Origin: Candidatus Omnitrophota bacterium | GTDB taxonomy: Bacteria; Hinthialibacterota; Hinthialibacteria; Hinthialibacterales; Hinthialibacteraceae | Reading direction: 5' to 3' | Assembly (NCBI GenBank): GCA_016934335.1 | Contig: JAFGTC010000316.1 | Location: 5,488 to 69,487 of the forward strand | Length of the DNA stretch: 64,000 bases | In this document: positions 1 through 64,000 of the stretch, piece after piece | Position numbering within the stretch: the first letter of the stretch is position 1 | How the letters are laid out: the number at the start of each line of letters is the position of its first letter | The notes under the pieces: generated by a model | The model's input: the letters and a program-made list of their open reading frames with translations, nothing else | Database searches by the model: none | Told to the model about the DNA's origin: nothing | Position numbers and translations under genes: made by a program

Positions 1-1066
1 CGCGCAGGCGCTCCAGGGCCTCATGCTCGTCAATGCAGATCGGTTCGTCGGATCGGTTGCCGCTGGTGGCGATCACGGGACAATTCAGTTCGCGCAGCAG
101 GATGTGATGCAGCGGCGTATAAGGAAGCATGACGCCGAGGTACGGATTCCGGGGCGCCGCTTCGTTGAAAATGTCTGAAAGTCCGGATTTTTCCCGGCGC
201 TTCAGCAAAACAATCGGTGATTCGGGAGAAAGAAGAATTTTTTCTTCCAACTCGGAAACATGGCAGACTTCCCGAACGGCATCCAGATTGGGAAACATGA
301 CGGCGAAGGGCTTCTCTTCGCGAAATTTACGCCGGCGCAAGCGTTTGACCGCATCCGGATCGCCGGCGGCCGCCATAAGATGAAATCCGCCGAGGCCTTT
401 GACTGCGGCTGTTTTTCCCTCAAGAATCCACCAAACCGTCTCGAGAATTGCATCGTGACGTTGGGAAAGCACATGACCGTTATGATCCCAAGCCTCCACC
501 TGAGGTCCGCAGGCGGGGCAGGCGTTGGGCTGCGCATGAAACCGGCGATTGAGGGGATCTTCGTATTCAGCCCGGCATTCAGGACACATTTCGAATCGTC
601 TCATGCTGGTGTTCGGGCGGTCATAGGGCAAAGACTGGACGATGCTGAAGCGCGGGCCGCAGTGCGTGCAATTGGTGAATGGATACAGATAACGGTGGTC
701 GGCGGGATCGAAAATTTCCTTTAGGCATTCGCGGCAAGTCGCCAAATCGGGCAGCAGCAAGGCGGTTTTTGTTCCAGAATTCGAACTATTGCGAATCTCG
801 AAGCCAGTAAACCCGGCAGGATCCAGGTCGCCGCATTGAATCGATTGAATTATGGCGTGCGGCGGCTTCTCGGATTGGATGCGCTGAACAAACCACTCCA
901 GGCGATTGGGAGGCCCCTCGACCTCCACAATCACTCCCTGCGAACTGTTTTTCACCCACCCCGGCAATTGCATCTCTTCGGCCAGCCTGAACAGGAAGGG
1001 CCGGAATCCGACTCCCTGCACGGCGCCATTGATGATAACCTGAGTGCGGCGAACGCCTGTTTTCAT
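1..1066 (-). CDS. hypF: [NiFe]-hydrogenase maturation carbamoyltransferase HypF, N-terminal ~355 aa. The gene continues beyond the left window edge. It carries an acylphosphatase domain, two CxxC-x18-CxxC zinc fingers and the start of a YrdC-like domain.
   Basis: I translated the minus strand by hand from the ATG at 1066-1064. It reads MKTGVRRTQVIINGAVQGVGFRPFLFRLAEEMQLPGWVKNSSQGVIVEVEG (acylphosphatase). It continues CRECLKEIFDPADHRYLYPFTNCTHCGPRFSI and CPECRAEYEDPLNRRFHAQPNACPACGP (two Zn fingers). It then reads ILEGKTAAVKGLGGFHLMAAAGDPDAVKRLRRRKFREEKPFAVM (YrdC/Sua5-like). There is no stop through position 2. The ORF is missing from the track because it has no in-window stop. Confidence 0.85.
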   Translation of the reverse strand, partial: MKTGVRRTQVIINGAVQGVGFRPFLFRLAEEMQLPGWVKNSSQGVIVEVEGPPNRLEWFVQRIQSEKPPHAIIQSIQCGDLDPAGFTGFEIRNSSNSGTKTALLLPDLATCRECLKEIFDPADHRYLYPFTNCTHCGPRFSIVQSLPYDRPNTSMRRFEMCPECRAEYEDPLNRRFHAQPNACPACGPQVEAWDHNGHVLSQRHDAILETVWWILEGKTAAVKGLGGFHLMAAAGDPDAVKRLRRRKFREEKPFAVMFPNLDAVREVCHVSELEEKILLSPESPIVLLKRREKSGLSDIFNEAAPRNPYLGVMLPYTPLHHILLRELNCPVIATSGNRSDEPICIDEHEALERLR

Positions 1067-1588
1067 TGATCTTAATCTTCCAGCAACCTGATTGAGGAAC
1101 ATTGAATCAGAAGCTTACCTGAAACCGCCGTATAATGCATGGCCGCCGAAATGTCCAAATTCGAAATCATGTTCAAATTCGAACAGATTCTGTTTAATAA
1201 AATGCTTTATGAATTTGTTCTATGATCGCTGATTTATTGAGACATCATTAACCCCAATACAAAACCGCCAAAGAATTTGGGGAACTATCTATTAGATAAG
1301 TACTTGAATACAAATAAATAACTAAAATTACTCGCAATAAAAAAAAGAAAATATTAGATTGAGAGCATTGTCTTACAAACACTGGCACGCAATTTGTTAA
1401 TCATGAAGATAACCATCCATAAGGATGAAAAAAAACAAGGCTTTTCTCCTGCGTGAAACGAAGCGAAGATCTCCTTCGCACTTTCCTCCCCAGCCCGATG
1501 TCCCCCAATCCATCGGGCCATTTTTTTGTCCGCGCGCCGGAACGCAGCGAAGCATCCGATAGAGACGAATTCTTTTGCTTTCCTCTCC

Positions 1589-2623
1589 TCATAAAATCGT
1601 TTTTCGGTCTTCGGGGAAAGTGAAGCCGAGGGATTCGAGGATTTTGATCAATCCCATCTTCAACGGGGTTCGCGTATACCCTAACTCGGTGATGGCTTTT
1701 TGGGATGAAAATCGCCAATGCCTAAGATAGACGTCCACCGTATCGCGAGTCAATTTAGGCAGGTAATTATTCGATAAACGCGCGCGCAGTTCCTCCATAC
1801 AGGCATAACCTTTCGCTAGTGGATAGGGGATTTTCAAGCGGGGGCGTTTAATCCCGGTCAACTCTTGCAGAATGTCGAACAGTTCATTCAGCGAAGCGTC
1901 TTCGCCGCCCAGGATGTAACTCTCTCCTTGCCGTCCATTCTCCAGGGCCAGAAGATGCCCTTTGGCGACATCGTCGACAAACGAATAGGTCCAGCGGAAG
2001 CGCCCGTCGCCTACATAACCGGGGATTCGGCGATGAATATAATCGTCGACCATTTTGGTGATGTAATTGCCCTGCGTCGCCTTCCCCGGGCCATAGATCA
2101 AAACAGGATAAACGGGAATTATATCCAAACCGTCTTGAATCCACTCGCGCACCTTCTGCAATGCGTTCATTTTGCTGCGCGCGTATGGAGTCATGGCGGA
2201 TTCGTCCGGATTCCACCACGATTCGTCCGCCGGACGTTCGTCGGTGGGCCCCAAAGCGAAGAAGGAAGAGGTATAAATCACTCGCTCGACGCCGGCGTTC
2301 TTCGCCGCCTTCAGGACATTTCCCGTCCCGTCGACATTAACGCGATAAAAATCCTGCACGTCGCGGCGCCAGATGGATACCAAACCGGCCGTATGAATTA
2401 CAGCGCGGCAATCCCGCATGGCCGCCGCAAGCGATTCCGGCCGGGATAGGTCGCCCTGCGCCGCTTCCACTCCCTCGGGGAAAACGCCGTTCGATGGATT
2501 TCGGCACAAGGCTCGAACCGCATGCCCCCGCTCATGCGCTTCCCGAACTATTTTTTCTCCTAGATATCCTGTCGCGCCGGTGATGAGTATTTTCATGGTC
2601 TCTGAATTTCCAATGCCGTCCAT
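1589..2623 (-). CDS. NAD(P)-dependent epimerase/dehydratase, SDR family
   Basis: N-terminal Rossmann motif KILITGATGYLGEKIV. Length of 344 aa is typical for sugar-nucleotide epimerases or reductases. Confidence 0.8.
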   Translation of the reverse strand: MDGIGNSETMKILITGATGYLGEKIVREAHERGHAVRALCRNPSNGVFPEGVEAAQGDLSRPESLAAAMRDCRAVIHTAGLVSIWRRDVQDFYRVNVDGTGNVLKAAKNAGVERVIYTSSFFALGPTDERPADESWWNPDESAMTPYARSKMNALQKVREWIQDGLDIIPVYPVLIYGPGKATQGNYITKMVDDYIHRRIPGYVGDGRFRWTYSFVDDVAKGHLLALENGRQGESYILGGEDASLNELFDILQELTGIKRPRLKIPYPLAKGYACMEELRARLSNNYLPKLTRDTVDVYLRHWRFSSQKAITELGYTRTPLKMGLIKILESLGFTFPEDRKTIL

Positions 2624-2706
2624 TTTTTTTTCTATCCATTATTGAATGCGATATCCCATCGGACAAGACCAATAGATTCTCATCGTCGGATAGAAGAAAT
2701 GATGAT

Positions 2707-4119
2707 TTATTTTCGCACGGTCTGGATTAACTTTTTCAATTCCTCCTGCGTCAATACGCCCGACAAGCGCGCCGCGGCGTAAAGAATGACGGGATAAAGA
2801 AATGGAATCGCAAACAAAGGCAGGCCGGGAATAATCCACAATGCGAATCCGGAAAAAAGCGAAACGCCCAGGATGCCCAGAGGCTTGATCCATGGAATCC
2901 GAATTCCAAAAAGCCGCCAGGCGACGCCCCCCATCACCAGAAAAAGCGCTCCCTGCGAAATCAAGGTCGCATAGGCGGCTCCCGCCTGCGCAAAAAGGGG
3001 AATCAAAAGCCAGTTGCTCGCAAACGAAAATCCCACCGCCCCGCCGGTGAAGGCGACGAGCAGGCGCTGCCGGTTGCGCGATGTAAATACGATAATCAAC
3101 AGCGTGTTCAAGATGGATAAATTTAAGGTAATCGACAGCACACGAAGCACGGATCCTGAAATCGGCTGGTTATTGGGAATCAGGTTCATCCATTCCGGCG
3201 ACCAGAATCCTAAAAAGGCCGTCGCCGGGATGGTGAGCGTCAACAGGACAACCACCGATTGTTGAAACAATCGCTGATACGAATCGTCGTCCGTTTCGTG
3301 CAGCCGCGAGAAAACCGGATAGACGGCGATCAAATAACCGGACGCCAGCATGATCAATCCCTCCATCAACTGGCTGGCGTAGGTGTAAGGAGCCACCGAT
3401 TCCACGCCCATCAGGTAATCGATCATCATGACGTCTAAACTGAGATAAAAAATATTGAAGAACGAATACAAGGCCAGCGACCACGATTCGGAGATCATGT
3501 ATCGGATGGTCGAGAACGAAAATTTGGCTCGAATGGGGAAAAAACGAAGCGAGACGGCGCCCAGCATCACAAACCAAAGAACGTTTTCCAGCGAAATCGC
3601 CGCCGCCGAAACGATTAAATTCCATCCCAGCCCGAGCGTGACCGCTAAAATCGAAATGGAGATCAAGCGCGAGGGAAGATTGGTGTAAAACACATACTCC
3701 ATCCGCTCGACGGCGGTGAAGGCGCTGCGTATAACGCCCGTCATGGACAACATCAGCGAACCGAACAGAGCCGTATAAATGACGGCCAGTTCAAAGACGC
3801 CTTTCTCGCGCACGGCGGTCAAATAGAAGAACGCGCCGATGATGAACGGAACGCTCAGCGACGCCTTCATGACCAATCCGTGAAAGAGAAACTCCGGCAC
3901 GCGATCCGGCGCCCGCGCCCCGTCGCGGGAGATCAGATTATCCAGGCCGCCGTCTGTAAAGGTGCGCCCGATTCGGCCGAAACTGAGCGCGTACGACATG
4001 ATGGAGAACCAATGAGCCGGCAGCAGCGACACCAGCAGCACGTAGCGAATGACGCCCGATGCGCGGCCGAATATGTTGAACAGACCCATGAAGATGGAGT
4101 TGCGGACAAGAGTGCTCAC
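2707..4119 (-). CDS. Polytopic membrane protein of the MOP (MurJ/Wzx-like) flippase superfamily; polysaccharide biosynthesis/export
   Basis: 470 aa, about 12-14 hydrophobic helices. The N-terminus IFMGLFNIFGRASGVIRYVLLVSLL resembles MurJ/MviN and oligosaccharide flippases. It overlaps the upstream gene by 4 bp, which suggests an operon. Confidence 0.6.
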   Translation of the reverse strand: MSTLVRNSIFMGLFNIFGRASGVIRYVLLVSLLPAHWFSIMSYALSFGRIGRTFTDGGLDNLISRDGARAPDRVPEFLFHGLVMKASLSVPFIIGAFFYLTAVREKGVFELAVIYTALFGSLMLSMTGVIRSAFTAVERMEYVFYTNLPSRLISISILAVTLGLGWNLIVSAAAISLENVLWFVMLGAVSLRFFPIRAKFSFSTIRYMISESWSLALYSFFNIFYLSLDVMMIDYLMGVESVAPYTYASQLMEGLIMLASGYLIAVYPVFSRLHETDDDSYQRLFQQSVVVLLTLTIPATAFLGFWSPEWMNLIPNNQPISGSVLRVLSITLNLSILNTLLIIVFTSRNRQRLLVAFTGGAVGFSFASNWLLIPLFAQAGAAYATLISQGALFLVMGGVAWRLFGIRIPWIKPLGILGVSLFSGFALWIIPGLPLFAIPFLYPVILYAAARLSGVLTQEELKKLIQTVRK

Positions 4120-5285
4120 GAAGCGGTCTCCGGCGAAGCCAGTCGCGCGTTCAACGACAGAAAGCGCACCCAGAGCGGCTGGGGCGTCGCAGGCGAACCG
4201 TCTTCGATCAATACATGAAAATTCAGGAGGCTGCGTTCGCGCAGATCATCGAAATGCAGTTCAAATCGCGGGTGAGATACCGGCTTCAAATTCAGCGTTT
4301 GGGTTCGATCGTTGATGGAGGCGTAGATCAATACGTTTTTCTGGAAAGGATTTTCCAACTCGCCTGCAATTTCTAGCGCCTTCCCCTTCGGATTCGAAAC
4401 ATAACAATCCATTCGAAGATGATGATTATGAATTACGGCAATCGCCATGTCTCGAAACGATTGGGGCGAGTAAAAAGAGGAAAGCAAATCGCCGTTTTCG
4501 GGATAAAAGTCTTTCATGGCGCCGCCCGAGCATCGGTCGTGAAAATACTGCGCGCTGTAATCCACCGGGCGCTGTTCCATGTATTCGCTCCACAGCCGCA
4601 CGGCCGCTTCCGCAGAGCCCCGAATGCCCGCGAGATGCGCTTGCAGGTATAGAGACTCGATGCTCTGTTCAAAACGCGCCTCCGCGAACGGCTGCAGGTC
4701 GCGGCTTAGATCGTTCGAAGCGAAGCGCGTATATTCATAAAGCGGCCGCGACGCGATCGGCGCGGCGTTCTTGAGCAGATCGATGCGGAGAATGCGGTAT
4801 CCCGCCCGCAAAGCCAAATCGCCGGTATTGTATAGTGAAACTGATTTGTAATAATGTTTCGCCTGTTCAGCGGACGAATCGTCTTCCAATCGTTCATACA
4901 GGCGCCCCAGTTCAAAATACGGCCATCCCATTCGCAGCGAGGGATAGAGATCGATCGACTGTTCTAAAAATCTCCGAGCAGGATCTAGATAGATTGACTC
5001 CGGACGACCCAACAGCGCCCCGCCCAATAAAAAATAATAATCGGCGATGAGACGCGCCGCCTCCCCTCCCCGCCTCGGAGCAAGAGCCCGGCGTTGAAAA
5101 CGAATATAGGATTCCGCCGATTCCACCAGACGATCCATTTCCGAATTCGGGGCGGCAACGATTTCTCGCAAGATCGCTTCGAAGCGATCTTCGGCGGAAT
5201 GCTCCGGCCAGGAAGCGAACAAGACCGCCGAAGCCAGGAGGATCACTCCCAAAGGAACAAATATATGCAACCGCTTCGACGTCAT
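4116..5285 (-). CDS. Hypothetical protein with N-terminal signal-anchor; function unknown
   Basis: 389-aa ORF. N-terminal hydrophobic segment LHIFVPLGVILLASAVLFASW. Stop/start overlap with the flippase gene. Confidence 0.5.
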   Translation of the reverse strand: MTSKRLHIFVPLGVILLASAVLFASWPEHSAEDRFEAILREIVAAPNSEMDRLVESAESYIRFQRRALAPRRGGEAARLIADYYFLLGGALLGRPESIYLDPARRFLEQSIDLYPSLRMGWPYFELGRLYERLEDDSSAEQAKHYYKSVSLYNTGDLALRAGYRILRIDLLKNAAPIASRPLYEYTRFASNDLSRDLQPFAEARFEQSIESLYLQAHLAGIRGSAEAAVRLWSEYMEQRPVDYSAQYFHDRCSGGAMKDFYPENGDLLSSFYSPQSFRDMAIAVIHNHHLRMDCYVSNPKGKALEIAGELENPFQKNVLIYASINDRTQTLNLKPVSHPRFELHFDDLRERSLLNFHVLIEDGSPATPQPLWVRFLSLNARLASPETAS

Positions 5286-5413
5286 CCTATTCCTTCACTT
5301 TGTCTTCGATTCTAAACAATCCTGCAGACTCTCTGCATCCAACAAACCATGTGGAGGATGCGCCATGAAAGAGATTTCTATGGCCGCATTACCCTGCACA
5401 ATCTCGAGCCGGT

Positions 5414-5719
5414 TCAAAATTTCTTTTTCTTTTTTTTCTTGGGCGCCGGCGTTCGCCCCCATACGATATAGGCGGTTAAAAACAGCCCGATGCCAAAGGC
5501 GAACACGATCAAGGCGCCCCAATTCTGCTCATTGCCGCCGATGGGCCGACCCTGCGTCGCCCCCGTTTCTTCTTTATCGCTCGCTTGAGCGTGGATAAGA
5601 CCGATCGAACTATCCGCCGCCTGCCAGACCGCCGTCTCGCGCCAGGCGATTTGCTCCAACGAATCCAACATTCCGCCAACCCAACTTGCGAAGACGATTG
5701 AAATTAATACAAGATTCAT
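5414..5719 (-). CDS. Small putative membrane protein (two hydrophobic helices) with a C-terminal KKKKKKKF tail
   Basis: 101-aa ORF with two hydrophobic stretches (LVLISIVFASWVGG and ALIVFAFGIGLFLTAYIVW). The tail is encoded by the T-rich tract at 5421-5445. It is mutually exclusive with the alternative ORF 5295..5522. Confidence 0.3.
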   Translation of the reverse strand: MNLVLISIVFASWVGGMLDSLEQIAWRETAVWQAADSSIGLIHAQASDKEETGATQGRPIGGNEQNWGALIVFAFGIGLFLTAYIVWGRTPAPKKKKKKKF

Positions 5720-5869
5720 TGCGCCAAATGCACCCTCCTCATTCTATGGAATATATCAGTATGACGGCGCCAAAACCTCTTCATCAAGTGGCGCAAGAAA
5801 AAAACAAAGAACGCCGTTATTCGTTATGCCGGTGGATTCGGACTGATTTAAAGATATCCTCGCCGCTCT

Positions 5870-8440
5870 TTATGGAATGCAATAAAATTCCACTCGCCCG
5901 TCGATCCCTTCTTTAGGCTCGACATGAAACTGAACGGCGCCGGCGGTCGATTCGCCGCGAATTTTGCGCAGCAGGTTCGATTTCATGAAAAACACGCGGT
6001 TGCGATCCGTCGCTCCTTGGATCATCACATCCGCGGGGGCCGTGTATTTCAACGTATAGAGATTGTCTTTCGTCTGCGTGAGCTCCGCCGTGTTCTCATA
6101 AAACAACTGATCGCCGACCTCGATTTCCGCGCCCAGGCCCGGCTGCGGCGACATCGAATTGGGCCGATGACGCAGATGAACGGTTTGAAATCCTTCGGAA
6201 GAGTTGATATTCTCGATCACCAGCGGCCGATACATCACCGGCGCCGACCGGGTAGAAAGAACCTGGATCAAATCGCTGCGCAGCGTCGCGCCGGTCGGAA
6301 GGGGATGGGTAAAATCAACATCGACGATGGAATCGGTCGAATCGACGCCGCGTACGACGCCAAAGTTCAGCGCGGCGTCCATCTGCAAGCCATAGGCGTC
6401 GTACCGCAGAGAACCGCCTCCCGCCAACCGCATCCGCTGCACTTTCCCTTCTTTTAAAAGTACATGCGCAAAATTGCCCTGGAATACAATCTTGCCGCCT
6501 TTATATCGGCTGCTGAATTCAACATCCGGATTGAGGCTGAATAAATAGAGATGCTCTTCGCCTCCCCGGATCAACGCGAACGCAAACGCTTGGAATCCCC
6601 GCCGGTTCACGCCGGGATCGAGCGGCAGTTGTTCGAATTGGATATTCGAAGGCTGCTTTTCTTTGAACCGTTCGTGAATCATCACATAGAGATCCCCCTC
6701 ATCTCCCGCCGACGTTCGGCGGGAAATCAACGAAGCGCCCGCCCCATGTTTAGCGGCGATCAACTGCGATCCCGCCGGATCGATCATCCACAATCGCCGG
6801 CGAATATCGCTTCCCGGAAGCGGATTAAAAGCAACGCCGTAGATTCCTTTCATCTCAGCGCTCACGATTTCTTCCGAGTCGATCAACCAGGGATATTCCC
6901 CGGATGGAGCGTTAAACGGCGCCCATTCTCCATGGATCAGCGATTCGATCCCCGCAGGCGAGTGATACATCCAATCATGGACGCGCCCGCCCCGCACCCG
7001 AAACAGATCGATCAGAAAAGGCGAGGATAAAAAGAGGATTCGCTCGTAAGACAAGACCGGCGTCGATGCGGCGCCGGTCGGATAGGCGCTCCGCTCCGTG
7101 TACTGGCCGGCCGCCGCCGCCCGCGCATAGACTGCTCCGTCATCGAAGACTTTACACGAATAAATATAGCCGTTCTGCGCTTCCTCTTTGCCGGTTGGAG
7201 CGGAGGGCTGCAGCGTTCGATCGACGACGACCGTGTTGGACGCATGATCGCCCTTAGAATCAAAGCGATCGGCGAACGGCGAGAATTCATCTTTCCATTC
7301 CAGCGACAGCATAGCCGGCGATTGGCCGCGCCCCGATAAACCGGTATCCATGTATACAGCGAGGGGAATTTCACCCGGCGATTGGTGCATGACGACGGCG
7401 CCCGTTTGAGGCAGGGCGGTTGTGGCGGATACTTCTCCAGCCGTTTTTGCCTCTATCGATCCACCGATCAACAGCGACTCGGCGGAACGAGGTCGCTCTT
7501 TATAAATCCGACTCAATATCTCGCTAAGCCCGGCTATCGCGTACATCTCTCCTCCCCGCTCTAAAAAGGGAACCAGAATGTTCAGCGGCGGCGGTTCGAT
7601 CGCCGAGGGGAAATTTCCGTCGGGATGCGTTAAATCGCGAACCAGTTCCAGCGATTTTTGAGCGTACGGCTCAATGGGAGAAGCCAAATCGGGCGAACAG
7701 GATTTCAGCGCGGCGCAAGCAACCAGGAGAATCCGGCCGGCTTCAAGATGCTCCCGCATATCCCCCTCGCCGATAAGACCTTCGGGCGAGACGGATCGCG
7801 CGACGATTTCTTCGAATCCGGGCTCATCATGATCTCCATACAGCGCTTCTCCAACATACTCTGTCGCTCCGGCCAGCAATCCGGCGTATAAACAGAAAGA
7901 CGAAAAATAAAGCGCGTTTTGTTCGCTAGTTTTTCTTCGATCCCAAAAGCGCAGAACTCTCGCATGCAATTGCTCTCGAAGTCCGTCTTTCCGCGGAGAA
8001 TCCAACTCGTCCCATTCCGGACAAGCCGCCAGGCAATCATAAGCCTTCAAACCGGGATAGACGGTCATCCAGGTCTCTGCATCAAGATTTGAATCCGATG
8101 CGCCGACCGAGTTTTCCAATGCAGCGACGGCGCGCTCGAGTCGCGCCTTCTCGCCGAACAAAGCAGCTTTGAGACACAAGGCCCACAGTTCGCCTTCAGA
8201 TTGATTCGAAGCGCTCATCTGGGCGTCGATGGTCGCTTCGCTCCATCCAACTCGCTTGACCTGATCGCGCGCCTGCCGCACCTGTTCTTTGTCATAAGTC
8301 AGCGGCGGAAGGCAATCTTTCATCCAGGAGAGTTCCAGCGCAGACTCTTCCGACAAATTTTGCCCTGACGCGCCGCCGGAGAAGCCTAAGATCACCGCCA
8401 GCAATACAATGCCGCTCCACAGATTCTTGATTGATTTCAT
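5870..8440 (-). CDS. Large secreted protein, possibly alpha/alpha-toroid polysaccharide lyase-like (heparinase II/III-like)
   Basis: 856 aa. Signal peptide MKSIKNLWSGIVLLAVILGFSGGASG. The product is guessed only from a helix-rich N-terminal half followed by a beta-rich C-terminal half. Confidence 0.45.
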   Translation of the reverse strand: MKSIKNLWSGIVLLAVILGFSGGASGQNLSEESALELSWMKDCLPPLTYDKEQVRQARDQVKRVGWSEATIDAQMSASNQSEGELWALCLKAALFGEKARLERAVAALENSVGASDSNLDAETWMTVYPGLKAYDCLAACPEWDELDSPRKDGLREQLHARVLRFWDRRKTSEQNALYFSSFCLYAGLLAGATEYVGEALYGDHDEPGFEEIVARSVSPEGLIGEGDMREHLEAGRILLVACAALKSCSPDLASPIEPYAQKSLELVRDLTHPDGNFPSAIEPPPLNILVPFLERGGEMYAIAGLSEILSRIYKERPRSAESLLIGGSIEAKTAGEVSATTALPQTGAVVMHQSPGEIPLAVYMDTGLSGRGQSPAMLSLEWKDEFSPFADRFDSKGDHASNTVVVDRTLQPSAPTGKEEAQNGYIYSCKVFDDGAVYARAAAAGQYTERSAYPTGAASTPVLSYERILFLSSPFLIDLFRVRGGRVHDWMYHSPAGIESLIHGEWAPFNAPSGEYPWLIDSEEIVSAEMKGIYGVAFNPLPGSDIRRRLWMIDPAGSQLIAAKHGAGASLISRRTSAGDEGDLYVMIHERFKEKQPSNIQFEQLPLDPGVNRRGFQAFAFALIRGGEEHLYLFSLNPDVEFSSRYKGGKIVFQGNFAHVLLKEGKVQRMRLAGGGSLRYDAYGLQMDAALNFGVVRGVDSTDSIVDVDFTHPLPTGATLRSDLIQVLSTRSAPVMYRPLVIENINSSEGFQTVHLRHRPNSMSPQPGLGAEIEVGDQLFYENTAELTQTKDNLYTLKYTAPADVMIQGATDRNRVFFMKSNLLRKIRGESTAGAVQFHVEPKEGIDGRVEFYCIP

Positions 8441-8631
8441 GATTCAATTCGGCTTTCTTTACCTTTTTACTAATTAACGGAACTAAATTGTAGTTCATCA
8501 CTGGTCAAGAAGGGATAGCGACGCATCATTTCCGCCCGCATTACCATATATAGCACAATCGCGCCCAACCGACATTTGTTGCAGAGTTTTGATGACGCAC
8601 AGAAAGTGAACGTATGGAATTTGAGTGCACA

Positions 8632-8677
8632 ATAAAAAAAAGCGAGCGGCAATACGTGCGGCTCGCTGATTTTTTTA
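8632..8677. terminator. Rho-independent (bidirectional) terminator downstream of the 8696..10102 gene
   Basis: A9 tract, then an imperfect hairpin AGCGAGCGG-N9-CGGCTCGCT, then a T7 tract. On the minus strand this reads hairpin followed by a U-run. Confidence 0.5.
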
Positions 8678-8695
8678 TAATATGAGTAAGGATGT

Positions 8696-10102
8696 TTAGA
8701 ATAAGTTCCAATCGTTCACATGCGCGGGGCTATGATCCGATGTGATCTTCAATCGCACCGCTTTCGTATACTGCTCGCTGGTGGCGAAGACGCTGATGAA
8801 CGAATCGCTGTGCGGATCGTAGAGAGTGTGATGGTTGTTGGCGTTATTGTCGATCGTGCCTATTTCATCCGGCGTCATGGAATAAATCACTTGATCTTCC
8901 GCCAAAGAGAGTTCATTCGCCGGTAGAACATCGCCGTCCGGCCCCAAAAGCGTAAAGAGCATGCCGCCCATTTGGAGCGCATTTTCAGCATTGTTGACGT
9001 TATACGCCACGACGATCACGCCGCTGGAGGGATCGGCGGCCAATTGCGGATGCCGGTGATTGACAGGATTGCTTCCCGACGCTTCTAAATAGGGAATCTG
9101 CTCGCGGGATTCAGTCAATTGATAGGCCGGTTCATCGCCGACCGTGAAATAGAAGACATCCCCTCCGTCCGACCCGTTGTTGTAATCAAAGACTCCCACC
9201 AATTCATTGGTCCAAGGATTTTCGATGGCGGCGGGATGCCCTTGAGCCATGCCGTCTTTGCGATCGGCGCCGAGAATCTGCTGCTCGCCGATTTGCATAT
9301 TGCCGTCCGCATCAGGAACGGGGAGGACAACCGAGCCAGTGATGCGATCAAAATAAGGGCCTCCGTCATCATTATCGGTATTCACTAAAAACAGGAAAAC
9401 ATCGTTATTGGGCAGAAACACGACATCGGGATCGTCTTCATCGCCCACAGCCTGCAAAACGTCGAGTCGACCTTGATTGGGAGTTAACAGATTGCCCTCT
9501 GAATCGAAGAGTGCGCCGATGACGCCCTCTCCTTCTCCGGGAAAAGAGAACTCGGAAACCATCAGGATGTTGCCATTGTTGGAACTGGCGCTGACGGCGA
9601 CGTCGTCGAAAGAATTGGCGCTCTCTGGATCGTAAGCCCATGCCTTAACTAAAGGATTGCTCTCGTCCGATTGAACGATGGCCAGCAGATTGATTTGCAC
9701 ATTATTGGGCCGATAGTTGTTCGCGGAAGCGGCGACGATATATTCTTTTGTAAAAGAATTGTAGTCCACGTCCAGCGTATCAAAGTCGCCGTCCGGATTT
9801 CCGACGACGATGAACGGTTCGCCAATCGGCTCCAGCGTGAGGGTGTTATAGAAGAATCCCAACACCGCCGTCGCCGCCATTTCACCGGTAATAGGATCCG
9901 TGAATTCAAGAGAATTCATTGTGTCGACCGTTACGAAAAGCGCTTCCGGCTCGTCCGAACTGATCGCCATGCTGGCTCGAGCGGTCAGCAGATCCTGCGC
10001 CAAGATAACAGGATCTTCCAATTCAAACGTGGGCGCTGATTGAGGCATAGATGCGGGTGCAATGCATAAACCAATAATGAAAAAATACAATATCTTTCTC
10101 AT
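8696..10102 (-). CDS. Secreted Asp/Gly/Asn-rich hypothetical protein (beta-propeller-like). Paralogue of 42909..44303.
   Basis: Signal peptide MRKILYFFIIGLCIAPASMP. Shares DPITGEMAATAVLG (versus DPATGQPMGIALVVG) and a C-terminal ...DWNLF (versus ...EWSLF) with the ORF at 42909..44303. Confidence 0.6.
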   Translation of the reverse strand: MRKILYFFIIGLCIAPASMPQSAPTFELEDPVILAQDLLTARASMAISSDEPEALFVTVDTMNSLEFTDPITGEMAATAVLGFFYNTLTLEPIGEPFIVVGNPDGDFDTLDVDYNSFTKEYIVAASANNYRPNNVQINLLAIVQSDESNPLVKAWAYDPESANSFDDVAVSASSNNGNILMVSEFSFPGEGEGVIGALFDSEGNLLTPNQGRLDVLQAVGDEDDPDVVFLPNNDVFLFLVNTDNDDGGPYFDRITGSVVLPVPDADGNMQIGEQQILGADRKDGMAQGHPAAIENPWTNELVGVFDYNNGSDGGDVFYFTVGDEPAYQLTESREQIPYLEASGSNPVNHRHPQLAADPSSGVIVVAYNVNNAENALQMGGMLFTLLGPDGDVLPANELSLAEDQVIYSMTPDEIGTIDNNANNHHTLYDPHSDSFISVFATSEQYTKAVRLKITSDHSPAHVNDWNLF

Positions 10103-10341
10103 TTTTGTCTCCTATAAAAAACTTCTTTTACGCAATATGTCTTTCTTCTAAAATCTCGTCAAAAAAGCATTGCACAAGCAATCATCCATCCTCCTTTCTC
10201 TCCTAGCTAGTTTTCCATGGAAGGACGCCTCCTGAATATTCTACCTTCCATGTCGACAATTTTATCGATAGTATAATATCATAAAACTGGAGGCAAGGGT
10301 GCATCTAAAAAAAACAATGGTGCTTTTTGCAGGGGAAAAAA

Positions 10342-12255
10342 TCAAAACGAATAGCGCGCGCGTTTGATGTAAATCCACCATTCCAGCAGCAAAACCAGCA
10401 ACGCCGCGGCGGTTAATGTGCGCCAGATTTCCCGGTTGGCCTCCACGGCGTCTTCATCGCCTTCGATTTCGGTGTTTGGAAACGTCAGACTGGTTTTGGG
10501 TAAAATCGCGGATTCTTCCGGGGAAAGCAGATTGACGGCATACCGTTTGCGCCGCTGATCGCCAACCCGATACTCGTAAATGCCTCGATGCGTGGTTTGA
10601 TTAAAATAGACGGGATTGACGCCTGAGAAAGCAATTTCCTGAGCGCCCGCCGGTTCGGGCGGTATCAATTGTGCGGTAAGAGTTAAATCTTCGGGAGGAT
10701 CAATGACGAGAACGTCGCCGGTGCGTTTCATGAATTGAGCGAATCCCTCGCTCGATTGAAACCAATTGATTAGATTGGTGAAAAAGATCGGGAAAGAAAC
10801 CTGGCGCGGCCAGGTCGATTTGTAGACGTCAAAATTCGTAACAACGCCTCGAATTTCCTCTTGCTGAAAGGTGACGATCAAAGGGGTTTCCCGGCTTTCG
10901 AGAATCACATCGACCCAGGACGGCGTCCCGATATTGTTGCATTGGCTGATGACTAGATTCTCGTAATTCAAGTAGCGATTGAGAGGATGCGACTGATTCC
11001 AATCGACGATCACCGGAAATTGGAGCGCTTCGCCGTAACTCCAATCCGACAGAGGAGGGACGGCGTTGATAAATACGTAATTTCCCCCAATCAAGGCGGG
11101 CGGGGAGAACGAATCGAACACAACGATGTCATATTCTTCGGGGCGGGCGTATTGAAGCGGCGTTGAGGTAAACAGCCGCACCCGCGGATGCAGATTCAAA
11201 ACACGCTGCAAATAATAGTTGCCATTGCTGACCAGCAAGACATCGATGGCTTTTTCCTGGGGAACGATAGCCCAGGCGTGATTGTCCGCCTCCAAAACGT
11301 CGCCGCTGTCCAAAACCACCTCGATCTTTTCGGGGAAATTACCCGGATCCTTAAATAAAATTGTTTCGGAGGCGCCGGCCGCCATCGTGATCCTGCGGGC
11401 GTCCAGTAAAGCTCGCGCCGGTTCGACGTCCGTGTTTTCCGTGGGGGAACTTACGAGCGCCGGAGCGGCTTCCCCCTCCCCCCATAATTCCACATACGCT
11501 TCCTGCTCCTGCAAGCCGGTATTTTTTATTCCCACCAAAATCTCATAACGCTCCTCCATGGTGAAGTCTTTTCGCACGACCAAATCGATGATGCCCACAT
11601 TTTCGGCGGATTCGCCGACGGGGACAAAACGAAACTCGCCCCCGCCTAAAGAGATGTCGGAAGGAATGACGAATTGACCGTCGGACAGAACGATTATTTC
11701 GGGATTGACCGCCACATCCGACGCCGATCGGGCGATGCGCAGCGCATCTTGAATGTGAGTGCCGGCGTCGGTGGGCGAAATATCGCGAATCGACCGCTTC
11801 AAAACAGCTTTGCTCTGTTCGAAAGACGTTAGAACGCGGGCGTTGGCCGAAAAAGAGAGAACCATCATGCGATCTCCCATGCTCATGTCGTCCACCAATT
11901 CAATGGCTTTTCGCTTCGCCGCCTCCAGGCGGCTCGGCTTCACATCCACGGCCGACATGCTGGCCGAAGCGTCGATCATCACGATGAAGCTTTGCCCTTG
12001 AAGCCCGCCCAGACGAAGCACCGGCCGCACGATGGCGAAGGTCATCAAAGCGATAATCAACAGCTGCAGAAACAATAAAAGATTGCGCTTGAGTTTTTGA
12101 AAGGGCGTATTGGCCTTCAGATCCTCCAGGCTTTTGCGCCAGAGCAGCGTGCTGGAAATCGGCTGGTCGATGCGCTTCAGTTTCAATAAATACAGAATGA
12201 TCACGGCGGGAAGAAACAAAGCGAAAAAGAATCCGAACGGCGCCAGAAAATTCAT
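10342..12255 (-). CDS. BatA-like membrane-anchored von Willebrand factor A (VWA) domain protein
   Basis: N-terminus has two TM helices (FFFALFLPAVIILYLL ... LLLFLQLLIIALMTFAIV). VWA MIDAS-like segment FIVMIDASASMS...SRLEAAKRKAIELVDDMSMGDRMMVLSF. A DUF58 gene sits directly upstream. Confidence 0.75.
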   Translation of the reverse strand: MNFLAPFGFFFALFLPAVIILYLLKLKRIDQPISSTLLWRKSLEDLKANTPFQKLKRNLLLFLQLLIIALMTFAIVRPVLRLGGLQGQSFIVMIDASASMSAVDVKPSRLEAAKRKAIELVDDMSMGDRMMVLSFSANARVLTSFEQSKAVLKRSIRDISPTDAGTHIQDALRIARSASDVAVNPEIIVLSDGQFVIPSDISLGGGEFRFVPVGESAENVGIIDLVVRKDFTMEERYEILVGIKNTGLQEQEAYVELWGEGEAAPALVSSPTENTDVEPARALLDARRITMAAGASETILFKDPGNFPEKIEVVLDSGDVLEADNHAWAIVPQEKAIDVLLVSNGNYYLQRVLNLHPRVRLFTSTPLQYARPEEYDIVVFDSFSPPALIGGNYVFINAVPPLSDWSYGEALQFPVIVDWNQSHPLNRYLNYENLVISQCNNIGTPSWVDVILESRETPLIVTFQQEEIRGVVTNFDVYKSTWPRQVSFPIFFTNLINWFQSSEGFAQFMKRTGDVLVIDPPEDLTLTAQLIPPEPAGAQEIAFSGVNPVYFNQTTHRGIYEYRVGDQRRKRYAVNLLSPEESAILPKTSLTFPNTEIEGDEDAVEANREIWRTLTAAALLVLLLEWWIYIKRARYSF

Positions 12256-12296
12256 AATGTCCCATTCCTGCGTTCGATTTAACGCAATACATAAAT

Positions 12297-13253
12297 CTAT
12301 TCGATCAATCCCATGCGGCGGAGCGTACTCGTCAATAAACGTTCGATGGAGTCGTCCGTCGCAATAGGCAGATAATGGATTCCATAGCGATGGCTGATTC
12401 GCGTTATTTCGGCCTGAAAGGCGCGCAGCCTTCGTTCGTAAACATTCAGCAGTTCTTCGGTGACGGTGACTTCCACCGGCTCGCCCGTTTCGACGTCCAA
12501 CAGCCGGAGAGCGCCGTACATATCCGGATGCAGTTCCTGAGGCGACAGAATTTGCAGTACGTACAATTCATTGCGATTTTGCAGCAAGTGCTTAAACGCT
12601 TCTTCGAATCCCGCCGGATCCAACAGATCGGAGAGCAGCACAACGACTCCGCCCCGCGACTGCTGCAGAGCGAAGCGGCGGCACCCTTCCGCCAGCGAAG
12701 TTTCACCGTCAATGGGCAGCTGCTCCAAAAAATCGATAATGCTCCAAATGCGCGATTTCCCCCGCGCCGGCTGCAGCCAGCGATATCGTTCTTCGCTGAA
12801 TCCAACCAGGCAGACCCGATCGAGCCCGGCCAAGGAGATATACGCTAAAGCCGCCGCCGCCCTCTTGGCGAACCAGGATTTTCTGGGATCGCCGGTGTTC
12901 ATGGAGCCGCTGACGTCGATGACGATATAAAGGTATAAATCTTCTTCTTCGTGAAAAAGTTTGGTAAAGAGCCGATCCAGTCGGCCATAAATATTCCAAT
13001 CTAAAAACCGGAGATCGTCTCCTTTGGAGTAATCGCGATAATCGGCGAATTCAATGGAGACGCCCCGTTTTTTGGAGCGCCGCTCCCCTTTCATTCGACC
13101 TAAAAAAATCTTCTTGCATATCAGTTGCAGTTGTTCCAAATGGCGCAGAAACGCAGCGTCCAAGAGCGGTTCTTCTTCATTCTTATGGCGAGATAAGACG
13201 CGGCCCGGCTCCCTCATCGACGAGTAGACTCCTTCCCCGGTCTGGCCGATCAT
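12297..13253 (-). CDS. DUF58 domain protein (MoxR-associated VWA-like)
   Basis: Signature GERRSKKRGVSIEFADYRDYSKGDDLRFLDWNIYGRLDRLFTKLFHEEEDLYLYIVIDVSGSM is typical of DUF58. Confidence 0.8.
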   Translation of the reverse strand: MIGQTGEGVYSSMREPGRVLSRHKNEEEPLLDAAFLRHLEQLQLICKKIFLGRMKGERRSKKRGVSIEFADYRDYSKGDDLRFLDWNIYGRLDRLFTKLFHEEEDLYLYIVIDVSGSMNTGDPRKSWFAKRAAAALAYISLAGLDRVCLVGFSEERYRWLQPARGKSRIWSIIDFLEQLPIDGETSLAEGCRRFALQQSRGGVVVLLSDLLDPAGFEEAFKHLLQNRNELYVLQILSPQELHPDMYGALRLLDVETGEPVEVTVTEELLNVYERRLRAFQAEITRISHRYGIHYLPIATDDSIERLLTSTLRRMGLIE

Positions 13254-13299
13254 TTTTATGCTGGATCAACATCACTATTTCATCATGAAAACAAATTCT

Positions 13300-14127
13300 T
13301 TACAATTGAAACGAAGATTCCTGCTGCAATAAATATTCCCGGTACAACCAACTTAACGCGTCAGGATCGTCCGACGGGACGAATTGATAGCGAAAATAAT
13401 AGGGATTTCGCTCGATTTTTCCGGTGACATCCAGTTTCGTAGAAAGCGGCGTGGCATATCGATTGTTTTTTTCTCGGATGACGTCCAGCAAGGAAAGCGG
13501 ATGCTGGAGATAGCCGATGCACCCGCATGCTTGTCTTTCAGAGTCTCTTCGCGTCAAAATAAAGAAGGGCGCTCCGGCCGCTCGATGATTTTCCTCAGGG
13601 GGAGGTTGAAATAATGCGACAGACTGATCCGAACCGTCCGATTGCAGTTGTTTAACATCTCGGGGCAGCCAAATATTGTTCCCCTCTCCATCCGCCAGTC
13701 GAAATCCCAAAGGAAACTGGATTTTCTGCACTTGATCGCATCGCTTTCCCGACGCGTAACAATAGCAATTCAAGACGGGGAAAGTCGTAGACAAGAGGTA
13801 GCGAATCGTGATTTTGGTTTCCTGATCATCACAAAGCGAACCGGTCAGCGACACATCGTGAAAATCTTCCGTGTCCGTCGAGCGAGTCATGTAATAATTT
13901 TCCGTAAAGAGAACGCCCTGTTTGCTCCCAAATTTATATTCGATCTCTTGATCGGCCTCTTGCAGAGAGACGGCGCCGGAACTGTTCCCCGCTCGCATGC
14001 TCCAAACCGCTCCGCTTACTTTATCCGTCACTTGGAAGCGGCCGCCGGGCGCCAAGATCCGAACCTGAATGCCCTGGTTGTCAAGTTGGATGGCGCCTTC
14101 TTCGATATTCTGATTCATCATAATCAT
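13300..14127 (-). CDS. Hypothetical protein
   Basis: 275-aa ORF with normal coding composition. I recognise no motif. Confidence 0.45.
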   Translation of the reverse strand: MIMMNQNIEEGAIQLDNQGIQVRILAPGGRFQVTDKVSGAVWSMRAGNSSGAVSLQEADQEIEYKFGSKQGVLFTENYYMTRSTDTEDFHDVSLTGSLCDDQETKITIRYLLSTTFPVLNCYCYASGKRCDQVQKIQFPLGFRLADGEGNNIWLPRDVKQLQSDGSDQSVALFQPPPEENHRAAGAPFFILTRRDSERQACGCIGYLQHPLSLLDVIREKNNRYATPLSTKLDVTGKIERNPYYFRYQFVPSDDPDALSWLYREYLLQQESSFQL

Positions 14128-14314
14128 TCAACTTATCCACTTTTATTCAATTGTAGCCATGGCGCACGAAGAATGTCCATATTTATTGGATGGAGAAAAA
14201 ATGTGTTTTGGTCGGCCGTTCCTGCAAACGCGGGAGACGATGATGGAAGAGGGAGAAAAACAACGAGGCGCAGCATCACGCGCCTCGTCGTTGATTTCAT
14301 CAAAACAAGTGAAT

Positions 14315-15253
14315 TTATTTCTTGACTGATTTATAAAATTCCGCCGCGGCTTCCGCAATTCCATGGGCGTCGATTTTATACTCTGTATACAAGCCGTCCG
14401 GGCTTCCCGACTGGCCGAACACATCGAGAATTCCCCAGCGTTTCACGGGAACCGGATATTTTTCCGCTGCGATTTCCGCCACAGCGGATCCCAAACCGCC
14501 GATAATGCTGTGGTCTTCGACAGTGAACAGACAGCCGGTCTCTTTCGCGCAGCGCACCACCAATTCTTCATCCATCGGCTTGAGAGATGCGATGTTGACG
14601 ACTCGAGCGTCGACGCCCTGATTTGAGAGCAAGTCTTTCGCTTTTAATGCGTGGTGCGTCGTCCCGCCGGTGGCGAATATCGTCAAATCCGAGCCTTCCG
14701 CCAGTTGAACGCCTTTTCCACATTCAAACTTATAATCGTCTCCGTTAACATCCGGCAGTTTTTGCCGAGTCAAGCGAAGATAAACCGGGCCGCCATGGGC
14801 GGCGGCGAATTCCACGGCTTGCTTTGTTTCCCGTTCGTCGGCCGGTTGAATCACAATCATGCCGGGGATGGTTCGCATAAGAGCGATGTCTTCCAATCCC
14901 ATCTGGCTGTGTCCGTCTTCGCCGATGCCGATGCCCGCATGAGTGCCGACAATCTTGACATTGGAGTGCGTATATCCCACGGACATGCGGATGGTGTCGA
15001 AACGGCCGGTAATGAAGCAGGCAAAACTGCAGACGAAGGGAATTTTACCGGCCAGAGCCATGCCCGCGCCCGCTCCAATCATATTCGCTTCGGCGATGCC
15101 GAATTCAAAAAAACGATCGGGATATTTTTCCGCGAAGAGGCAGCTCATGGTAGACTTGCTGAGATCCGCGTCCATCACCACGACATTGGGATATTGGGCG
15201 CCGACATCCACTAGGGCTTCCCCAAAAGATTGACGGGTTGCTTTCGTTGCCAT
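14315..15253 (-). CDS. Transketolase, C-terminal (pyrimidine-binding) subunit of a split transketolase
   Basis: 312 aa. Motifs FGEALVDVGAQYPNVVVMDADL, EFGIAEANMIGAGAGMALAGKIPF and GTHAGIGIGEDGHSQ. Confidence 0.85.
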   Translation of the reverse strand: MATKATRQSFGEALVDVGAQYPNVVVMDADLSKSTMSCLFAEKYPDRFFEFGIAEANMIGAGAGMALAGKIPFVCSFACFITGRFDTIRMSVGYTHSNVKIVGTHAGIGIGEDGHSQMGLEDIALMRTIPGMIVIQPADERETKQAVEFAAAHGGPVYLRLTRQKLPDVNGDDYKFECGKGVQLAEGSDLTIFATGGTTHHALKAKDLLSNQGVDARVVNIASLKPMDEELVVRCAKETGCLFTVEDHSIIGGLGSAVAEIAAEKYPVPVKRWGILDVFGQSGSPDGLYTEYKIDAHGIAEAAAEFYKSVKK

Positions 15254-15301
15254 GTTGTCCTTCCGTATTTTATATTTTTTTATTTAAGTAATAATATTCG
15301 T

Positions 15302-16135
15302 TTACGATTGCGCCAATTCTACCAGCGCTTGTTCCCGCTGTTCGACGCTGGGCGCCTTGCCGTGCCAGCCGACTTGATTTTCCATAAAGGAAACGCCTTT
15401 GCCCTTCAGGGTTTTGGCCCAGATCAGCGTAGGCCGGTCTTGGGCGGCTTGGGCTTCATCGAGCGCCTTCAGAATCTGCTCCATATCGTGGCCGTTAATG
15501 GCGATGACATGCCAGTTGAACGAACGGAACTTGGCGTCGATGGGAGTCAGCGGCATGACGTCTTCGACGTATCCGTCAATTTGCCCATTGTTGTTATCGA
15601 GAATGACGGTCAAATTGTTGAGTTTGAACTTGGGAGCGGCCATAACCGCCTCCCAGATCTGCCCTTCCTGCGCTTCGCCGTCGCCGATCATGCAATACAC
15701 GCGCCACGATGCGTTGTCCATCTTGCCCGCCATGGCCATGCCAAGCGCGATCGACAAGCCTTGACCCAGCGAACCGGTCGACGCTTCCAGAGCGTCCAAT
15801 CGCATGCGATCGGGGTGGCCCTGAAGAGGCGATCCAAACTTGCGCAGGTTTATCAGTTCGTCTTCGCCGAAATATCCGGCGGCGGCCAGCGCGGAATACC
15901 ACGCGGGGATGCAATGCCCCTTCGACATAATGAAACGGTCTCGCTGCTCCCATTTGGGATTGGCGGGATCGTGCTTCATTACGCCGAACAAAAGAGCGGC
16001 GACAACGTCCGCCGCCGACAACGACCCGCCCGGATGCCCCGACCCGGCTTCAGTCAGCATCTTGATGCTGTTCATGCGAATCGATCTTGCGTACGACTTC
16101 AACGTACTGATGTCTCGAGTGAGTTCAAATGCCAT
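15302..16135 (-). CDS. Transketolase, N-terminal (TPP-binding) subunit of a split transketolase
   Basis: 277 aa. Motifs AGSGHPGGSLSAADVVAALLF...DRFIMSKGHCIPAWYSAL and GSLGQGLSIALGMA. Sits adjacent to the C-terminal subunit. Confidence 0.85.
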   Translation of the reverse strand: MAFELTRDISTLKSYARSIRMNSIKMLTEAGSGHPGGSLSAADVVAALLFGVMKHDPANPKWEQRDRFIMSKGHCIPAWYSALAAAGYFGEDELINLRKFGSPLQGHPDRMRLDALEASTGSLGQGLSIALGMAMAGKMDNASWRVYCMIGDGEAQEGQIWEAVMAAPKFKLNNLTVILDNNNGQIDGYVEDVMPLTPIDAKFRSFNWHVIAINGHDMEQILKALDEAQAAQDRPTLIWAKTLKGKGVSFMENQVGWHGKAPSVEQREQALVELAQS

Positions 16136-16295
16136 GGCTAAATCCTTTAGTCATTTCCTCCGCGATGGAGTCATAGTATTTGCATCCCTACTATCCGATA
16201 TTTAAGGGATGATATTGAATGAAAGCGAAAGCGGCAAGGTTTATGGAAATTTCGGAGGAATTTCAAATTCAATAACAGGAGGCCGTCCACCCTAT

Positions 16296-16910
16296 TTATA
16301 AAGAGTTATTGATTTCTCCCGCTCGATTCATGCGCGACATGCCGCCGGTAATGCCGATGTCGCCGTGGCTGATCAAGCCGTTGGACATCTGATAAACCAT
16401 GCCGGGATTTCCTTCGCCGACGGCATACCATTCCAACGCGGTTTGAGCTTTATCGGGGCCGAAACTATAGAGCAGATAGCCCTCCATGGATCGATGAGGC
16501 AGGCCGGCTCGTCCAACCCAAGTGCTTGACGGATCGTCCGGATAATATTTGAAATTAAAATATTTATAGCTCGTCTGCAGATCGAAACTGCTGCCGAAAC
16601 TAAACTTATCCGCTCCACCGAACGGATCTTGCATATTGACGTTGGAAATATATGACACTGGCGTAGTCAGAACAACGCTCCAACTGAGAAGATCGGGGCC
16701 CGGCCCCAGCGGGAAAGCATTGTTATCAAGACGATACATTTCCAGCGCCGAACTGACGGCCTTTAAATCGCCTTTGACGCGAGCGATTTTCGCTCGAACC
16801 TGGGCATTGAGAAAATTCGGCACGGCGATGGCGGCTAAAATGCCGATGATGGCGACGACAATCAGCAATTCGATTAAAGTAAAAGCGCGTTTTTGCATTT
16901 TCTCTGCCAT
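16296..16910 (-). CDS. Prepilin-type N-terminal cleavage/methylation domain protein (type II secretion pseudopilin-like, DUF1559-like)
   Basis: N-terminus MQKRAFTLIELLIVVAIIGILAAIAVPNFLNA is the class III signal and methylation motif. Note A rather than G at position -1. Confidence 0.75.
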   Translation of the reverse strand: MAEKMQKRAFTLIELLIVVAIIGILAAIAVPNFLNAQVRAKIARVKGDLKAVSSALEMYRLDNNAFPLGPGPDLLSWSVVLTTPVSYISNVNMQDPFGGADKFSFGSSFDLQTSYKYFNFKYYPDDPSSTWVGRAGLPHRSMEGYLLYSFGPDKAQTALEWYAVGEGNPGMVYQMSNGLISHGDIGITGGMSRMNRAGEINNSL

Positions 16911-16952
16911 CCGTTCTTCGAATAAGAGAATAAGCGCCGCTTTTCCTCGCTG

Positions 16953-18209
16953 CTATCCCCAAATTTTATCTCGACGCTTTTGATTGTATTCTAATTTTTC
17001 TTCCAGAGTCATTTTCGAAAAATCGGGTTCCTGTTCGTCGTACATGCGCGGCTGGGAAGACGGCGCGGGATTCGAATTCACTACTGGACGAGAAGGCGCC
17101 GGCGCAGCATTCGGCATCGATGGCGCCGCCGGCTGCGTGCGGGGCGGAGCGCCGGCCGGCACGGTGACGGCCGTGCTGCTGTAACTCATCGATTGATCGG
17201 TCATTTTCATGTCGTCTTCCAGACTGCGATGAGGCGGAATCTTCATCTCCTGCAAAACGCCGTGATAAGCCTTGACCGCTTCTTCAGGCGTGATTTCGCC
17301 GTCGACAATCATGCGCAGGAATTTAATGAAGGCCAGTTGATTTTCCGATTCGTTGATCTTGCGGCCGAACAGAGCCACATGACCGCCGTATTTTTGAGTG
17401 TCGGCGATGAGTTTGAATGCGTCGTAGGTCGTCCCCGCCGATCCGCCGAGGATTCCGACGATGATGCTGGGATCGTAATGAGCCAATTCTTCCATGTATT
17501 TCGGTCCATGATAGACCATTTTCAAGAACAGAGGGCGTCCCCGCTGTGTAACCGCCGCCAAACTGCGCACAATCGAGTCGTTGACAAAAGCGCCGATCTG
17601 TTCGGGAGGAACTGCGTTGGGGACGTTAGGATCGAATATTTCTAAGAAATAACGGAAATTTTTCTGTTCGGCTTCCAGGCGAAATTCCTTGAACCATCGC
17701 AGCGATTCGGCGTCTCTCTCGATATCGTTATTGAAGGTAATGGAATACAAGCCGAGGTTGGCGCCTAAGTTGCGCTCTTCCGGCGTACATTCGTATTTCC
17801 CGCACTGGATGTGATCGATGGTGGTGGTTCGAAACGGCCGGGACGCCATGGTGGCGTAAGAAGCTCCACGATAGGTGTAAATATCCGTCGTATCGTTGGC
17901 TCGACCGGCGGGAGTAATATGCGAATTATCGAACAACCGCTCTTGAATGGTCAACACTTCGTTGGTGCTGGGCGACATGAGCACAATATCGACCAGCCCC
18001 TGCTGCACCACCTTGCGCATCATTTCGCGATATTCTTGAATGCTGCGAAAATTCAGTTCGCCGTGATGATATTCAGGCGAGTAGCGCCCGCACGAGTATA
18101 TGCCCCGAGCGATGTCAGCATCTTTGGCGTCGGCGATGATAAACGCTTTGCTGCTGGGATTTGCTCGAATTTCAGCAATTTTCCGGTCGAGAGATTTTTC
18201 CACCATCAT
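16953..18209 (-). CDS. Hypothetical protein with a conserved-looking N-terminal ~300-aa domain (possibly aldolase/TIM-barrel-like) and a Pro/Ala/Ser-rich disordered C-terminal tail
   Basis: 418-aa ORF. Tail is VPAGAPPRTQPAAPSMPNAAPAPSRPVVNSNPAPSS. I have no firm family assignment. Confidence 0.5.
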   Translation of the reverse strand: MMVEKSLDRKIAEIRANPSSKAFIIADAKDADIARGIYSCGRYSPEYHHGELNFRSIQEYREMMRKVVQQGLVDIVLMSPSTNEVLTIQERLFDNSHITPAGRANDTTDIYTYRGASYATMASRPFRTTTIDHIQCGKYECTPEERNLGANLGLYSITFNNDIERDAESLRWFKEFRLEAEQKNFRYFLEIFDPNVPNAVPPEQIGAFVNDSIVRSLAAVTQRGRPLFLKMVYHGPKYMEELAHYDPSIIVGILGGSAGTTYDAFKLIADTQKYGGHVALFGRKINESENQLAFIKFLRMIVDGEITPEEAVKAYHGVLQEMKIPPHRSLEDDMKMTDQSMSYSSTAVTVPAGAPPRTQPAAPSMPNAAPAPSRPVVNSNPAPSSQPRMYDEQEPDFSKMTLEEKLEYNQKRRDKIWG

Positions 18210-18646
18210 CCTATCCTTGTTTTTCCCTTGTAGATTCGATAGACATATATCCTACTCATCCCAGCCGTTTTTGTATAGATGCGGCGATCAGGCCCCGGGA
18301 AGTTTATCATGAGAGAAAATGCATGCAAAACATGCGTTATTTTATGAAGATGGATTCGTTATCAAAACTTGATAGACTGTGAGAAATGAACTGTTTTCCC
18401 AAATCATTTTGGAACATATAACGGCAGAAATAAGAGAAATTCGAGTCGGCGCCGTCCTGCAGACGATTTCGCCCTTCCGAAGAGCATGATTTATGTTTAC
18501 TTTATTTTCCGGGCGGCGGCTTGACGCGCTGTTGATGCAGGACAATCCGCCGGCGCTTCTCGAATTACACAAAAAAATCTAGACGAATTCTCAAAAAACA
18601 AAGATTCTTCGATTCAATTGAAATAGATATTCCAGGAGAGATAACT

Positions 18647-20305
18647 ATGGTTGTTTTCAAAAGTCGACATTCATGGAAAATGTATGGAGCGGCGGCCGCA
18701 TTGATCGTTATACTCGGCGTCATTTTGGGCCCCAATATCCGCTTGCAATGGAATTACCGACTTGTACACAGTCAATCTCAGGCTCAACTGCTTCGAGAAG
18801 GCAGGGCTTTGCTGCCTCACCTGGAGGATTCAACAAACGCCGCCCTGCATTTTTCCTATCAGGATTTAATGAAAAAATCGGGAAGGGTTCGGGAAGCCCA
18901 ACGCCAATACAAAAAGTGGTTGACCGACCGGCCGGATGAAGCCGCTTTAGCAGCTTTTTATAGCCGTTTGATCCAAAATCCCATTCAAAAAGAAGATTGG
19001 CTTGAAAAAGCGATTTCGATAAATCCACAAAACGAAGCGGTTTTGCTGGTTCAAGCGGAGCAATGGTTGAATTCGGGAAAAACCGCCGCCGCCCAAAAGG
19101 CTCTATCCGGCGTCGAATCCAATCAATGGCCGCGCTGGCTTTTGGAAGCGCGCATCGCCGCCCGGAAAGGCGACGTTCAACAAGCCAAAACCGCCTATCA
19201 AAAAGCGCTGGACGACGCCATCGCCCCTCTTTCCGCGGCGATCGATTATGCTCGTTTTCTAACGTCTTCGACCGATCTCGGCCAAGGAGCGATTCCCAAT
19301 CCTTTTGCGCGATGGAGCGAAAAGGAATTATTGGTAGAGCCCGAAGCATTCGCCTATTACGCCTGGCTTTCTCAAAAGCCGTTTCAGGAAACAACGGAGA
19401 ATCTTCCTCGAGAGATATTCTATGATCCGGAGGCGTTAGGCGTTCTCTGCCGGCCGGTCCTGCTTTCCATGGCTCGATTGGATCAATCCAAGCCGTTGGC
19501 CGCGCAGCGAAAAGCGCCCATTGATGAATCCCAGTTGGAAACGGTGCGCAAACTGATGCGCCGGGCTTCGCGAATCGATCCTTACAATCCATCGGTTCTG
19601 ATCAACAAAGGCTTGCTCGCCCTATCGAAAGACGATGTCTCTTCAAACGACATTCGAAAAGCCGATCAATTCTTTTCAACCGGACTGCGAGGATTCAAAT
19701 CGTACGCCACCAAACAGTTTCACATCAAAATGGGAGCAGAATTGGCCCAAATCAAGAAGTACCAACTCGCCGCCGCCCACTATAAAAAAGCCTGGGGAGA
19801 CGTTCCCGAAGACGGAATATTCTTGAAAATGCTGGCGGAGATTCGAGCCGGCGAGGAGAATTATGAAGAAGCCTTGGCCATGCTGGAAAAAGTTCGAGAA
19901 CTGACGCCCCGCGACAAGGAAGTCCACCGTAGAACGGCGGAATTATATCTGGAAATCAACGAACTCGATAAAGCGCGCAAAGCATACGGCGAAGTGATCG
20001 TCATCGACGAGCAGGATAAGGAAGCCCGCGCCATGATTTCGGATATCTGGATGAAGAAAAACGATCCCGCTCGAGCGCTCCAAGTTTACCAGGCGCTGCT
20101 TCGCCGCGACCCTGAAAACGGACACTGCCACGCTCAAGTGGCTCGCATTCTTCTGAAAGTCGGGCGAATCGCAAGAGCCGATTCTTACTTAAAGCAGGTT
20201 CAGAAAGAACATCCCAATGCGCGAGATATGGACGACGTCTTGAGCGCCGTCAACGAAGTGGAACTCGCGAAGAAGAAATCATCTACGGACAATTCACCCA
20301 ACTAA
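18647..20305 (+). CDS. TPR-repeat protein with N-terminal membrane anchor
   Basis: 552 aa. TM segment AAAALIVILGVILG. Repeated TPR-like helices with Ala/Leu/Tyr/Lys periodicity. Confidence 0.7.
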   Translation: MVVFKSRHSWKMYGAAAALIVILGVILGPNIRLQWNYRLVHSQSQAQLLREGRALLPHLEDSTNAALHFSYQDLMKKSGRVREAQRQYKKWLTDRPDEAALAAFYSRLIQNPIQKEDWLEKAISINPQNEAVLLVQAEQWLNSGKTAAAQKALSGVESNQWPRWLLEARIAARKGDVQQAKTAYQKALDDAIAPLSAAIDYARFLTSSTDLGQGAIPNPFARWSEKELLVEPEAFAYYAWLSQKPFQETTENLPREIFYDPEALGVLCRPVLLSMARLDQSKPLAAQRKAPIDESQLETVRKLMRRASRIDPYNPSVLINKGLLALSKDDVSSNDIRKADQFFSTGLRGFKSYATKQFHIKMGAELAQIKKYQLAAAHYKKAWGDVPEDGIFLKMLAEIRAGEENYEEALAMLEKVRELTPRDKEVHRRTAELYLEINELDKARKAYGEVIVIDEQDKEARAMISDIWMKKNDPARALQVYQALLRRDPENGHCHAQVARILLKVGRIARADSYLKQVQKEHPNARDMDDVLSAVNEVELAKKKSSTDNSPN

Positions 20306-20969
20306 ACCGCCGGTTCAACTCCCGTTGAAATCGTATCACTACATCCTGACAGGGCAGCGAACCGTCGAGAACGCAGTCGGCGGCGCTTTTCGACGGTTCG
20401 ATGAATTCTTGATGCATAGGGCGAACGATGCGCTCGTATTGGATGCGAATGTCGCGCGCAGTTCGCCCCCGCTCCACTTGATCCCGCTTGAAGCGCCGCT
20501 CAAAACGGACGGCGTCCGGCGCATCTAAAAATACCGACCAATTTATTCGGCGGCGAATCTCCGGGCTCGTCAATATCAAAGTTCCCTCGATGAAAAGGAT
20601 CTCCCCCGGCGAGATTGTCTGACGGCCCTTACGCACATGATTCTGAAAATCATAAACCGGCGCAACGACGGAATATCCGCCGGCCAAGGCATTGATATGC
20701 TGAGACATGAGAGAGAAATCCAACGAATCGGGATGATCGAAATTGACTTTCGACCGCTCTGCCGGCGAGAGATGAGAAAGATCGCGATAATACAAATCCT
20801 GGGATAGAATTGCAGAAGAGGCGGCGATTGCCGCGCGCAAGGCGTTAACGACAGTTGATTTGCCGCTTCCGCTGCCGCCGGCGACGCCGATTACGGGGCA
20901 AAGACGGGTGAATCGCTCTTTGCGTAAAATAGGAAATTGCGGCGAAGCGCCTGGATTATCGCCGGACAT
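20283..20969 (-). CDS. udk: Uridine kinase
   Basis: P-loop VIGVAGGSGSGKSTV. Udk-type segments DLYYRD and FDHPDSLDF. Its 3' end overlaps the convergent TPR gene by 23 bp. Confidence 0.8.
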   Translation of the reverse strand: MSGDNPGASPQFPILRKERFTRLCPVIGVAGGSGSGKSTVVNALRAAIAASSAILSQDLYYRDLSHLSPAERSKVNFDHPDSLDFSLMSQHINALAGGYSVVAPVYDFQNHVRKGRQTISPGEILFIEGTLILTSPEIRRRINWSVFLDAPDAVRFERRFKRDQVERGRTARDIRIQYERIVRPMHQEFIEPSKSAADCVLDGSLPCQDVVIRFQRELNRRFSWVNCP

Positions 20970-21441
20970 GTGAAAAATATTTCACAAGCTGCAATCGATT
21001 GCCGGTTTGCGGATCGTGGACGTAATCAACTACATCCATAAATGTTTTAATAATCTGAAGGCCGTAGCCTCGTTTTCGAGTGCGATCGCTGAAATCGTGA
21101 AGAGGGGAAGCTTTTTTCAAAGCCTGCGAGAAATCGCGCCCGCAATCTATGATAACGATATGAATGGCGTCCTGCTTGATGATTAATTCAATGCGAACAC
21201 AGGAATCCCCGTGTTCTCCATCTCGTTTATTCATTCCTTCAATGGAGTTGGCGCAAGCCTCATCGACGCACATTTCCAATTGAAGCGCTTCTTCGCTGGA
21301 GAATCGCAAATCGTACGCCAATGAGCCGATGAAATGACGCACGAGCGACAGGTTGCGTGCATTGGGGGCGATTTCAATCGCAATATCGGGAGCAGAGCAG
21401 CCTTGCGACATATTCAAACTGCCTTTTCGACAGAAGATCAA
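20956..21441 (-). CDS. Anti-sigma regulatory factor, serine kinase (RsbW/SpoIIAB-like HATPase)
   Basis: 161 aa. HATPase_c features EACANSIEG...IIDCG...RGYGLQIIKTFMD. Adjacent to a STAS antagonist gene. Confidence 0.7.
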   Translation of the reverse strand: MIFCRKGSLNMSQGCSAPDIAIEIAPNARNLSLVRHFIGSLAYDLRFSSEEALQLEMCVDEACANSIEGMNKRDGEHGDSCVRIELIIKQDAIHIVIIDCGRDFSQALKKASPLHDFSDRTRKRGYGLQIIKTFMDVVDYVHDPQTGNRLQLVKYFSHVRR

Positions 21442-21486
21442 TCATCCGCCAATCGCGCGATAAGAAACGCCTATGCAATCCGGCTG

Positions 21487-21900
21487 TCAGTAGTCGTCTT
21501 CCGGTCGAGGCGATTCTGGCGCCGTCGCCTGTAGGTTTTTATCTTTTACAAAAGCGAGTTTGGCTTCCTCCGGGTCGGCATAGATGCGAATCAACCGGGA
21601 GAACCCCAACATGTCGAAGAGATTCCGAACTTTGGAGGACATATTGGCTAATTTCAAGTCGCCGCCGTTTTGCCGCACTTCTTTCAGCATCCCCATCAAC
21701 ACGCCCAAACCCGCGCTGCTGATGTAGTTCAGCTGGCCAAACTCCACGATGATATAAAATTGCTTATCATCGATCAGCGTTTGCAAAGCATCCTGTAGTT
21801 TATCGAACGTGCTGGAATCGAGATAGCCTTCCACCATAACGATCTGGACGACCATCCCATTGACGGATTCTTCTGAAACTTTGTATTCAAATTTCTTCAA
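21487..21900 (-). CDS. STAS-domain anti-sigma factor antagonist (SpoIIAA/RsbV-like)
   Basis: 137 aa. Segments FYIIVEFGQLNYISSAGLGVLMG and KLANMSSKVRNLFDMLGF, with the conserved phosphorylatable Ser context. Confidence 0.8.
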   Translation of the reverse strand: MKKFEYKVSEESVNGMVVQIVMVEGYLDSSTFDKLQDALQTLIDDKQFYIIVEFGQLNYISSAGLGVLMGMLKEVRQNGGDLKLANMSSKVRNLFDMLGFSRLIRIYADPEEAKLAFVKDKNLQATAPESPRPEDDY

Positions 21901-22020
21901 GATGCAGACCTCCTTCCCATCCCGGAAGGGAACTTACGGCAACTTGAATGCTATTTCAACCCTAAGTGTACGCGTATTTGCGCAGGAAGCAATACTATTT
22001 TCGATTTTCTCGCAGCGCGG

Positions 22021-22896
22021 TCATTGAAAATCCCGGCCGTATACGGCGCCGGGGCGAAGGGCGTTTTCATCGCCGGCATAAACCGCATATTCAAATCCCT
22101 CCTGCAGGGCCGCTCCTCCGAATCGCCCTTCCCGATTCAGAGCGATAAACGCCAATTGAAAATCGATGCGGCCGCGATGGCGGTTGACGACGCGGCGCAG
22201 CAGCTCTTCGCAGGCGTTCTGGGGCGACATCCCATTCCGCATAAATTCCACAATGGCGAACGAAGCGCACACTTCGATCGCTCGTTCGCCCACGCCGGTG
22301 CCGACCGCCCCGCCGATCTTTCCATCCAAATAAAGCCCCGCCCCGATAATAGGAGAATCGCCGACTCGTCCGGCCCATTTCATAGCCAGGCCGCTGGTTG
22401 TACAAGCCGTCGCCAATTCGCCTTCCTCATCGCGAGCCAACACGCCGATTGTGTCATGCCCCTGGTCGGCGGAGCGTTTTTTCAACTGCTCCGCATACCA
22501 TTGCGCGCTTTGGGGCGTATTCAAATTTTCCAGTTGGAATCCCTCCTTGAGAGCAAAGTTTTGCGCGCCTTCGCCGACAAGGTAGATATGCTTATTTTTT
22601 TCCAACACTTTGCGGGCGACCGCGCAGGGATTGCGAATCCCTTCCAAGGCGGCGACCGATCCCATGCGTCCGGTTTTCCCGTCGATGACGGCGGCGTCGA
22701 GTTGAATCACGCCGTCTTCATTGGGATATCCTCCATAACCGACGCTGGTTATAGACGGATCGTTTTCGGTGACCGACGCGGCGGCTTCGACCGCATCCAA
22801 GGCCGCTCCGCCTTCCTTCAAAACAGACCACCCCGCCTGATTGGCTTGGAGTCCAAAATTCCACGTAGAAAGAATGATGGGATTTTGTTTCGCCAT
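22021..22896 (-). CDS. Isoaspartyl peptidase / L-asparaginase (Ntn-hydrolase, asparaginase 2 family)
   Basis: Motifs SVGYGGYPNEDGVIQLDAAVIDGKTGRMGSVAA and an autoproteolytic GT-containing region. The long antisense ORF 22024..22938 is a GC shadow. Confidence 0.8.
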   Translation of the reverse strand: MAKQNPIILSTWNFGLQANQAGWSVLKEGGAALDAVEAAASVTENDPSITSVGYGGYPNEDGVIQLDAAVIDGKTGRMGSVAALEGIRNPCAVARKVLEKNKHIYLVGEGAQNFALKEGFQLENLNTPQSAQWYAEQLKKRSADQGHDTIGVLARDEEGELATACTTSGLAMKWAGRVGDSPIIGAGLYLDGKIGGAVGTGVGERAIEVCASFAIVEFMRNGMSPQNACEELLRRVVNRHRGRIDFQLAFIALNREGRFGGAALQEGFEYAVYAGDENALRPGAVYGRDFQ

Positions 22897-23075
22897 AACC
22901 GGATTTTCTCTCCTTGCCTATGTTCCTCTCCTGATTAGTCAACTGATTTTGGCGCAAGTGCGCGAAAATTTCCACGGGAGTGGATTTTTTAAAATACGAC
23001 GATTCCGCATTGCCTCTCGCTTAACATCATGGCAAGATAGAATAACACAAAACGGATATCGCAGGTGTGTTTTTT

Positions 23076-23342
23076 ATGAGTTCTCTTTTTTTCTTCATCG
23101 CCAGGCTTATTCAAATTTACGAAATCGTGATTGTCATTCGAATTGTCATTTCGTGGATTCAGATGGATCCCTATAATTCTCTCGTACAATTTATCGCGCG
23201 AATCACCGATCCCTTGCTGGATGCCGTTCGGCGGTCTTTTCCGTTTCTTGTAGGCGGGGGGATCGATTTCAGCCCCATTTTGGTGTTTTTTCTACTGGAC
23301 GCCACGCAGCGCGTTATTATTCGAATCGGAATGTATGTTTGA
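23076..23342 (+). CDS. YggT family membrane protein
   Basis: 88 aa. Two hydrophobic segments with the YggT-like pattern IVISWIQ...PLLDAVRRSFP...GGIDFSPILVFFLL. Confidence 0.7.
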   Translation: MSSLFFFIARLIQIYEIVIVIRIVISWIQMDPYNSLVQFIARITDPLLDAVRRSFPFLVGGGIDFSPILVFFLLDATQRVIIRIGMYV

Positions 23343-23405
23343 TGATACTCAAATAAATAAAGAGCATTGTTAATTTATTTGAAATGGTGATAGGAGACAA
23401 TTCCC

Positions 23406-24302
23406 ATGAAAAAAGTTTTTCTCTTGGTATTTTCCATTTTCTTGACGGCGGCGTTCTTCGCCGACGCGGCGACGGCAGACGATCCGGCGATCCGCATCAT
23501 GACCTACAACATCCGCATGAACACCCCCAGCGACGGCATCAACGCCTGGCCCAACCGCAAAGATCATGTTGCAGAAATGATCCGCGATAAATATCAGGTG
23601 GACATTGTGGGCGTTCAGGAAGCGTTGATCGAACAGGTTCACGATCTGGAAGCCCGTCTCACCGATTATATGCGAATCGGCGTGGGGCGTGATAACGGCT
23701 GGGATCAGGGCGAACACATGGCTATTTTTTTCCGGAAAGACCGGTTTGAACTGTTGCAGCAAAACACCTTCTGGCTTTCGGAAACGCCGGAAATCCCCGG
23801 CGTGACGTCCTGGGAATCAGCCTGCAACCGGATTGTGACCTGGGGCAAATTCAAAGATCGAACATCCGGCCGGGAATTTTATCATTTCAACACCCATTTC
23901 GATCACCGCAGCCAAAAAGCGCGGGTGGAAAGCGCCAAATTGATATGGCGCCGGATCCAAGCAATGACAAACGGCCTTCCTGTAGTTTTAACCGGCGATT
24001 TCAATATCCAGGAGACCAACGAAGCCTACGCTATATTGACAGGGAAAGAGCCGGCAGACGGCGACGACCGTTCCGACCTGAAAGACGCCCGGTACATCAC
24101 CAAAATCCCGCATCAGGGGCCGACAAGCACCTTTACGCGCAATCAATGGACCGAAACCGGCGCTCCGGAGACCAAAATTGATTTTATTTTTGTGCGCAAC
24201 GGATTCCAGGTGCTCAGCCATCAAGTTCCCAACGATAAATACGACGGGCGCTATCCCTCCGACCACCTTCCGGTCGTCGCGGATTTGGCGTTTCCTGAAT
24301 AA
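23406..24302 (+). CDS. Secreted endonuclease/exonuclease/phosphatase (EEP) family protein
   Basis: Signal peptide. EEP motifs IMTYNIRM, DIVGVQE, VLTGDFN and SDHLPVVADL. Confidence 0.75.
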   Translation: MKKVFLLVFSIFLTAAFFADAATADDPAIRIMTYNIRMNTPSDGINAWPNRKDHVAEMIRDKYQVDIVGVQEALIEQVHDLEARLTDYMRIGVGRDNGWDQGEHMAIFFRKDRFELLQQNTFWLSETPEIPGVTSWESACNRIVTWGKFKDRTSGREFYHFNTHFDHRSQKARVESAKLIWRRIQAMTNGLPVVLTGDFNIQETNEAYAILTGKEPADGDDRSDLKDARYITKIPHQGPTSTFTRNQWTETGAPETKIDFIFVRNGFQVLSHQVPNDKYDGRYPSDHLPVVADLAFPE

Positions 24303-24459
24303 TGTTTCCTGAATAACATAGTTAACAAATAAGAGCCGGCGCTTTTGTCTTGAACGATAACCTTATTAAAAAAGAAAAAAGCGTCGGCTTGGTAAATTTG
24401 CTTGAATGACAAGGGGGGAGATTTGAATGGCGCGGGGAGAGAGAAATCTACGGTTTTTT

Positions 24460-24879
24460 CTATTCCCGGGGAAATTCTTTTTCAAAAGCGCGAGCGCTTT
24501 CTTCCGTCTCCCCGAACGAAGCGTGTTCGGAAAGAACGATCAGTTCGGGCTGCACGTCAAGCGTGCCGATAAAACGACCGCCTTTGTTGATTTCCAATTT
24601 TTTGCGTGCGACGAGCGAAAGGTTGGCGCGGCCGTCAACGGTTAAATTATAGGTTTCAACCTTTCCTTCAAGACGGCCCAAGGGCAGCACTTTGACGGTG
24701 CTGTGCGAATGAATCGCGCCTTTGAAAGCCCCTCCAATTTCAATGCCGTGCTTTAACGTCAACTCGCCCTCCATGATCACGTCGGGCGCTGCAAAAGAGC
24801 GGATCTGATTGGGCTCGTCTTCGAGCGTCTCGCTGCTTGCGGATTCGATGTCGTCTTCGGTAAATATATAATCAGCCAT
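24460..24879 (-). CDS. Bactofilin (polymer-forming cytoskeletal protein)
   Basis: 139 aa with a beta-helical bactofilin core: IEGELTLKHGIEIGGAFKGAIHSHSTVKVLPLGRLEGKVETYNLTVDGRANLSL. Confidence 0.75.
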   Translation of the reverse strand: MADYIFTEDDIESASSETLEDEPNQIRSFAAPDVIMEGELTLKHGIEIGGAFKGAIHSHSTVKVLPLGRLEGKVETYNLTVDGRANLSLVARKKLEINKGGRFIGTLDVQPELIVLSEHASFGETEESARAFEKEFPRE

Positions 24880-25052
24880 TTCATTTCCAGTATCAGTAAG
24901 ATATCTTTATTGTATAATAATCACGACGGATGAATGGAAAGTCAATGGAAATAAAGCCTTCCGCGTTTGTTTGGAAGGAATTTTCACTCGATTCCTCCCT
25001 GACTCGAACGATTTTCCGCCATCGATAGCCGGAGAAAAGCAGACTTGAAATC

Positions 25053-26480
25053 ATGATGGATGCGCCAGCTAATCAAGCGACCTTATTGATCGTGGATGAC
25101 GAAGAAGAAATCCATTATTCGTTGAAGCGATATATCACTTCGCATCTTCCTTGTACGATTCTCAAAGCGACATCCGGCGAAGAAGCTCTTTCTATGCTGC
25201 AAATCGAGATCCCCGACTTGATCATCATGGACATCAAGATGGGCGGCATGGACGGCCTGACGACTCTGAAAGAAATCAATAAGCGTTCGCTCAAAGTGCC
25301 GGTGATCATCATGACGGCCTACTCCACGACCGCTTCGGCGATCGAAGCGACGCGATTGGGCGCTTATGATTATGTTTTGAAGCCTTTCGATCCCCCCAGC
25401 ATGATGTCGATTATTCAGAATGCGCTCTCCATGCGCCGGTTGATGCAAAAATCGGTGGTCTGGGGCGTGGAAGAGGATCAGTGGGGAACGGACGATGTTC
25501 TCATCGGCTCCTCCGCCGCCATGCAGGATGTGTACAAATTCATCGGCCGCGTGGCGGACAGCAGCGCCCTGGTGTTGATCACCGGCGAAAGCGGCACCGG
25601 CAAAGAGCTGGTCGCTCGCGCCATCTACGGACACAGCCCGCGCAGCAAAAACATTTTTCTGCCCGTCAATTGCGCCGCCATTCCCGAGAACCTGTTGGAA
25701 AGCGAGTTGTTCGGTCACGAGAAAGGCGCTTTCACCGGCGCGCATGAGCGGCGCATCGGGAAATTCGAACAGGCCGACAAAGGGACGATTTTTCTCGATG
25801 AAATCGGCGAGATGAGCATGCTCACCCAAGGCAAACTGCTGCGCGTGCTGCAGGATAAATCCTTTCAACGAGTCGGAGGGAAAGACTTCATCTATACGGA
25901 TGCGCGCATCATCGCGGCGACCAACCGCAATTTAGCGGAGAGAGTCAAAAACACTCAATTTCGCGAAGACTTATATTACCGGCTGCAGGTCATGACCATT
26001 CATCTGCCTCCGCTTCGCGAGCGGCGCAGCGACATTCCCTTGCTCGCTCGCTATTTCGCCTGGCGGGAGGGGCATCGCTCCCTCTCGCTGTCCAAAGAAG
26101 CGGAAGAGTTTCTTCTGCATTACAACTGGCCGGGGAATATTCGCGAATTGGAAAACGCCATTCAACGCGCCTTTATTCTTTCTCGAGGAAATATCATTAC
26201 CGTCGATCATTTGAAAACGAGCGCCCCTCCCCCTTCACTTCCTCGCGAACAGGCCGAACCGGCAGCTGAAGCGCCTCGCGTCGAGGGGATCGAGCAGGCG
26301 CTCGATCAATTATGGCGGCAGATCATTGAGCAACAGCAGGACAAACCGCTTAAATTATACCAATGGCTTGAAATCGAATTGGCGCGCCGCGCGATGGAGC
26401 ATACCGGCGGCAATCAGGTGCAAGCCGCCAAACTTTTAGGAATCTCACGAAATACGCTTCGACAGCGATTGGGATTGTAA
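25053..26480 (+). CDS. Sigma-54-dependent response regulator (NtrC family: receiver + AAA+ sigma-54 activator + HTH)
   Basis: Receiver LLIVDDEEEI...DLIIMDIKMGGMDG. Walker A GESGTGKE. GAFTGA loop. ESELFGHEKGAFTGA. C-terminal HTH VQAAKLLGISRNTLRQRL. Confidence 0.9.
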   Translation: MMDAPANQATLLIVDDEEEIHYSLKRYITSHLPCTILKATSGEEALSMLQIEIPDLIIMDIKMGGMDGLTTLKEINKRSLKVPVIIMTAYSTTASAIEATRLGAYDYVLKPFDPPSMMSIIQNALSMRRLMQKSVVWGVEEDQWGTDDVLIGSSAAMQDVYKFIGRVADSSALVLITGESGTGKELVARAIYGHSPRSKNIFLPVNCAAIPENLLESELFGHEKGAFTGAHERRIGKFEQADKGTIFLDEIGEMSMLTQGKLLRVLQDKSFQRVGGKDFIYTDARIIAATNRNLAERVKNTQFREDLYYRLQVMTIHLPPLRERRSDIPLLARYFAWREGHRSLSLSKEAEEFLLHYNWPGNIRELENAIQRAFILSRGNIITVDHLKTSAPPPSLPREQAEPAAEAPRVEGIEQALDQLWRQIIEQQQDKPLKLYQWLEIELARRAMEHTGGNQVQAAKLLGISRNTLRQRLGL

Positions 26481-26486
26481 ATCACC

Positions 26487-26822
26487 ATGCCGAATCCATT
26501 CCGTTTTTCTCGTTTTCTCGATCTGGCAAACCGCTTCCCGCCTGCAAAAATCTTTGCGTTTCTGATTCATCTGCCTAATTTCATCCGGTTGTTTTCCCGG
26601 CTTCTCGCCGATCCGCGCGTCCCTTTTCATCTGAAATTTTTCTGTTATTTCGCCTTGTTTTATTTCATCTTCCCCATTGATCTGCTCAAAGACCTGCCTT
26701 TTTTCCAAATCGGCTATATTGACGACATCATTATCTTGATCTTCGCCTTTCGAAAACTGATCAAAGAATCGCCGCCCGAGATCGTCCAGGAGCATGTGGA
26801 CGCAATCAGCCAGGGGAAATAA
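26487..26822 (+). CDS. DUF1232 (YkvA-like) small membrane protein
   Basis: 111 aa. Segment PIDLLKDLPFFQIGYIDDIIIL matches the DUF1232 core. It starts 7 bp after the regulator stop. Confidence 0.6.
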   Translation: MPNPFRFSRFLDLANRFPPAKIFAFLIHLPNFIRLFSRLLADPRVPFHLKFFCYFALFYFIFPIDLLKDLPFFQIGYIDDIIILIFAFRKLIKESPPEIVQEHVDAISQGK

Positions 26823-26828
26823 TCAAAA

Positions 26829-28571
26829 TCACGCCGGATTATACTGGTAGATCCGCACTTTAATATTCGATCGAGAAAACTCCCGCTCAAACATCAATTG
26901 ATAATTGGGAATTTTAGGGATCAACTTGATATATTCCTCCACGCCGGCGAAGACCGTCGGGTAGACGCCGATCGTCCAGGGAGCAGTAGATTCGATGACG
27001 ACGATTTTGTTGGATCGGTTGATATACAATTCATATTCCAATCTGCGAAGCCTCTCCTCTTCCGAAAGCGCCAAGACGTCGTCTTTGGATTGAAAAAGAA
27101 AAATGTGATTCCAATGCGTAACATTTTTCCGCACGTCGCGCTGCAAGACGTCTAATCCGGTGATGAAGTAAAACGTGGCCGCCGGGGGGCTGGCCTGATC
27201 GTGGGTGATCAACAGCGCCGCCCGATCCTTCTCATACAATCGATCCAAAACCGTCGCGACGGGCGCCCTGTAGACATTCTGCTGCGGAAGCTGCTCGCGG
27301 CGATAGATATCGCACTGAAACGCTATGGCGGGCGCCAAAATCAATAGCGTCAAACTCACGAGCACGGCGGATTTGAATGGATGCATTCTCGGATTTCTAC
27401 TTCCCCAATGCAAAAAAAGATGAGAAGAGAGCGTTCGCGCCGCCTCCCCGGTTATCATAAAAAACAGCCCCATGGTGATGAATTGAAATCGCTCCATTTT
27501 CATCGGGTGAATTGCAACGGCGACGAAATGGACGATGCAGCAGGCGACCACCGGATTATGCAGGGAAATGCGTTTGCTTAAGGGAGAAGCGATGAACACC
27601 AGCGCCAGGCATAGAACGCTGATCCAAGGCATCGTAAAAAATGCGCGAGGAATAACCTGCGGATAATAAAAAAGCGTGGAAAAATTCCAAGGCTGATGCG
27701 CGGAAGGATTGTTCACGGCAAAATAGACCAGATTATCCCATTTGTTCTGAAAATCAGGGATAAACCATACAACGAGAACGAGGATGGGAATCCCAAACAA
27801 CAGAATATTGTTTTTGTTCGCCATCTTGCGGAGCGAGACGCCCGCCTGAAAATAACGGGATATCAACAAACCGGCATAGGTCAAGAAAGCATAGTTGTAC
27901 TTGTATAAAAAAAACAAAGCCAATCCAAAACCGCTCCAGCCCCATCGTTTCTTATCGGCTTCGTTGGAGGACGGCAGCGTGACGAGGATCAGCAGCGTTA
28001 TGAAGAAGCCGATTCCTTCGCTCATGATTCCCACAGCCTGTTGAACCACTATGGGAGACGTCGTGAATAAACACCAGGCGGCCGCGGCCCCGAGACACGA
28101 AGGCCAATCCTGACGCCGAGCAAACCAATAAACCATGAGCGCCCCCGATCCCCAAAAGGCCGCCACGGAAAGAAGGCGGGCCGTCGCCAGCGAGGGGCCC
28201 AATCCAACAAACGCCAATCCCGTGATGAGAGAATGCAGCGGCGGCCAGACCATCTGGGCATTGACATGCTTCCATAAATGGTAGAGATCGAAATGGCGGA
28301 TGTCGTACCAGATATGAGAGGCCCAGGCGCATCGTTCAAAGCCGTCCCAGCAAGGCGTACCGCCATGGCGCACGGAATAGATATACAGCCAGAAGGACAG
28401 CGCCAGCGTCCAAAGCATCAAAAAAACGGCGATGATTCGCATGATGCCGATGGCCGTCTCTTGAGCGAGTTCATTAGGAGAGATAGAGGATTTTCCCGAG
28501 TTGCGCTTTTTCATACGGCGGTCGTGATTCTTTCTTCCTTGCCGGATAAAAGATGGAACATTCTCCGGCAT
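26829..28571 (-). CDS. Polytopic membrane glycosyltransferase, GT-C fold (ArnT/PMT, GT39/GT83-like)
   Basis: 580 aa. About 11 N-terminal TM helices followed by a soluble C-terminal domain. The overall ArnT/PMT-like architecture is suggestive, not proven. Confidence 0.5.
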   Translation of the reverse strand: MPENVPSFIRQGRKNHDRRMKKRNSGKSSISPNELAQETAIGIMRIIAVFLMLWTLALSFWLYIYSVRHGGTPCWDGFERCAWASHIWYDIRHFDLYHLWKHVNAQMVWPPLHSLITGLAFVGLGPSLATARLLSVAAFWGSGALMVYWFARRQDWPSCLGAAAAWCLFTTSPIVVQQAVGIMSEGIGFFITLLILVTLPSSNEADKKRWGWSGFGLALFFLYKYNYAFLTYAGLLISRYFQAGVSLRKMANKNNILLFGIPILVLVVWFIPDFQNKWDNLVYFAVNNPSAHQPWNFSTLFYYPQVIPRAFFTMPWISVLCLALVFIASPLSKRISLHNPVVACCIVHFVAVAIHPMKMERFQFITMGLFFMITGEAARTLSSHLFLHWGSRNPRMHPFKSAVLVSLTLLILAPAIAFQCDIYRREQLPQQNVYRAPVATVLDRLYEKDRAALLITHDQASPPAATFYFITGLDVLQRDVRKNVTHWNHIFLFQSKDDVLALSEEERLRRLEYELYINRSNKIVVIESTAPWTIGVYPTVFAGVEEYIKLIPKIPNYQLMFEREFSRSNIKVRIYQYNPA

Positions 28572-28938
28572 GCTTGATGGTTCAATCTATACCTCCGCAT
28601 ACAGTAGCGCAAATTTCAGGAAAATCGAAACCGGCGCACTCGTTTTTACTGCGCCGTTCAACATTTCCATATTGCGCTTCATTGAAAACAAGCCAACGGC
28701 GGCGAAGATGCAAAAAAGCATAGAATTGAACCCTATCGGCGGAAAAATTCTCGATTTTGCCACGTAAAACTCATTCAAAAACGTTATTGCCGGTAAGATT
28801 GGCTCTAAAATCTATTCGCCGGCGCCCAATCCGTGATACATTATCCTGAAGGATAGGTCAATAAGACGGCGCGTCCGGGGGAAAATTGAATAGGCTTCGA
28901 TCCAAGTCAGCTTAGTTTCACTATCGAAGGAGCGGCTT

Positions 28939-29940
28939 ATGAGCGTTGAAGAAAGAACACAGCAATTTCGAGAGCGCTTTATTCATTTAAGACAGGAAAT
29001 CGGAAAGGTGATCGTCGGCAATGAAGACATTATCGACGGCGCATTGATCTGCCTGTTCGCCGGGGGGCACGCTTTGTTGGAAGGCGTTCCCGGGCTGGGG
29101 AAGACTCTGCTGGTTCGCACTATGTCCCAAGCGCTCGATCTCCAATTTTCTCGAATTCAATTCACGCCTGACTTGATGCCCGCCGACATCATCGGCACGA
29201 ATATGATCGATCAAGCCGACTCGGGGCGGCGCCAGTTCCGCTTCGAAAAAGGGCCGGTTTTCGCGAACGTGGTTCTCGCCGATGAGATCAATCGCGCCAC
29301 CCCCAAAACCCAATCGGCGCTGCTCGAGGCCATGCAGGAGCATCGCGTCACATCAGGCGGACAAACTTACACGCTCGAACAGCCCTTCGTTGTTCTAGCG
29401 ACCCAGAATCCTCTGGAAATGGAGGGCACTTACCCGCTGCCCGAAGCCCAACTGGACCGCTTCATGCTTAAATTGATCGTCGAATCGCCCACTCGCGAAG
29501 AACTGACCGAAGTCCTTAAGCGCACCACCGACCGCGAGGATCCTACGCCGGAGGTGATCATGGACGGTTCGCAGGTTCGCGAAATGCGGAGTCTGTGCCG
29601 CGAAGTCCCCATCGCCGCCCATGTCCGCGATTACGCCGTACGCTGCGTCCTGGCCACCCATCCTGGCGGCGAACATGCGACGGCCCTATCCAATCAATAC
29701 GTTCGCTACGGCGCCAGCCCGCGCGGAGCGCAAGCGCTCATTCTCGCGGGGAAAATTAAAGCTTTGCTGGATGATCGATACAACGTGAGTTTTGACGATA
29801 TTCGATCTATACTAAAATCCGCCTTGCGGCATCGCATCATTCTTAATTTCGAAGGAGAAGCGGAGGGAATCACCACGGATCGCATCTTGGATGATATTTT
29901 GGAAAATGTTCCAACCGTGGAAAAAACCGCCGCCGTCTGA
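28939..29940 (+). CDS. MoxR-family AAA+ ATPase
   Basis: Segments VIVGNEDIIDGALICLFAGGHALLEGVPGLGKT, DLMPADIIG, VLADEINRATPKTQSALLEAMQE. It has the typical MoxR length of 333 aa. Confidence 0.9.
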   Translation: MSVEERTQQFRERFIHLRQEIGKVIVGNEDIIDGALICLFAGGHALLEGVPGLGKTLLVRTMSQALDLQFSRIQFTPDLMPADIIGTNMIDQADSGRRQFRFEKGPVFANVVLADEINRATPKTQSALLEAMQEHRVTSGGQTYTLEQPFVVLATQNPLEMEGTYPLPEAQLDRFMLKLIVESPTREELTEVLKRTTDREDPTPEVIMDGSQVREMRSLCREVPIAAHVRDYAVRCVLATHPGGEHATALSNQYVRYGASPRGAQALILAGKIKALLDDRYNVSFDDIRSILKSALRHRIILNFEGEAEGITTDRILDDILENVPTVEKTAAV

Positions 29941-29951
29941 CAAAAAACTCT

Positions 29952-30590
29952 ATGGCCGGATTTTTCATCACAATCGAAGGCATTGAAGGCGCCGGAAAAA
30001 CGACAATTGCGAAGCGACTCGACGCATGGCTGCAGAGCAACGGATACAAGACGTTCTGCACCCGCGAACCGGGCGGCACGGAAATTGGCGAAACGCTGCG
30101 TGAATTGATCCTCAATGCGGAGCGCCCCTTGACCGTCCAGGCGGAGCTGCTATTGATTGAGGCGGCCCGCGCCCAGATCATGGATGAGGTGATTCTCCCC
30201 CGGCTGGAAGAGGGAATAACCGTCATTCTCGACCGCCACTGCGATTCGACGACGGCTTATCAAGGATACGGCAGGGGCGTCAATATCAACCTGATCAGCC
30301 AATGCAATTCGTTCGCCTGCCAGGGCCGCACACCCGATCTGACCATCCTTCTCGACGTCGATGTTAAAACCGGCCTGATGCGAGCCATGAAAGTTCGCGA
30401 ACGAGCGGGATTTCAGGATCGATTTGAAACGGAAGATATTGATTTTATGGAGCTTGTCAGAAAAGGCTTCTTGGAAATCGCCCGCCGCGAACCGTCCCGA
30501 GTCACAGTCGTTTCTTCCCAAGAAGATATCGACGTCGTCTGGGAGACGGTGATCGCCGACATCTCTAATTGTCTGATCCCCAAGTCGTAA
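29952..30590 (+). CDS. tmk: Thymidylate kinase
   Basis: Segments FITIEGIEGAGKTT, TREPGGTEIGE and DRHCDSTTAYQGYG. Confidence 0.9.
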   Translation: MAGFFITIEGIEGAGKTTIAKRLDAWLQSNGYKTFCTREPGGTEIGETLRELILNAERPLTVQAELLLIEAARAQIMDEVILPRLEEGITVILDRHCDSTTAYQGYGRGVNINLISQCNSFACQGRTPDLTILLDVDVKTGLMRAMKVRERAGFQDRFETEDIDFMELVRKGFLEIARREPSRVTVVSSQEDIDVVWETVIADISNCLIPKS

Positions 30591-30618
30591 AACTCACTTT
30601 GGAATGCTGTGGCTCGAT

Positions 30619-30864
30619 TCAAGCAATGATGTTAAGGCTTCGCCCAATCTCTCCACTGCTCCGAACCTTTTCCGCACTGCCGCCCCCGGCGACTTCTCCG
30701 ACAGTATCGATCGATGCGATGTCTTCTTTGACCTGCGACGCGATGCGTTCCGCCTGCTGATCGATCAATTGCTTCGCCTGGTCCATGACTTTAACCAACA
30801 ACATTCCCACAGCTGCTTGGGAATTCAAAGATTGGGTCATGGTTGAAATATTCATTCTATCCAC
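30619..30864 (-). CDS. Small protein resembling the YjfB-like putative motility protein family
   Basis: 81 aa. N-terminus MNISTMTQSLNSQAAVGMLLVKVMDQAKQLIDQQAERI follows the MxIS..S.SQA......L..KKAMD...QG..LL pattern of YjfB-type proteins. Confidence 0.4.
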   Translation of the reverse strand: MDRMNISTMTQSLNSQAAVGMLLVKVMDQAKQLIDQQAERIASQVKEDIASIDTVGEVAGGGSAEKVRSSGEIGRSLNIIA

Positions 30865-30984
30865 TCATGAATCCTAGACTCCCTCTTCGTCGATTATCGA
30901 CCGAGCCCTCTGAAACTTGAGTTTTTTGAAGAATTAATAAGGTTTTATATACATTCGCATAAAAAAACAACGCCCGAAAATCTC

Positions 30985-31692
30985 TTGTCAGAGGCCGGTT
31001 CGAGATACAATATCCACCAAAAGGAAGCAGCGAAGATTGAATTTAACAACCGCTCAGGATGGATAATGCGAAATCCAACATGGAAAATTATTCATATCGG
31101 CCGTCTCGGCGCCAATCGCTATTGGGGGGAGAAAGAAATCCGCCGAGACCAGACTTGCACAATTACATTGATCGAGACGGATAGCCGCCGTATTCTGGTC
31201 GATCCGGGAACGCCGGCGCCTGAAAATTTACAAAGCGCTCTGTTTAATCGGTCAGGCTTGCGGCCTGAGGACGTTGATACTGTTTTTCTGACTCATTTTC
31301 ACTCAACCCATAGGAAAAACCTGACGCTTTTCAGCAAATCGGTCTGGATGATGTCGCGCACGGAAATCCGCCGGCGGCATCGAAACAATGACGCCTCCGA
31401 AGATGAGAAAGACATCCTCGCCCGCATTGTTCCTATTGAAGATCACTCGATCCATCAGATCGAACTGCTGCCGACGCCCGGCCATACCCACGGTTCGGCT
31501 TCACTGCTCTTCGAAACCCGCGAAGGCATGGTGGTCGCCGCCGGAGATGCTGCGCCGACTTTCGATCATTTCGACGATCGTCAGCCGTCTGAAAATGCTG
31601 AAGACCCCCGCGAGGCGCGTCGCTCCATCGATCAAATCGCCAAAATCGCCGACATCGTCATCCCCGGCCACGACAACTTTTTTGTGGTGTGA
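30985..31692 (+). CDS. MBL-fold metallo-hydrolase
   Basis: Segments LTHFHSTH, PTPGHTHGS and VIPGHD. The true start may be the internal Met at 31066. Confidence 0.7.
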   Translation: MSEAGSRYNIHQKEAAKIEFNNRSGWIMRNPTWKIIHIGRLGANRYWGEKEIRRDQTCTITLIETDSRRILVDPGTPAPENLQSALFNRSGLRPEDVDTVFLTHFHSTHRKNLTLFSKSVWMMSRTEIRRRHRNNDASEDEKDILARIVPIEDHSIHQIELLPTPGHTHGSASLLFETREGMVVAAGDAAPTFDHFDDRQPSENAEDPREARRSIDQIAKIADIVIPGHDNFFVV

Positions 31693-31836
31693 GCGTAAAT
31701 ATTACGCACTCCGAATCCAGCCGTATTTTCCTGCCACTATACATAAAATTAGCGCTTTGTAAATACTATTTTCGCTTTTTTGTTGATTTATCTGTCTCAG
31801 GAGGTTTATCTTATGAACTTGGATTCAATGGACTCT

Positions 31837-32454
31837 TTACAGTTCCGTTCTGGAGGATAGAGCCATTGCCAGAGTGGTTTCGTCAGCGTATTCGAGATCG
31901 CTGCCGGAGGGGAGGCCGCGAGCCAGGCGGGTTACTTTGACATCTTTTTCTTTGAGGATTTCCTGCAGATAGACGGCGGTGGCGTCGCCTTCCATGGTGG
32001 GATTGGTGGCGAGGATCACTTCCCGAATGGGCGCCTTCACGCGATGGAGCAGTTTCGTGACGCCGATCTCGTCGGGGCCGATGCCGTCGATGGGCGACAG
32101 CGCGCCGCCGAGAATGTGGTAGACCCCTTTGAACTTGCCGGTGCGTTCGAGCGCCAGCATATCCTGGGGCTGCTCGACGACGCAAAGAAGGCTGGAATCG
32201 CGCCCGACGCCCTGACAGATGATGCAGGGATCCGTCTGGGCGAAATTGCCGCAGGACGAACACTGCCGCACTTCATCGCGCAGCTGCTCCAAGGCGTGGA
32301 TCAGGTCGCCGATTTCCTGCTTCCCCCGCTTGAGGAGAGCGTAAGTCAGGCGCATGGCCATGCGCGGGCCGATGCCCGGCAGTCGAGCCAATTGCTTGGC
32401 CGTATTTTCGACGGCGGGCATCCACGATAACGGGCGGTCGCTGCGCAGGTTCAT
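31837..32454 (-). CDS. recR: Recombination protein RecR
   Basis: HhH LARLPGIGPRMAMRL. Zn finger CSSCGNFAQTDPCIIC. Toprim VVEQPQDMLALERTG. Confidence 0.9.
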   Translation of the reverse strand: MNLRSDRPLSWMPAVENTAKQLARLPGIGPRMAMRLTYALLKRGKQEIGDLIHALEQLRDEVRQCSSCGNFAQTDPCIICQGVGRDSSLLCVVEQPQDMLALERTGKFKGVYHILGGALSPIDGIGPDEIGVTKLLHRVKAPIREVILATNPTMEGDATAVYLQEILKEKDVKVTRLARGLPSGSDLEYADETTLAMALSSRTEL

Positions 32455-32783
32455 AAATCCATTCCTGGAATGGGCAGCCCCCCGGTGATGGAGGACATGC
32501 GCTCTTTGACCAGTTCCTGAACCCGATCCTGCGCTTCGTTGACGGCGACCAGGATCAAGTCTTCCAACATGCCGACATCCTCCGGACTGACGACGGTGGG
32601 ATCGATCTTAAGAGATACTATTTTCTGTTTGCCGTTCATGACGACGGAGATCATCCCCCCGCCCGAGCTGGCGCTGACCTGTTCTTTTTCCAGTTCATCC
32701 TTCAATTCGGTCAGTTTTTTCTGCATGCCTTGCGCCTGTTTCATCAAGTTGGCGATATTTCCAAGATTTCCTAGTCCTTTCAT
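32451..32783 (-). CDS. ybaB: Nucleoid-associated protein YbaB/EbfC
   Basis: MKGLGNLGNIANLMKQAQGMQKKLTELKDEL...GGGMISVVMNGKQKIVSLKID. Start chosen at the internal Met. It sits between dnaX and recR as in most bacteria. Confidence 0.85.
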   Translation of the reverse strand: MKGLGNLGNIANLMKQAQGMQKKLTELKDELEKEQVSASSGGGMISVVMNGKQKIVSLKIDPTVVSPEDVGMLEDLILVAVNEAQDRVQELVKERMSSITGGLPIPGMDL

Positions 32784-32895
32784 CGGACTCTCCTTTTCAA
32801 ATGCATTACGCGGCTTTCCATTCATCTCCTGAATGGAAATATTTTGCCGCCGGATCATCGTAAGCGATCAACCCGGCCTGAATGGAGCGCCTTGT

Positions 32896-34761
32896 TTAAT
32901 TCGAGCGCTCCGGTTTGATGTCGACGACTCGCCCCGGCATCTCTTCCATCAGTTTACTGAATATTTTGTTTTGTTGCACCTTCTCCATCAATTCCTTCCG
33001 GGACAGCGCCGGCGTCGTGGAAGGAGAATCGGCGGAAGGCTTTTTGGTAAGATTCAGATCGTCGCGCGGTTCACAGCGCAGCGTCAATTTTTTCCCGAAC
33101 GATTGTTGAATAAGCCCGGCCAGAATTTCACGGTTATTGGGCCTCTCTATCGTGCGCAGGCTGTACATGTTATCGGAAGGAATGGCGATCTGCAGAACAT
33201 CGCCGTTGATATCCAGGGCGATGCTTCCTTCCAAGGCGCCCGCAAGCATGGGATTTTCTCCCTCCAACTCTTTGAGGAATTGCCGCCAAATCGTATTGAG
33301 CGAATCGCTTGTATTAAGAGATTCATTTGCGCCGGCGCTCGTTTCAAGCGGCGCGGAATTCGCCTCCTCATGCTGATCGACAGGCGGCTCAGAATTTTCA
33401 TACGCTTCGAGAGGAGGAATAGACTCATTCAGCAGTTCGGTCTGCTTGGCGGGCGGATCGGCCGTCTTGGGGGGCGATTGAGTTGATGCTGAAACCGGCG
33501 TCGCGTGAGAAGATGCCGAGCCTGAAGATGCCGAGCCTGAAGACGCCGAGGGAGAAAACGCCGCGGCAGAGGGCGCCTCGGGGATGTTGATCGCAGCGCC
33601 GCCGCCCGCAGAGATTTTCTGAAGCAGATCTTCGATTTTGATCGCCTGGCCTGCTTTCGCCGCTTTGAGAGAGGCCATTTCCATAATAATGCGGCCCATG
33701 GATGAATTGCGGATGCGAATCTCGGCGTCCCACAATTGGTCGGTCATATAGAGAATTTGTTCAAGCGGCGTCAGAGCGGCGGTTTCCATCAGTTGTTTAC
33801 GATATTCGTCAGGGAGATCGAGGAGATCCACATTTTGAGCCGACACTTTAATCACCGCTAAATTCCGCAGAAACTGCAGACATTCGCTCAGGAAAAACGC
33901 CATTTCCTTTCCCTGATTGGCGAGTTTTTCGATAACTTCGAGAATCACAGGAAGATCGTGTTGGATGAGAGCGCGAATGTAGCGATCCAGCAAATCGAAT
34001 TCGATCGCTCCCATAACCTCTTCGACTTCCGGCAGATCCAGTTTTCCGGAGCAGAAAGCGATTAACTGGTCGAGCGAGAAGAGCGCATCGCGCAGGCATC
34101 CCTCCGATGATCGGGCCAAAAGGAAGAGAATGCGATCCAACTGCGAGGGATCGGCGAGTTCGATTTCGGGCTGCTGCTCAAGAATATAGCGCAGATGCTC
34201 GACGATGATCTGCGACGGAATGCGGCGAAACGGAAACCGCTGGCAGCGCGACAGGATCGTAGGCAGAATTTTCTGCAGTTCCGTCGTCGCCAAGATGAAG
34301 CGGCAATGCGCCGGCGGCTCTTCGAGCGTTTTCAGCAGGGCGTTGTTGGCCGCCTGGGAAAGCATGTGGCATTCGTCGATGATGTAGATCTTAAAACGGC
34401 CCAGAGACGGCGTGAAGCGGGCGTTCTCCCGCAGTTCGCGTATATTATCTACGCCGGTGTTGGAGGCGGCGTCGATTTCCAAAATATCGGGATGGATTCC
34501 TTGAGTGATCATGCGGCAGGTCTCGCACTGCCCGCAAGGATCTCCGTCCTTGAGATTTTCACAATTAAGCGCTTTGGCCAGAATGCGCGCCGTGGTGGTC
34601 TTTCCCGTGCCGCGGGGGCCGGAAAAAAGATAGGCGTTGGCGATGCGGCCCCGCTTCAGGCTGTGTTGAAGCGTGCGGGTGATGTGATCCTGCGCAAGCA
34701 CTTCGGCGAAGGTGTTGGGACGATACTTTATCGCAGAGACAATATAATTGGATGATGCCAT
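32896..34761 (-). CDS. dnaX: DNA polymerase III subunit gamma/tau
   Basis: KYRPNTFAEVLAQDHITRTLQ. Walker A FSGPRGTGKTTTARILAKALNCE. Zn module CGQCETC. DEAD-like IYIIDECHMLS. Start set at MASSNYIV. Confidence 0.9.
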   Translation of the reverse strand: MASSNYIVSAIKYRPNTFAEVLAQDHITRTLQHSLKRGRIANAYLFSGPRGTGKTTTARILAKALNCENLKDGDPCGQCETCRMITQGIHPDILEIDAASNTGVDNIRELRENARFTPSLGRFKIYIIDECHMLSQAANNALLKTLEEPPAHCRFILATTELQKILPTILSRCQRFPFRRIPSQIIVEHLRYILEQQPEIELADPSQLDRILFLLARSSEGCLRDALFSLDQLIAFCSGKLDLPEVEEVMGAIEFDLLDRYIRALIQHDLPVILEVIEKLANQGKEMAFFLSECLQFLRNLAVIKVSAQNVDLLDLPDEYRKQLMETAALTPLEQILYMTDQLWDAEIRIRNSSMGRIIMEMASLKAAKAGQAIKIEDLLQKISAGGGAAINIPEAPSAAAFSPSASSGSASSGSASSHATPVSASTQSPPKTADPPAKQTELLNESIPPLEAYENSEPPVDQHEEANSAPLETSAGANESLNTSDSLNTIWRQFLKELEGENPMLAGALEGSIALDINGDVLQIAIPSDNMYSLRTIERPNNREILAGLIQQSFGKKLTLRCEPRDDLNLTKKPSADSPSTTPALSRKELMEKVQQNKIFSKLMEEMPGRVVDIKPERSN

Positions 34762-34869
34762 GAGGGAACTTTTCCCAACGTAATGTACAGCCAGCCAGAG
34801 GCTAAACGCCCCCATCGGAAAAGCGCAGCGTCAAGCAAATATTCCGTATGCTTTATTTCAGCATATATT

Positions 34870-34972
34870 AAAGAGGCCGGGAACCCACGGCACATGCCGG
34901 GCATCGCTTAAGGCTGCTCCCTTTCGGGCCTGACCTAGTTCACAAGCCGACATTGCGCAGGCCCCGACCAAA
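34870..34972 (-). ncRNA. ffs: Signal recognition particle RNA (small/4.5S type)
   Basis: The minus strand reads GGUCGGGGCCUGCGCAAUGUCGGCUUGUGAACUAGGUCAGGCCCGAAAGGGAGCAGCCUUAAGCGAUGCCCGGCAUGUGCCGUGGGUUCCCGGCC. It contains the conserved domain IV core AGGUCAGG-CCC-GAAA-GGG-AGCAGCC with a GNRA tetraloop. The 5' GGGGCC can pair with the 3' GGUUCC. It lies immediately upstream of dnaX, which is the classic position. Confidence 0.65.
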
Positions 34973-35034
34973 ATGAATCTCTTTACGTTCTTCGAAAGTG
35001 ATGGGATACACCCATCTCTCTCACGCAGATGATT

Positions 35035-35763
35035 TTAGGCGGATTTCTCGTAATCTGAAAGCGGTACGATCTTTACGCTCTTCACCGTCACCGGCTTGAT
35101 GGGAAGGCTGTTTTCGCCCGAGGGGCTGCGCGTCACGGCCGCTGTGGCGATTTTATCCAAAACATCCATGCCCTCGATCAATTCGCCGAAGACCGTGTAT
35201 TGGCCGTCGAGCTTGGCCGCGCGCCCGTGGCAGATGAAGAATTGACTGCCGGCGCTGTCGGGATTGCTGCTGCGCGCCATGGAAAGCGTCCCTTTGACAT
35301 GAGGCATGTTGTTAAATTCCGCCTTGATGTTATAGCCGGGGCCGCCGGTTCCCCAGCGACGAACGTCGTCTTCTTTGGAATTGGGATCGCCGCCCTGAAT
35401 CATAAAGCCTTTGATGACCCGGTGAAAGCGCGTTCCATCGAAAAAACCCTGACGGGCCAGTTTTTTAAAGTTTTCGACATGACCAGGAGCGACGTCGGGG
35501 AAAAAACGAAGAACCATCACCCCTAACGACGTCTCCATAACGGCCGCTTCTTCGATCTGTTTTTCGGGCACGGCGGGCTCCTTTTCTAGAACGATCTCCT
35601 GCTGAACCGCCTCCTTTTCAACGGCGGGCGCCTCAGCGGTCGGCTTTTCCGTGACTTCTTGATTTTTCTGGATTGAATTATTCGAGTTGGAGCAGGCAAA
35701 AATTAATCCGAGCCCCACGACCAGACTCATGGTTCGAAGCCAATGAAAAACGTTCTGTTTCAT
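35035..35763 (-). CDS. Cyclophilin-type peptidyl-prolyl cis-trans isomerase, secreted/lipoprotein
   Basis: Segments FHRVIKGFMIQGGD, GTLSMARSSNPDSAGSQFFI and DGQYTVFGELIEGMDVLDKI. Signal peptide MKQNVFHWLRTMSLVVGLGLIFACS. Start set at the internal Met. Confidence 0.85.
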   Translation of the reverse strand: MKQNVFHWLRTMSLVVGLGLIFACSNSNNSIQKNQEVTEKPTAEAPAVEKEAVQQEIVLEKEPAVPEKQIEEAAVMETSLGVMVLRFFPDVAPGHVENFKKLARQGFFDGTRFHRVIKGFMIQGGDPNSKEDDVRRWGTGGPGYNIKAEFNNMPHVKGTLSMARSSNPDSAGSQFFICHGRAAKLDGQYTVFGELIEGMDVLDKIATAAVTRSPSGENSLPIKPVTVKSVKIVPLSDYEKSA

Positions 35764-36154
35764 TGTTAAGATCCTCATTTCACTCATTTTCGATATTTGA
35801 GAATTGATAGTCATGAACGAAATGTTTATTCGATTGCGCCAAGATCGCTTTTCTTGACTATGAGTGAAGACTGTACTCAAAGAGCGGCATGTATGCAAGG
35901 GTTAGAGATTTGATCTCCATGAAAGCCCGATACGATCACCGATCGCACAAAGATGAAATTTTTTTTTCATGACGACTTTGGCCGATTCTCTCAAGTTGCT
36001 TGATTTCGTCGCGCCAGAGGAGAGAATTTCTTGAATGGATAATCGTTGAAATTCTGATATGATTGAATTTTAAGGGAATTATCGAAAAAGTGATTCTCTT
36101 GGCCTGTTTTTTCCTCCCGTATTTCAGAAAAAAACTCCGGCTAGGGATCGGGAA

Positions 36155-39100
36155 ATGAGACAGCGGCAGCTTTTTTTTGTTTACTTTTTATTGATTTTCG
36201 CCACTCTGCACCGCGGGATGGATTCCTGCGCCGAAATGCGGAGCACCCGACACCATGACGCCTCTCATTTCGCGTCTGCATGGACGTCCGGTTTACCGAA
36301 TCAATCTGCAGATCCCCATTTAATCCGCTTGTTCGCCTGGACTTATCGCCGGGACGATTCCACTCAGCCGCCGGTTTTATGGCGGTTCAATCGCTTGGAG
36401 AAGCAACCCGAAATATCCTGGGGCGCTCTGCCGGAGGGGAGCGAGTATTCGAACATAACGGCGGCGCACGGACGGCTTTGGGTATATGTACAAAACGAAG
36501 ACGGGTGGAGCCTCTTTTCTGCCGGCATGAACGCGGAATCCGCCCAATGGCGCCCGGCGAGTTCCAATATCAATGAAAATATAGAAAGTTTCTTTCTCGA
36601 TTCTAACGCCGATCCCCTGTTGATTTTGGAGAAAAATGGGAAATGGTTCGTTCGGACGGGGGGTTTTACCGGCGGGGGGGAGGCGTTGCGATGGGATGCG
36701 ATGCGAGAGATTTCTCTGTTCGAAAAGAATCAATTGACGCGTGAGGCAAAAAAAGAGGATGCGGCGCGCGACATGGTCGGTGAATTTGACCTCCGTTCCC
36801 AAGCGATTCTGCTGGCGTTTTCATGCAAGGAAAACAGGCGGGATGCTGTAAAAATCCGCTATCGAATCAGCGCCGGCAAAACCCGGTCTTATGGCCCCTG
36901 GAGCGAACCGCTGCCCGACTCCGTCATCCAACTTAACCAGCGCGGACGTTACTTTCAATATCAGATTTCTTCTGCGCCGGCGAGCGGGCAAGACGCACTC
37001 ACCTTACCGAATTTGGAATTAATCTACACATTCGATGAGTCCGAACCGCAAAACGAAGCCAAGTCCGTCAAATCCGAAGGCCGGCCGGGAAAAGGCGGAT
37101 CGAGCGCCGGCGCCGGGTTGGGAGCAGCAGTAGGATCAAGCGGTCTTACGGCCGAGGCTGGCGCGGCGGGCGCCGCTGTTTTGGAAAACGCCGGCGATGG
37201 GATGACAAGCGCCGGCGCCGGAAGCGAATCGTCTGATTCTCCTGCAAAAACCGGCGCCGCCGATTCCGGCGATCCGGGAGCAAGTAATTCTCAGGATCAA
37301 ACGCCAGCCGCTTCGCCGGCTCAAGAAGAAAATCCATCTGAAATTGAATCCGACCGGCAGGACGATCAACAAGAAGCAAGCGCCACACTCTCCGGCGATT
37401 CCGCCCTGCAAGAAGAAGATTTTTCACAGGAAGATGCGAAAGAAAAAAATCCCGAAGAAGAGCGCTCAAACCAAACCGAGAACGGCGCATCCCTTCAACC
37501 TCCACCCAATGAACCGGACGCAGATGGTGATTCTTCAGAAGCATCTCCCGAAAGCGAACCGACCGATCCGCAAAGTGTTCCGGATGCGGATCCCGGCCAG
37601 CCCGAATCGACGCCCGACGCCGATCCTCGAAGCCCGGCGTCGTCTCCCTCGTCAAATCCTCCCCATTCTCCTCAAAACCAGCCATTATCCCAAGAGAATC
37701 CTCCTGACGGCGGCGTTGCAGACGATGAGAAAATAGGCGCCGGCAGAGAGACGAACGTTGAATCCGGCTTGAGTGATCATGAAGATCAAGAATCGTCAGC
37801 GCCGGCAATGGATAACCGGAACAAAGCGGGGAAAGGTAAAAAAACCACGGCAGGGCAAGAAAAAACAACGCCGTCATCCGGCATAAATGAAACCAATGAA
37901 TCAGCTGGAGATGCAAAAGAACACAACCCTACGCCGCCGGCGGCGAATCGAGATCAGCTGCAAACGAATCGCGAACCGGCGTCTTTGTCCAACGCATCTC
38001 CTCAAAAAGGCTTCACCGGCGCCAATCAACCGGGCGTTGAGAATACTATTCCACCCGGAGAAGAAGACGGCGCTTCAAACAATGGACATGCAAACTCATC
38101 CTTATCGCCCTCCGATTTCCGGGATCTTCCAAATTCAGCCGGCGAATCTTTGAACAGCCGCCCTGCAGCATTCGCTTCTTCAGGCGGAGCAAGTACAAAC
38201 GCCTCCCGGGTAAAGCAGGCCTCGCCGGAAATTTCGGAAGAAGGCTCGGGATCCAGCGGAACATTGGAAGGGACATGGAAAGAGAGGAATAAGTCATCCT
38301 GGCTGCTGCTCGTTCTTATCATACTTGCGGCGTCCTACGCCGCTTACCGCCTGATGCGCCAATCTCGCACGAAAGGCGCCCCTGTTGAAGTAGATGTTCA
38401 AAATGAAAATTGGCGCGAAGGATGGATTGAAGACCGCCAGGAGCAAAGCGGCGTCTGGGAGGCTGTTCTGCATTTCCATCCCGACGTTAAAGCGGCCAAT
38501 TTAAGCGGCGGCGTCCTTCTGCTCATGAATCAAAATCATGCCGTCAAAAAAGTATCGCTCCCCGATCTATGGTTCCCAAAACCGGCGGAAGAAGAAAACA
38601 ATCCGACTGAAGCCATAGTAAATTTAAAAGCACCAATCGACAGCGCGCAGATGGCGAAATACAGAAACAACTTATTTGTGTTCGGCATAGATTCTCACGG
38701 GCAGGAGAAAGCCCTGCACATTGCGCTTCCCGCCGGCGAAAAAGCAATGAAGGGCAGGAAGATTTCTCATCCAAGCGGATTGCAATCGATCCGCTCCCTC
38801 AAAGCAGACGGCGACATTTTATGGGCGCTGGGCGAAGCCCCGGACGGTCTTCGTGTTTTGGCCGCTTCCATGGGATTTTTAAAAGGGCGTGCCTGGCGCG
38901 AAGAATCCCCGGCCGCGTTGGATAAGGGAGAAATAATAGCGCTTTCCAGCGGCGAAGAAACGATGATCGCTGGAATTCCCGACAAGGATCGAGATCATTT
39001 GTGGATCTTTCAGCAGGAAAAAAACCGGCAAGGGCGATGGCGCGCGGCAGTCAAAACCCGCTTTAACCAAAAAAACGTTCTTCTTTATGCGGCCAGGAAT

Positions 39101-39373
39101 CGCTGCGTCTTGATCGAATCGACCAAGGAGGACGCCTCCATTGGAATTCATCTTTTCCCGCGAGACGAGCAAGGACGTTTTTCGACGCGGGCGGAAAATC
39201 ACGCTCCGGCGCCCCATGCGGGGAAATGGCTCGATCTGGAAATCGCCGGCGGCTGCCTCTACCTATTAGGCCGCGAGACATCCTCTGATCCAGAATCCAA
39301 CTCAGGGAGATTTTGTCTGCTGGCGGCGCGGCTTGGAAATTTATTTCAAGAGAATCAGCCGAAATCGAAATGA
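36155..39373 (+). CDS. 1072-aa single-pass membrane protein. From the N-terminus: signal peptide, a ~280-aa N-terminal domain, a ~400-aa acidic Pro/Ser/Asp/Glu-rich disordered region, a TM helix, and a ~340-aa C-terminal domain.
   Basis: Signal peptide LFFVYFLLIFATLH. Low-complexity stretch ...SEASPESEPTDPQSVPDADPGQPESTPDADPRSPASSPSS.... TM helix SSWLLLVLIILAASYAAYRLM near residue 710. No motif I can name. Confidence 0.6.
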   Translation: MRQRQLFFVYFLLIFATLHRGMDSCAEMRSTRHHDASHFASAWTSGLPNQSADPHLIRLFAWTYRRDDSTQPPVLWRFNRLEKQPEISWGALPEGSEYSNITAAHGRLWVYVQNEDGWSLFSAGMNAESAQWRPASSNINENIESFFLDSNADPLLILEKNGKWFVRTGGFTGGGEALRWDAMREISLFEKNQLTREAKKEDAARDMVGEFDLRSQAILLAFSCKENRRDAVKIRYRISAGKTRSYGPWSEPLPDSVIQLNQRGRYFQYQISSAPASGQDALTLPNLELIYTFDESEPQNEAKSVKSEGRPGKGGSSAGAGLGAAVGSSGLTAEAGAAGAAVLENAGDGMTSAGAGSESSDSPAKTGAADSGDPGASNSQDQTPAASPAQEENPSEIESDRQDDQQEASATLSGDSALQEEDFSQEDAKEKNPEEERSNQTENGASLQPPPNEPDADGDSSEASPESEPTDPQSVPDADPGQPESTPDADPRSPASSPSSNPPHSPQNQPLSQENPPDGGVADDEKIGAGRETNVESGLSDHEDQESSAPAMDNRNKAGKGKKTTAGQEKTTPSSGINETNESAGDAKEHNPTPPAANRDQLQTNREPASLSNASPQKGFTGANQPGVENTIPPGEEDGASNNGHANSSLSPSDFRDLPNSAGESLNSRPAAFASSGGASTNASRVKQASPEISEEGSGSSGTLEGTWKERNKSSWLLLVLIILAASYAAYRLMRQSRTKGAPVEVDVQNENWREGWIEDRQEQSGVWEAVLHFHPDVKAANLSGGVLLLMNQNHAVKKVSLPDLWFPKPAEEENNPTEAIVNLKAPIDSAQMAKYRNNLFVFGIDSHGQEKALHIALPAGEKAMKGRKISHPSGLQSIRSLKADGDILWALGEAPDGLRVLAASMGFLKGRAWREESPAALDKGEIIALSSGEETMIAGIPDKDRDHLWIFQQEKNRQGRWRAAVKTRFNQKNVLLYAARNRCVLIESTKEDASIGIHLFPRDEQGRFSTRAENHAPAPHAGKWLDLEIAGGCLYLLGRETSSDPESNSGRFCLLAARLGNLFQENQPKSK

Positions 39374-39411
39374 GGACGCTTATCCTCTGACGCCGCAACA
39401 GGGAAGTTCGT

Positions 39412-41136
39412 TTACTGCGTTCCCTCGATGCGATTGAGCTCGGACTGCATCTGGCTTTGAATGCGATCAAGGCGAGCCTGTTTATCCAGCCAATCGGCGC
39501 GAATCGCTTCGAAAGGCTTGGCAAGCAGAGAGGAAAGCGACGGCAGAAATTCTTCAAACCATAAATCCCGAAACTCCTCTTCCCCCTCCCGCAATGCGCG
39601 CCGCGCCCCGCGCGCATATAGAAGCGCCAGCCAAACCAGATAGAACACGATCAGAAACAACAGACTTTGCAGCAGAGAAGCGGCCCCGAATAAAGAGATG
39701 AAAATCGATATCAGCTCGCCGAAGCCGCCGATTGACAAGAGCGGCGACTCCGAGCGGGACCATTCCAACAAAAACGGCTGTATAAACGGGAACCAGATCA
39801 GCGGCAGATACACCAGCGATTTTCGCCAGGGGCCGGGAGCGGGCATCGAGGATGATATGCGCTTGACGACTCGATCTTCGTACGCGTCGAGCAGGCGATG
39901 AAATCCTTTTTCAATCGCCGCAGAATAATCCGGCGGCTCATCCAGACGAGCGATCAATTCGGGATGTTTTTCTTCTATATCTCTCCGTATGGAAAGAAGC
40001 CGGGACGAAGCGGATTTTCCCTGCCGGCGCAACAGGTCGCGGGGGGAATCGGAAAACGCATCCGTTCCGCGGGTCAAAGCCATTCGGCCGCCCAAAAAGG
40101 AGATCAGACCGGCCATGGGATGAAAGACCAGCCTCAAAACCGGCCAATGCTGCACTCGCTGAAAGAAGAGCCCGCTGCTGATGCGATGCTGCACCGGCCC
40201 TAAAACAAGGATGCGCTGCCACACCATCTCGAAATACTCGTTATCGAAACATTCGCGCAGACCGTTTGCGATTTCGTCCAGCACCCCGTCCAAAACGGCG
40301 ATGCGGTCGGAGAGCGCGTAATAACTGCGGATTTTTTCTGTATTTTTATTGAACTCGGCGCGCAGATTCTTGACTTTGGCGCGCAGGATTTCTTCGGGCG
40401 AGTGCCGTCGTATCAGCCGCTCGTAAAGGCGCGGATACTCGTATTTTTGTGGATTCAAGGCGGAAATCATTAACAGGCGGTCGCCGGTGGGCGCCGGGAT
40501 GTCGCGCCGGGCGCACTCTTCCTTGAGATAATCCAGAACTTCCCGCCGGGCGGCCTCTAGAGCGACTCGCCCCTCCAACTGATCGATTTTGTTCAGGATG
40601 ATCAGATAATTTTCATGGCTTTGCGCGACCGATTCCAACTGATCGATAAACTCATGGTCGCCGTATTTGCGCGGTGTGATCACCCACACCAATCCCTGCA
40701 AATAGCGCGACAGTTTTTGAACATCGTCGCGATGCGATTGAAAGCGGCTGTCGTAATCGGGAAAGTCGATCAGCACCACATTGCGCAGGAAGTCGCTCTG
40801 ATGGGTTTGATAATCCATGCGATCGCGCATGGCGCCCGCTAAACGCTTCTGAAGAAACGGCTGGTCGGCCTGATGGCAATAAGCAACCGATTTTTTGGTG
40901 CCCTCGTCCAGGATGTCGCTGTCAATGGAGATGCGCGAACCGGCCAGAAGATTGATCAGCGAAGTTTTCCCGACATCCTTTCCGCCCACGATTCCATACA
41001 GGAAAAGATTGTCTTGGCCGGATTCCCCCGTTTGATAAAGCAGGCGGAGGAGCGGCTGATCGGCCGTTTGAGCCAGTTCTTTATTCAATCCGTCTAATTC
41101 GATGCGCAAGTCGTTAATTTTGATCATGACCGGCAA
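39412..41136 (-). CDS. Membrane-associated GTPase (dynamin-like / YfjP-like P-loop GTPase), downstream member of a tandem pair
   Basis: G1 GIVGGKDVGKTS. G3-like VVLIDFPDY. G4 ILNKIDQ. C-terminal hydrophobic paddle LVYLPLIWFPFIQPFLL ... LISIFISLFGAASLLQSLLFLIVFYLVWLALLY. Confidence 0.6.
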   Translation of the reverse strand: MPVMIKINDLRIELDGLNKELAQTADQPLLRLLYQTGESGQDNLFLYGIVGGKDVGKTSLINLLAGSRISIDSDILDEGTKKSVAYCHQADQPFLQKRLAGAMRDRMDYQTHQSDFLRNVVLIDFPDYDSRFQSHRDDVQKLSRYLQGLVWVITPRKYGDHEFIDQLESVAQSHENYLIILNKIDQLEGRVALEAARREVLDYLKEECARRDIPAPTGDRLLMISALNPQKYEYPRLYERLIRRHSPEEILRAKVKNLRAEFNKNTEKIRSYYALSDRIAVLDGVLDEIANGLRECFDNEYFEMVWQRILVLGPVQHRISSGLFFQRVQHWPVLRLVFHPMAGLISFLGGRMALTRGTDAFSDSPRDLLRRQGKSASSRLLSIRRDIEEKHPELIARLDEPPDYSAAIEKGFHRLLDAYEDRVVKRISSSMPAPGPWRKSLVYLPLIWFPFIQPFLLEWSRSESPLLSIGGFGELISIFISLFGAASLLQSLLFLIVFYLVWLALLYARGARRALREGEEEFRDLWFEEFLPSLSSLLAKPFEAIRADWLDKQARLDRIQSQMQSELNRIEGTQ

Positions 41137-42766
41137 ATATCCTCAGTGCGCTCAACAAGGGATCGGATGGATCCATGGTGACGTTCCGGCGAGCCGATTG
41201 AATCTTATGAAGATCCTCCATTAAAGACTCGCGGATGACATCGCGAATCCGCTGTTGGAAGTCGCGCTTGGTTTTTTCGAATTTCCCTAAAGGAAGAAAC
41301 TTGAAGACGCTGGGAATCAACGCCCAACTGCCAAACCCGGGCACGGTGAACACGTCCGCGATCAGAGCCGCCAGCAGGCCAACGGCCAGTAAAGGATCGT
41401 TTTTCAGAGACGCGGAGATGGAGTCGGAAGCGATTAATTCACGGCAATCCTCCTCAAATCGGCGGGCGACGCCGGCCAGTTCCCGGCGGAAGGAAGGATC
41501 GTCCGGCGCACAACTCGCGAAAATATCGCCGATCAATCCCGCGTCTGCATGGCTGTGAAGCGCCTGACTGATCGCTTCGCGATGATCGAAGAGCCGCGCC
41601 GACGCCTCATGGCTCAGTTTGTCGGCATCCAGATGGAGCAAATGCGCGGCGGCGTCTTCGCGGTGGCTGCCGAACGCCAGCGTGAAACTGCTGCGCAGAG
41701 CGCCTTTGGTGGTGATGCGCTTCAAAAATTGAAGAAGGTTGCTGACGCTGAAGCGCTTCAATCCCAGATGCTCCAACACCTGCAGCGCTTCGTCATTCAA
41801 GACGCGATGCATGGGGATCGGCGGTTCGTTGGCGAGCCGCTTCTGAGCGATTTGTTCGGCGCGCTTCTGCAGTTCGACAAAAATTTTGCCCCGCCGTTCA
41901 TTCTCTTTCACCAGTTTTTCGGCGTGCGGCGCGAGCCGATCGAATATCGGCCGATGCGGAGCGCGCGTATTCGTCGTAAAAAGATCGTCGCGAAATCGCA
42001 AAAATTCCGGCTCGCTGTCGAAGATCGGCTTGTCGCCCAAATCGGGCAGCACATGCAGCGTATCCACGCCAAAAAATTCTCGGACGCCTTGTAAATCGGG
42101 ATGATCGAGTTCGATGCGGTCTCGCCCGCGATTGTTGAGGACGCAGAGGCGACGCTGCTGGAGGGATTTCGCCTGCGCGACCGGCTCCTCGTAATCGCGA
42201 TGGTACAACGTTTCTTCATCGACGATGTAAACGACCACATCCAGCCAGGGAAGCAGCGTCATCGCCAACCGGTTTTCATACAGAGCGCGCGTAGTGTTGA
42301 TGTCCGGCAAGTCGAACAGAACCATGCGCTCCCAGGACGCATTATCGGTTAAAATCCAATGGATCGCTCCCGGCGCGCCGGCTTCGGAGCGGATTTGGTC
42401 GAGCGAAAAACATTCCCGCTTCCACCGGGGGAGAAAAAGCGGCGTGAATTGACGCTCGAGATCTTCGAGGCTTTGATGAAAGCGCGTCGAGGAAAGCATG
42501 ACAGGGCCGGAGGTGTTGTGCGCCTTCCAGCCGGTGATGCAGGCCTCCCGCAGGCATAAACTGTTGAAAATCGTGGATTTTCCGCTGCCGGTGCAGCCGA
42601 TGAATCCCACCCAGGGAGGGCGGTTTTCCCCCATCCGCCGGCGGAGGGCGGCCAGCATGGCCAAATCCAAAACAGGCTCGACCTCTTCGGCGGGCAGAGA
42701 CAACGAGCGCAGCCGATCCGCCGAGAGAACCACCGTATCCAAAGCCTGCTGATTCGAATCCGTCAT
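41114..42766 (-). CDS. GTPase (divergent dynamin-like / YfjP-like), upstream member of a tandem pair
   Basis: G1 GFIGCTGSGKSTIFNSL. G3-like MVLFDLPDI. C-terminal hydrophobic hairpin LLAVGLLAALIADVFTVPGFGSWALIPSVF. Overlaps the downstream GTPase gene by 23 bp. Confidence 0.6.
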   Translation of the reverse strand: MTDSNQQALDTVVLSADRLRSLSLPAEEVEPVLDLAMLAALRRRMGENRPPWVGFIGCTGSGKSTIFNSLCLREACITGWKAHNTSGPVMLSSTRFHQSLEDLERQFTPLFLPRWKRECFSLDQIRSEAGAPGAIHWILTDNASWERMVLFDLPDINTTRALYENRLAMTLLPWLDVVVYIVDEETLYHRDYEEPVAQAKSLQQRRLCVLNNRGRDRIELDHPDLQGVREFFGVDTLHVLPDLGDKPIFDSEPEFLRFRDDLFTTNTRAPHRPIFDRLAPHAEKLVKENERRGKIFVELQKRAEQIAQKRLANEPPIPMHRVLNDEALQVLEHLGLKRFSVSNLLQFLKRITTKGALRSSFTLAFGSHREDAAAHLLHLDADKLSHEASARLFDHREAISQALHSHADAGLIGDIFASCAPDDPSFRRELAGVARRFEEDCRELIASDSISASLKNDPLLAVGLLAALIADVFTVPGFGSWALIPSVFKFLPLGKFEKTKRDFQQRIRDVIRESLMEDLHKIQSARRNVTMDPSDPLLSALRIFAGHDQN

Positions 42767-42908
42767 GTTCTTTCACACCTGATTTAAATACGAAGCCATG
42801 ATGCCGCTTATTTCAAAGGTATTTTTGAAGCAAGACGCCCAAAATGAAAGCCCTCGCGAAAAACGAGGGCTTTGCATGCTTCATCTTCAACAGGAAATTT
42901 CGCAAATC

Positions 42909-44303
42909 TTAGAACAGAGACCATTCCGAAACGGAGACCGGTTCGCCGATGTCGCCGATGACATACCGACCATATCCATAGATGCCGCCTTCCCAAAGAA
43001 TTTCACACGCGCCTTCAGCGGCCGTTGAAGGAACATGAACGTCAATTTCACCTTGCGTACCATGCCATTCCGATGTGGCAGCGGGATTTCCTTGGTCGTC
43101 CGTAGCGCCCAGATCATACAATTCAGTATCTTCCGTTGTATTAATTTTATAGTATGATATTATTTTGCCATCTTTTTCTTCCTGCCCGCTGACGTCATGA
43201 ACGGCCAGCCATCCCGGAGCAAAAACGCCGCCGTTGGCCCCATAACTATTCCAACTCGGTGTAGAGTAAGCGATAACATACTGCAAACCATCAGCGGAAT
43301 CCATGTCAGAAATAAACGATGTACGGTAGACATTATTAGGATCGAGACCAAGAGATTCCATATCTTCCGCCGAATATTTTTGAGCCTCCCACAATTCGGC
43401 ATCTTTTACTGCTTCTGTTTCAAAATCATACCAGCGATAAAAAGTTGTACCGGTTCCGCCGTCGCTTCCTGGATAAGTGGAAGCATAAAGAACTGGATCG
43501 AGGTTGACTCCACCATGAACGATGATTTTGCTGGCGCCGCCGCTAGCGTTGCCATATCCATTCGGTACATAGAAAGTTTGGGTAAAGTTAACGCCGTCGT
43601 CCGTCACCAATTTGCGGAAGCCGTGACCTTCCCGCCAAGTTTTACCGCCCGCAAAAATTACGGTATCCGCTCCGCTTCCCATGACTTCCACGTCACCCCA
43701 TCGCCACGAATAATATTGAGCTCCTCCAGAGCCGTCGATGCCATCCGCGGGTACTTCAAAAGCAACGGCAGGCTCTTCAAATCCGCCCTGACCATCCGGC
43801 GCATATCGCAAAATCATATTTTTGTAGCCGACAAAAATTACTCCATCTTCTGAAACTCCCCACTTAAAATAATAGCTATCGGGAGTGCCTCCACCTGCGA
43901 CATATGCATCACTGAGAGGATAAGGCGCAATTCCAACGACCAGGGCTATACCCATCGGTTGGCCTGTGGCAGGATCGATCCAGATCAAGGAACGATCGGG
44001 ATATTCTGCGGCCAGCGCCTCATCGGCGCCCTCAGCGCCTTCAACGATGCCGTTTTCGCGGATGCCAAGCAAAAGTCGCTGATCGTCATAGCGCTTCAAA
44101 CCGGAAAAAGAATCCGTAGGACTATCACCTTGAAACCAAGTGTTATCAAATGGATATCCATCTTGCACTTTCAAGATTTCTACAGGACTATTGCCGGATG
44201 TGTTGAGAAATTCCCAAATCGGCTCAATCTCCTGTGTGAATGCGCAGGGCGTCACTACGCCTGCGATTAATACAATGACAGCCATTCCAAATGCTTTTTT
44301 CAT
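42909..44303 (-). CDS. Secreted Asp/Gly-rich hypothetical protein. Paralogue of 8696..10102. Ends in EWSLF.
   Basis: Signal peptide MKKAFGMAVIVLIAGVVTPCAFTQ. Shares motifs with the 8696..10102 protein. Lies 142 bp upstream of the GTPase pair on the same strand. Confidence 0.6.
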   Translation of the reverse strand: MKKAFGMAVIVLIAGVVTPCAFTQEIEPIWEFLNTSGNSPVEILKVQDGYPFDNTWFQGDSPTDSFSGLKRYDDQRLLLGIRENGIVEGAEGADEALAAEYPDRSLIWIDPATGQPMGIALVVGIAPYPLSDAYVAGGGTPDSYYFKWGVSEDGVIFVGYKNMILRYAPDGQGGFEEPAVAFEVPADGIDGSGGAQYYSWRWGDVEVMGSGADTVIFAGGKTWREGHGFRKLVTDDGVNFTQTFYVPNGYGNASGGASKIIVHGGVNLDPVLYASTYPGSDGGTGTTFYRWYDFETEAVKDAELWEAQKYSAEDMESLGLDPNNVYRTSFISDMDSADGLQYVIAYSTPSWNSYGANGGVFAPGWLAVHDVSGQEEKDGKIISYYKINTTEDTELYDLGATDDQGNPAATSEWHGTQGEIDVHVPSTAAEGACEILWEGGIYGYGRYVIGDIGEPVSVSEWSLF

Positions 44304-44545
44304 CAAAACATCTCCTTTCAACAACAAGAATTGTTAATGAATTAAATTATATACTCAAAATTGATTAAGAAAAGTTATTCGAAGCATTTTTCAAGAAGCA
44401 TATGTCAACAAATCGATTTATTGTCCAAAAAAAATTTCGCTATAGACCGATTGTGATAATTATGGGAAAATACAAACATCCGATCTTCCCCAATTATTCT
44501 TGGCGGAGATTCAATCGAATTCAATGAATCAAGGAGAATGCAGAC

Positions 44546-45997
44546 ATGCAGAATGAAAATCGATTTTTCAAACCAATGATTGTATGGGCGAGCTTAATAG
44601 GGATTCTGATTGGGGGTCATTTGGCCGGCGCGGCGACCGTGACCGTCAATCCCGGCGACAGCATCCAGGCGGCCATTGATTCAGCCGATCCGGGCGATGA
44701 AATCATCCTGAACGCCGGCGTCTATGAAGAAGACATCAACATCGGCGATATGAATGCGCCGCTCAACAGAAAAGACAATATTACTCTCAAAGCCGCGGAC
44801 GGCGCCGATGTGGAAATTCATATTCCCAACTCTGCAAGCCGTCTTGAATTGCTAGGCGGCCTGGGCGCGGATTTCGGCCCGGCGGATCGCATGGGATTTT
44901 TGGTTTATGGAGACGGCGTAACAGTGGAGGGAATTTCCTTCACTCAACTGAGCGGAGAAGTTAATAATTTTGAAATCAGCGTCTTAGTCACCGTCATCAG
45001 CAACGATGTAACCTTCCGAGACTGCGAGTTCATCGGCGTCGGAGCGGAAGCGGCCGGCGACGCCGTGGGATTGGCCGTCACTCCCTTAGACGCCATCGCT
45101 CTTGATCAGGGACTGGGCGGTTTAGCGACCAATCTCACGGTGGAAGACTGCGTCTTCCATGATCTCGCCTACTCCTATGGAAACGCCAATTTTCTCCAGG
45201 AGTTAGGCGTTCCGGCCCCTTCGCCCGAAGCAACTCTTACAGGCTGTGAGTTTTATGACTGCGGGACATGCATCAACATGGATGACGGTCTGGCCACGCT
45301 CGTAGATTGTTATATTCACGACAACCAGGGAACGGGAGTCGACGCCTCCGACGACGGCGTAACCTTGATCAACTGCCGAATCGAAAACTGTCTGGAGCAC
45401 GGGGTCGAGATCAGCGACTCGGAAAGCGAAGACGACGAACCGCAGGAAAATCCGATCGTCACAATCGAGAATTGCCTCATTCTCAACTGCGGAACCGATA
45501 CGAACCATAATGGAATCAATTCCGAACATGGAACCATCACCGTGAAAAACACCGTCATCAGCGGCAGCACCGGACCCAATGTATTTTTCGAAACGGAAGA
45601 CGGCCGCATGACCACGGCGACTTTCGACCATTGCGACATTTACAATTCTTTGATCGGAACCGCCATCGGCACAACCGCCAGCCCCCAAGACGTCATCACT
45701 CTGACTATCACCAACTCCAACATCGTTGATTTAGACGGCATCATCAACGATGCCGGCGCCTTTTCGACCATTACGCTGGATTATTGCAATATCTTTGTCT
45801 CCGGAGAGCCTTACTTACCGGATCAGGAATTCATCACGGCGACCAATATGCTCTCAGCCGACCCCCTGTACGTCGATCCGGATAACGGCGATTTCACTTT
45901 GCAGCCCGGATCTCCCATGGCGACGGCAGGCCAGGGCGGAACATATATTGGTTCGCAAGGATTGGAGACTCGAACGCAAGGCTGGATGCTTCATTGA
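44546..45997 (+). CDS. Secreted right-handed parallel beta-helix repeat protein (pectate-lyase fold; possible polysaccharide lyase/hydrolase)
   Basis: Signal peptide. Motif NPGDSIQAAIDSADPGDEIILNAGVYEEDINI. Many short PbH1-like repeats: ENCLEHGVEISDS, ENCLILNCGTD, NTVISGSTGPNVFFE. Confidence 0.65.
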   Translation: MQNENRFFKPMIVWASLIGILIGGHLAGAATVTVNPGDSIQAAIDSADPGDEIILNAGVYEEDINIGDMNAPLNRKDNITLKAADGADVEIHIPNSASRLELLGGLGADFGPADRMGFLVYGDGVTVEGISFTQLSGEVNNFEISVLVTVISNDVTFRDCEFIGVGAEAAGDAVGLAVTPLDAIALDQGLGGLATNLTVEDCVFHDLAYSYGNANFLQELGVPAPSPEATLTGCEFYDCGTCINMDDGLATLVDCYIHDNQGTGVDASDDGVTLINCRIENCLEHGVEISDSESEDDEPQENPIVTIENCLILNCGTDTNHNGINSEHGTITVKNTVISGSTGPNVFFETEDGRMTTATFDHCDIYNSLIGTAIGTTASPQDVITLTITNSNIVDLDGIINDAGAFSTITLDYCNIFVSGEPYLPDQEFITATNMLSADPLYVDPDNGDFTLQPGSPMATAGQGGTYIGSQGLETRTQGWMLH

Positions 45998-46079
45998 TTT
46001 TATTGCGCCTTTGAAATGATACTTTTCCAGGAATCCAACTACTAACCCGGCGGAGCCGAGCAGCTCCGCCGGGCGATCC

Positions 46080-47381
46080 ATGAATGGAGTCTTAAAAATG
46101 CGAAAACTCGTTTGGAAGCAGCCCATCGGGATGATGCTGATGGCGTTGATTATGGCAATCGCCGCCGCGCCGGCGTGCAGCGAAATCATCGCCCGGGACG
46201 GGAAAGGTTATGTCGAGCGCATCGACGGCCAACTGGTGTTGCACCTGAAGGGAAATCCCTACGAGCTGGGCCGCCAGCACGGCGTTTTATTGCGCGACCT
46301 GGTAAAAAGCAATTTGCTGAACATCACCGACAACCAAGACGAAAAAGGTAAAAGCAAAGAATATCTGCTCTACAAGATGCTGCGCGGCGGCATGCACAAC
46401 AAACTCAAACCGCATATTCCCGAACGATTCATGGAAGAGATGCGAGGATTGGCGGACGGGGCCGGTTTGGAATTCGATGATGTGCTGGCGGGGAACCTTT
46501 TCCCCGAAGCTTTCCATTGCAGCGGCATAGCCCTTATGGGCAAAGCGACCCATGACGGTTCGTTGTATCACGCCCGGCTGCTCGATTACATGACCGACGC
46601 AGGCCTTCAGGATCACGCCGTGATCATGATGGTCGAGCCGGACGGCCAAAACACTTTCGTAAACGTATCCTACGCCGGCTTCATCGGCAGCATCACCGGC
46701 ATGAACGAACAGCAGATTACCATCGGCGAAATGGGAGGCGGCGGCCAGGGCCATTGGGACGGCATGCCCATGAGCCTGCTGATCCGCGACGCACTGGAGC
46801 GCGCATCCGACTTGACCAAAGCATTGAGCATCTTTCATAACACGCCGCGCACCTGCGAATATTATTATGTGATATCGGACGCCAAAATCCCCGACGCGCG
46901 GGGCGTCTATGCAACGCCTCAGCAGATTCATTTCGTCAAGCCGGGAGAAAATTTCGGCCAATTCGACGTCCCCCTCCCCCCGCAAGGCGACAGCGGCGGA
47001 AACCGCACTCTCATCAAAGGCTTCGAACTGATCCATTCGCCGGTGCAGACCTTGATCCAATCGGCGGACGGTAAAGTCATGGGTTTTCTCAATACGCCCC
47101 CGGAAGACTGCGTCATTATTTCCGGCGACGACCGCTACAAAATCTTCACCGAACGGCTGCTGGAAAAGTACGGCCAGGTGGATGAAAAAGTATTTCAGGA
47201 ACTCATTACGCGACCCGTCTCGATGAAAGGCAACCTGCATAACGCCGTCTTTCATCCATCCACCCTGGAAGTCTGGGTCGCCAACGCGGGAGCGGACGGC
47301 GAGCCGGCCTGCAACCAGCCTTATTATCACTATCGCCTGCAAAAACAGGACGAACCTCAACAAACCACCATGGCGAAATAA
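46080..47381 (+). CDS. Secreted Ntn-hydrolase-like protein, possibly peptidase C45 / acyl-CoA:6-APA acyltransferase family
   Basis: Signal or lipoprotein-like N-terminus LMALIMAIAAAPACSE. Candidate Ntn nucleophile in FHCSGIALMGKATHDG. Family assignment is tentative. Confidence 0.4.
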   Translation: MNGVLKMRKLVWKQPIGMMLMALIMAIAAAPACSEIIARDGKGYVERIDGQLVLHLKGNPYELGRQHGVLLRDLVKSNLLNITDNQDEKGKSKEYLLYKMLRGGMHNKLKPHIPERFMEEMRGLADGAGLEFDDVLAGNLFPEAFHCSGIALMGKATHDGSLYHARLLDYMTDAGLQDHAVIMMVEPDGQNTFVNVSYAGFIGSITGMNEQQITIGEMGGGGQGHWDGMPMSLLIRDALERASDLTKALSIFHNTPRTCEYYYVISDAKIPDARGVYATPQQIHFVKPGENFGQFDVPLPPQGDSGGNRTLIKGFELIHSPVQTLIQSADGKVMGFLNTPPEDCVIISGDDRYKIFTERLLEKYGQVDEKVFQELITRPVSMKGNLHNAVFHPSTLEVWVANAGADGEPACNQPYYHYRLQKQDEPQQTTMAK

Positions 47382-47407
47382 CAAATATTCATCGGGAGGA
47401 ATCAGCC

Positions 47408-48856
47408 ATGAACAAATCATCCTGGAGCCGCCGGTCGTTTTGCCGTTATTTGGCGGGAGGCGCAGCCGCCTTGGCCGCGCCCATGAACCTTCATGCCGGC
47501 GCCTCGCCCGCCAAGCCGTGGAACTTTGTCTTCATTCTTGTGGATGATTTAGGATGGAGCGACCTGGGCTGCTACGGCGCCGATCTTCATGAAACGCCCT
47601 ATATCGATCGCTTCGCAAGCCAATGCACGCGCTTCAGCGACGCCTACGCCGCCAGCCCGGTCTGCACTCCCACCCGCGCCTCCATCATGACCGGCAAGCA
47701 CCCCGCCCGGCTCCACATGACCGTCTGGCGCGAAGATACGCTGAGACCTCCCAATCGCAATCGTAAACTCATAACGCCGCAATGCGTCAGCGACCTGCCC
47801 CATGACGAATTCACCATCGCCGAAGCGATGCGAACCTCCGGCCGCCAGACCGCGCACATCGGCAAATGGCACCTCGGCGGCGCGTCGCATTACCCCGAAA
47901 CCCAGGGATTCGACGTCAACATCGGCGGAACCCACTGGGGCGCGCCCAACAGTTTTTTCTATCCCTACCGGGGCGACGAATATTACGGCGAATACCGCTA
48001 TGTCCCCCATCTGGAATTCGGCGAGCCGGGCGAATATTTGACCGACCGTTTAACCGATGAAGCGCTGAACGTCATGGAGAAGATGAAGGACGATCCCTTC
48101 TATCTCCAACTGGCGTTTCATACGGTTCATTCCCCCATCGAAGGCAAACCGGAACTGGTGGAATATTATCAAAAGAAACGAAAAGCAGGCATGCATCATA
48201 AAAATGCAACATACGCCGCCATGGTGCACAGCCTGGATGAAAATGTGGGGCGAGTGCTGCAGAAAATCGATTCGCTGGGAATCGCCGATCGAACGGTGGT
48301 GTTCCTGTTTTCCGACAACGGCGGCGTCGCTAACGAAATCCGGGGTCAATTCGTCACCGACAACCATCCCCTGCGCTCGGGCAAAGGCTCGTTATACGAA
48401 GGGGGCGTCCGCGAACCTTTGATGGTGCGCTGGCCGGGCGTTACCCGGGCGGGGGCCGTCTGCCGCGAGCCGGTCTGTTCGATCGATTTCTATCCTACCA
48501 TGCTGGAGATCGCCGGCATCCCGGGCGACGCCGATCAAAACCGGCGCATGGATGGAATCAGTTTCGCCTCCCTGTTAAAAGATCCCGGCGCCCGGTTGGA
48601 TCGCGAGGCGCTGTATTGGCATTACCCGCATTATTACCCAACCACCACCCCGGTCAGCGCCATTCGCAAAGGAGATTGGAAACTGCTGGAATATTACGAA
48701 GACGGCCATTTGGAATTGTATAATCTCAAAGACGATCTTTCGGAAGTAAATGACCTCGTCCAAAAGAATCCCGGCAAGGCCGCCGCGCTGCACGCACAAT
48801 TACAAAACTGGCGCAGCCAGGTCAACGCCCAACTCCCGACCCCAGGCTCGCCATAA
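47408..48856 (+). CDS. Sulfatase (formylglycine-dependent), TAT-secreted
   Basis: TAT motif SRRSFCRYLAGGAAALAAP. Sulfatase signature VLVDDLGWSD...SPVCTPTRASIMTGK (C-x-P-x-R). GKWHLG. Confidence 0.9.
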   Translation: MNKSSWSRRSFCRYLAGGAAALAAPMNLHAGASPAKPWNFVFILVDDLGWSDLGCYGADLHETPYIDRFASQCTRFSDAYAASPVCTPTRASIMTGKHPARLHMTVWREDTLRPPNRNRKLITPQCVSDLPHDEFTIAEAMRTSGRQTAHIGKWHLGGASHYPETQGFDVNIGGTHWGAPNSFFYPYRGDEYYGEYRYVPHLEFGEPGEYLTDRLTDEALNVMEKMKDDPFYLQLAFHTVHSPIEGKPELVEYYQKKRKAGMHHKNATYAAMVHSLDENVGRVLQKIDSLGIADRTVVFLFSDNGGVANEIRGQFVTDNHPLRSGKGSLYEGGVREPLMVRWPGVTRAGAVCREPVCSIDFYPTMLEIAGIPGDADQNRRMDGISFASLLKDPGARLDREALYWHYPHYYPTTTPVSAIRKGDWKLLEYYEDGHLELYNLKDDLSEVNDLVQKNPGKAAALHAQLQNWRSQVNAQLPTPGSP

Positions 48857-48860
48857 TCGA

Positions 48861-50648
48861 TCAATCCACGCGCTTGATATGCACCGCCTTGAGATCCATG
48901 ACCGTCTCCCCGGGAATGGTCAGCGCTTTGACGCATAATTGCGTCCGGCCCTGGGGAAGACGCATGATCCCCAGATTCAATGGCGCCCATACTTTCTCAA
49001 AGACTTCCTTGCGGGGGACGCGGTCGGGGCTGGGAAGCGGCTCGGGATCGTGCGCTCGATCGACAATCCCGCCGATCTTCTTTCCGCCCGCTTCGACTTG
49101 AATCTTCGCGCCCAGGTTCTCTTCCGCGCATGTGTACATCAAGGTAATTTCATAATTCCCTTCGCGCACGACATCAATTTCCCAGGAAGGATAAGCCTCG
49201 ACGCTGGTCCAGTTCGTCACCCAATCGTTCGCCCAGCCGGACTTCCCGACATAACTGATTCCATCGCCCGCCTCCGGCATTAGAAACGCTTCATGCCCGG
49301 GAAGAACCACTTCGGGGCTTTCGGGACAGCCGACGGAAGTCGGGATGGGATCGAAGCCGTCCTTAGTCGCGTCTTTGTACCAGCGCTCGTATGCGGCGCG
49401 CAGTTTTTTCAACACGGCGGGATGCTCTTGCCCGACTTCATTTTTCTGCCCGGGATCGGCGATCATATCGTAGAGTTCCCATTTTTGCCCCTGCACATGA
49501 GCGCGCCAGCGCTGCGTGCGCGCCGAACCCCGATTCCCCCAATGAGTGAAGATCATGCGATCGGGCCAATCGCGGCCGTCGCCTTCCAAAAGAGACGCCA
49601 GGTTTTTGCCGTCCAGCGGCTTTTCCACATGCAGAGGCGCGCCGCACAGATGCGCGAGCGTAGGCAGCAGATCGAGGTGCGACGCGATCGGCTGAATCAC
49701 CCTCCCCGGCTCGATGCGCCCCGGCCAGCGTACGAACAGCGGTACGCGGATTCCGCCTTCATGAGCGCTTCCCTTGCGGCCTTTCATATCCCCGTTGTAA
49801 CGGTCGCTGTTGGGCCCGTTATCGGTCAGAAACAGAACAATCGTATCGCCCGCCAATTTTAACTGATCCAATGTTTGGAGCAGCCGCCCCAGGTTGTCGT
49901 CAACGTTCTCGCACATGGCGTAGGCGCAGGCCGTCGTATCGTCGAGCCCTCGCGCTTTGTATTTATCGAAATACCTATCAGGGACCTGCCACGGCGAATG
50001 AGGCGCATTATAGGGAACATAACAGAAAAACGGGCGGTCTCGATTCGATCGAATAAACTCGATGGCATAGTCGGTCAACGCATCCGTGATATAGCCCTGC
50101 GCTTTGAACGGCTTCCCGTTGCGTTCGAGAGTTGCATCGAAGTAATTGTTCCAATGCCCGGCGCAAAATCCGATAAATTCATCGAATCCCTGGCCGTTGG
50201 GATGCTGCGGATAATGGGCGCCGTTGTGCCACTTGCCGAAGCAGCCGGTTCGATATCCCGCCGCTCGAAGAATTTCGGCCAGAGTGGTCTCTTCGCTGCG
50301 CATCGTTTCATACCCGCGCGTTACGCCGTGCACGGCGGTGCGCAAGTGATAGCGGCCGGTGAGGAGGCTGGCCCGAGTCGGGGCGCAGACCGGGCTGACA
50401 TAAAACCGGTCGAATCGCGCCCCGGAAGCGGCCAATCGATCCAACACAGGCGTATCGATGAGATCATTGCCGTGCGAGTGGATGTCGCCCCAGCCCTGAT
50501 CGTCGGTCATGATCAAAAGAACATTCGGCTTCCCGGCGGACGATTCACTTGCGGATAGAGCATGCGGGATGGACAGACATCCCGCTCCCGCCGCCGATAA
50601 TCCCACTGCCGACAAAAAACCTCGCCTGGTCAAATCGGATCGATTCAT
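48861..50648 (-). CDS. Sulfatase (formylglycine-dependent), TAT-secreted, with extra C-terminal domain
   Basis: TAT motif LTRRGFLSAVGLSAAGAG. Sulfatase signature LIMTDDQGWGD...SPVCAPTRASLLTGR. GKWHNG. Convergent with the other sulfatase, only 4 bp apart. Confidence 0.85.
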   Translation of the reverse strand: MNRSDLTRRGFLSAVGLSAAGAGCLSIPHALSASESSAGKPNVLLIMTDDQGWGDIHSHGNDLIDTPVLDRLAASGARFDRFYVSPVCAPTRASLLTGRYHLRTAVHGVTRGYETMRSEETTLAEILRAAGYRTGCFGKWHNGAHYPQHPNGQGFDEFIGFCAGHWNNYFDATLERNGKPFKAQGYITDALTDYAIEFIRSNRDRPFFCYVPYNAPHSPWQVPDRYFDKYKARGLDDTTACAYAMCENVDDNLGRLLQTLDQLKLAGDTIVLFLTDNGPNSDRYNGDMKGRKGSAHEGGIRVPLFVRWPGRIEPGRVIQPIASHLDLLPTLAHLCGAPLHVEKPLDGKNLASLLEGDGRDWPDRMIFTHWGNRGSARTQRWRAHVQGQKWELYDMIADPGQKNEVGQEHPAVLKKLRAAYERWYKDATKDGFDPIPTSVGCPESPEVVLPGHEAFLMPEAGDGISYVGKSGWANDWVTNWTSVEAYPSWEIDVVREGNYEITLMYTCAEENLGAKIQVEAGGKKIGGIVDRAHDPEPLPSPDRVPRKEVFEKVWAPLNLGIMRLPQGRTQLCVKALTIPGETVMDLKAVHIKRVD

Positions 50649-50668
50649 GGTCGCTCTCCTCTTCAAAT

Positions 50669-52036
50669 TCAGGGCGCCGCGATTGCCCGTTGGACGCATT
50701 CTTCGACAACCTGTAATCCTTCCATCAACGCTTCTTCGTTGATGCACAGGGGTGGATTGATCTTGATCGCTCCCCCGCCGACGCCCACCGGAGCGAAAAG
50801 CATCACCCCGTTCTCCACGCAGTTCCAGACGATGCGCGATGCCAGTTCCTTATCCGGCGTCGTGGTTCCCGGCTCGACGACTTGAAGGGCCGCCACCAGA
50901 CCTTTGCCGTCCACTGCGCCGATGCGTCCGTTGGATCCCGCCATGATTTCGCGGCATCGCTGCAAAAGAGGCGCTTCCAAACGAGCGGCGTTCTCGATCA
51001 ATCCCTCTTTTTCAATAATATCGATGCTGGCCAGCGCCGCCGTGCAGCAGAGCGGATTGCCCGAATGGGTGCTGGTCATCTCGCCCGGGCCGTAGAGATC
51101 CATCACGTCCGCCCGGCCGATCACCGCCGAAAGCGGCAGGCCGCTGCTGATCCCCTTCCCGCAGCAGATCAGATCGGCGGAGACGCCGTAATGCTCGAAC
51201 CCAAACCACTTGCCGCAGCGGCCGAAAGCGGCCTGCACTTCATCGAAGATAAGCAGGACGTCATGTTCGTCGCACCATGCGCGCAAACGCTGCGCATACT
51301 CAATCGGCATAAAGGCGGCGTTGGCGCCGGGGTAGGTTTCCACCATCACGCCCGCAATCTTCTCGCCGCTCAAGTTCTTTTCCTCCAGCGATTTCAGAAA
51401 CAGATCGAACGATCGGTCGGTCACCCGGAAGCCGTCCGGATAGGGAACTTGAACCATGTCGGGATCCAAGTTCACGATCCAATCTTTCTGGGCCTGAAAT
51501 CCGCCGGCCATCTGTGCGCCCAGCGTGCGGCCGTGAAAATCGTTGATGAATCCCACGATGGTTATTTTAGAAGCGCCATGCCTGCGCTTGCCGTAGGTGC
51601 GCGCCAGTTTAACGGCGCACTCGGTCGATTCCGCACCGGTCGTCAGCAGAAACACTTTCTCCAAGGGAACCGGCGCCAGAGATGCGAGTTTCTTCACCAA
51701 TTCCACACGCGGCTGATTGACGAAGCAGTAACTATGCAAGAGTCCGCGATCGATCTGCGCATGCAGAGCGTCGCGCATCGCTTTGGGGCCGTGGCCGGCG
51801 TTGGTCACCAGCACGCCGCTGGAAAAATCAATCCACCGGTTGCCGTACGCATCCCACACCGAAAAATCCTCCGCGCGATCCCAGACAATCGGCGGCTGCC
51901 CGCTCATGGAGCGCGGCTCATGGCGGATCAGTTTTTCCAAAAGATCAACGCTCTCCGGAGCGGGAACGGGCGTCGCGATCCGGCGGTATTTTGTTTCCAA
52001 TTGTGCTAAATTTCTGTCGGGCATATCTGTCTCCAA
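50669..52036 (-). CDS. Class III PLP-dependent aminotransferase (aspartate aminotransferase superfamily)
   Basis: 455 aa. PLP Lys region ICCGKGISSG. Segments VLLIFDEVQAAFGRCGKWFGFEHYGVSADL and VTNAGHGPK. Antisense ORF 50882..52009 rejected. Confidence 0.85.
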   Translation of the reverse strand: METDMPDRNLAQLETKYRRIATPVPAPESVDLLEKLIRHEPRSMSGQPPIVWDRAEDFSVWDAYGNRWIDFSSGVLVTNAGHGPKAMRDALHAQIDRGLLHSYCFVNQPRVELVKKLASLAPVPLEKVFLLTTGAESTECAVKLARTYGKRRHGASKITIVGFINDFHGRTLGAQMAGGFQAQKDWIVNLDPDMVQVPYPDGFRVTDRSFDLFLKSLEEKNLSGEKIAGVMVETYPGANAAFMPIEYAQRLRAWCDEHDVLLIFDEVQAAFGRCGKWFGFEHYGVSADLICCGKGISSGLPLSAVIGRADVMDLYGPGEMTSTHSGNPLCCTAALASIDIIEKEGLIENAARLEAPLLQRCREIMAGSNGRIGAVDGKGLVAALQVVEPGTTTPDKELASRIVWNCVENGVMLFAPVGVGGGAIKINPPLCINEEALMEGLQVVEECVQRAIAAP

Positions 52037-52215
52037 ATTTCCATGAACGATGTTTGTTACTTACGATGCTGAACATCCGATTCGCCGCGGCATGAAATCC
52101 GAAAGCGCTTCCCCATGAAAAATGGCGCATTGGACAAATCAAATCAAGTCCAATGCGCCTTTCCATCCTATAAATACGACAAAAATATTCTGTCAAACCG
52201 GCAAGAACGCCTCAA

Positions 52216-54963
52216 TCAGTACAGCATGAAATTATCCACAGAAGTCACATCGCCTCGCTCCAACACGTAGATTGCTTGAATCTCCGCATTGGTCAGCCCC
52301 CGATCATATACGCGCACTTCATCAATAATCCCGGGGAAATAGCGATCCGCGCCGCCTTGGACGCTCATGCCGATGCGGAATTCTTGATCGGACAAGCCTT
52401 CTTCGGCCGCCGTGTCAATCAAAATGACGGTTCCATTGTCATTGGTGCCGGATCGTTGATCCAGCAGTCCATCTACATAATGTTGAAAATCAACTACATA
52501 TTGTCCGCCTTCGGGAAGAACGGAAGCGATGAAATGCCATTCTCCATCGTTAACAATCGTCGTACCTATATTGAATGTGCCTTGTATCTCGGTTCGGATC
52601 GCGCCCACCGTCCCGTTGCTCGCAGTGTTGTTAATGCGGAAATGCTCTTTTTGACCGTTGCCGGAGGACAATCCCCAACTGAGAATGCCGTGCGTGTTGG
52701 TCGCGGTTGATTGGATCCAGCACATGATTGTGCGCGGCGCGCCGCCTGCGATGCCATACCAGCCCGGGATATAGAGGCCGTCATCGCCGTCAAATTCCAG
52801 CGCCGTTCCTTGGACGCCTTCAACCCACTGCGGATCGCCCGCCCAAATTTCCGCATTTCTCCCTTGCCCGGAAGAGTCGGCGGCGGTCACGCCTTCTCCT
52901 TCATCAAAGGTCCAATGAGCGATCAAGCCGGACGTGACATCCTGTTGGTCGAGAATGTCTTGGGGCAGCAGCCCGGCAATCCTTATTTCCGCATCGCCGG
53001 AAATTTCGGCGTTATTCAATAAGCCCGAAAACTGCCCGACGATAATCGGATCAGTCGTGCTGGAAGGAACAGTGAGATCGTAGGTCAATTGAAATTCGCC
53101 GGTCTGATCCTCCACCGTCCACTCAATATCTCCATCGGCGTTCATGGCGGCCTCTCCCGCGCTGGTCTGGATATTCGAAACGGCCCAGCCTTCGGGAGGC
53201 GTCTCCACAACCGATATGGCGCCGGCTTCCCGCGTAAATACATTCACGCTGACGTTCAATACATCCTCGAACGTCGGCTGACCGTCGCCCGCAAACGACG
53301 CGACTCGAATCCCGCTCAGATCGATCAGATCGATTTCCGTATCAATGAAATAAAGATCGCTCAGCGAACCGTTCTCGTGCGCCGTCACCGCCAATCCGGC
53401 GTAAACCGGATCTTCCAAGTCTTCCAGAGTGATAGAGCCCATCGAGACTCGATCGCCCGCCTGATTGAGCATGTAAAAACTGACGATCTTGCCATTCCGC
53501 TCGATTTCGATATCGCCGAATTGGTCGCTGCTGCTGGCTTGAACCGTCACGGACGACTGGCCCTCGGCGGTTCGCGCCTCCGAAGAAACTGATAAGTCAG
53601 CATCCGTTAGAACAAAGATATATCCATACGACGAACCGGCGGAAAGACCGTTCCGAATCATGATCCCGCCTTTGGCGGAAGTGCTTGTACTGGATCCCGG
53701 ATCAATCCAGGCGTTGCCCTTGATAGTAAACGGACCGGAAAATTCGCTGAACAAGAAATGGAATCCGTCGGCGGTTCCCCACACGTCGGCGCCGCTTCCT
53801 GTGACGAGATATTCTTCTGCATCGCTGTTATATTCCGCGTTGCCGGCCGCGGAGACGCTTCCGATATCGGCGTGGAAATCAAACTCGCCGACGGCCCCCT
53901 GCAAAACAGTGATTTGCAGATCCCCATCGGTGATGAGTCCATTGAAATTCCCCGAAAAAACATTGGCTTCCGCGCCGTCCGCCGGCTCGGCGGTATAGGA
54001 AACCGATGAAACGGCGGAAGTAAGATTCCAGGTAATCACGCCGCCGTCCGCCGCGCCGCCCTCGCTGATGCCGCCGGCCGTCCATCCTTCGGGAAGGATT
54101 TCAACGAGCGCGCCGTCCGCCGGAGTGGGAATATCCAATGTCACTTCAACAGGCATTCCCGGCGCTGCAAAATCTGCATGCAGGGATCGAACGGCAATAA
54201 TTTGATTTACGTTTGCGTCTTCATACAGGGCTTGAATGTCTTCCTCGCTCAACGCCCGGCTGTATATGCGAACTTCATCGATGGCGCCGATATAATATTG
54301 ATCGGCGGCGCCCTGCAGGCGGCTGCCAAACGTCAAATCGGCGCCCGTATCCGTCGCCGTCATCACCTCGACCGTGTCGCTGCCGGTCCCGCTCATCGCT
54401 TCTTCGACGCCGTCGACATAATGAACAACGTCCTGCATGAACTGTCCTTCAAAAACGCAGACTGCATGATGCCATTGCCCGTCGTTGATGGGTGTAGAAC
54501 CTATGATGTAACTCCCTTCGATCTCCGTCCGTATTGCGCCGACCGTTCCGTTGCTCGAATCATGGTTGAGGCGCGTATGCCATTTCTCTCCCGTAGTGGA
54601 GAGCCCCCATCCGACAATTCCATTGGAGGCGTCCGCCGCCCAATCGGTCTTGATCCAATAACTGATGGATCGCGGCGAATTGCCGCCGATCCCTTTCCAT
54701 GGAACCGTGACGTCGTCGTCGCCGCTGACGTAAATCCCGTTGCCAAGTTTACCCGCATACCAGATGGGTTCGCCGTTGCGAAACGACCCATCGCGGCCGT
54801 TCGACGAAGAATCTTGCACCACCGTTCCTTCACCCTCATCGAAATTCCAATAGCCTTCCAATCCATTCGCCAGATCCTGACTTATTGCGCAGGGAGCGGC
54901 GACAAGACAAAGGGCTATCACCCACAGAATAGGCGTCTTCTTATCTCGCATTCTGCTTTTCAT
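52216..54963 (-). CDS. Secreted protein with two concanavalin-A-like/LamG lectin domains (internal duplication)
   Basis: Signal peptide. N-terminal LEGYWNFDEGEGTVVQDSSSNGRDG...SYWIKTDW...NGTVGAIRTEIEGSYIIGSTPINDGQWHH. Repeated as LIAHWTFDEGEGVTAADSSGQGRNA...MCWIQST...NGTVGAIRTEIQGTFNIGTTIVNDGEWHF. Confidence 0.7.
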   Translation of the reverse strand: MKSRMRDKKTPILWVIALCLVAAPCAISQDLANGLEGYWNFDEGEGTVVQDSSSNGRDGSFRNGEPIWYAGKLGNGIYVSGDDDVTVPWKGIGGNSPRSISYWIKTDWAADASNGIVGWGLSTTGEKWHTRLNHDSSNGTVGAIRTEIEGSYIIGSTPINDGQWHHAVCVFEGQFMQDVVHYVDGVEEAMSGTGSDTVEVMTATDTGADLTFGSRLQGAADQYYIGAIDEVRIYSRALSEEDIQALYEDANVNQIIAVRSLHADFAAPGMPVEVTLDIPTPADGALVEILPEGWTAGGISEGGAADGGVITWNLTSAVSSVSYTAEPADGAEANVFSGNFNGLITDGDLQITVLQGAVGEFDFHADIGSVSAAGNAEYNSDAEEYLVTGSGADVWGTADGFHFLFSEFSGPFTIKGNAWIDPGSSTSTSAKGGIMIRNGLSAGSSYGYIFVLTDADLSVSSEARTAEGQSSVTVQASSSDQFGDIEIERNGKIVSFYMLNQAGDRVSMGSITLEDLEDPVYAGLAVTAHENGSLSDLYFIDTEIDLIDLSGIRVASFAGDGQPTFEDVLNVSVNVFTREAGAISVVETPPEGWAVSNIQTSAGEAAMNADGDIEWTVEDQTGEFQLTYDLTVPSSTTDPIIVGQFSGLLNNAEISGDAEIRIAGLLPQDILDQQDVTSGLIAHWTFDEGEGVTAADSSGQGRNAEIWAGDPQWVEGVQGTALEFDGDDGLYIPGWYGIAGGAPRTIMCWIQSTATNTHGILSWGLSSGNGQKEHFRINNTASNGTVGAIRTEIQGTFNIGTTIVNDGEWHFIASVLPEGGQYVVDFQHYVDGLLDQRSGTNDNGTVILIDTAAEEGLSDQEFRIGMSVQGGADRYFPGIIDEVRVYDRGLTNAEIQAIYVLERGDVTSVDNFMLY

Positions 54964-55261
54964 GGTTCATTCCTCCCCTATAGGTATTTACCACTGATTA
55001 AAGAATCCTGCGATTCTACTTCTACAAAAGAATCTCTCAGATTCGATAGACCGAGTCAATAGCCGCAGAACGTTTGTTAAAAATTCAGGAGATTGGCTTT
55101 AGAAAAGCGAGTTGAACAGATTCTGGATTTAAGACATGATGAAGGGTGATGACAGAACGATTGCACCGGAAAATTTTTTGGCAAAAATCTCGTTGTTTTT
55201 GCAGAGTGTGATACACTGTATTCCATGGAATATCTGTAATGAAGCGTTGAGGATACAAACT

Positions 55262-58200
55262 ATGAAATTATTCGTATTTAGAAATATGGCGCGGCTGATT
55301 AAAAATGGGAGTGAGGGCTTCAAAGTACGGAAAAAACAGCGATTACTCATCCGGCTGCTCAGCCTCTTTTTTCTATTGACATCCCCCGCCCTCTGGGCGC
55401 AAGACCAGCCCCCCCGCATGGATATAGGCTACGGAAACATCTCCTCCGCTGCGTTCTCGATGTTTGGACATAATTTAATATATACTCCAGATTCAACAAA
55501 AATTGCTTTTTCTGGTGATAAAGGCGTATATATCTATGAATTTGATAAGAACAATTATGAATTAACGGCAGGCGCTAAATTATTATTAGAGGATACGACG
55601 GTTAATGACATAGTTTTTACAAAAGCAATGTTGCCGGATGATCAAGAACGACTGTTATTAGCATGCGCGGATGGTGTCATTCGGGTTTATAATCCTGAGA
55701 CGGGCGAAATAGTACAAATTTTGGAAGGTCACAGCGGTTCAGTATTAAAAATAATCGAAGGCTCTCTTCCAAACGAATATGTATCAGGTGATATCGATGG
55801 CAAGATAATTACATGGAAAATTCAAAGAACTAAAGAATTTTCGTTATATAAGAATATTGGAATTGGCAAACCCATTAAATCGCTTGACGCCTTCTTTGGA
55901 AATAATAATTACTGGATTATTGTTTCAACTCAAAACAGCCTCGAATTAAGAAATACATTAACAGGAGGCATCATTGATTCGCGGACGGAAACTGATTACA
56001 TCGATGACATGAAGTTTACGCAAGACGGAAAGTATGTATTGATTGCCGGCGATAATTCTGCCAAATTGCTTGACGCCTCCAATTTAAATAACAATCCTAT
56101 AATATCTTACGGTATCAGTTCAATAACAGAAATGAAGGAAATCCGATCTGTAGATTTCTCTTCTGACGAGTCGAAAGTTATCACGGGAGACGAATCCGGC
56201 GTCTATCGGATTTGGAATCGAAACAACGGGGCCACTCCAGTCTTAACAAATCAATCTCATTACAGCGCGATCCACACTTCCATATTTTCACCCGACATTG
56301 AAACATACGATTACTCACTCATCACAGCATCCAAAGAAAATGCATTTTTATGGCGATCATCTTCGGATTACCAAAATACCATCGAACGCTTCCCCTTCTG
56401 GGAGCATGACGACCATATCACGGATATTTGTATCACAAACGATAACCAATTTCTAATAACATCCGGAGCGAGCCGCACTATAAAATTATGGAAAGTAGAT
56501 TTAACTATTCCTTCATCGGAACTTTGGGGCGTCATTACAAAACATAGTAATGAAATCTCATCGTTTTCATACTCTCATTTAGAAGGATTTTCCAGTTCTT
56601 TAGTAACCTGCGATAAAGGAGGATTTCGCTATCTTTGGGATCTCTCCTCTCATCAGCCTTATATGGGTAAAGAGATTAATAATAAATATGGTAGCCTTTT
56701 TTCCGCCGACGAAGGGAAAAATGTTTTTTTATCTAATGTCTATTCTAACAAAGTTAACGGCGAACAATATTTATTGTCAGTGGGTTATACAGGCGAATAC
56801 GAACATAATGTCGGTAAGTTTCACTTAAACAGTCTGACAAGCGCCTCAGTAAACTTAAATGAAACAGATATTCAAGGATTATTAACAAGCGGTGATATTT
56901 CTCCAGACGGCAGCAGGTTTGTCACAGCGACAAAAGATGGAAAGATAAAATTATATAGCACAAACTCAGTATTGGCGCTCAATAGAATAAAAATTTCCTC
57001 CCCAGGCGATGTGTCTATTACAAGATTTATTGATGATGAAACAATATTTGTTGGAAGAAATACTGATTTTTATATTTTCCAATTCACTCATGATACAAGT
57101 ATCCTTTTACATCAGGAAACATTACAATCCAGGGGAATATCCTTTTCAAAAATAAAAAACATCGCCGCTCTACTAACCGGTGATCATGAAGTCCAGTTGA
57201 TCGATGTCACACCCGGCAGCGACAGCCTCCCGGGAATATATAAGGAAGACCTTTCCTCCCTTCCGAAACACAAGCAGGATTCCGAAAAAATCACCGCCAT
57301 CTCTCTGTCGGAAGACGGCAAATACTTAGCCCTGGGCCGGCAAAACGGCGCCGCTTCCGTCGTGGATATAGAAAGTCTCTGGCCCCAAGCCGCCTCCACC
57401 CCCACGCCGGTACCGCCAACCGATACGCCAGTTCCGCCAACCGATACGCCTGTACCGCCAACCGATACGCCCATTCCGCCAACCGATACGCCCGTACCGC
57501 CAACCGATACGCCCGTGCCGCCAACCGATACGCCGGTTCCACCGACCAATACGCCCATTCCGCCAACCAACACGCCGGTTCCTCCGACCAACACGCCGGT
57601 TCCACCAACCAACACGCCGGTTCCGCCGACCGATACGCCGGTTCCGCCGACCGATACGCCGGTTCCACCGACCAATACGCCCATTCCGCCAACCAACACG
57701 CCCGTTCCGCCAACCGATACACCGGTTCCACCGACCAACACGCCGGTTCCGCCGACCAACACGCCCACACCTACGCTGACATTCACGCCCAGCCCTACTG
57801 ACACGCCTTCGCCGACGCCTCCTCCCTCCGCCCCGCAATGGATCAGGGATATCCCCGACATTCGCTTGCTCCAGGGGCAGGCGGCCGAAGCGATTCTCGA
57901 TTTAGACGATTACGTCTACGATGCGGATACCCCGCTGAACGAACTGCAATGGAAATATTCCTCCGCGGACGGCATAGCGGCGTCCATCGATTCCGAACAC
58001 CGCCTCTTCCTGCCCGCGATCGAAACTACCGGCGAAGGCGGAACCCTGACGATCCAAGCCTCGGACGGGGCCAATCAAATCGAACAGCAGGTTCGCGTCA
58101 AAACTTCGTCGTTCCGAATCAAAACCAACCGGGAACTGCAATGCCCCATCGCGGTCATCCCCGGAAAAATAACCTATACCAGCCCTTACCGGCTGGACGA

Positions 58201-59644
58201 TCTATTGGAAAAAATCGACGTGGATTATCCCGACGTATTTCTATGGTCGATCCTGGAGCCGCTGCCCGAAGGCATCCGAAGCGTTTCGATTCACGAAGAC
58301 ACATCGTTCACCGTCTTATCGGAAAACGAATGGGCCGGGCCGCCGGTTCAAATCGCCTTCGTTGTGCGCCGCGCCGAAGCCACGGCCACGCCGACCGGTA
58401 CGCCGACTCCCGTCGCAACCAATACGCCCACACCAACCTGGACGCCCACTCCAACCTGGACGCCCATTTCGGCGAGTACGCCCACACCGACGCTGCCCAA
58501 GCCTCCATCCCCCACTCCGGCGGCGCCCACGCCCACGCCGACGCCTTACGGCATCGACCGATTCACCTTCCCCGAAATCGTGTTCAGCGAAACGCGGCTG
58601 GGGCCGCTCGATTGGATCGTAGAGCCTTCGGGCCGCCTGGCGGCCGCACATTACGACGCGGGCGCGATCGGCTTTTACACGCGCGATGGTCGGGAATATA
58701 CGGAAGCCGCCGGCATCGAAGCGCAGTTCGGTCTGGCGAACATCGCCATGGACGACTTCAACGGCGACGGCCACATGGATCTTTACGCGCTCAACGTGAT
58801 TCAAGAAACCCTCGGCGTCTACATCGGCGATGGAAGCGGGGGCTATGCCTTGAGCGCCTCGCTCGATGTGAGCGAAGCGCAGATCCCCGACATCTACAGC
58901 CTCAACAATGGCGTACGCTATCGATCGCTGCTAGTGGGACGAATCAATGGAGACGAAAAAGCCGACGCCGTCATTCGAGGAAGACAAACGATCCTCATCG
59001 CAATCGCCGGCGACGACAACCGGCTTCACATCGAACAGCGCATCGAGTTGGACGGCGTCAGCCGATTCATCAACGGCGGCGACTTCGACGGCGACGGCGA
59101 CATCGATTTTCTGCTCGGCTTGCGCTCCGCCTCGGGACAGCAGCAAATTCGAATTTACAAATCGGAAGACGGGCAATTTTCGCTGGCGCAAACCCTTCGC
59201 ACCGACTTCGAATTGGAAGGCAACAATCCGCTGCAAACAGTTTTATACGACTGGAACGCAGACGGCCGGCTCGATCTGAGCGTGTTGGTCTTCACCGGCG
59301 CCGTCCAGCGATACATCAACGGCCAAGACGGCCTGTTCACCCGCATCGACGACATCGTCGCCCTTCCGCTGGGCGAGGTTGTAGCGATCGATCTGCCCGA
59401 TCTCGATAACGACGGCGTTCCCGAACTGATCGGCCTGCACCGCAGCCAGAAAGGACTCGCACTGGTTTTAGTATGCTGCGATGGCTATGCACAGCAGAAA
59501 TCGATCCCGATCAGCGACGACGCCCCCGAAGGCGAGCGCTACGCTCTGCACTGCCTGGACGCCGATCTCGACGGCGACCTGGACATCCTATTCACGCGCA
59601 GTTATCACGACGACCTGGTCTGGATGGTCAACGGCGTCAATTAA
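55262..59644 (+). CDS. Giant secreted protein of 1461 aa: low-GC WD40/beta-propeller-like N-terminal half, Pro-Thr tandem-repeat linkers, FG-GAP (integrin-alpha/VCBS-like) C-terminal half
   Basis: Signal peptide [17 protein letters not shown]. Seventeen 7-aa PT repeats. C-terminal Ca-binding FG-GAP-like loops [72 protein letters not shown]. Start placed at the Met at 55262. Confidence 0.7.
57402..57771 (+). repeat. Perfect/near-perfect 21-bp tandem repeat, about 17.5 copies, encoding (P-T-D/N-T-P-V/I-P)n inside the giant gene
   Basis: Direct reading gives ccgccaaccgatacgccngttccgccaaccgatacg..., consensus ccgccaaccgatacgccngtt. The antisense ORFs 57184..57861, 57291..57770 and 57326..57838 are artefacts of this repeat. 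Confidence 0.9.
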
Positions 59645-59659
59645 AACGCTGAAGACCAG

Positions 59660-61288
59660 TCAGTTCATTTTCACGATCATCAAACCGCGCGCCGGGACGG
59701 CGATCTCCGCTTTTCCCGGCGCGGCGGATATAAAGCCGCTTGACTCGGGCAGACAGAGAAGCGGCGACAACTGAGTCTTCGCGGATTTTTTCCTCAAGAC
59801 CGCCTTGATTTCCGCATCGTTGAAATTCTCGATCCCATAAACATCGTCGCCGAACATATACAAAGCGACGCGGGTCGGCGCATCGAATTCCAAGCCGAAC
59901 GGCGCCAGCAAAGCGCGGCGCATCGCACCAAGCCGCTCTTCCGGAAGATTCATCAAATCCCAAAAATCATCGGGAACGTCCAGAATCATCGAATCGTCCA
60001 GCTGCTCTTTCAAAGACAAAGGCAGCTTTTCCGCCAGGCGTTTTGTGACGAGAACCGGCTTTTGATCCGCAAGCATTTGACCTAATTTCTTTGCCAGTTG
60101 ATCGTCTTTGAGAGAATGATACGGGAGAAACGCCGCGGGAGCGTCCGGATCGATCTCCACGGCGGGCTTTAACGGCAGCCCCAGCATGCCGATGAAATCA
60201 TAGATGTAGCGGTCGCCTTCCCCTTCGCTGTTGGGGATCTTGGGCGCGTGGATGCCGCGAATCTCTTTCCCGCGCACAATCTTCGCCAGATCAAAAAGTT
60301 TCGGCAGTTCATCCCGCAGCGCTCGAATGTTCTCCGGCCCGTTGCTTCTGACAAGAGAGCCATAGCAAAACAAAAGAGCTTCCCTGGCGCCGCCGAGAAT
60401 GGTTTGACGCGCCTGCTCGAGATAGGTTTTGGGGGATGTGCCGTACGGATCGAACCAGCCGCCGCCGCACTTCTCGCCTCCCAAAACGCCCAGCCAGCGC
60501 ATGATGAAAAACGCTTCGTACTGCGCCTTCCGCCCCCAGCGCTCCGAATCGGGATCGCGGGTCTCGGTTCCCACCCAAATCTTGTCGAACATCTCGCTCT
60601 GCCGCACGACCTCGTAGCCCCTTGAGTGAAAACCGTCATACCACTGAGGATATTTGATGATAATCTTCACGCCGGGATTGGCCTGGCGGGCGGGATCGAT
60701 CACGAAACGCTTCGATACATCGACCAGCATGTCGCAGCGGAAATCATCCCACGACCGCTCGCCCTTCGCTTTCTTGCAGTCTTCGCACTCACACCCCGTC
60801 GCGAAGAAGTCGTCGATCATCACTTCATCGAAAAGCGAAGCGCTGTACGTAAAAACACGCTTCAATGTTTCCAGCGACTTTGAATCGCTGAAACAAGGAA
60901 AGATCCAGCCGTTCACGCTGTCCCGGCCGATGTTGGTCGTCGTAATGCAGCCGCTGACCTCGATCCCTTCCTCTTGAAATTTCTTTTTCGCGTTAAGCAG
61001 CACGTCTCGATCCGCCGTGTAATTTCCGCGAAAGACTTCCAGATAGACATGCGTCACAGCCGTGTCTTTGCACCACTGAACCGCCTCCTGCAGCGAATCG
61101 GGCTGCGCAAGAAAATCGCGTACGTCCTGCGCAGTAAACAAAGTGGAAAATCGCATCGCGTCCCGGTTGGCCTGCGCCTGCTGCCATAAATCGGCGGAAT
61201 TCGCGACGCCCCCGAACCAGACCGGCAACAGCAGAATTATTGACAAAACACGGTTCTTCAAACAATAAATAGAATGAGTTTTTACCAT
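59660..61288 (-). CDS. Secreted hypothetical protein (possible carbohydrate-active enzyme), 542 aa
   Basis: Signal peptide VLSIILLLPVWFGGVANSA. Coding-like composition. I recognise no family. Confidence 0.5.
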   Translation of the reverse strand: MVKTHSIYCLKNRVLSIILLLPVWFGGVANSADLWQQAQANRDAMRFSTLFTAQDVRDFLAQPDSLQEAVQWCKDTAVTHVYLEVFRGNYTADRDVLLNAKKKFQEEGIEVSGCITTTNIGRDSVNGWIFPCFSDSKSLETLKRVFTYSASLFDEVMIDDFFATGCECEDCKKAKGERSWDDFRCDMLVDVSKRFVIDPARQANPGVKIIIKYPQWYDGFHSRGYEVVRQSEMFDKIWVGTETRDPDSERWGRKAQYEAFFIMRWLGVLGGEKCGGGWFDPYGTSPKTYLEQARQTILGGAREALLFCYGSLVRSNGPENIRALRDELPKLFDLAKIVRGKEIRGIHAPKIPNSEGEGDRYIYDFIGMLGLPLKPAVEIDPDAPAAFLPYHSLKDDQLAKKLGQMLADQKPVLVTKRLAEKLPLSLKEQLDDSMILDVPDDFWDLMNLPEERLGAMRRALLAPFGLEFDAPTRVALYMFGDDVYGIENFNDAEIKAVLRKKSAKTQLSPLLCLPESSGFISAAPGKAEIAVPARGLMIVKMN

Positions 61289-61444
61289 GATTCACCTCTT
61301 TGTTTAACGGATAGAAAAAATAGAGTCCTTCATCAACATAAGCATTCCATCTCCGCGTTTCAAGCGCTTGAGTCTAAGACGGCGAATTATGCGTCTGTTT
61401 CGCTTTCCATGCATTCAATCATTTGCATGAATTGAGAGGAGAAT

Positions 61445-63199
61445 TTATCGAGGGATCAGCCAGACGGTTTGATAGGGCGCCAACATTAATTTCCCTTTTT
61501 TCAATGGCCGCGTTTCATTGCGAATCAAGTCGACGCATTCGCCCCGTTGGTCAAGCAATGGAATGCGCCCGAAAATCGGCGCCGATTTTCTTTCCGCCGT
61601 AACGTTGCTGATTGAAATAATCGCCTCGCTTTCGTCCGGCGAAATTCGCTGAAATGCAAAAAATGCATCGCCCAGTTCGAAGATCTGCTGCCCCCCGTCC
61701 GGATGGAAGGCGGGGTGTTCGGCGCGCAGTCTCAAAAGCCGCGCCAGTTCGCCGAAAACATGTGCGGCGGTCGACTTGGGATCATGAAGAATTTCCAACA
61801 ACTCGCTCTCGCTCCACTTCCTGCGATTGATGGAGCGCACCTGCCCGGTGCGATTGACGGCGGCGTAATCGTTGCGCGTCGCCGTCAGGCTGTGAAAATA
61901 CAATGCCGGAATACCCTTCAATCCCAGCGGAATAATTTGAGAGCAGAGAAACCGTTGCGCATGCAGCGGCCAATCGGGCCGTCCCGGTTCGGAAAGCGCA
62001 TCGAAATACGTGATGTTGAGTTCATAGGGGCTTTCCCCTCCGTCAGGATTGGTTTTGGTTGAAACGAATCCGCCGCGATGATGAACGCTCTCGATCAAGG
62101 AGCCGAATTCCTCGGCGGGGAGCAGCCCCTCCAAGGGCCGCACGCCGATGCCATCGTGCGAAGCGGTGAAATTCAAAAATGCGCAGCCGGCGGGCGGATC
62201 CTTGAGATCGCGGGCCCATTGCGTCAGAGAAGCCGCGCTTCCCTTCAGCAACGTATGCAGCAAAAGGGGCGGCAGGCTGAACTGATACACAATCTGGGCC
62301 TCATCGCCGTCGCCGAAATAACTTACATTCTCCTCGTGCGGAACATTGGTTTCGGTAAGAATGAGAACTTGAGGAGCGAGCATCTCGAGAAAATCGCGAA
62401 ACAGTTTGACAATGGCATGAGTTTGAGGAAGATGGACGCACGATGTGTTCAGCTCTTTCCACAAGTAAGCAATGGCGTCGAGGCGGACTACACGCACCCC
62501 TTGCGTAATAAAAAACATAAGAATATCGAGAAATTCAAAAAGAACGTCGGGGTTGGCGAAGTTGAGATCGATTTGATCGGAGCTGAATGTCGTCCAGACA
62601 TGCCGCAGACCCGCCGGCGTTTGAACGGGCGTCAAGAGCGGGCTGGTGCGCGGGCGAACGACGGAATCGAGATTCGTCTCGGGATCGACCTCGATGAAAT
62701 AATGACGCCCCGGCGCGATTCCATTCAGATAATCTCGATGCCAGGCGCATTGACTGGAAACATGATTGAGCACCAAATCGAACATCATGCGGAACGATTC
62801 CGCAATCGACCGAATATCGTCCCACGAACCCAATTCAGGATCGACCTGCTTATAATCAATCACCGAAAATCCGTCGTCGGACGAAGAGGGGAAAAAAGGC
62901 AGAATATGAATCGCGCTGACGGCGCCCTTCAAATGATCGTCCAAAAATCGCTTCAATACGACCAGCGGCTTTTCGGGATGATCTTGACCGCCGTCTTTCT
63001 GAACCATGTCGCCATACGTGATCAGCAGGCTGGCGCGCTGATCCCATGGCAATTCGAATCGGGGAAAATCGACGCCGACGCCGTAGCGCCCCACCAGCAT
63101 GGCCAGCCGCTCCATGCACTCGAACGCCCGATAATCGTATAATTCCTTCATATGCTGCTGAATTCGGGCAAGATATGAACTGGCAAAGGTTTTGATCAT
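61445..63199 (-). CDS. GH13 sugar phosphorylase of the sucrose-phosphorylase family (sucrose / glucosylglycerate phosphorylase-like)
   Basis: Segments AIHILPFFPSSSDDGFSVIDYKQVDPELGSWDDI, FDLVLNHVS, GVRVVRLDAIAYLWKE, ILTETNVPHEEN and FTASHDGIG. Confidence 0.8.
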   Translation of the reverse strand: MIKTFASSYLARIQQHMKELYDYRAFECMERLAMLVGRYGVGVDFPRFELPWDQRASLLITYGDMVQKDGGQDHPEKPLVVLKRFLDDHLKGAVSAIHILPFFPSSSDDGFSVIDYKQVDPELGSWDDIRSIAESFRMMFDLVLNHVSSQCAWHRDYLNGIAPGRHYFIEVDPETNLDSVVRPRTSPLLTPVQTPAGLRHVWTTFSSDQIDLNFANPDVLFEFLDILMFFITQGVRVVRLDAIAYLWKELNTSCVHLPQTHAIVKLFRDFLEMLAPQVLILTETNVPHEENVSYFGDGDEAQIVYQFSLPPLLLHTLLKGSAASLTQWARDLKDPPAGCAFLNFTASHDGIGVRPLEGLLPAEEFGSLIESVHHRGGFVSTKTNPDGGESPYELNITYFDALSEPGRPDWPLHAQRFLCSQIIPLGLKGIPALYFHSLTATRNDYAAVNRTGQVRSINRRKWSESELLEILHDPKSTAAHVFGELARLLRLRAEHPAFHPDGGQQIFELGDAFFAFQRISPDESEAIISISNVTAERKSAPIFGRIPLLDQRGECVDLIRNETRPLKKGKLMLAPYQTVWLIPR

Positions 63200-63226
63200 G
63201 ATCGCTCCATACCGGCTTTACCGTCC

Positions 63227-64000
63227 TCATGCCGGACTTCTCGTCCCGATGATGTTGGCGATCAGAGAATACAGTTTGCGGCGCAGCACTGAAAAACTGT
63301 AGAACTTGGCGGCCAGATTATAGTTATAATCGACCATCTCTTGGCGATACTCCGAATCCTCTAAAATACGGCGCACTTCCTGCACGGCTTTGTGCGTGAC
63401 ATAGCCTTCCATGATGGGCGCGCGAAATCCTTTGGGTTCAATATCGCGCACGAAGATGGAGTAGCGATTGACGAACACCGGCTTCTTGAAATAAAACGCT
63501 TCCAGCAGAGCGTTGCCGAATCCTTCGTATAGACTGGTGTACGTAACCAGATCCGCATGGGGATAAAGATCCCACAGCGTATAGATTTTCTTGCCGCGCC
63601 GGTCGATTTTTCGTTTATCCCCGATTCGCGTTTCAATAAAGCGAAGATCCACTCCTTCCCGATGCGCCGTCTCGTTCAACATGGATCGATATTCGAAGCC
63701 TTCATCTCCCGCTTCATGCGAAATCACCAGCTTATATTTGGGATCGCCGAGCATTTTGACCAATTGAATGGCATGCTCGATGCCCTTGCGAGGAACCACT
63801 CGCGTGGGCTGCAGAATCATCACATCATCCGGCCCCAGGCCGATTTCCGCCCGAATGTCGGATGAATACTCATCCAAGCCCGGTGCGGGATTTTCAAAAT
63901 CGAAGACATTCGGCACCAATGTAGAGGGAACGCCCTTCCGCCAGGAAAGTTCTTCCTGAGCGGATTGATTAATGACCGCATGCTGCAAATCCACTTCGCG
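63227..64000 (-). CDS. Glycosyltransferase family 4 (GT-B), C-terminal ~255 aa. The N-terminus lies beyond the right window edge.
   Basis: Segments [17 protein letters not shown] and [22 protein letters not shown] carry the E-x7-E-type GT4 motif. The ORF is open to the window end. Confidence 0.7.

Follow-up and report, generated by a model that had tools for sequence, protein, structure and literature searches.

A tandem pair of predicted dynamin-like GTPases conserved in Hinthialibacterota and Planctomycetota

Dynamin-like proteins (DLPs) of bacteria are typically, though not obligatorily, encoded by tandem gene pairs (PMC4159319). DLP1 and DLP2 of Campylobacter jejuni (PDB 5OWV/5OXF) are a heterotypic pair, described in the title of entry 5OWV as an 'oligomerised bacterial dynamin pair ... 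tethering of membranes', and BDLP1 of Nostoc punctiforme (PDB 2J68/2J69) and IniA of Mycobacterium (IniA/IniC, PDB 6J72) each have a tandem partner gene for a further DLP (PMC4159319; PMC6715688). DynA of Bacillus subtilis, with roles in tethering or fusing membranes, in surveying them and in tolerance of phage (PMC8844932, PMC12998192, bioRxiv 10.1101/363689), consists of two fused DLP modules in a single polypeptide that binds the membrane peripherally, and mitofusin/Fzo1 (PDB 6JFK, 9KFD, 5GNT) are eukaryotic fusion DLPs. Here we compare with these systems two GTPase genes, designated A and B, from a 64,000-nucleotide stretch of Candidatus Omnitrophota DNA (GCA_016934335.1 JAFGTC010000316.1:5488-69487; hereafter the window), for which the analysis established the structure of the genes, how they are conserved, their fold class and motifs, and a terminator. 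The two-gene operon, in the order GTPase B then GTPase A, is probably the sole evolutionarily coherent unit within positions 36155-44303, and it probably encodes a divergent heterotypic DLP pair. A preliminary description of the locus had held that its combination of genes was not a described system; the conserved core, however, is a tandem DLP pair, which is a described arrangement and not a new kind of system (PMC4159319; PDB 5OWV).

Reading of the open reading frames in the window confirmed the positions, strands and spacings of the four genes originally proposed. The gene for an acidic giant of 1072 aa (36155-39373, plus strand) converges, as described, on three minus-strand genes, with 38 bp separating its stop codon from that of GTPase A. 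GTPase A (39412-41127, 571 aa from an ATG start) is preceded by its upstream partner GTPase B (41114-42766, 550 aa), and B in turn by the gene for a secreted protein of 464 aa (42909-44303, with an alternative start at 44327) that ends in VSVSEWSLF. The secreted gene and GTPase B are separated by the proposed 142 bp, whereas the proposed 23-bp overlap of B with A holds only when A is started at TTG 41136, giving 574 aa. With the ATG at 41127, the start on which the NCBI model and homologues of 571 aa agree, the overlap read from the sequence is 14 bp (41114-41127, minus strand), suggestive of translational coupling. A tRNA search of the region found none.

Conservation of the locus was surveyed by tblastn and clustering of open reading frames in 88 sources belonging to Hinthialibacterota (OLB16) and Planctomycetota; the genome matches number 234 in all. 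GTPase A was present in 88/88 sources and GTPase B was directly upstream of it on the same strand in 78; four further loci carry an upstream P-loop/DTPD GTPase reading frame that tblastn had missed as a B homologue, and the remaining loci lacking B are mostly contig ends. The two genes are therefore adjacent, co-oriented and usually overlapping in approximately 80 of the 88 sources, as expected from the proposal that they constitute one co-oriented, overlapping unit; the overlap is 11 bp in loci L001, L004 and L006, and a 1-bp gap is found in L002. Across Hinthialibacterota the pair lies in a common synteny, with ClpC-McsB-McsA-aminotransferase upstream and DUF5610-SIS/PGI downstream. No copy of the DUF5610 protein was detected in the window by tblastn, and no paper on DUF5610 was found. 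Both GTPase genes are labelled 'hypothetical' or 'GTPase domain-containing' in the databases. BLASTP revealed no similarity between A and B, and their profiles aligned by HHalign with a probability of 97.9 % (E 4e-13, 249 columns); judged from this alignment they are distant paralogues, the relationship being apparent only at the profile level.

The giant and the secreted protein show a different pattern. According to the preliminary description, the giant, both GTPases and the secreted protein would act as a single envelope-remodelling, outer-membrane vesicle or repair apparatus, a reading in keeping with the physical adjacency of all four genes in the window and with the complementary predicted locations of their products (exported, bitopic in the membrane, and cytoplasmic GTPases anchored to the membrane). 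Co-conservation of the four genes was checked and fails: the pair is found at nearly all loci and the secreted gene in approximately four lineages, while no homologue of the giant was found at any of 87 GTPase-anchored loci. Three homologues of the giant were identified, none with a GTPase neighbour. One (L091) adjoins ybaB-dnaX-PPIase, and the other two are on different contigs of assembled genomes that carry the pair elsewhere (L092 versus L008, and L093 versus L014). The giant thus keeps its dnaX-PPIase synteny instead of following the GTPases, and is part of a dnaX-cyclophilin synteny block, outside the GTPase unit. In L006, the gene that converges on GTPase A is no homologue of the giant. 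In the window, a recR-ybaB-dnaX-cyclophilin-giant block lies to the left of the junction 39373/39412 and the DLP pair with the secreted gene to the right; the junction is a synteny breakpoint. Since co-conservation is lacking and, in addition, the secreted gene is terminated separately and is mostly unlinked, the four-gene module is refuted and a common apparatus is highly improbable. The set is a chance neighbourhood in which the overlapping GTPase genes are the only two that relatives keep together; rearrangement would have moved the giant and the secreted protein, as independent genes, beside the pair. Recognition of the supposed four-gene system as a rearrangement junction removes a false lead.

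The giant itself contains a signal peptide, an N-domain, an acidic disordered linker of 410 aa (residues 301-710, net charge -46), a single transmembrane segment (715-735) and a C-domain, the linker charge and transmembrane segment bearing out its description as an acidic membrane protein. No Pfam or NCBIfam model matched it, comparison of the family with PDB profiles returned low-complexity noise only, and no relationship was detectable between the N-domain and the C-domain. Bitopic envelope proteins of this family, with their long acidic linker, are rare but conserved and match no Pfam or NCBIfam model; the family is possibly of more interest than the original four-gene claim.

The secreted gene warrants separate treatment, as it is directly upstream of GTPase B on the same strand not only in the window but also in L006 and L004/5/9. 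The contig of L011 begins with ...GVADWSLF* approximately 425 bp upstream of B, where a secreted gene is probably also present. Excluding the window copy, the gene thus occurs at four loci (five with the L011 contig-end fragment), representing approximately four lineages. These occurrences could be taken to indicate a three-gene unit in one subclade of Hinthialibacterota, for example with the exported W-x-L-F protein acting alongside the DLP pair as an envelope factor, its own export or turnover being coupled to the remodelling of membranes; that the flanks of the secreted gene and the pair differ at each linked locus is in its favor. However, the gene is absent from the pair at L008 and L026, both closer to the window than L004, as well as in all of the approximately 15 other Hinthialibacterota lineages and the 57 Planctomycetota loci. 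The nearest homologues of the window protein (53 %, 48 % and 42 % identity) are not beside GTPases but in unrelated, partly carbohydrate-related contexts. The family is also present in several copies per genome, and in Verrucomicrobiota it occurs in fusion with LamG or galactose-binding-like domains, which points to glycan biology.

Transcription signals also argue against the three-gene unit. RNA folding revealed an intrinsic-terminator-like hairpin with a U-tract after the secreted gene and ahead of GTPase B (42841-42877, minus strand), with a dG of -21.4 kcal/mol and a z-score of -3.73; none of 200 shuffled sequences folded as well. A nearly identical hairpin sequence occupies the corresponding position in L006, and L004 has an analogous hairpin there, both identified by eye from sequence only. 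The hairpin at 42841-42877 would mark the secreted gene as a transcription unit of its own, and the earlier proposal that the three minus-strand genes are plausibly one transcript was abandoned because of this strong terminator before GTPase B. A consensus scan for promoters and terminators missed this hairpin, and the sites that it reported were no more frequent than in shuffled sequence. It did detect a hairpin with a T-rich tail at 39362-39387 (minus strand), 25 nt past the GTPase A stop and overlapping the stop codon of the giant; since terminator-like sites in the region are no commoner than in shuffled sequence, this second hairpin carries little weight. A three-gene unit is therefore considered unlikely. 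Within one subclade the secreted gene accompanies the pair facultatively on its upstream side, outside the conserved unit, although its recurrence upstream of B in approximately four lineages with otherwise differing contexts makes a loose functional link possible.

In the GTPase superclass the consensus for G1 is GxxxxGK[ST], for G3 DxxG, which in dynamins is DxPG, and for G4 [NT]KxD. GTPase A contains a G1 motif GGKDVGKT, a G3 motif DFPD and a G4 motif NKID, whereas GTPase B contains GCTGSGKS and DLPD but has NNRGRD in place of the canonical NKxD. G3 reads D-[FLM]-P-D in 88/89 of the A homologues scanned and D-L-P-D in 69/76 of the B homologues, so that in both GTPases the glycine of G3 is replaced by aspartate. 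D-x-P-D at switch II appears to be a signature of this A/B subfamily. Both proteins contain P-loops and C-terminal hydrophobic segments.

The best sequence-level matches are to the P-loop regions of Era, Der and EngB, and JGI names such as 'GTP-binding protein EngB' are in use, findings that could indicate ordinary TRAFAC GTPases of ribosome assembly or cell division (Era, EngA, EngB). The matches are nevertheless confined to approximately 30 residues around the P-loop, and the NCBIfam scores of 23.5 bits for Era and 14.5 bits for Der are far below the equivalog cut-offs of 237 and 306.7, respectively. Furthermore, A and B are approximately three times longer than these GTPases, with helical bundles and membrane hairpins. 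Searches against Pfam and NCBIfam returned weak P-loop, MMR_HSR1 or Dynamin_N matches only, and sequence and profile searches of the PDB gave matches at the P-loop level only. Dynamin_N (PF00350) scored 17.5 bits with B and 11.6 bits with A, both below the gathering cut-off of 27, and 23.4 bits with a Phycisphaerales homologue; precomputed PF00350 matches, some of them flagged as weak, exist for several homologues.

Fold comparison places the pair elsewhere. AlphaFold models of A and B match the dynamin superfamily, including BDLP, Campylobacter DLP1/DLP2, IniA, SynDLP, mitofusin/Fzo1 and EHD, and dynamin-superfamily proteins ranked first in the fold searches. Full-length Foldseek alignments were obtained with BDLP, IniA, Cj-DLP and SynDLP, alignment lengths being, for example, 291 aa with Fzo1 and 334 aa with Cj-DLP (5owv_C). 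It is thus scarcely credible that the two proteins are ordinary ribosome-assembly or cell-division GTPases, and the preliminary statement that no product could be assigned a function from sequence was wrong for the GTPases, which fold in the models as dynamin-like proteins. The best full-length alignments of GTPase A were with N. punctiforme BDLP1 (E 1.6e-10) and with IniA (E 7.9e-9). The TM-scores are low (0.25-0.34), perhaps because the hinges are in different states, and the G domains of approximately 200 aa are small for dynamins.

The predicted models show a dynamin-type build, in which the G domain is flanked by helices of a neck/trunk bundle. The order in GTPase A is an N-terminal helix, the G domain, the helical bundle, a transmembrane hairpin (approximately aa 440-511) and a long C-terminal helix; Kyte-Doolittle hydrophobic segments at 465-511 and 440-460 lie within helices of the model. 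GTPase B has one such segment (457-480) within a low-confidence loop of the model (449-493), predicted to be a hydrophobic paddle or hairpin at approximately aa 449-493. On these models, A and B are a tandem bacterial dynamin-like pair with a mitofusin/BDLP-like build, B like A comprising an N-terminal helix, a G domain, a helical neck/trunk bundle, a hydrophobic membrane hairpin close to the C-terminus and a C-terminal helix. The dynamin-superfamily fold combined with hydrophobic hairpins makes a role in membrane remodelling or repair reasonable, and supports, as a prediction, the earlier suggestion that the two GTPases are membrane-active. A fold-level identity is thereby given to two genes conserved across two PVC-related phyla, and the known range of tandem bacterial DLPs is extended into Hinthialibacterota and Planctomycetota.

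Each of the described systems differs from the pair in specific respects. In the B-A order two diverged DLP genes stand in tandem, as in C. jejuni, but identity of the window proteins to Campylobacter DLP1/DLP2 is only 12-21 %, and their lengths of 550-571 aa compare with approximately 600-700 aa in Campylobacter. The Campylobacter proteins have D-x-P-G at G3 instead of D-x-P-D, and B of the window lacks NKxD. In contrast to the Campylobacter DLPs, A has an apparently true transmembrane hairpin followed by the long C-terminal helix, the window pair being known here from genes and monomer models. BDLP1 and IniA share with GTPase A the organisation of G domain, neck, trunk and membrane paddle; however, TM-scores are low at approximately 0.27, Pfam Dynamin_N scores fall short of the threshold, G3 differs, and the paddle is replaced in the window GTPase by longer hydrophobic helices. 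Likeness to mitofusin/Fzo1 is by fold only, the window proteins being approximately 200-300 aa shorter, bacterial and encoded as a heteropair. DynA, likened by description, is the most likely functional analogy, although the pair is encoded by separate genes.

The analogy with DynA also bears on whether the pair serves in anti-phage defence, of the Eleos (LeoA/LeoBC) or DynA type, and not in housekeeping membrane maintenance. DLPs do serve in phage defence, DynA being an example (PMC8844932, PMC12998192), and LeoBC is a PADLOC model to which GTPase B shows a very weak match (E 0.03, 11.4 bits). Neither A nor B gave a significant PADLOC match, and the LeoBC model gave none for A. Unlike ETEC LeoA/LeoB/LeoC, the window pair shows no split LeoB/LeoC-like arrangement and no pathogenicity- or defence-island context, and no further defence genes are adjacent. 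The chromosomal synteny is of a stable, housekeeping kind across Hinthialibacterota, and conservation extends vertically into Planctomycetota, unlike that of a mobile defence island. An anti-phage function is accordingly judged quite unlikely.

For the tandem dynamin-like pair, a working mechanism can be drawn by analogy with Cj-DLP1/2, DynA, IniA and BDLP, on which the proposed membrane topology, heteromer formation and biochemical activity of A and B are modelled. The two proteins would be on the cytoplasmic face of the inner membrane, anchored by their hairpins, and would associate as a hetero-oligomer. Nucleotide-dependent dimerisation of the G domains and hinge movements of the helical bundles would then tether and deform the bilayer, leading to fusion, fission or sealing in membrane maintenance or repair. 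GTPase A, with a canonical NKxD, would be the guanine-specific motor and GTPase B, which lacks it, probably an asymmetric or regulatory partner.

Planctomycetota are notable for extensively invaginated membranes and for an unusual mode of division that is partly FtsZ-independent. The pair might alternatively represent an undescribed, ancient heterotypic DLP subfamily of Hinthialibacterota and Planctomycetota, possibly a dedicated membrane-scission or membrane-shaping machine and not a stress-repair factor, a reading that we regard as improbable. If it is true, D-x-P-D in both partners together with loss of the guanine-specificity motif in one would imply an asymmetric and mechanistically distinct nucleotide cycle. 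Among the papers that a literature search found to join bacterial dynamin-like proteins with Planctomycetes, none describes this pair in its title or abstract, and the Hinthialibacter paper makes no mention of dynamin or GTPases. With its conserved D-x-P-D and the degenerate G4 of B, the pair is a natural experiment on how much change the dynamin nucleotide cycle tolerates.

The secreted protein has an N-terminal signal-like segment and a W-x-L-F end (SEWSLF). It matched nothing in Pfam or NCBIfam, its family matched nothing among PDB profiles, and it is unrelated to the giant family (HHalign 13 %). HHalign self-comparison of the family profile revealed no internal repeats, leaving its earlier description as 'propeller-like' devoid of sequence support. 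The protein had also been considered a paralogue of the other W-x-L-F protein of the window (8696-10102, minus strand), a relationship rejected because BLASTP detected no homology and only the last approximately 8 residues are common to the two. The common tail suggests that exported proteins unrelated to one another carry a lineage-specific W-x-L-[FY] tag at the C-terminus, a side finding that deserves follow-up and possibly exceeds the original claim in interest.

Four long open reading frames (ORFs) were found in the region, and the anatomy given in the preliminary description proved largely accurate, including the 142-bp gap and the overlap between the two GTPase genes. The ORF listing places the giant acidic membrane protein at 36155-39373 (plus strand, 1072 aa), followed on the minus strand by GTPase A at 39412-41136 (574 aa if the TTG start is used), GTPase B at 41114-42766 (550 aa) and the secreted protein at 42909-44327, with an MKKAFG start at 44303 that is the end coordinate used previously. 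Since GTPase A homologues are 566-580 aa in length, with 571 aa in the NCBI model, translation of GTPase A likely begins at the ATG at 41127, which would reduce the overlap with the GTPase B gene to 14 bp. Hydropathy analysis revealed a signal-like N-terminus for the secreted protein, hydrophobic segments close to the C-termini of both GTPases, and a single internal transmembrane segment of the giant (residues 715-735) preceded by a 410-aa linker with a net charge of -46. Database entries identical to window proteins (JXR73_23690 and JXR73_23700) are from a metagenome-assembled genome (MAG) labelled 'Candidatus Omnitrophica bacterium', and Ca. Hinthialibacter antarcticus and SURF_12, both of the phylum Hinthialibacterota (OLB16), are among the nearest relatives. 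This phylum, once placed in Omnitrophota, has been reported as a sulfated-polysaccharide degrader (PMC9324843), in agreement with the sulfatases and beta-helix proteins of the window.

The neighbourhood survey was anchored on GTPase A. Exact-protein look-ups returned ten places representing seven distinct loci, 80 further loci were obtained by scanning one genome per GTDB species, and all were compared by tblastn with the window proteins and by all-against-all ORF clustering. GTPase A was found in 88 of 88 sources, and in 78 of them GTPase B is the co-oriented gene immediately upstream (median offset -1.7 kb). At four more loci the upstream ORF (481-600 aa) contains a P-loop and D-T-P-D and was missed by tblastn as a B homologue; the remaining loci lacking an upstream B are mostly contig ends. 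The pair is distributed over approximately 23 Hinthialibacterota-type species and the Planctomycetota (Phycisphaerae, Tepidisphaerales and Planctomycetia). Pairs from MAGs labelled Desulfobacteraceae or Desulfobacterales (L015, L023, L027, L029 and L030) fall inside the Hinthialibacterota clade of the GTPase A tree, a position suggesting that the contigs are mis-binned or the MAGs mislabelled.

The usual context in Hinthialibacterota is ClpC-McsB-McsA-aminotransferase-(500-aa protein), divergent from B-A-DUF5610-SIS/PGI, and this arrangement is the ancestral context of the pair in the phylum; none of it is present in the window. The DUF5610 protein, small and soluble (∼220-250 aa), is a genuine recurrent third neighbour of the pair, encoded directly 3' of GTPase A in 17 Hinthialibacterota loci (11805-12488 in L001, 12173-12880 in L004, 11831-12583 in L026 and 14 others) and usually followed by the SIS/PGI gene. 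A tblastn search found no copy in the window, where the giant abuts GTPase A instead, and no mention of DUF5610 was found in the literature.

The four genes had been proposed as a candidate envelope or membrane-remodelling module; when co-conservation was checked in relatives, the secreted gene accompanied the pair in few lineages and tblastn and ORF clustering detected no homologue of the giant at any of the 87 GTPase-anchored loci. The module interpretation thus fails the refuting condition that had been set for it. The giant belongs to a genuine but rare family, with 37 HMMER matches among 1.84 billion representatives, ∼25 of them full-length and sharing the same order of N-domain, linker and C-domain. 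The layout consists of a signal peptide, a ∼280-aa N-domain, a long acidic Pro/Ser/Gly-rich linker, a transmembrane segment (present in some members at least) and a ∼340-aa C-domain. The family appears uncharacterised, since no match was found in Pfam, NCBIfam or solved structures (PDB). In addition to the window gene, members are encoded in relatives' loci L091 (4519-7881), L092 (340-3729) and L093 (8001-11282). In L091 the giant is divergent from cyclophilin-cyclophilin-dnaX-ybaB, the block left of the giant in the window, where the giant is likewise divergent from it, and in two MAGs that carry the pair the giant is on a separate contig with no GTPase near (L092, with the pair in L008; L093, with the pair in L014). 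The absence from GTPase loci, the giant's own dnaX-cyclophilin synteny and the separate contigs together show that the giant/GTPase A junction in the window is a synteny breakpoint. In L091 and L093, representing two lineages, the giant is followed by a convergent gene for a secreted protein of ∼310-323 aa that is lacking in the window.

The only loci with the secreted gene directly 5' of GTPase B are those of the window, L006 and L004/5/9 (one species), and probably also L011, a contig that opens with ...GVADWSLF*. The carriers form two neighbouring subclades of the GTPase A tree, in which L008 and L026 are closer to the window than L004 and have an OmpA-like or TPR gene in the place of the secreted gene. 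The secreted family is represented by 86 detected homologues, several per genome, and reaches Verrucomicrobiota, where members carry fused LamG or galactose-binding-like domains; none of the three nearest homologues inspected (53 %, 48 % and 42 % identity) is next to a GTPase gene. In the window, the secreted gene is followed by a strong terminator hairpin (dG -21.4 kcal/mol, z -3.7, no shuffle folding as well), and hairpin sequences nearly identical (L006) or analogous (L004) to it were recognized by eye. The hairpins indicate that the secreted gene is a separate transcription unit. To its right (44546-50747) are genes for a beta-helix/DUF5123 protein, an AAT-like protein and two sulfatases, and in L088 a homologue adjoins a GHL6/fucosidase-like gene. 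These contexts and the domain fusions suggest that the secreted protein may be linked to polysaccharide degradation and not to the GTPases.

Sequence methods yielded only P-loop-level matches and sub-threshold Dynamin_N matches for the GTPases, and BLASTP detected no similarity between A and B. The family profiles nevertheless align (HHalign 97.9 %, E 4e-13, 249 columns), and A and B are old paralogues. Confident AlphaFold models of A and B, built from 42 and 48 homologues (pLDDT 85, pTM 0.71 and pLDDT 80.5, pTM 0.74, respectively), both show an N-terminal helix, a ∼200-residue G domain and an all-helical remainder holding the hydrophobic segments. Fold matches to A, with the match figure and aa aligned in parentheses, were EHD4 (18.3, 205), the Campylobacter jejuni dynamin-like protein (Cj-DLP) 5owv_A (17.3, 197), MFN2 (17.3, 245), Fzo1 (17.3, 291), IniA (16.9, 224) and SynDLP (16.1, 210); those to B were Fzo1 (17.4, 240), EHD4 (15.2, 206), MFN2 (15.1, 206), SynDLP (14.9, 244) and IniA (14.2, 231). 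In a Foldseek search, A aligned over its full length with BDLP (E 1.6e-10), IniA, both Cj-DLPs and SynDLP, followed by matches to dynamin 1, Drp1, OPA1 and Mgm1, with all of the top 50 matches in the dynamin superfamily; the low TM-scores (0.25-0.34) are as expected if hinge conformations differ. Two diverged dynamin-like proteins (DLPs) encoded in tandem are the norm in bacteria (PMC4159319). It is concluded that B and A constitute a predicted heterotypic bacterial dynamin-like pair of mitofusin/BDLP-like architecture, the conserved core being a divergent member of a known DLP class.

The G3 motif is D-[FLM]-P-D in 88 of 89 scanned GTPase A homologues and D-L-P-D in 69 of 76 GTPase B homologues, and the D-x-P-D form extends to the Planctomycetota copies, hence to both partners in two phyla. 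Thus, aspartate replaces the usual switch-II glycine (D-x-x-G) across the whole family. GTPase A retains N-K-x-D, and at that place GTPase B has the conserved stretch NNRGRD and no canonical guanine-specificity motif, which suggests an asymmetric pair. A more novel but less likely reading is that the pair represents a DLP subfamily with a mechanism of its own, confined to Hinthialibacterota and Planctomycetota.

Since neither GTPase has a signal peptide, A and B would reside on the cytoplasmic side of the inner membrane, anchored by hairpins. By analogy with Cj-DLP1/2 (tethering), DynA (fusion, membrane surveillance and phage tolerance; PMC8844932, PMC12998192) and IniA (fission; PMC6715688), they are most likely hetero-oligomeric, and nucleotide-driven G-domain dimerisation with hinge motions could tether, fuse or seal the membrane. 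A PADLOC search returned no significant matches for the pair. This result and the stable chromosomal synteny speak for housekeeping or stress maintenance rather than a mobile defence system; the two roles are not exclusive.

The W-x-L-F tail, previously taken as a mark of paralogy, is instead a short C-terminal tag on unrelated families, roughly [PA]-V-x-[DEK]-W-x-L-[FY]-COOH. Among ORFs of at least 150 aa from Hinthialibacterota sources, 15 of 588 carry the tag, versus ∼0.14 expected from composition; none of 1679 ORFs in Planctomycetota loci does. The 15 ORFs represent ∼9 distinct proteins of several unrelated families. Tag sites in the window are at 42909-42935 and 8696-8722 (minus strand); tagged sequences in relatives include L002 12478-15114 and 15600-16814, L004 6701-8053, L006 4931-6262, L011 1-35, and, on the minus strand, L013 14057-15988 and 17644-19122 and L014 6330-9383. 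Of the 15 ORFs, all but L002 15600-16814, for which the start may be mis-set, have an obvious signal-peptide-like N-terminus. No transmembrane helix precedes the tag, and NCBIfam sorting-signal models gave no match in 42909-44327, the sole tagged protein scanned. The tag is a candidate C-terminal signal for sorting or anchoring that is specific to the lineage. The second tagged protein of the window (8696-10102) is encoded downstream of BatA/VWA (10342-12255) and DUF58/VWA (12297-13253) genes, all on the minus strand, in a region (8696-14127) that looks like a Bat/MoxR-type aerotolerance-like cluster; a MoxR AAA_3 ATPase gene is located apart from it at 28939-29940.

Follow-up and report, generated by a model that had tools for sequence, protein, structure and literature searches.

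The closest characterised system to the locus described here appears to be the DynA/DynB pair of Streptomyces, a relationship drawn through actinobacterial gene pairs that are probably of that type. DynB has two transmembrane (TM) segments and recruits DynA, and both proteins are required (PMC8748795; bioRxiv 10.1101/2025.06.23.661029). In Campylobacter jejuni, DLP1 and DLP2 (5OWV, 5OXF) are BDLP-fold GTPases encoded side by side in an operon, with a heterotypic tethering mechanism (PMC6104087). BDLP1 of Nostoc punctiforme (2J68/2J69), a protein of about 690 aa, has been characterised as a single protein, and its paddle binds the membrane transiently and in a nucleotide-dependent manner. The Bacillus subtilis-type DynA, a member of the dynamin family, fuses two dynamin-like proteins in a single 1,199-aa polypeptide; as a fusion of a pair, it would be functionally equivalent to a tandem pair. 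B. subtilis DynA gives phage resistance through its action on the membrane (PMC8844932, PMC12998192). In addition, the TbMfnL-type 'new dynamin superfamily' is represented by a GTPase of ~60 kDa in which a coiled-coil region accompanies two successive TM segments near the C-terminus, predicted to form a loop; its bacterial homologues are reported chiefly from the PVC group, Planctomycetaceae among them (bioRxiv 10.1101/2023.06.28.546890).

In a stretch of 64,000 nucleotides from a Candidatus Omnitrophota bacterium (the window), two adjacent minus-strand genes encode proteins referred to here as G1p (upstream) and G2p (downstream). We consider it probable that this locus specifies a heterotypic pair of large GTPases of the BDLP/mitofusin type, made by coupled translation, whose nucleotide-driven complex would tether or remodel membrane.

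Gene structure and conservation of the pair

The G1p gene (41114..42766, minus strand) starts with ATG and codes for a paddle-type dynamin-like GTPase of 550 aa. The G2p gene (39412..41127, minus strand) codes for a dynamin-like GTPase of 571 aa from its ATG, predicted to be membrane-anchored, while an alternative TTG start at 41136 gives an ORF of 574 aa (39412..41136, minus strand). The ATG at 41127 is the likely start, since the NCBI record of the identical protein (MBN2330162.1, 'hypothetical protein') has 571 aa and a putative GAGGA Shine-Dalgarno sequence lies ~12 nt upstream, within the 3' end of the G1p gene (41140..41144, minus strand). The initial annotation had reported ORFs of 550 and 574 aa with a 23-bp overlap. 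Its coordinates are correct and the overlap is right for the TTG start, but with the likelier ATG the G2p start lies over the G1p stop in an overlap of 14 nt, ATGATCAAAATTAA (41114..41127, minus strand). Residue numbers of G2p refer to the 571-aa form. G1p is deposited as MBN2330163.1 under the name '50S ribosome-binding GTPase'. Each protein has 75-90 full-length homologues, with E down to 1e-247 or below (homologue counts n=77 for G1p and n=92 for G2p), so both are genuine genes and not chance ORFs.

Of the 75 loci with enough sequence, 70 have a G1p-like ORF directly upstream of the G2p-like gene in the same orientation, and this arrangement spans Hinthialibacterota-like and Planctomycetota genomes. 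The junctions in related loci are typically -11 nt, -4 nt or +1 to +3 nt, the modal overlaps being 11 nt or 4 nt; the window has 14 nt with an internal Shine-Dalgarno sequence. These results support a conserved, translationally coupled pair, in agreement with the co-translation proposed at the outset. G2p has relatives in 234 species-level genomes, comprising Hinthialibacterota/"Omnitrophota"-labelled MAGs and Planctomycetota, and the Planctomycetota loci observed all come from MAGs. In the window, the neighbours are housekeeping genes, and they include dnaX, recR, SRP RNA, PPIase and sulfatases. The genes around the pair differ between genomes. Synteny is partly shared in the close clade (DUF5610, PGI, ClpC), where a DUF5610 gene lies downstream in 15 loci; the window is without it. 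Beyond this close-clade DUF5610 gene, genomic context offered no functional clue.

Domain organisation and sequence motifs

The GTPase domain of G1p (aa 50-250; 42017..42619, minus strand) is matched by Pfam MMR_HSR1, and in the AF2 model its strands alternate with helices. Its translation-checked P-loop, GFIGCTGSGKST (aa 54-65; 42572..42607, minus strand), has the core GCTGSGKST (aa 57-65), and G54, G57, C58, G60, G62, K63, S64 and T65 are invariant in an alignment of 36 sequences. In the same alignment, the switch I region TGWKAHNT (aa 78-85; 42512..42535, minus strand) has invariant T78, W80, H83, N84 and T85, the last of which is probably the Mg/gamma-phosphate threonine. The G3 motif, DLPD (aa 152-155; 42302..42313, minus strand), carries Asp where the canonical DxxG has glycine. 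All four residues from D152 to D155 are invariant in the 36 sequences, D152 closes the β-strand 149-152 in the AF2 model, and hhalign pairs DLPDINT with actinobacterial DAPDVDS and DLPDHDS. The G4 position is atypical, reading NRGRD (aa 212-216; 42119..42133, minus strand) and not N/TKxD; the 36 sequences of the close clade all have R213, G214 and D216, and across 70 G1p-like sequences Asn alone is conserved. The neck/trunk (aa 253-447; 41426..42010, minus strand) is all-helical in the AF2 model, contains a long helix (272-312), and aligns with BDLP-type structures in full-length comparison. Hydropathy and conservation then mark a single hydrophobic segment of ~36 aa (KD19 maximum 2.08), the hairpin or paddle DPLLAVGLLAALIADVFTVPGFGSWALIPSVFKFLP (aa 457-492; 41291..41398, minus strand). 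It is built around a conserved PGFG turn, with P458, D471, F478, P485 and P492 invariant in the 36 sequences and the pG.g turn retained across the 70 G1p-like ones; AF2 pLDDT in this region is below 50.

The GTPase domain of G2p (aa 40-240; 40408..41010, minus strand) was delimited by Pfam MMR_HSR1, AF2 secondary structure and hhalign. Its P-loop, GGKDVGKT (aa 48-55; 40963..40986, minus strand; translation-checked), has invariant G48, G49, K50, D51, V52, G53 and K54 in the 40-sequence A2 alignment, with T55 conserved in at least 90%, and is largely retained in the broad clade. T77 of the switch I motif DEGT (aa 74-77; 40897..40908, minus strand) is invariant in the 43-sequence broad alignment. 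The G3 motif DFPD (aa 121-124; 40756..40767, minus strand) is followed by xDS; D121, P123, D124 and S127 are invariant in the broad clade, and the second D takes the position of the DTPG glycine in each half of Bacillus-type DynA. According to the A2 and broad alignments, G4 is the canonical NKID (aa 179-182; 40582..40593, minus strand), with N179 and K180 conserved in at least 90% and D182 invariant. AF2 helices and full-length Foldseek alignment to BDLP, IniA and Cj-DLP define the neck/trunk (aa 244-427; 39847..40398, minus strand). The membrane region (aa 437-512; 39592..39819, minus strand), recognised by hydropathy, AF2 helices and conservation, comprises helices 441-458 and 466-479 together with the first, hydrophobic part of helix 482-569, with hydrophobic segments at ~aa 440-460 and 475-512 (Kyte-Doolittle 19-residue maximum 2.53). 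Within it lies the signature WFPFIQP (aa 445-451; nt 39775-39795, minus strand), whose W445, F446 and P451 are invariant in the broad clade; the hydrophobic span in G2p-like proteins has a median of 73 aa. The rest of the continuous helix 482-569 is amphipathic (aa 513-569; 39421..39591, minus strand; pLDDT ~94) and would return from the membrane. Thus, the motifs first quoted for the two ORFs (GCTGSGKST, DLPD, GGKDVGKTS, DFPD and NKID) are all present by translation and invariant or nearly so in the 36- and 40-sequence alignments, and the helical middle and C-terminal hydrophobic segments noted with them agree with AF2 and hydropathy.

Relationship to the dynamin superfamily

Predicted structures and sequence profiles together support the assignment of G1p and G2p to the dynamin superfamily as BDLP-type GTPases that combine a helical neck/trunk with a membrane element. 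The AF2 models had pLDDT 80.6 and pTM 0.73 for G1p, and 84.0 and 0.70 for G2p. Searched against the PDB with Foldseek, both gave only dynamin-superfamily proteins as top matches, over ~650-700 aligned columns, in the order BDLP, Cj-DLP1/2, IniA, then Drp1, SynDLP, Fzo1/MFN, EHD and IRG, which bears out the dynamin-like pair originally proposed. G1p matched BDLP 2j69 (E 3.8e-8) and Cj-DLP2 5oxf_C (E 1e-7), and G2p matched BDLP 2j68 (E 5.5e-10), IniA 6j72 and Cj-DLP1 5owv_A. The low TM-scores (0.22-0.35) are not surprising for multi-domain proteins with hinges, but they do not prove equivalent packing of the domains. At the sequence level, the broad family profile A3 retrieved Bacillus 'dynamin' of the DynA type (E 5e-9) and actinobacterial Dynamin_N GTPases (E 1e-17 to 2e-18) from a 5.8-billion-sequence database, and SynDLP was matched in the PDB (E 3.5e-6). 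The two proteins are paralogues, as they match each other over 390 columns (hhalign 97.5%, E 6e-12).

In the HMM searches, MMR_HSR1 was the sole Pfam model over threshold for both proteins, and marginally so (23.4 bits for G1p and 23.2 bits for G2p; cut-off 21.9), while Dynamin_N stayed below its gathering threshold of 27 (17.5 and 11.6 bits). No dedicated Pfam, NCBIfam or PADLOC model was found for the subfamily, and the public names are generic. The pair is an uncharacterised dynamin-like subfamily, as the initial annotation had suspected; its YfjP-like and LeoA/B/C placements fail, and PADLOC gave a non-significant LeoBC match (E 0.03, 11 bits).

Outside the family, the best sequence relatives that carry a name are the actinobacterial tandem pairs. 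A Nocardioidaceae locus (L086) and Micromonospora P0312 served as stand-ins for DynA/DynB, with presumed orthology to the Streptomyces proteins; the P-loop Lys of Streptomyces DynA is K74, matching L086_A. Like G1p/G2p, these are same-strand tandem genes for proteins of ~550-570 aa with DxPD at G3 in both partners. Of the two partners, the downstream one retains a canonical N[KQ]xD and carries two TM helices at its C-terminus, whereas the upstream one shows a single weak hydrophobic segment and lacks a canonical G4. However, homology is limited to the G domain (~24% identity, 135-190 columns). G2p aligned with L086_B at 98.7% (hhalign, E 3.8e-16, 192 columns), and the upstream partner maps onto G1p without clean correspondence. 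The stalk and membrane regions, with WFPxxQP and the PGFG hairpin among them, are particular to the G1p/G2p family, whose host lineages (Hinthialibacterota/"Omnitrophota"-labelled MAGs and Planctomycetota) also differ and are not filamentous sporulators. The Streptomyces-type pair, as nearest characterised relatives, did not figure in the initial annotation.

BDLP1 is the best overall fold match, sharing N-terminal helices, the GTPase domain, four-helix bundles of neck and trunk, a hydrophobic paddle close to the tip of the trunk, and C-terminal helices that run back. In contrast to its paddle, the G2p segments are hydrophobic enough for integral insertion. Both Cj-DLPs rank near the top when folds are compared over the full length (E 1e-8 to 1e-7). 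They are larger (84.5 and 71.2 kDa), show 11-15% sequence identity, and possess an assembly domain together with a lipid-binding tip in place of TM anchors such as those predicted for G2p. They also appear to have canonical G motifs, aligned under the consensus in the motif figure of the paper (PMC6104087). The two proteins had been called shorter than canonical BDLPs, which holds against Nostoc BDLP and Cj-DLP1 but not against IniA and the actinobacterial DynA/DynB-type proteins of similar size (~550-570 aa). The A3 profile aligns to both halves of DynA, including G3 and the following xDS...H; DynA differs in its canonical DTPG and the absence of a TM anchor. Mitofusin/Fzo1 proteins are similar in having a GTPase, a helical bundle, two adjacent C-terminal-side membrane helices, a returning helix and heterotypic pairs, and fragments of Fzo1 and MFN1/2 gave the best local TM-scores (TMt 0.41-0.47); they are eukaryotic, larger, have a canonical G3, and are without detectable sequence relationship past the superfamily level. 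The TbMfnL type, compared by description only, resembles G1p/G2p in size, TM layout and PVC hosts. The preprint mentions 'conserved G1 to G4 motifs' and no gene pairs (bioRxiv 10.1101/2023.06.28.546890), and none of the retrievable accessions of our family is on its list, several Planctomycetota members having no accession.

Candidate mechanism and physiological role

In the mechanism we favour, G2p would be anchored in the cytoplasmic membrane by its C-terminal hydrophobic helices bearing the WFPxxQP signature, with the GTPase domain and neck/trunk turned toward the cytoplasm. G1p, a distant paralogue, would replace this anchor with a short hydrophobic helical hairpin that has the PGFG turn and resembles the BDLP paddle. 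If Campylobacter DLP1/DLP2 and Streptomyces DynA/DynB are taken as models, anchored G2p may recruit its paddle partner, and nucleotide binding may drive G-domain association and hinge motion of the helical bundles, so that the G1p-G2p complex could tether, deform, fuse or seal the cytoplasmic membrane. Among candidate physiological roles, we rank general membrane maintenance or remodelling first and a DynAB-like function at the division site second.

The division role would make anchored G2p a divisome scaffold that recruits G1p for constriction or scission, as a septal pair of the DynA/DynB type. The nearest outside relatives, probably of that type, share gene order, the DxPD G3, a degenerate first-partner G4 and two TMs in the second partner, and Streptomyces DynAB stabilise Z-rings and affect septation (PMC8748795; bioRxiv 10.1101/2025.06.23.661029). 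The family is also widespread in Planctomycetota, which are reported to lack ftsZ and to divide by an unknown mechanism (PMC4164004); if this reading were true, the pair might substitute for FtsZ-based functions in these FtsZ-less bacteria. It is nevertheless unlikely, given homology confined to the G domain. The gene neighbourhoods inspected contained none of the DynAB partners SsgB, SepF2 and SepX, which are actinobacterial, nor does a division or cell-wall cluster border G1p/G2p in the window or turn up repeatedly at related loci.

Membrane remodelling by G1p/G2p would depend on nucleotide chemistry that is probably unusual in both partners. They have DxPD at G3 where dynamins carry DxPG, a family-wide trait aligned onto the DTPG of DynA, which confirms the missing DxxG glycine noticed earlier. 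In Ras-like GTPases, replacing the G3 glycine hampers the conformational change of switch II. Since DxPD is found in both proteins and G1p lacks a canonical N/TKxD, their catalytic and switch II chemistry probably departs from that of textbook dynamins, and one or both may hydrolyse GTP poorly or use another nucleotide. A further step would be to regard the pair as nucleotide-binding but catalytically inert membrane scaffolds, with the G3 change invariant in both partners and G4 of G1p-like proteins reduced to Asn. We find this quite unlikely, because the P-loop Lys and Ser/Thr, switch I Thr and Walker-B Asp, together with NKxD of G2p, are invariant at ~20% overall identity, which indicates that the catalytic residues are under selection and suggests that nucleotide chemistry is retained. 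The gamma-phosphate contact of the G3 glycine is a backbone NH, which any residue can supply, and the conserved second Asp could contribute a catalytic or cation-binding group. Moreover, P-loop mutants of Streptomyces DynA and DynB lose function, and these proteins would have DxPD if they follow their actinobacterial relatives.

An anti-phage or abortive-infection module, either LeoABC-like or sealing membranes as DynA does and thereby delaying phage lysis, would fit the link of some dynamin pairs to phage protection mentioned in the initial annotation and has a precedent in B. subtilis DynA (PMC8844932, PMC12998192); the pair is also a self-contained two-gene module with neighbours that vary among genomes. 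We regard it as improbable. PADLOC found no defence system in the pair and its ten neighbours, the latter matching MoxR and thymidylate kinase only, and the adjoining genes are the housekeeping set named above. No defence island was found, viral contigs contained no G1p/G2p pair and a single partial match to the GTPase domain only, and the spread over 234 genomes with part-shared synteny looks nearer to vertical inheritance than to patchy defence islands. Membrane repair that incidentally protects against phage lysis is conceivable and would belong to the favoured mechanism.

Finally, the name '50S ribosome-binding GTPase' would imply a housekeeping, ribosome-associated TRAFAC pair of the Era/EngA/YihA type, for which speak the MMR_HSR1 match, Era and EngA/Der as best sequence-level PDB matches at the P-loop and switch I, and housekeeping surroundings, but this is highly improbable and largely refuted, as those matches span just ~30-45 residues at the P-loop, NCBIfam equivalog scores stay at 10-24 bits where the cut-offs are 116-325, neither a KH nor any other RNA-binding domain is present, the G domain is followed by ~300 residues of helical bundle plus hydrophobic membrane segments, and over their full length the proteins match folds of the dynamin superfamily, not Era/EngA.

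A conserved pair of overlapping genes

The two minus-strand ORFs described in the initial annotation were both recovered. The upstream gene, G1p (41114-42766, MBN2330163.1), starts with ATG and codes for 550 aa, and the downstream ORF (39412-41136) codes for 574 aa when read from a TTG. The 23-bp overlap originally proposed follows from this TTG and does not hold with the ATG at 41127, from which the downstream gene, G2p (39412-41127), overlaps G1p by 14 nt. This ATG is more likely to be the true start, since the identical NCBI protein (P0078, MBN2330162.1) has 571 aa and a GAGGA Shine-Dalgarno sequence is located at 41140-41144, approximately 12 nt 5' of it. The G1p stop and the G2p start, with the 14-nt overlap, both lie in the segment ATGATCAAAATTAA. 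Translation returned all of the motifs quoted earlier, namely GCTGSGKST and DLPD in G1p, and GGKDVGKT, DFPD, and NKID in G2p, and C-terminal hydrophobic segments were seen in both proteins. Homologues numbered 77 for G1p and 92 for G2p, almost all of them full-length, and the E-values reached 1e-247 or lower. Both are genuine genes, and neither is a chance ORF. G1p is absent from its own homologue matches because of its clustering with short fragments: in the 90%-identity protein collection, the 550-aa protein is placed under a 55-aa fragment representative, and the other listed members are also of 55 aa, one being named 'DUF342 coiled-coil'. This grouping looks like a clustering artefact.

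The window comes from a MAG labelled Candidatus Omnitrophica, and Candidatus Hinthialibacter antarcticus (phylum Hinthialibacterota) is among its closest named relatives. When one genome per GTDB species was searched, G2p relatives were found in 234 species-level genomes, the best 80 of which form two groups. The close clade (43-66% identity) consists of MAGs labelled Omnitrophota, 'bacterium', or Desulfobacteraceae, and the distant clade (23-32% identity) consists of Planctomycetota (Phycisphaerae, Planctomycetia, and Tepidisphaerales). When 1.84 billion cluster representatives were searched exhaustively with a profile, 206 clusters were matched along their full length at E <= 1e-30, and the subfamily comprises about 200 clusters at 50% identity.

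Pairing was scored on the six-frame ORFs of 84 related loci (L001-L084) with HMMs of both families, and the 75 loci with at least 1.7 kb of upstream sequence were treated as informative. A G1p-like ORF was located directly upstream of the G2p-like gene on the same strand in 70 of these 75 loci. Measured from the stop of G1p to the start of G2p, the spacing was -11 nt in 11 of 25 close-clade loci and -4 nt (ATGA) in 23 of 50 distant-clade loci, and most other junctions were within a few nucleotides. Side-by-side operon pairing, here with modal overlaps of 11 or 4 nt, is typical of bacterial dynamin-like proteins (DLPs) (PMC6104087). Thus, across phylum-level distances the two genes have kept their order, their adjacency, and overlapping junctions that fit translational coupling, which argues for an obligate two-subunit function. 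By hhalign, the G1p and G2p families are distantly paralogous, with 390 columns aligned (97.5%, E 6e-12).

Predicted fold and superfamily membership

AF2 models built from the family alignments were confident, with pLDDT 80.6 and pTM 0.73 for G1p, and pLDDT 84.0 and pTM 0.70 for G2p. The order of elements is the same in both models: N-terminal helices, an alpha/beta G domain, about 200 residues of long helices, a hydrophobic element, and a returning C-terminal helix. The top Foldseek matches in the PDB were all dynamin-superfamily proteins aligned over 650-700 columns, the best being the Nostoc bacterial dynamin-like protein BDLP (2J68/2J69; E 5.5e-10 for G2p and 3.8e-8 for G1p), together with both chains of Campylobacter DLP1/DLP2 (5OWV/5OXF) and mycobacterial IniA (6J72/6J73). 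Drp1, dynamin, SynDLP, OPA1/Mgm1, Fzo1/mitofusin, EHD, and IRG proteins followed. The TM-scores were low (0.2-0.35), as is to be expected of multi-domain proteins with hinges. As in BDLP, the models predict a large GTPase domain with helical neck (BSE) and trunk (stalk) bundles, and a membrane-binding element at the trunk tip, formed by a hairpin at aa 457-492 in G1p and by helices at aa 437-512 in G2p. In both proteins this hydrophobic element is located between the trunk helices and the returning C-terminal helix.

Dynamin_N (PF00350) scored 17.5 bits for G1p and 11.6 bits for G2p, below its gathering cut-off of 27, and some family members carry precomputed PF00350 matches. In Pfam, MMR_HSR1 was barely over its cut-off of 21.9 in both proteins (approximately 23 bits), and this marginal match was all that the Pfam, NCBIfam, and PADLOC scans of G1p and G2p returned, with no family-level assignment. 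In a 5.8-billion-protein database, A3, the broad profile of the G2p family, matched a Bacillus 'dynamin' of the DynA type (E 5e-9) and actinobacterial Dynamin_N GTPases (E 1e-17 to 2e-18); this search mostly found the close clade again and returned no eukaryotic or named PVC proteins. Against the PDB, A3 matched SynDLP (E 3.5e-6), and the sequence profiles as a whole matched only Era, EngA, IRG, and SynDLP fragments.

Several other assignments were considered. The initial annotation had allowed for an Era- or EngA-type GTPase without stalk or paddle, and what was found is a dynamin-like fold with a stalk and membrane elements. The NCBIfam equivalogs of Era, EngA (Der), and YihA scored 10-24 bits against cut-offs of 116-325, the similarity covering the P-loop and switch I only; Pfam detected no KH domain, and the Foldseek results place the fold with the dynamins. 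For the LeoA/LeoB/LeoC group, PADLOC gave a LeoBC match to G1p at E 0.03 (11.4 bits) and nothing for G2p. The YfjP-like alternative, also raised at the outset, was not borne out: no YfjP or YeeP match was obtained in NCBIfam or Pfam at E <= 1, and G1p and G2p are twice the size of these proteins and differ in architecture, with a stalk and membrane elements. An atlastin/GBP-like identity, suggested by the GRD at the G4 position of G1p, was dropped, as the Arg is not conserved and no atlastin, GBP, or Sey1 entry was among the top 50 Foldseek matches of either model.

Nucleotide-binding motifs and probable DynA/DynB-type relatives

Motif conservation was read from alignments of 36 G1p and 40 G2p family members, in which the nucleotide-binding residues are strictly conserved. 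The P-loop reads GxxGCTGxGKST in G1p and GGKDVGKT in G2p, and switch I reads TGWKAHNT and DEGT, respectively, so that the G1 and G2 motifs are canonical in both proteins (GxxxxGK[ST] and the G2 Thr). The remaining motifs depart from the canonical dynamin set. G3 is DxPD in both partners (DLPDIN in G1p, D[FL]PDxDSRF in G2p), and G4 is NKxD in G2p (NKID in the window) and an atypical NRGxD in G1p (NRGRD in the window). The NRGxD form holds in the close clade; only the Asn is kept clade-wide, and N/TKxD is not present. G5 is SA in G2p and is not defined in G1p. The membrane element is a hydrophobic hairpin with a PGFG turn in G1p, and PLxWFPFxQP followed by about 35 very hydrophobic residues in G2p.

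The placement of DxPD came from AF2 secondary structure and from the family HMM aligned to a Bacillus-type DynA sequence; the sequence-profile matches in the PDB could not place it, their alignments skipping the atypical G3 region. In the models, D152 of G1p and D121 of G2p each close a hydrophobic beta-strand, which is the Walker-B/G3 position. In addition, each half of Bacillus-type DynA (VVMDTPGVDSTDDAH and TLVDTPGADSINARH) can be aligned column for column with the family consensus VLlDLPDiDSefedH. With the consensus thus aligned onto the DTPG of DynA, the second Asp stands in place of the DxPG glycine of G3. This Asp occupies the G3 glycine position in both partners throughout the clade. 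At approximately 20% identity, the G2p family keeps T77, D121, P123, D124, S127, D182, W445, F446, and P451 invariant, and G1p-like proteins keep clade-wide GxxxxGKST, H.T.GP, DxPD, PWxD, the hairpin turn, and a C-terminal DPL..AL motif; by regular expression, DxPD was counted in 56 of 70 G1p-like proteins, independently of the retrieval pattern. Since the P-loop Lys/Ser/Thr, the switch I Thr, and the Walker-B Asp stay invariant, nucleotide binding, and probably hydrolysis, may well be retained with an altered switch II chemistry.

The DxPD deviation is common to actinobacterial relatives that bear Dynamin_N. Outside the family, the closest proteins with a name are actinobacterial and also have DxPD: a Micromonospora 'GTPase' (P0312) reads LLDLPDFDS, and a Nocardioidaceae protein reads ILDAPDVDS. 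The Nocardioidaceae proteins form a tandem pair (locus L086) with the layout of G1p/G2p. Its upstream protein, L086_A (570 aa), has the P-loop Lys at K74, DAPD at G3, no canonical G4, and one modest hydrophobic segment, and its downstream protein, L086_B (562 aa), has the P-loop Lys at K74, DLPD at G3, NQVD at G4, and two strong TM helices. Directly after the pair, an ABC-F type ATPase with two ABC_tran domains and ABC_tran_Xtn is encoded at 10419-12101 (+) of this locus. In Streptomyces, DynA and DynB are likewise encoded in tandem, and neither is dispensable; DynB is held in the membrane by two TM segments and recruits DynA, the P-loop mutations K74A (DynA) and K129A (DynB) impair function, and the pair stabilises Z-rings and modulates septation via SsgB, SepF2, and SepX (PMC8748795; bioRxiv 10.1101/2025.06.23.661029). 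By layout, the K74 position, and taxonomy, we infer that the L086 and Micromonospora proteins are of the DynA/DynB type. A DynA/DynB-like layout is also seen in the window, where the C-terminal helices of G2p are strongly hydrophobic and G1p carries no more than a short hairpin.

Homology between the window families and the L086 pair is detectable by hhalign across the G domain only. A3 aligned with L086_B at 98.7% (E 3.8e-16, 192 columns) and with L086_A at 97.8% (E 7.5e-13, 135 columns), and A1, the G1p family profile, aligned with L086_B at 96.2% (E 2.7e-9, 164 columns) and with L086_A at 97.3% (E 2.6e-11, 137 columns). The anchored partners G2p and L086_B clearly correspond at the level of these alignments. 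L086_A scores alike against both window families, and the upstream partners G1p and L086_A show no clean one-to-one mapping. With detectable homology limited to the G domain and no one-to-one match between the upstream partners, the window pair best fits the description of a distinct subfamily that is related to the DynA/DynB type but probably not orthologous to it.

A further comparison concerns the Trypanosoma brucei protein MfnL. The preprint on this protein describes a 'new dynamin superfamily' that combines a GTPase and a coiled coil with two TM segments at the C-terminus, and its bacterial homologues come from the PVC group, Planctomycetaceae among them (bioRxiv 10.1101/2023.06.28.546890). 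Compared by description, its architecture and PVC taxonomic range fit the present family. The family accessions retrieved did not match the bacterial MfnL homologues listed in the preprint.

Possible mechanism, role, and genomic setting

Our results establish a paralogous, translationally coupled pair with conserved nucleotide-binding residues and a predicted BDLP-type fold, in which conserved hydrophobic elements occupy the position of the BDLP paddle or the mitofusin TM region. G2p would be an integral protein of the cytoplasmic membrane, its two termini lying on the cytoplasmic side, and G1p would insert its short hairpin into the cytoplasmic leaflet and associate with G2p. By analogy with characterised pairs, nucleotide-dependent association of the G domains and hinge motions could then lead to the membrane being tethered, deformed, fused, or sealed. 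The same kind of mechanism has been proposed for DynAB, and tethering and remodelling by such steps have been demonstrated for Cj-DLP1/2 (PMC6104087).

Among physiological roles, we rank general membrane maintenance or remodelling first and a role at the division site second. DynA and DynB, the closest characterised relatives, act at division septa; their partners SsgB, SepF2, and SepX are actinobacterial proteins, and no division genes were found beside the pair in the window or in the related loci examined. An anti-phage role beyond incidental membrane repair is unlikely, and the defence-island setting that the initial annotation had proposed to check is not supported. PADLOC returned nothing relevant for the pair or for its ten neighbours, and IMG/VR viral contigs gave one partial match, to the GTPase domain only, and no pair. 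A ribosome-associated role is also unlikely. The public names of the subfamily, '50S ribosome-binding GTPase' or 'hypothetical protein', conceal a predicted membrane-remodelling machine of phyla about which little is known.

Paired bacterial dynamin-like proteins are an established class, and one more pair is no surprise. What is new is that a subfamily of considerable size, so far mis-annotated, occurs in Hinthialibacterota-like and Planctomycetota genomes. It has a membrane signature of its own, a DxPD G3 that is invariant in both partners and recurs in the putative DynAB-type actinobacterial relatives, and a degenerate G4 in the first partner. DxPD and the non-canonical base-recognition motif make the pair a natural test case for how far switch II can be rewired in dynamin-type catalysis. 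We found no paper tying dynamins to Omnitrophota or Hinthialibacter, or describing the pair in Planctomycetes. The FtsZ-independent division and complex membrane architecture of Planctomycetota lack explanation; because the family is widespread in this phylum and DynA/DynB act at septa, the pair is a concrete, testable candidate in tractable planctomycetes. A more far-reaching proposal, to which we give little credence as it stands, is that the DxPD switch II motif marks an ancient two-component, membrane-anchored dynamin-like clade across Actinobacteria (DynA/DynB type), Planctomycetota, and Hinthialibacterota-like lineages. Such a clade might serve FtsZ-less planctomycete division, budding, or the shaping of the invaginated cytoplasmic membrane, might be a bacterial relative of the eukaryotic mitochondrial MfnL, and might use the invariant Asp in a distinct catalytic or switch mechanism.

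The pair resides in an ordinary chromosomal neighbourhood that includes an SRP RNA, dnaX, recR, a cyclophilin, MoxR, thymidylate kinase, sulfatases, an aminotransferase, an amylase, BatA/VWA, an NtrC-type regulator, and several secreted proteins without family assignment. In other genomes the neighbours vary, being ClpC/McsAB and BamA, type II secretion genes, or glycosidases. ClpC was near the pair in 10 loci, which probably reflects synteny. The sole recurrent extra gene codes for a DUF5610 protein (approximately 230 aa), located about 190 nt downstream on the same strand in 15 close-clade loci (for example, L001 11453-12136 and L004 10173-10880) with a bifunctional PGI-type gene often coming next. 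The window has no such DUF5610 gene, which could encode an accessory factor or simply reflect conserved synteny. Promoter and terminator scans of the locus gave results at or below shuffle expectation and were uninformative.

Two ORFs without Pfam or PADLOC matches flank the pair. The 472-aa ORF at 42909-44327 (-) ends 142 nt upstream of G1p on the same strand and has a signal-peptide-like N-terminus (MKKAFGMAVIVLIAGVVTPCAF); since it is not conserved beside the pair in other genomes, it is probably unrelated. The 1,072-aa ORF at 36155-39373 (+) is convergent with G2p. In its product, a hydrophobic segment at the N-terminus, approximately 450 aa of low-complexity sequence enriched in Ser, Pro, Glu, Asp, and Asn, a TM-like segment in the interior (LLLVLIILAASYAAY), and a C-terminal region can be distinguished. 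Further along, the bacterial small SRP RNA (34871-34969, minus strand; Rfam RF00169, 71 bits) is flanked by dnaX (32896-34815) and the cyclophilin PPIase (35035-35898), and with recR (31837-32454) these form a typical core-genome cluster. On the other side, a 1,502-aa protein with multiple WD40 beta-propellers and FG-GAP repeats is encoded at 55136-59644 (+). Two sulfatases (47408-48856, plus strand; 48861-50747, minus strand) lie near a beta-helix/DUF5123 protein (44546-45997), a Laminin_G_3 protein (52216-54963), and an alpha-amylase-family protein (61445-63199), and this gene set fits the polysaccharide-degrading lifestyle typical of PVC-like bacteria.

Follow-up and report, generated by a model that had tools for sequence, protein, structure and literature searches.

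The 64-kb window analysed here (the whole stretch of DNA, 64,000 nucleotides) derives from a Hinthialibacterota-like bacterium, the MAG of which is labelled 'Candidatus Omnitrophica bacterium' at NCBI. It carries a real gene with a conserved architecture of three beta-propellers, a low-GC tract that is common to three lineages, and a mosaic coding sequence, in which the first propeller has diverged between relatives far more than the parts around it. With a probability of roughly 0.5, we take this to be an old mosaic gene with a low-GC front end, whose WD40 head has been varied by recombination on a conserved scaffold.

Architecture of the gene and its upstream element

The reading frame, at 55136..59644 on the plus strand, is a single ORF of 1502 codons, as described in the earlier note. 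Its start at 55262 aligns with the starts of the database protein P0001 and of the orthologue in the assembly L003, which gives a protein of 1460 aa (Table 1). Exact look-ups of the whole protein from starts at 55136, 55262 and 55286 returned zero matches, and one coding sequence with a different start is presumably annotated between the adjacent proteins, MBN2330170 and MBN2330172. The gene downstream is convergent and encodes a 542-aa protein. In order, the product is composed of a predicted signal peptide, two WD40 propellers, a Pro-Thr (PT) linker, two beta-sandwich domains, a second PT linker and an FG-GAP propeller. The signal peptide region would consist of a basic n-region, a hydrophobic stretch and then QD, an outline that appears to be kept in the relatives L001 and L003. 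To our knowledge, a signal peptide in front of WD40 propellers is unusual for WD40 proteins.

Table 1. Features of the locus, in window coordinates
Feature	Position	Strand	Basis or remark
Low-GC tract, GC 0.378	54941..57162	+	Three-segment likelihood segmentation; composition profiles
Conserved 14-nt 5' element, TGTGATACACTGTA	55207..55220	+	42-55 nt upstream of start codon
CDS, 1460 aa + stop	55262..59644	+	ORF list, start alignment, Pfam, AF2 models
Predicted Sec signal peptide region, aa 1-47	55262..55402	+	Sequence reading
Propeller 1, aa 69-377, hyperdivergent segment	55466..56392	+	Identity change points, NG86, AF2 model
Propeller 2, aa 378-712; low-GC to ~57162	56393..57397	+	Regional identities, NG86, AF2
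PT linker 1	57398..57931	+	TRF, sequence
Two all-beta domains, aa 891-1085	57932..58516	+	AF2 all-beta, pLDDT 45-83; conservation
PT linker 2, aa 1086-1135	58517..58666	+	Sequence; TRF
FG-GAP/VCBS-type 7-bladed beta-propeller, aa 1136-1460	58667..59641	+	Pfam, AF2, Foldseek

The motifs quoted in the earlier note are present, and Pfam recovers the WD40 and FG-GAP domains. PF00400 scores 71.2 bits against a gathering cutoff of 27, many WD40-propeller families match aa 165-750 of the 1502-aa frame, and PF13517 scores 80.3 bits (cutoff 26.9) over three stretches of the C-terminal propeller. The AF2 model of the WD40 half is all-beta with ~54 strands, consistent with two propellers of seven blades, ~27 strands (seven blades) of which lie before ~aa 380; its mean pLDDT is 64.7, with low values over model residues 380-490. 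The FG-GAP part is modelled at a pLDDT of 70-90, its Foldseek matches in the PDB are seven-bladed propellers (best E-value ~1e-11; 1.4e-11), and its codon usage is host-like (GC3 0.73, CAI-like index 0.764). PT linker 1 contains a 21-nt tandem repeat, 17.2 copies as assembled (57404-57765, by TRF), that encodes the heptad PVPPTDT/N, and the same repeat unit occurs at the ends of L001 and of the contig L026. The second PT-rich linker, also reported earlier, is confirmed at ~58424-58466, where TRF finds an 18-nt repeat. The two all-beta domains between the linkers (aa 891-1085) have no significant match in a Pfam or PDB sequence search and are kept in P0097-P0101 and L003.

The C-terminal module recurs elsewhere, in keeping with the modular architecture that had been proposed. 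P0098, P0099, P0100 and P0101 ('VCBS repeat-containing' proteins) have the same two beta-sandwich domains, PT linker and FG-GAP propeller, with the motif IPDLRLL...LDL.DYV.D.DTP...L.W in the beta-sandwich pair, whereas their N-terminal heads, to which a PT linker joins the module, are unrelated and not of the WD40 type. The gene for P0099 is compositionally uniform (GC3 0.57-0.65). Besides the three orthologues, no protein was found that combines a WD40 head with this module. The protein resembles other bacterial WD40 and FG-GAP/VCBS proteins in that the Pfam thresholds are passed (PF00400, PF13517) and the modelled folds are beta-propellers, but it differs from them in that its WD40 half has only one close relative in the protein databases searched, plus L003 from a scan of DNA. 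The three-propeller architecture is best read, from the sequences compared, as ancestral to a small clade.

Upstream of each of the three orthologues lies exactly one copy of TGTGATACACTGTA (1664-1677 in L001 and 2566-2579 in L003), and neither the remainder of the window nor any of 25 other loci contains it. A role as a promoter or operator element is probable. The 5' region has no Rfam match, and promoter and terminator scans gave results at chance level.

A low-GC tract shared by three lineages

GC in 300-nt windows is 0.33-0.46 over ~54950-57250 and 0.55-0.66 from there to the end of the gene. Maximum-likelihood segmentation sets the tract against flanks of 0.543 (left) and 0.572 (right), with a log-likelihood gain of 118.6. 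The tract, 2.2 kb in length, runs from the intergenic region through the signal peptide and propeller 1 and over most of propeller 2, and 100-nt windows inside it vary from 0.25 to 0.51. The shift touches all codon positions, GC1, GC2 and GC3 being 0.42, 0.37 and 0.375 in the WD40 part and 0.66, 0.36 and 0.73 in the FG-GAP part. Among the 37 other genes of the window, GC is 0.540±0.027, GC3 0.625±0.059 (minimum 0.436) and a CAI-like index 0.739±0.030 (minimum 0.660), compared with 0.588 for the latter in the WD40 part. Protein composition was considered as the sole cause of the low GC and ruled out, because GC3 and codon choice at conserved residues shift too.

Sliding-window GC and codon adaptation thus uphold the internal step, from 0.378 to ~0.57, and the atypical front half that the earlier note had read from the sequence, while its placing of them needs correction. 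GC was said to jump after the PT linker; it rises at ~57160-57200, inside the last WD40 blades and ~75 codons before the linker. Likewise, the low-GC region was placed within the gene, but its left edge lies upstream in the intergenic region, so that the tract edges are not domain boundaries. Nor is the remainder uniformly high in GC, since the whole window is 52.6% GC with AT-rich intergenic dips. Outside the tract, stretches with GC below 0.42 reach at most ~625 nt, most of them at the ends of genes or in the spaces between them.

As regards the usual marks of a genomic island, the tract lies ~5 SD under the other window genes in GC and the CAI-like index and is thus atypical in composition. 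The region is, however, neither absent nor patchy in close relatives, being syntenic in L001 and present as a whole gene in L003; no tRNA was found in the window, and the tract has no flanking direct or inverted repeats and no mobile-element signature. Its third-position skews, A3/(A3+T3) 0.497 and G3/(G3+C3) 0.346, match those of the other plus-strand genes of the window (0.493±0.051 and 0.41±0.05), which is easier to square with long residence in this genome than with fresh import.

The same composition and arrangement are found in other assemblies. L026, an independent Logan contig, is 100% identical to window positions 51158-57553, a span that crosses the left edge and enters the PT repeat. 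L001, from a Candidatus Hinthialibacter MAG (GCA_049975625.1), has the same divergent arrangement of a LamG gene and the WD40 gene, the same PT repeat, and a fall in GC from 0.57 to 0.39 as in the window, its low-GC tract being segmented at 1353-3771 with GC 0.393; its sequence stops in the PT repeat, so comparisons with it cover the parts before that point. Another contig of this assembly, L029, adjoins the 542-aa gene and ends short of the big gene. The neighbouring LamG protein is 83% identical, and the 542-aa protein at least 90% identical, to proteins of GCA_049975625.1. L003, a third MAG, carries a full-length orthologue with the complete architecture in a single ORF of 1590 aa and a non-periodic linker; its low-GC tract lies at the homologous place (2431-4484) and is a weaker dip, of 0.459 versus 0.57. 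The WD40 part has a GC3 of 0.375 in the window; the figures for L001 and L003 are 0.362 and 0.52 (reference for L003 ~0.62). At synonymous sites, the window and L003 have diverged to saturation.

These three (window, L001 and L003) are the known lineages of the gene. P0001 is the only close protein among 1.84 billion representative proteins, the next matches to the WD40 half being 25-30% identical, and neither a donor lineage nor a further allele was found among them; L003 was the only addition from scans of genome, metagenome and viral collections. First scans of the genome and metagenome collections with a single protein gave no matches. An alignment-based genome scan, dominated by the PT repeat, returned L003 and 22 irrelevant loci, mostly Chloroflexota-type MAGs, and an alignment-based metagenome scan, a viral scan and a profile search gave no new relatives.

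Hyperdivergence of propeller 1

Identity between the window and L001 changes sharply at aa 68/69 and 377/378, from 0.60 to 0.35 and then to 0.86, and the second change point adjoins the propeller boundary in the AF2 model. In propeller 1, the window is 35% identical to both L001 and L003, which are 30% identical to each other, so that the three sequences are about equidistant; this is unlike propeller 2, where the window and L001 share 86% and each shares 45% with L003. By NG86, propeller 1 has, against L001, a pS of 0.72, a dS of ~2.5 (saturated), a dN of 0.70 and a dN/dS of 0.28, whereas the values for propeller 2 are a dS of 0.53 and a dN of 0.068 (dS 0.50 in the last blade), and the flanking LamG gene has a dS of 0.63. 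Synonymous divergence in propeller 1 is thus 4-5 times that of the flanks, and because synonymous sites are affected as well, simple positive selection in place is argued against. Both propeller 1 alleles have a GC3 of ~0.36.

This sharp mosaic, of propeller 1 against propeller 2 and the LamG gene, is the new result that the aligned sequences show, and propeller 1 would be either an anciently diverged allele or one replaced by recombination. Given that the dS of propeller 2 is close to that of the LamG gene, its low GC predates the split of the window and L001. Propeller 2 is not hyperdivergent, yet it is equally AT-rich, and replacement of propeller 1 alone therefore does not explain the whole tract.

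Possible origins and known parallels

In the reading that we prefer, the WD40 head, modelled as two seven-bladed propellers, would act as a variable ligand-recognition module, and diverged relatives would trade it by homologous recombination, the crossovers falling in the conserved 5' region and close to where the two propellers meet. An AT-rich pool may supply these alleles or harbour them. The spacers, beta-sandwich domains and FG-GAP propeller would form a conserved stalk and base, a scaffold on which other proteins carry other heads. The promoter-proximal 2.2 kb is a long-standing low-GC tract, at the same position in all three known lineages. We infer that the protein is exported and has a binding function, that recombination is the cause, and where the AT-richness comes from; the function of the protein is suggested by its domain types. 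A more specific version is advanced tentatively, at clearly lower odds: propeller 1 may be a trans-specific hypervariable recognition cassette, with deep allele classes kept or exchanged among Hinthialibacterota populations, in a tract at an AT-rich equilibrium foreign to the rest of the genome.

The strongest competitor, which we regard as rather unlikely, is that the low GC has been kept in place without any import, the tract being at its own AT-rich equilibrium and propeller 1 having diverged under long-term balancing or diversifying selection. It is possible that the tract escapes GC-biased gene conversion (gBGC) or selection, hyperdivergent alleles recombining poorly and mutation being AT-biased; a framework of gBGC for bacteria has been published (PMC4450053) and counts in favour. 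It is also possible that AT-richness itself is selected, for example through the binding of a silencing or regulatory protein or through properties of the 5' half of the mRNA. The dip is at the homologous place in all three lineages despite the saturated synonymous sites between the window and L003, by which time passive amelioration should have erased the composition of an import, and the shared dip thus favours low GC kept in place. The GC3 of ~0.36 in both propeller 1 alleles despite saturated dS, the host-like strand skews and the inclusion of the promoter region and the conserved 5' element in the tract point in the same direction. On the other hand, propeller 2 diverges normally and presumably recombines, yet it matches propeller 1 in AT-richness; nowhere else in the 64 kb does a gene segment behave in this way, and there is no silencer or regulator to point to. 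A polarised count of W>S versus S>W changes gave an equilibrium-like 26:25 and was discarded, since a saturated outgroup yields ~1:1 whatever the truth.

Improbable, to a further degree, is a single ancient acquisition of the WD40 head from a low-GC donor, with slow and uneven amelioration that is further along in L003 and with a fast-evolving propeller 1. The graded depth of the dip, with GC3 highest in L003, would suit this account, and a rough two-state calculation, based on a third-position synonymous difference of 23% in propeller 2, is compatible with a GC3 of ~0.26 in the ancestor at the split of the window and L001. However, where synonymous sites are saturated (window against L003, and window against L001 in propeller 1), third positions should already show the resident regime; faster protein evolution is no explanation for the excess of dS in propeller 1, and no donor-like sequences turned up in the databases searched.

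The two explanations offered in the earlier note fare worse. That a low-GC propeller domain was recently acquired by horizontal transfer and fused to a resident FG-GAP gene via the PT linker is very improbable: the strongly atypical composition and codon usage of the front half speak for it, as do PT linkers that part the modules and a C-terminal module found with other heads, but the same fusion stands in L003 across saturated synonymous divergence, L001 has the same low-GC head and synteny with an ordinary dS in propeller 2, the compositional edges are off the linker, in the intergenic region and the last WD40 blades, and tRNA, flanking repeats and mobile-element signatures are lacking. The earlier note had held that homologues with the same fused architecture and uniform composition would speak against its idea; the relatives do have the fused architecture, whereas their composition is not uniform and the step is shared. 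An assembly chimera, two unrelated genes or genomes joined at the PT repeat, is hardly credible: the 362-bp tandem repeat of 21 nt does exceed short-read length, and L026 and L001 end inside it, so that its copy number in the window rests on this assembly, but the frame is intact across the repeat, both flanks belong to the same lineage by their identities to GCA_049975625.1, two junctions would be needed, of which the left one is confirmed at 100% identity by L026, L026 and L001 back the WD40-to-PT junction, and the independent assembly L003 holds the best homologues of both halves in one ORF with a non-periodic linker.

An old mosaic gene of the kind proposed here has parallels elsewhere. 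In Rhs/YD-repeat polymorphic toxin genes, a single ORF joins a conserved, GC-rich core to a variable, AT-rich extension, and the variable part is replaced by recombination (PMC7259588; PMC2935791, 'C-terminal displacement'). The gene described here likewise has one frame whose composition steps sharply inside it, with a variable AT-rich part and a conserved remainder. It differs in lacking YD/RHS repeats (no RHS or YD Pfam family is among the matches), in having an N-terminal WD40 propeller rather than a C-terminal toxin as its variable part, and in having no adjacent immunity gene, orphan cassette or paralogous fragment in the 64 kb; here, moreover, the host composition is that of the GC-rich part, from which the AT-rich part departs.

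Recombination or balancing selection also maintains hypervariable segments, often of low GC, in other mosaic genes and loci, for example the target-recognition domains of HsdS in type I restriction-modification, the central domains of flagellin and O-antigen loci. Conserved flanks, a segment that is diverged far above background even at synonymous sites, and low GC are shared with these, whereas the protein family is another one, three lineages are known, and the low-GC tract is larger than the hyperdivergent segment. A target of a diversity-generating retroelement is not indicated: no second copy of any part of the gene was found within the 64 kb, and the variable segment, at ~930 nt, is much longer than the variable regions of such elements.

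A suspected misassembly or recent fusion is thus replaced by a documented, conserved compositional step in one gene and a sharp, recombination-like mosaic. In practical terms, the gain is modest. Provided that further genomes bear out the pattern, the locus would serve as a marker of strain-level variation in the uncultured phylum Hinthialibacterota (OLB16), and it would offer a clean test between repeated import and local escape from GC-biased conversion or selection as the reason why low GC persists in variable loci. Should the recognition-cassette reading prove true, this little-known phylum would have a new type of variation system, at the cell surface or outside the cell, and the gene would lend itself naturally to testing why hypervariable loci remain rich in AT.

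A compositional step within one reading frame

The large gene, part of a 1502-codon frame that is unbroken throughout, changes composition abruptly. In 300-nt windows, GC is 0.33–0.46 over ~54950-57250 and then 0.55–0.66 up to the stop codon, and the upstream intergenic region belongs to the low-GC tract. All codon positions are touched by the shift, with GC1/GC2/GC3 of 0.42/0.37/0.375 in the WD40 part and 0.66/0.36/0.73 in the FG-GAP part, as is amino-acid usage: FYMINK residues reach 0.313 in the WD40 part vs 0.241±0.030 in other window genes, and GARP residues 0.171 vs 0.277±0.026. A CAI-like index is 0.588 for the WD40 part, 0.746–0.764 for the C-terminal parts and 0.739±0.030 for the 37 other window genes, whose GC is 0.540±0.027 and GC3 0.625±0.059 (minimum 0.436). 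Given these contrasts, the step is real and far beyond the local range; GC profile, likelihood fit and codon usage all confirm the step that the earlier note had seen in this frame. The note had placed the jump after the Pro-Thr (PT) linker, but the rise sits ~75 codons ahead of it, within the last WD40 blades, and the rest of the window is not uniformly high in GC, as had been stated: the whole is 52.6% GC, with AT-rich dips between genes.

Features of the large gene and its surroundings, in window coordinates unless stated
Feature	Position	Strand	Description
AT-rich spot	995-1612		300-nt GC down to 0.297
1072-aa protein	36155-39373	+	no Pfam family
472-aa protein	42909-44327	-	predicted secreted; no Pfam match
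AT-rich stretch	44047-44671		GC as low as 0.30
LamG neighbour	52216-54963	-	915-aa secreted protein, two Laminin_G_3 (LamG) domains; divergently transcribed
Low-GC tract	54941-57162		three-segment likelihood fit; GC 0.378 vs 0.543 left, 0.572 right
Unbroken frame	55136-59644	+	1502 codons
14-nt element TGTGATACACTGTA	window 55207-55220; L001 1664-1677; L003 2566-2579		5' region of large gene and orthologues
Large gene	55262-59644	+	1460 aa from the start aligning with orthologues
PT linker 1 repeat	57404-57765	+	21-nt unit x17.2 as assembled; encodes PVPPTDT/N heptads
PT linker 2	~58517-58666	+	
Downstream gene	59660-61288	-	convergent, 542 aa
GH13 gene	61445-63199		alpha-amylase family

Outside this tract, the most AT-rich spot of the window lies in a gap, upstream of gene 1589-2623, and overlaps the 3' end of that gene. 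The gene for the 472-aa protein, with the lowest GC3 of the 37 (0.436), is a milder compositional outlier than the large gene, and an AT-rich stretch adjoins it.

Pfam assigns WD40 propeller families to the first half of the product and FG-GAP_3 to its last 350 aa. In an AlphaFold model (mean pLDDT 64.7), the WD40 half is all-beta with ~54 strands, which is consistent with two 7-bladed propellers meeting near aa 380. The C-terminal propeller is modelled at pLDDT 70–90, and its best PDB structural matches are 7-bladed propellers. The second PT linker noticed earlier is present, and the ~195 aa between the two linkers, for which searches of Pfam and PDB sequences returned no match, are modelled as two all-beta domains. 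Heptad-like TPVPPT linkers occur in many MAGs, mostly of Chloroflexota lineages (e.g., Caldilineaceae and Anaerolineae), and swamped the pattern-based genome scan; these loci (L004-L025) were rejected as homologues, reflecting linker convergence or low complexity.

Orthologues and the origin of the fused gene

The proteins flanking the large gene are MBN2330170 and MBN2330172 in NCBI (locus tags JXR73_), and their MAG, in which the contig measures 73 kb and which also carries MBN2330161, is labeled 'Candidatus Omnitrophica bacterium'. The closest relatives bear the name Candidatus Hinthialibacter sp. (phylum Hinthialibacterota/OLB16); OLB16 was once assigned to Omnitrophota (PMC9324843).

An assembly chimera, one of two explanations offered earlier, is not supported by the contigs compared. 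L026, a Logan contig, matches 51158-57553 at 100% identity and stops in the PT repeat. In L001, from the separate assembly of a close relative (GCA_049975625.1), the same LamG neighbour is again divergent, the WD40 gene shows the GC drop as well (0.57 to 0.39), and the contig ends in the same 21-nt PT repeat. L003, which belongs to a third MAG and a different study, holds a single 1590-aa ORF in the order signal peptide, two WD40 propellers, PT linker, middle domains, second PT linker and FG-GAP, so that the nearest homologues of both halves lie within one gene; moreover, both flanks of the large gene match one and the same relative's genome.

The other explanation, recent acquisition and fusion of a low-GC domain, likewise finds no support in these comparisons. 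The fused architecture is common to the window and L003 across saturated synonymous divergence (pS 0.73–0.84), and between the window and L001, dS is ordinary in propeller 2 (0.53; last blade, 0.50) and 0.63 in the flanking LamG gene, which is syntenic in L001 (1-1392; 83% aa identity), where a 10-N scaffold gap breaks the copy. The WD40 part has almost the same GC3 in the window (0.375) and in L001 (0.362), and the low-GC state is therefore older than their split; at the homologous position of L003, the dip is shallower (GC 0.459 vs 0.57; GC3 0.52 vs ~0.62). Nearby signs of mobility or cassettes were also lacking (no tRNA, flanking repeat or paralogous cassette). When HMMER was run in full against 1.84 billion representative proteins, only P0001 came up as close (63% identity), followed by generic multi-WD40 proteins at 25–30% identity; L003 was the sole addition from word-indexed searches and from scanning genome, metagenome and viral contigs. 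Since these were the only close relatives found, the halves show no sign of differing in taxonomic affinity, a point that the note had proposed to check by searching each half separately; the nearest relatives of both belong to the same small clade. The modular architecture proposed earlier is borne out, the C-terminal module being present behind other heads in the 'VCBS repeat-containing' proteins P0098-P0101, and the P0099 gene is uniform in composition. What stands of the earlier note is thus the foreign-looking composition and the modularity, not the recent origin or the chimera.

The element TGTGATACACTGTA lies 42–70 nt ahead of the start codon in the three lineages and is kept although synonymous divergence among them is saturated, so the 5' end of the gene is orthologous too. 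It falls inside a ~44-nt block perfectly conserved between the window and L001, recurs neither elsewhere in the window nor in 25 further loci, and the region has no Rfam match; a role as promoter or operator is probable.

L003 has no LamG gene upstream of the orthologue; the upstream region there (1051-2250) shows a very strong A-over-T skew of +0.26 to +0.43 at 54–60% GC and only minus-strand ORFs, all implausible and of low complexity. Downstream, too, L003 differs from the window, with genes for a prepilin-type N_methyl protein, a polytopic membrane protein and an ABC ATPase. In the window, the 542-aa gene has no match in the Pfam copy used, but fragments of its orthologue on L029, a contig of the L001 assembly, carry a precomputed PF28584 'GH_cat' label, and its product is thus possibly a glycoside hydrolase; the GH13 gene adjoins it. 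Farther away, the 1072-aa protein, sole member of its 90% identity cluster, has a ~450-aa disordered Ser/Pro/Asp/Glu/Ala-rich region followed by a transmembrane helix (SSWLLLVLIILAASYAAYRL).

A mosaic WD40 head

Beyond what the earlier note observed, the WD40 head is a mosaic. Along the alignment of the window with L001, identity changes at aa 68/69 and 377/378, giving segments of 0.60, 0.35 and 0.86, the middle one corresponding to propeller 1. Here the three sequences are about equidistant (window-L001 35%, window-L003 35%, L001-L003 30%); propeller 2 of the window, by contrast, is 86% identical to that of L001, and each shares 45% with L003. Given that synonymous sites of propeller 1 are also saturated between the window and L001 (pS 0.72, dS ~2.5; dN/dS 0.28), its divergence points to deeper coalescence rather than merely to positive selection on the protein. 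Either a distant allele has replaced the resident one via recombination in one lineage, or old allele classes have persisted. Both alleles are AT-rich (GC3 ~0.36).

The favoured source of the tract's AT-richness is repeated exchange, which would draw on an AT-rich allele pool outside the sampled lineages, since the mosaic is evidence that alleles are exchanged, or persist over long times, at the locus. A local AT-rich equilibrium, through escape from GC-biased conversion (framework in PMC4450053) or selection, or through selection acting on the gene's 5' half, is possible: the third-position strand skews of the tract are host-like, which fits long residence in this genome. Polarised substitutions (26 W>S vs 25 S>W) do not discriminate between the readings, as the outgroup is saturated. 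A single, passively ameliorating import fits poorly, for third positions of the window have fully turned over relative to L003 and, in propeller 1, relative to L001 as well, yet GC3 stays well under the host value.

The nearest behavioural analogue is the Rhs gene, a single ORF in which a conserved core carries an AT-rich variable extension swapped by recombination (PMC7259588; PMC2935791). Membership was rejected, however, as the large gene lacks YD repeats and an immunity gene and its variable part is N-terminal; it falls into the wide class of secreted repeat proteins that are mosaic and modular. With an N-terminus that looks like a Sec signal peptide, the product would be an exported binding protein, in which the WD40 head may serve as the variable recognition part and the PT spacers, beta-sandwich domains and FG-GAP propeller as the conserved scaffold.
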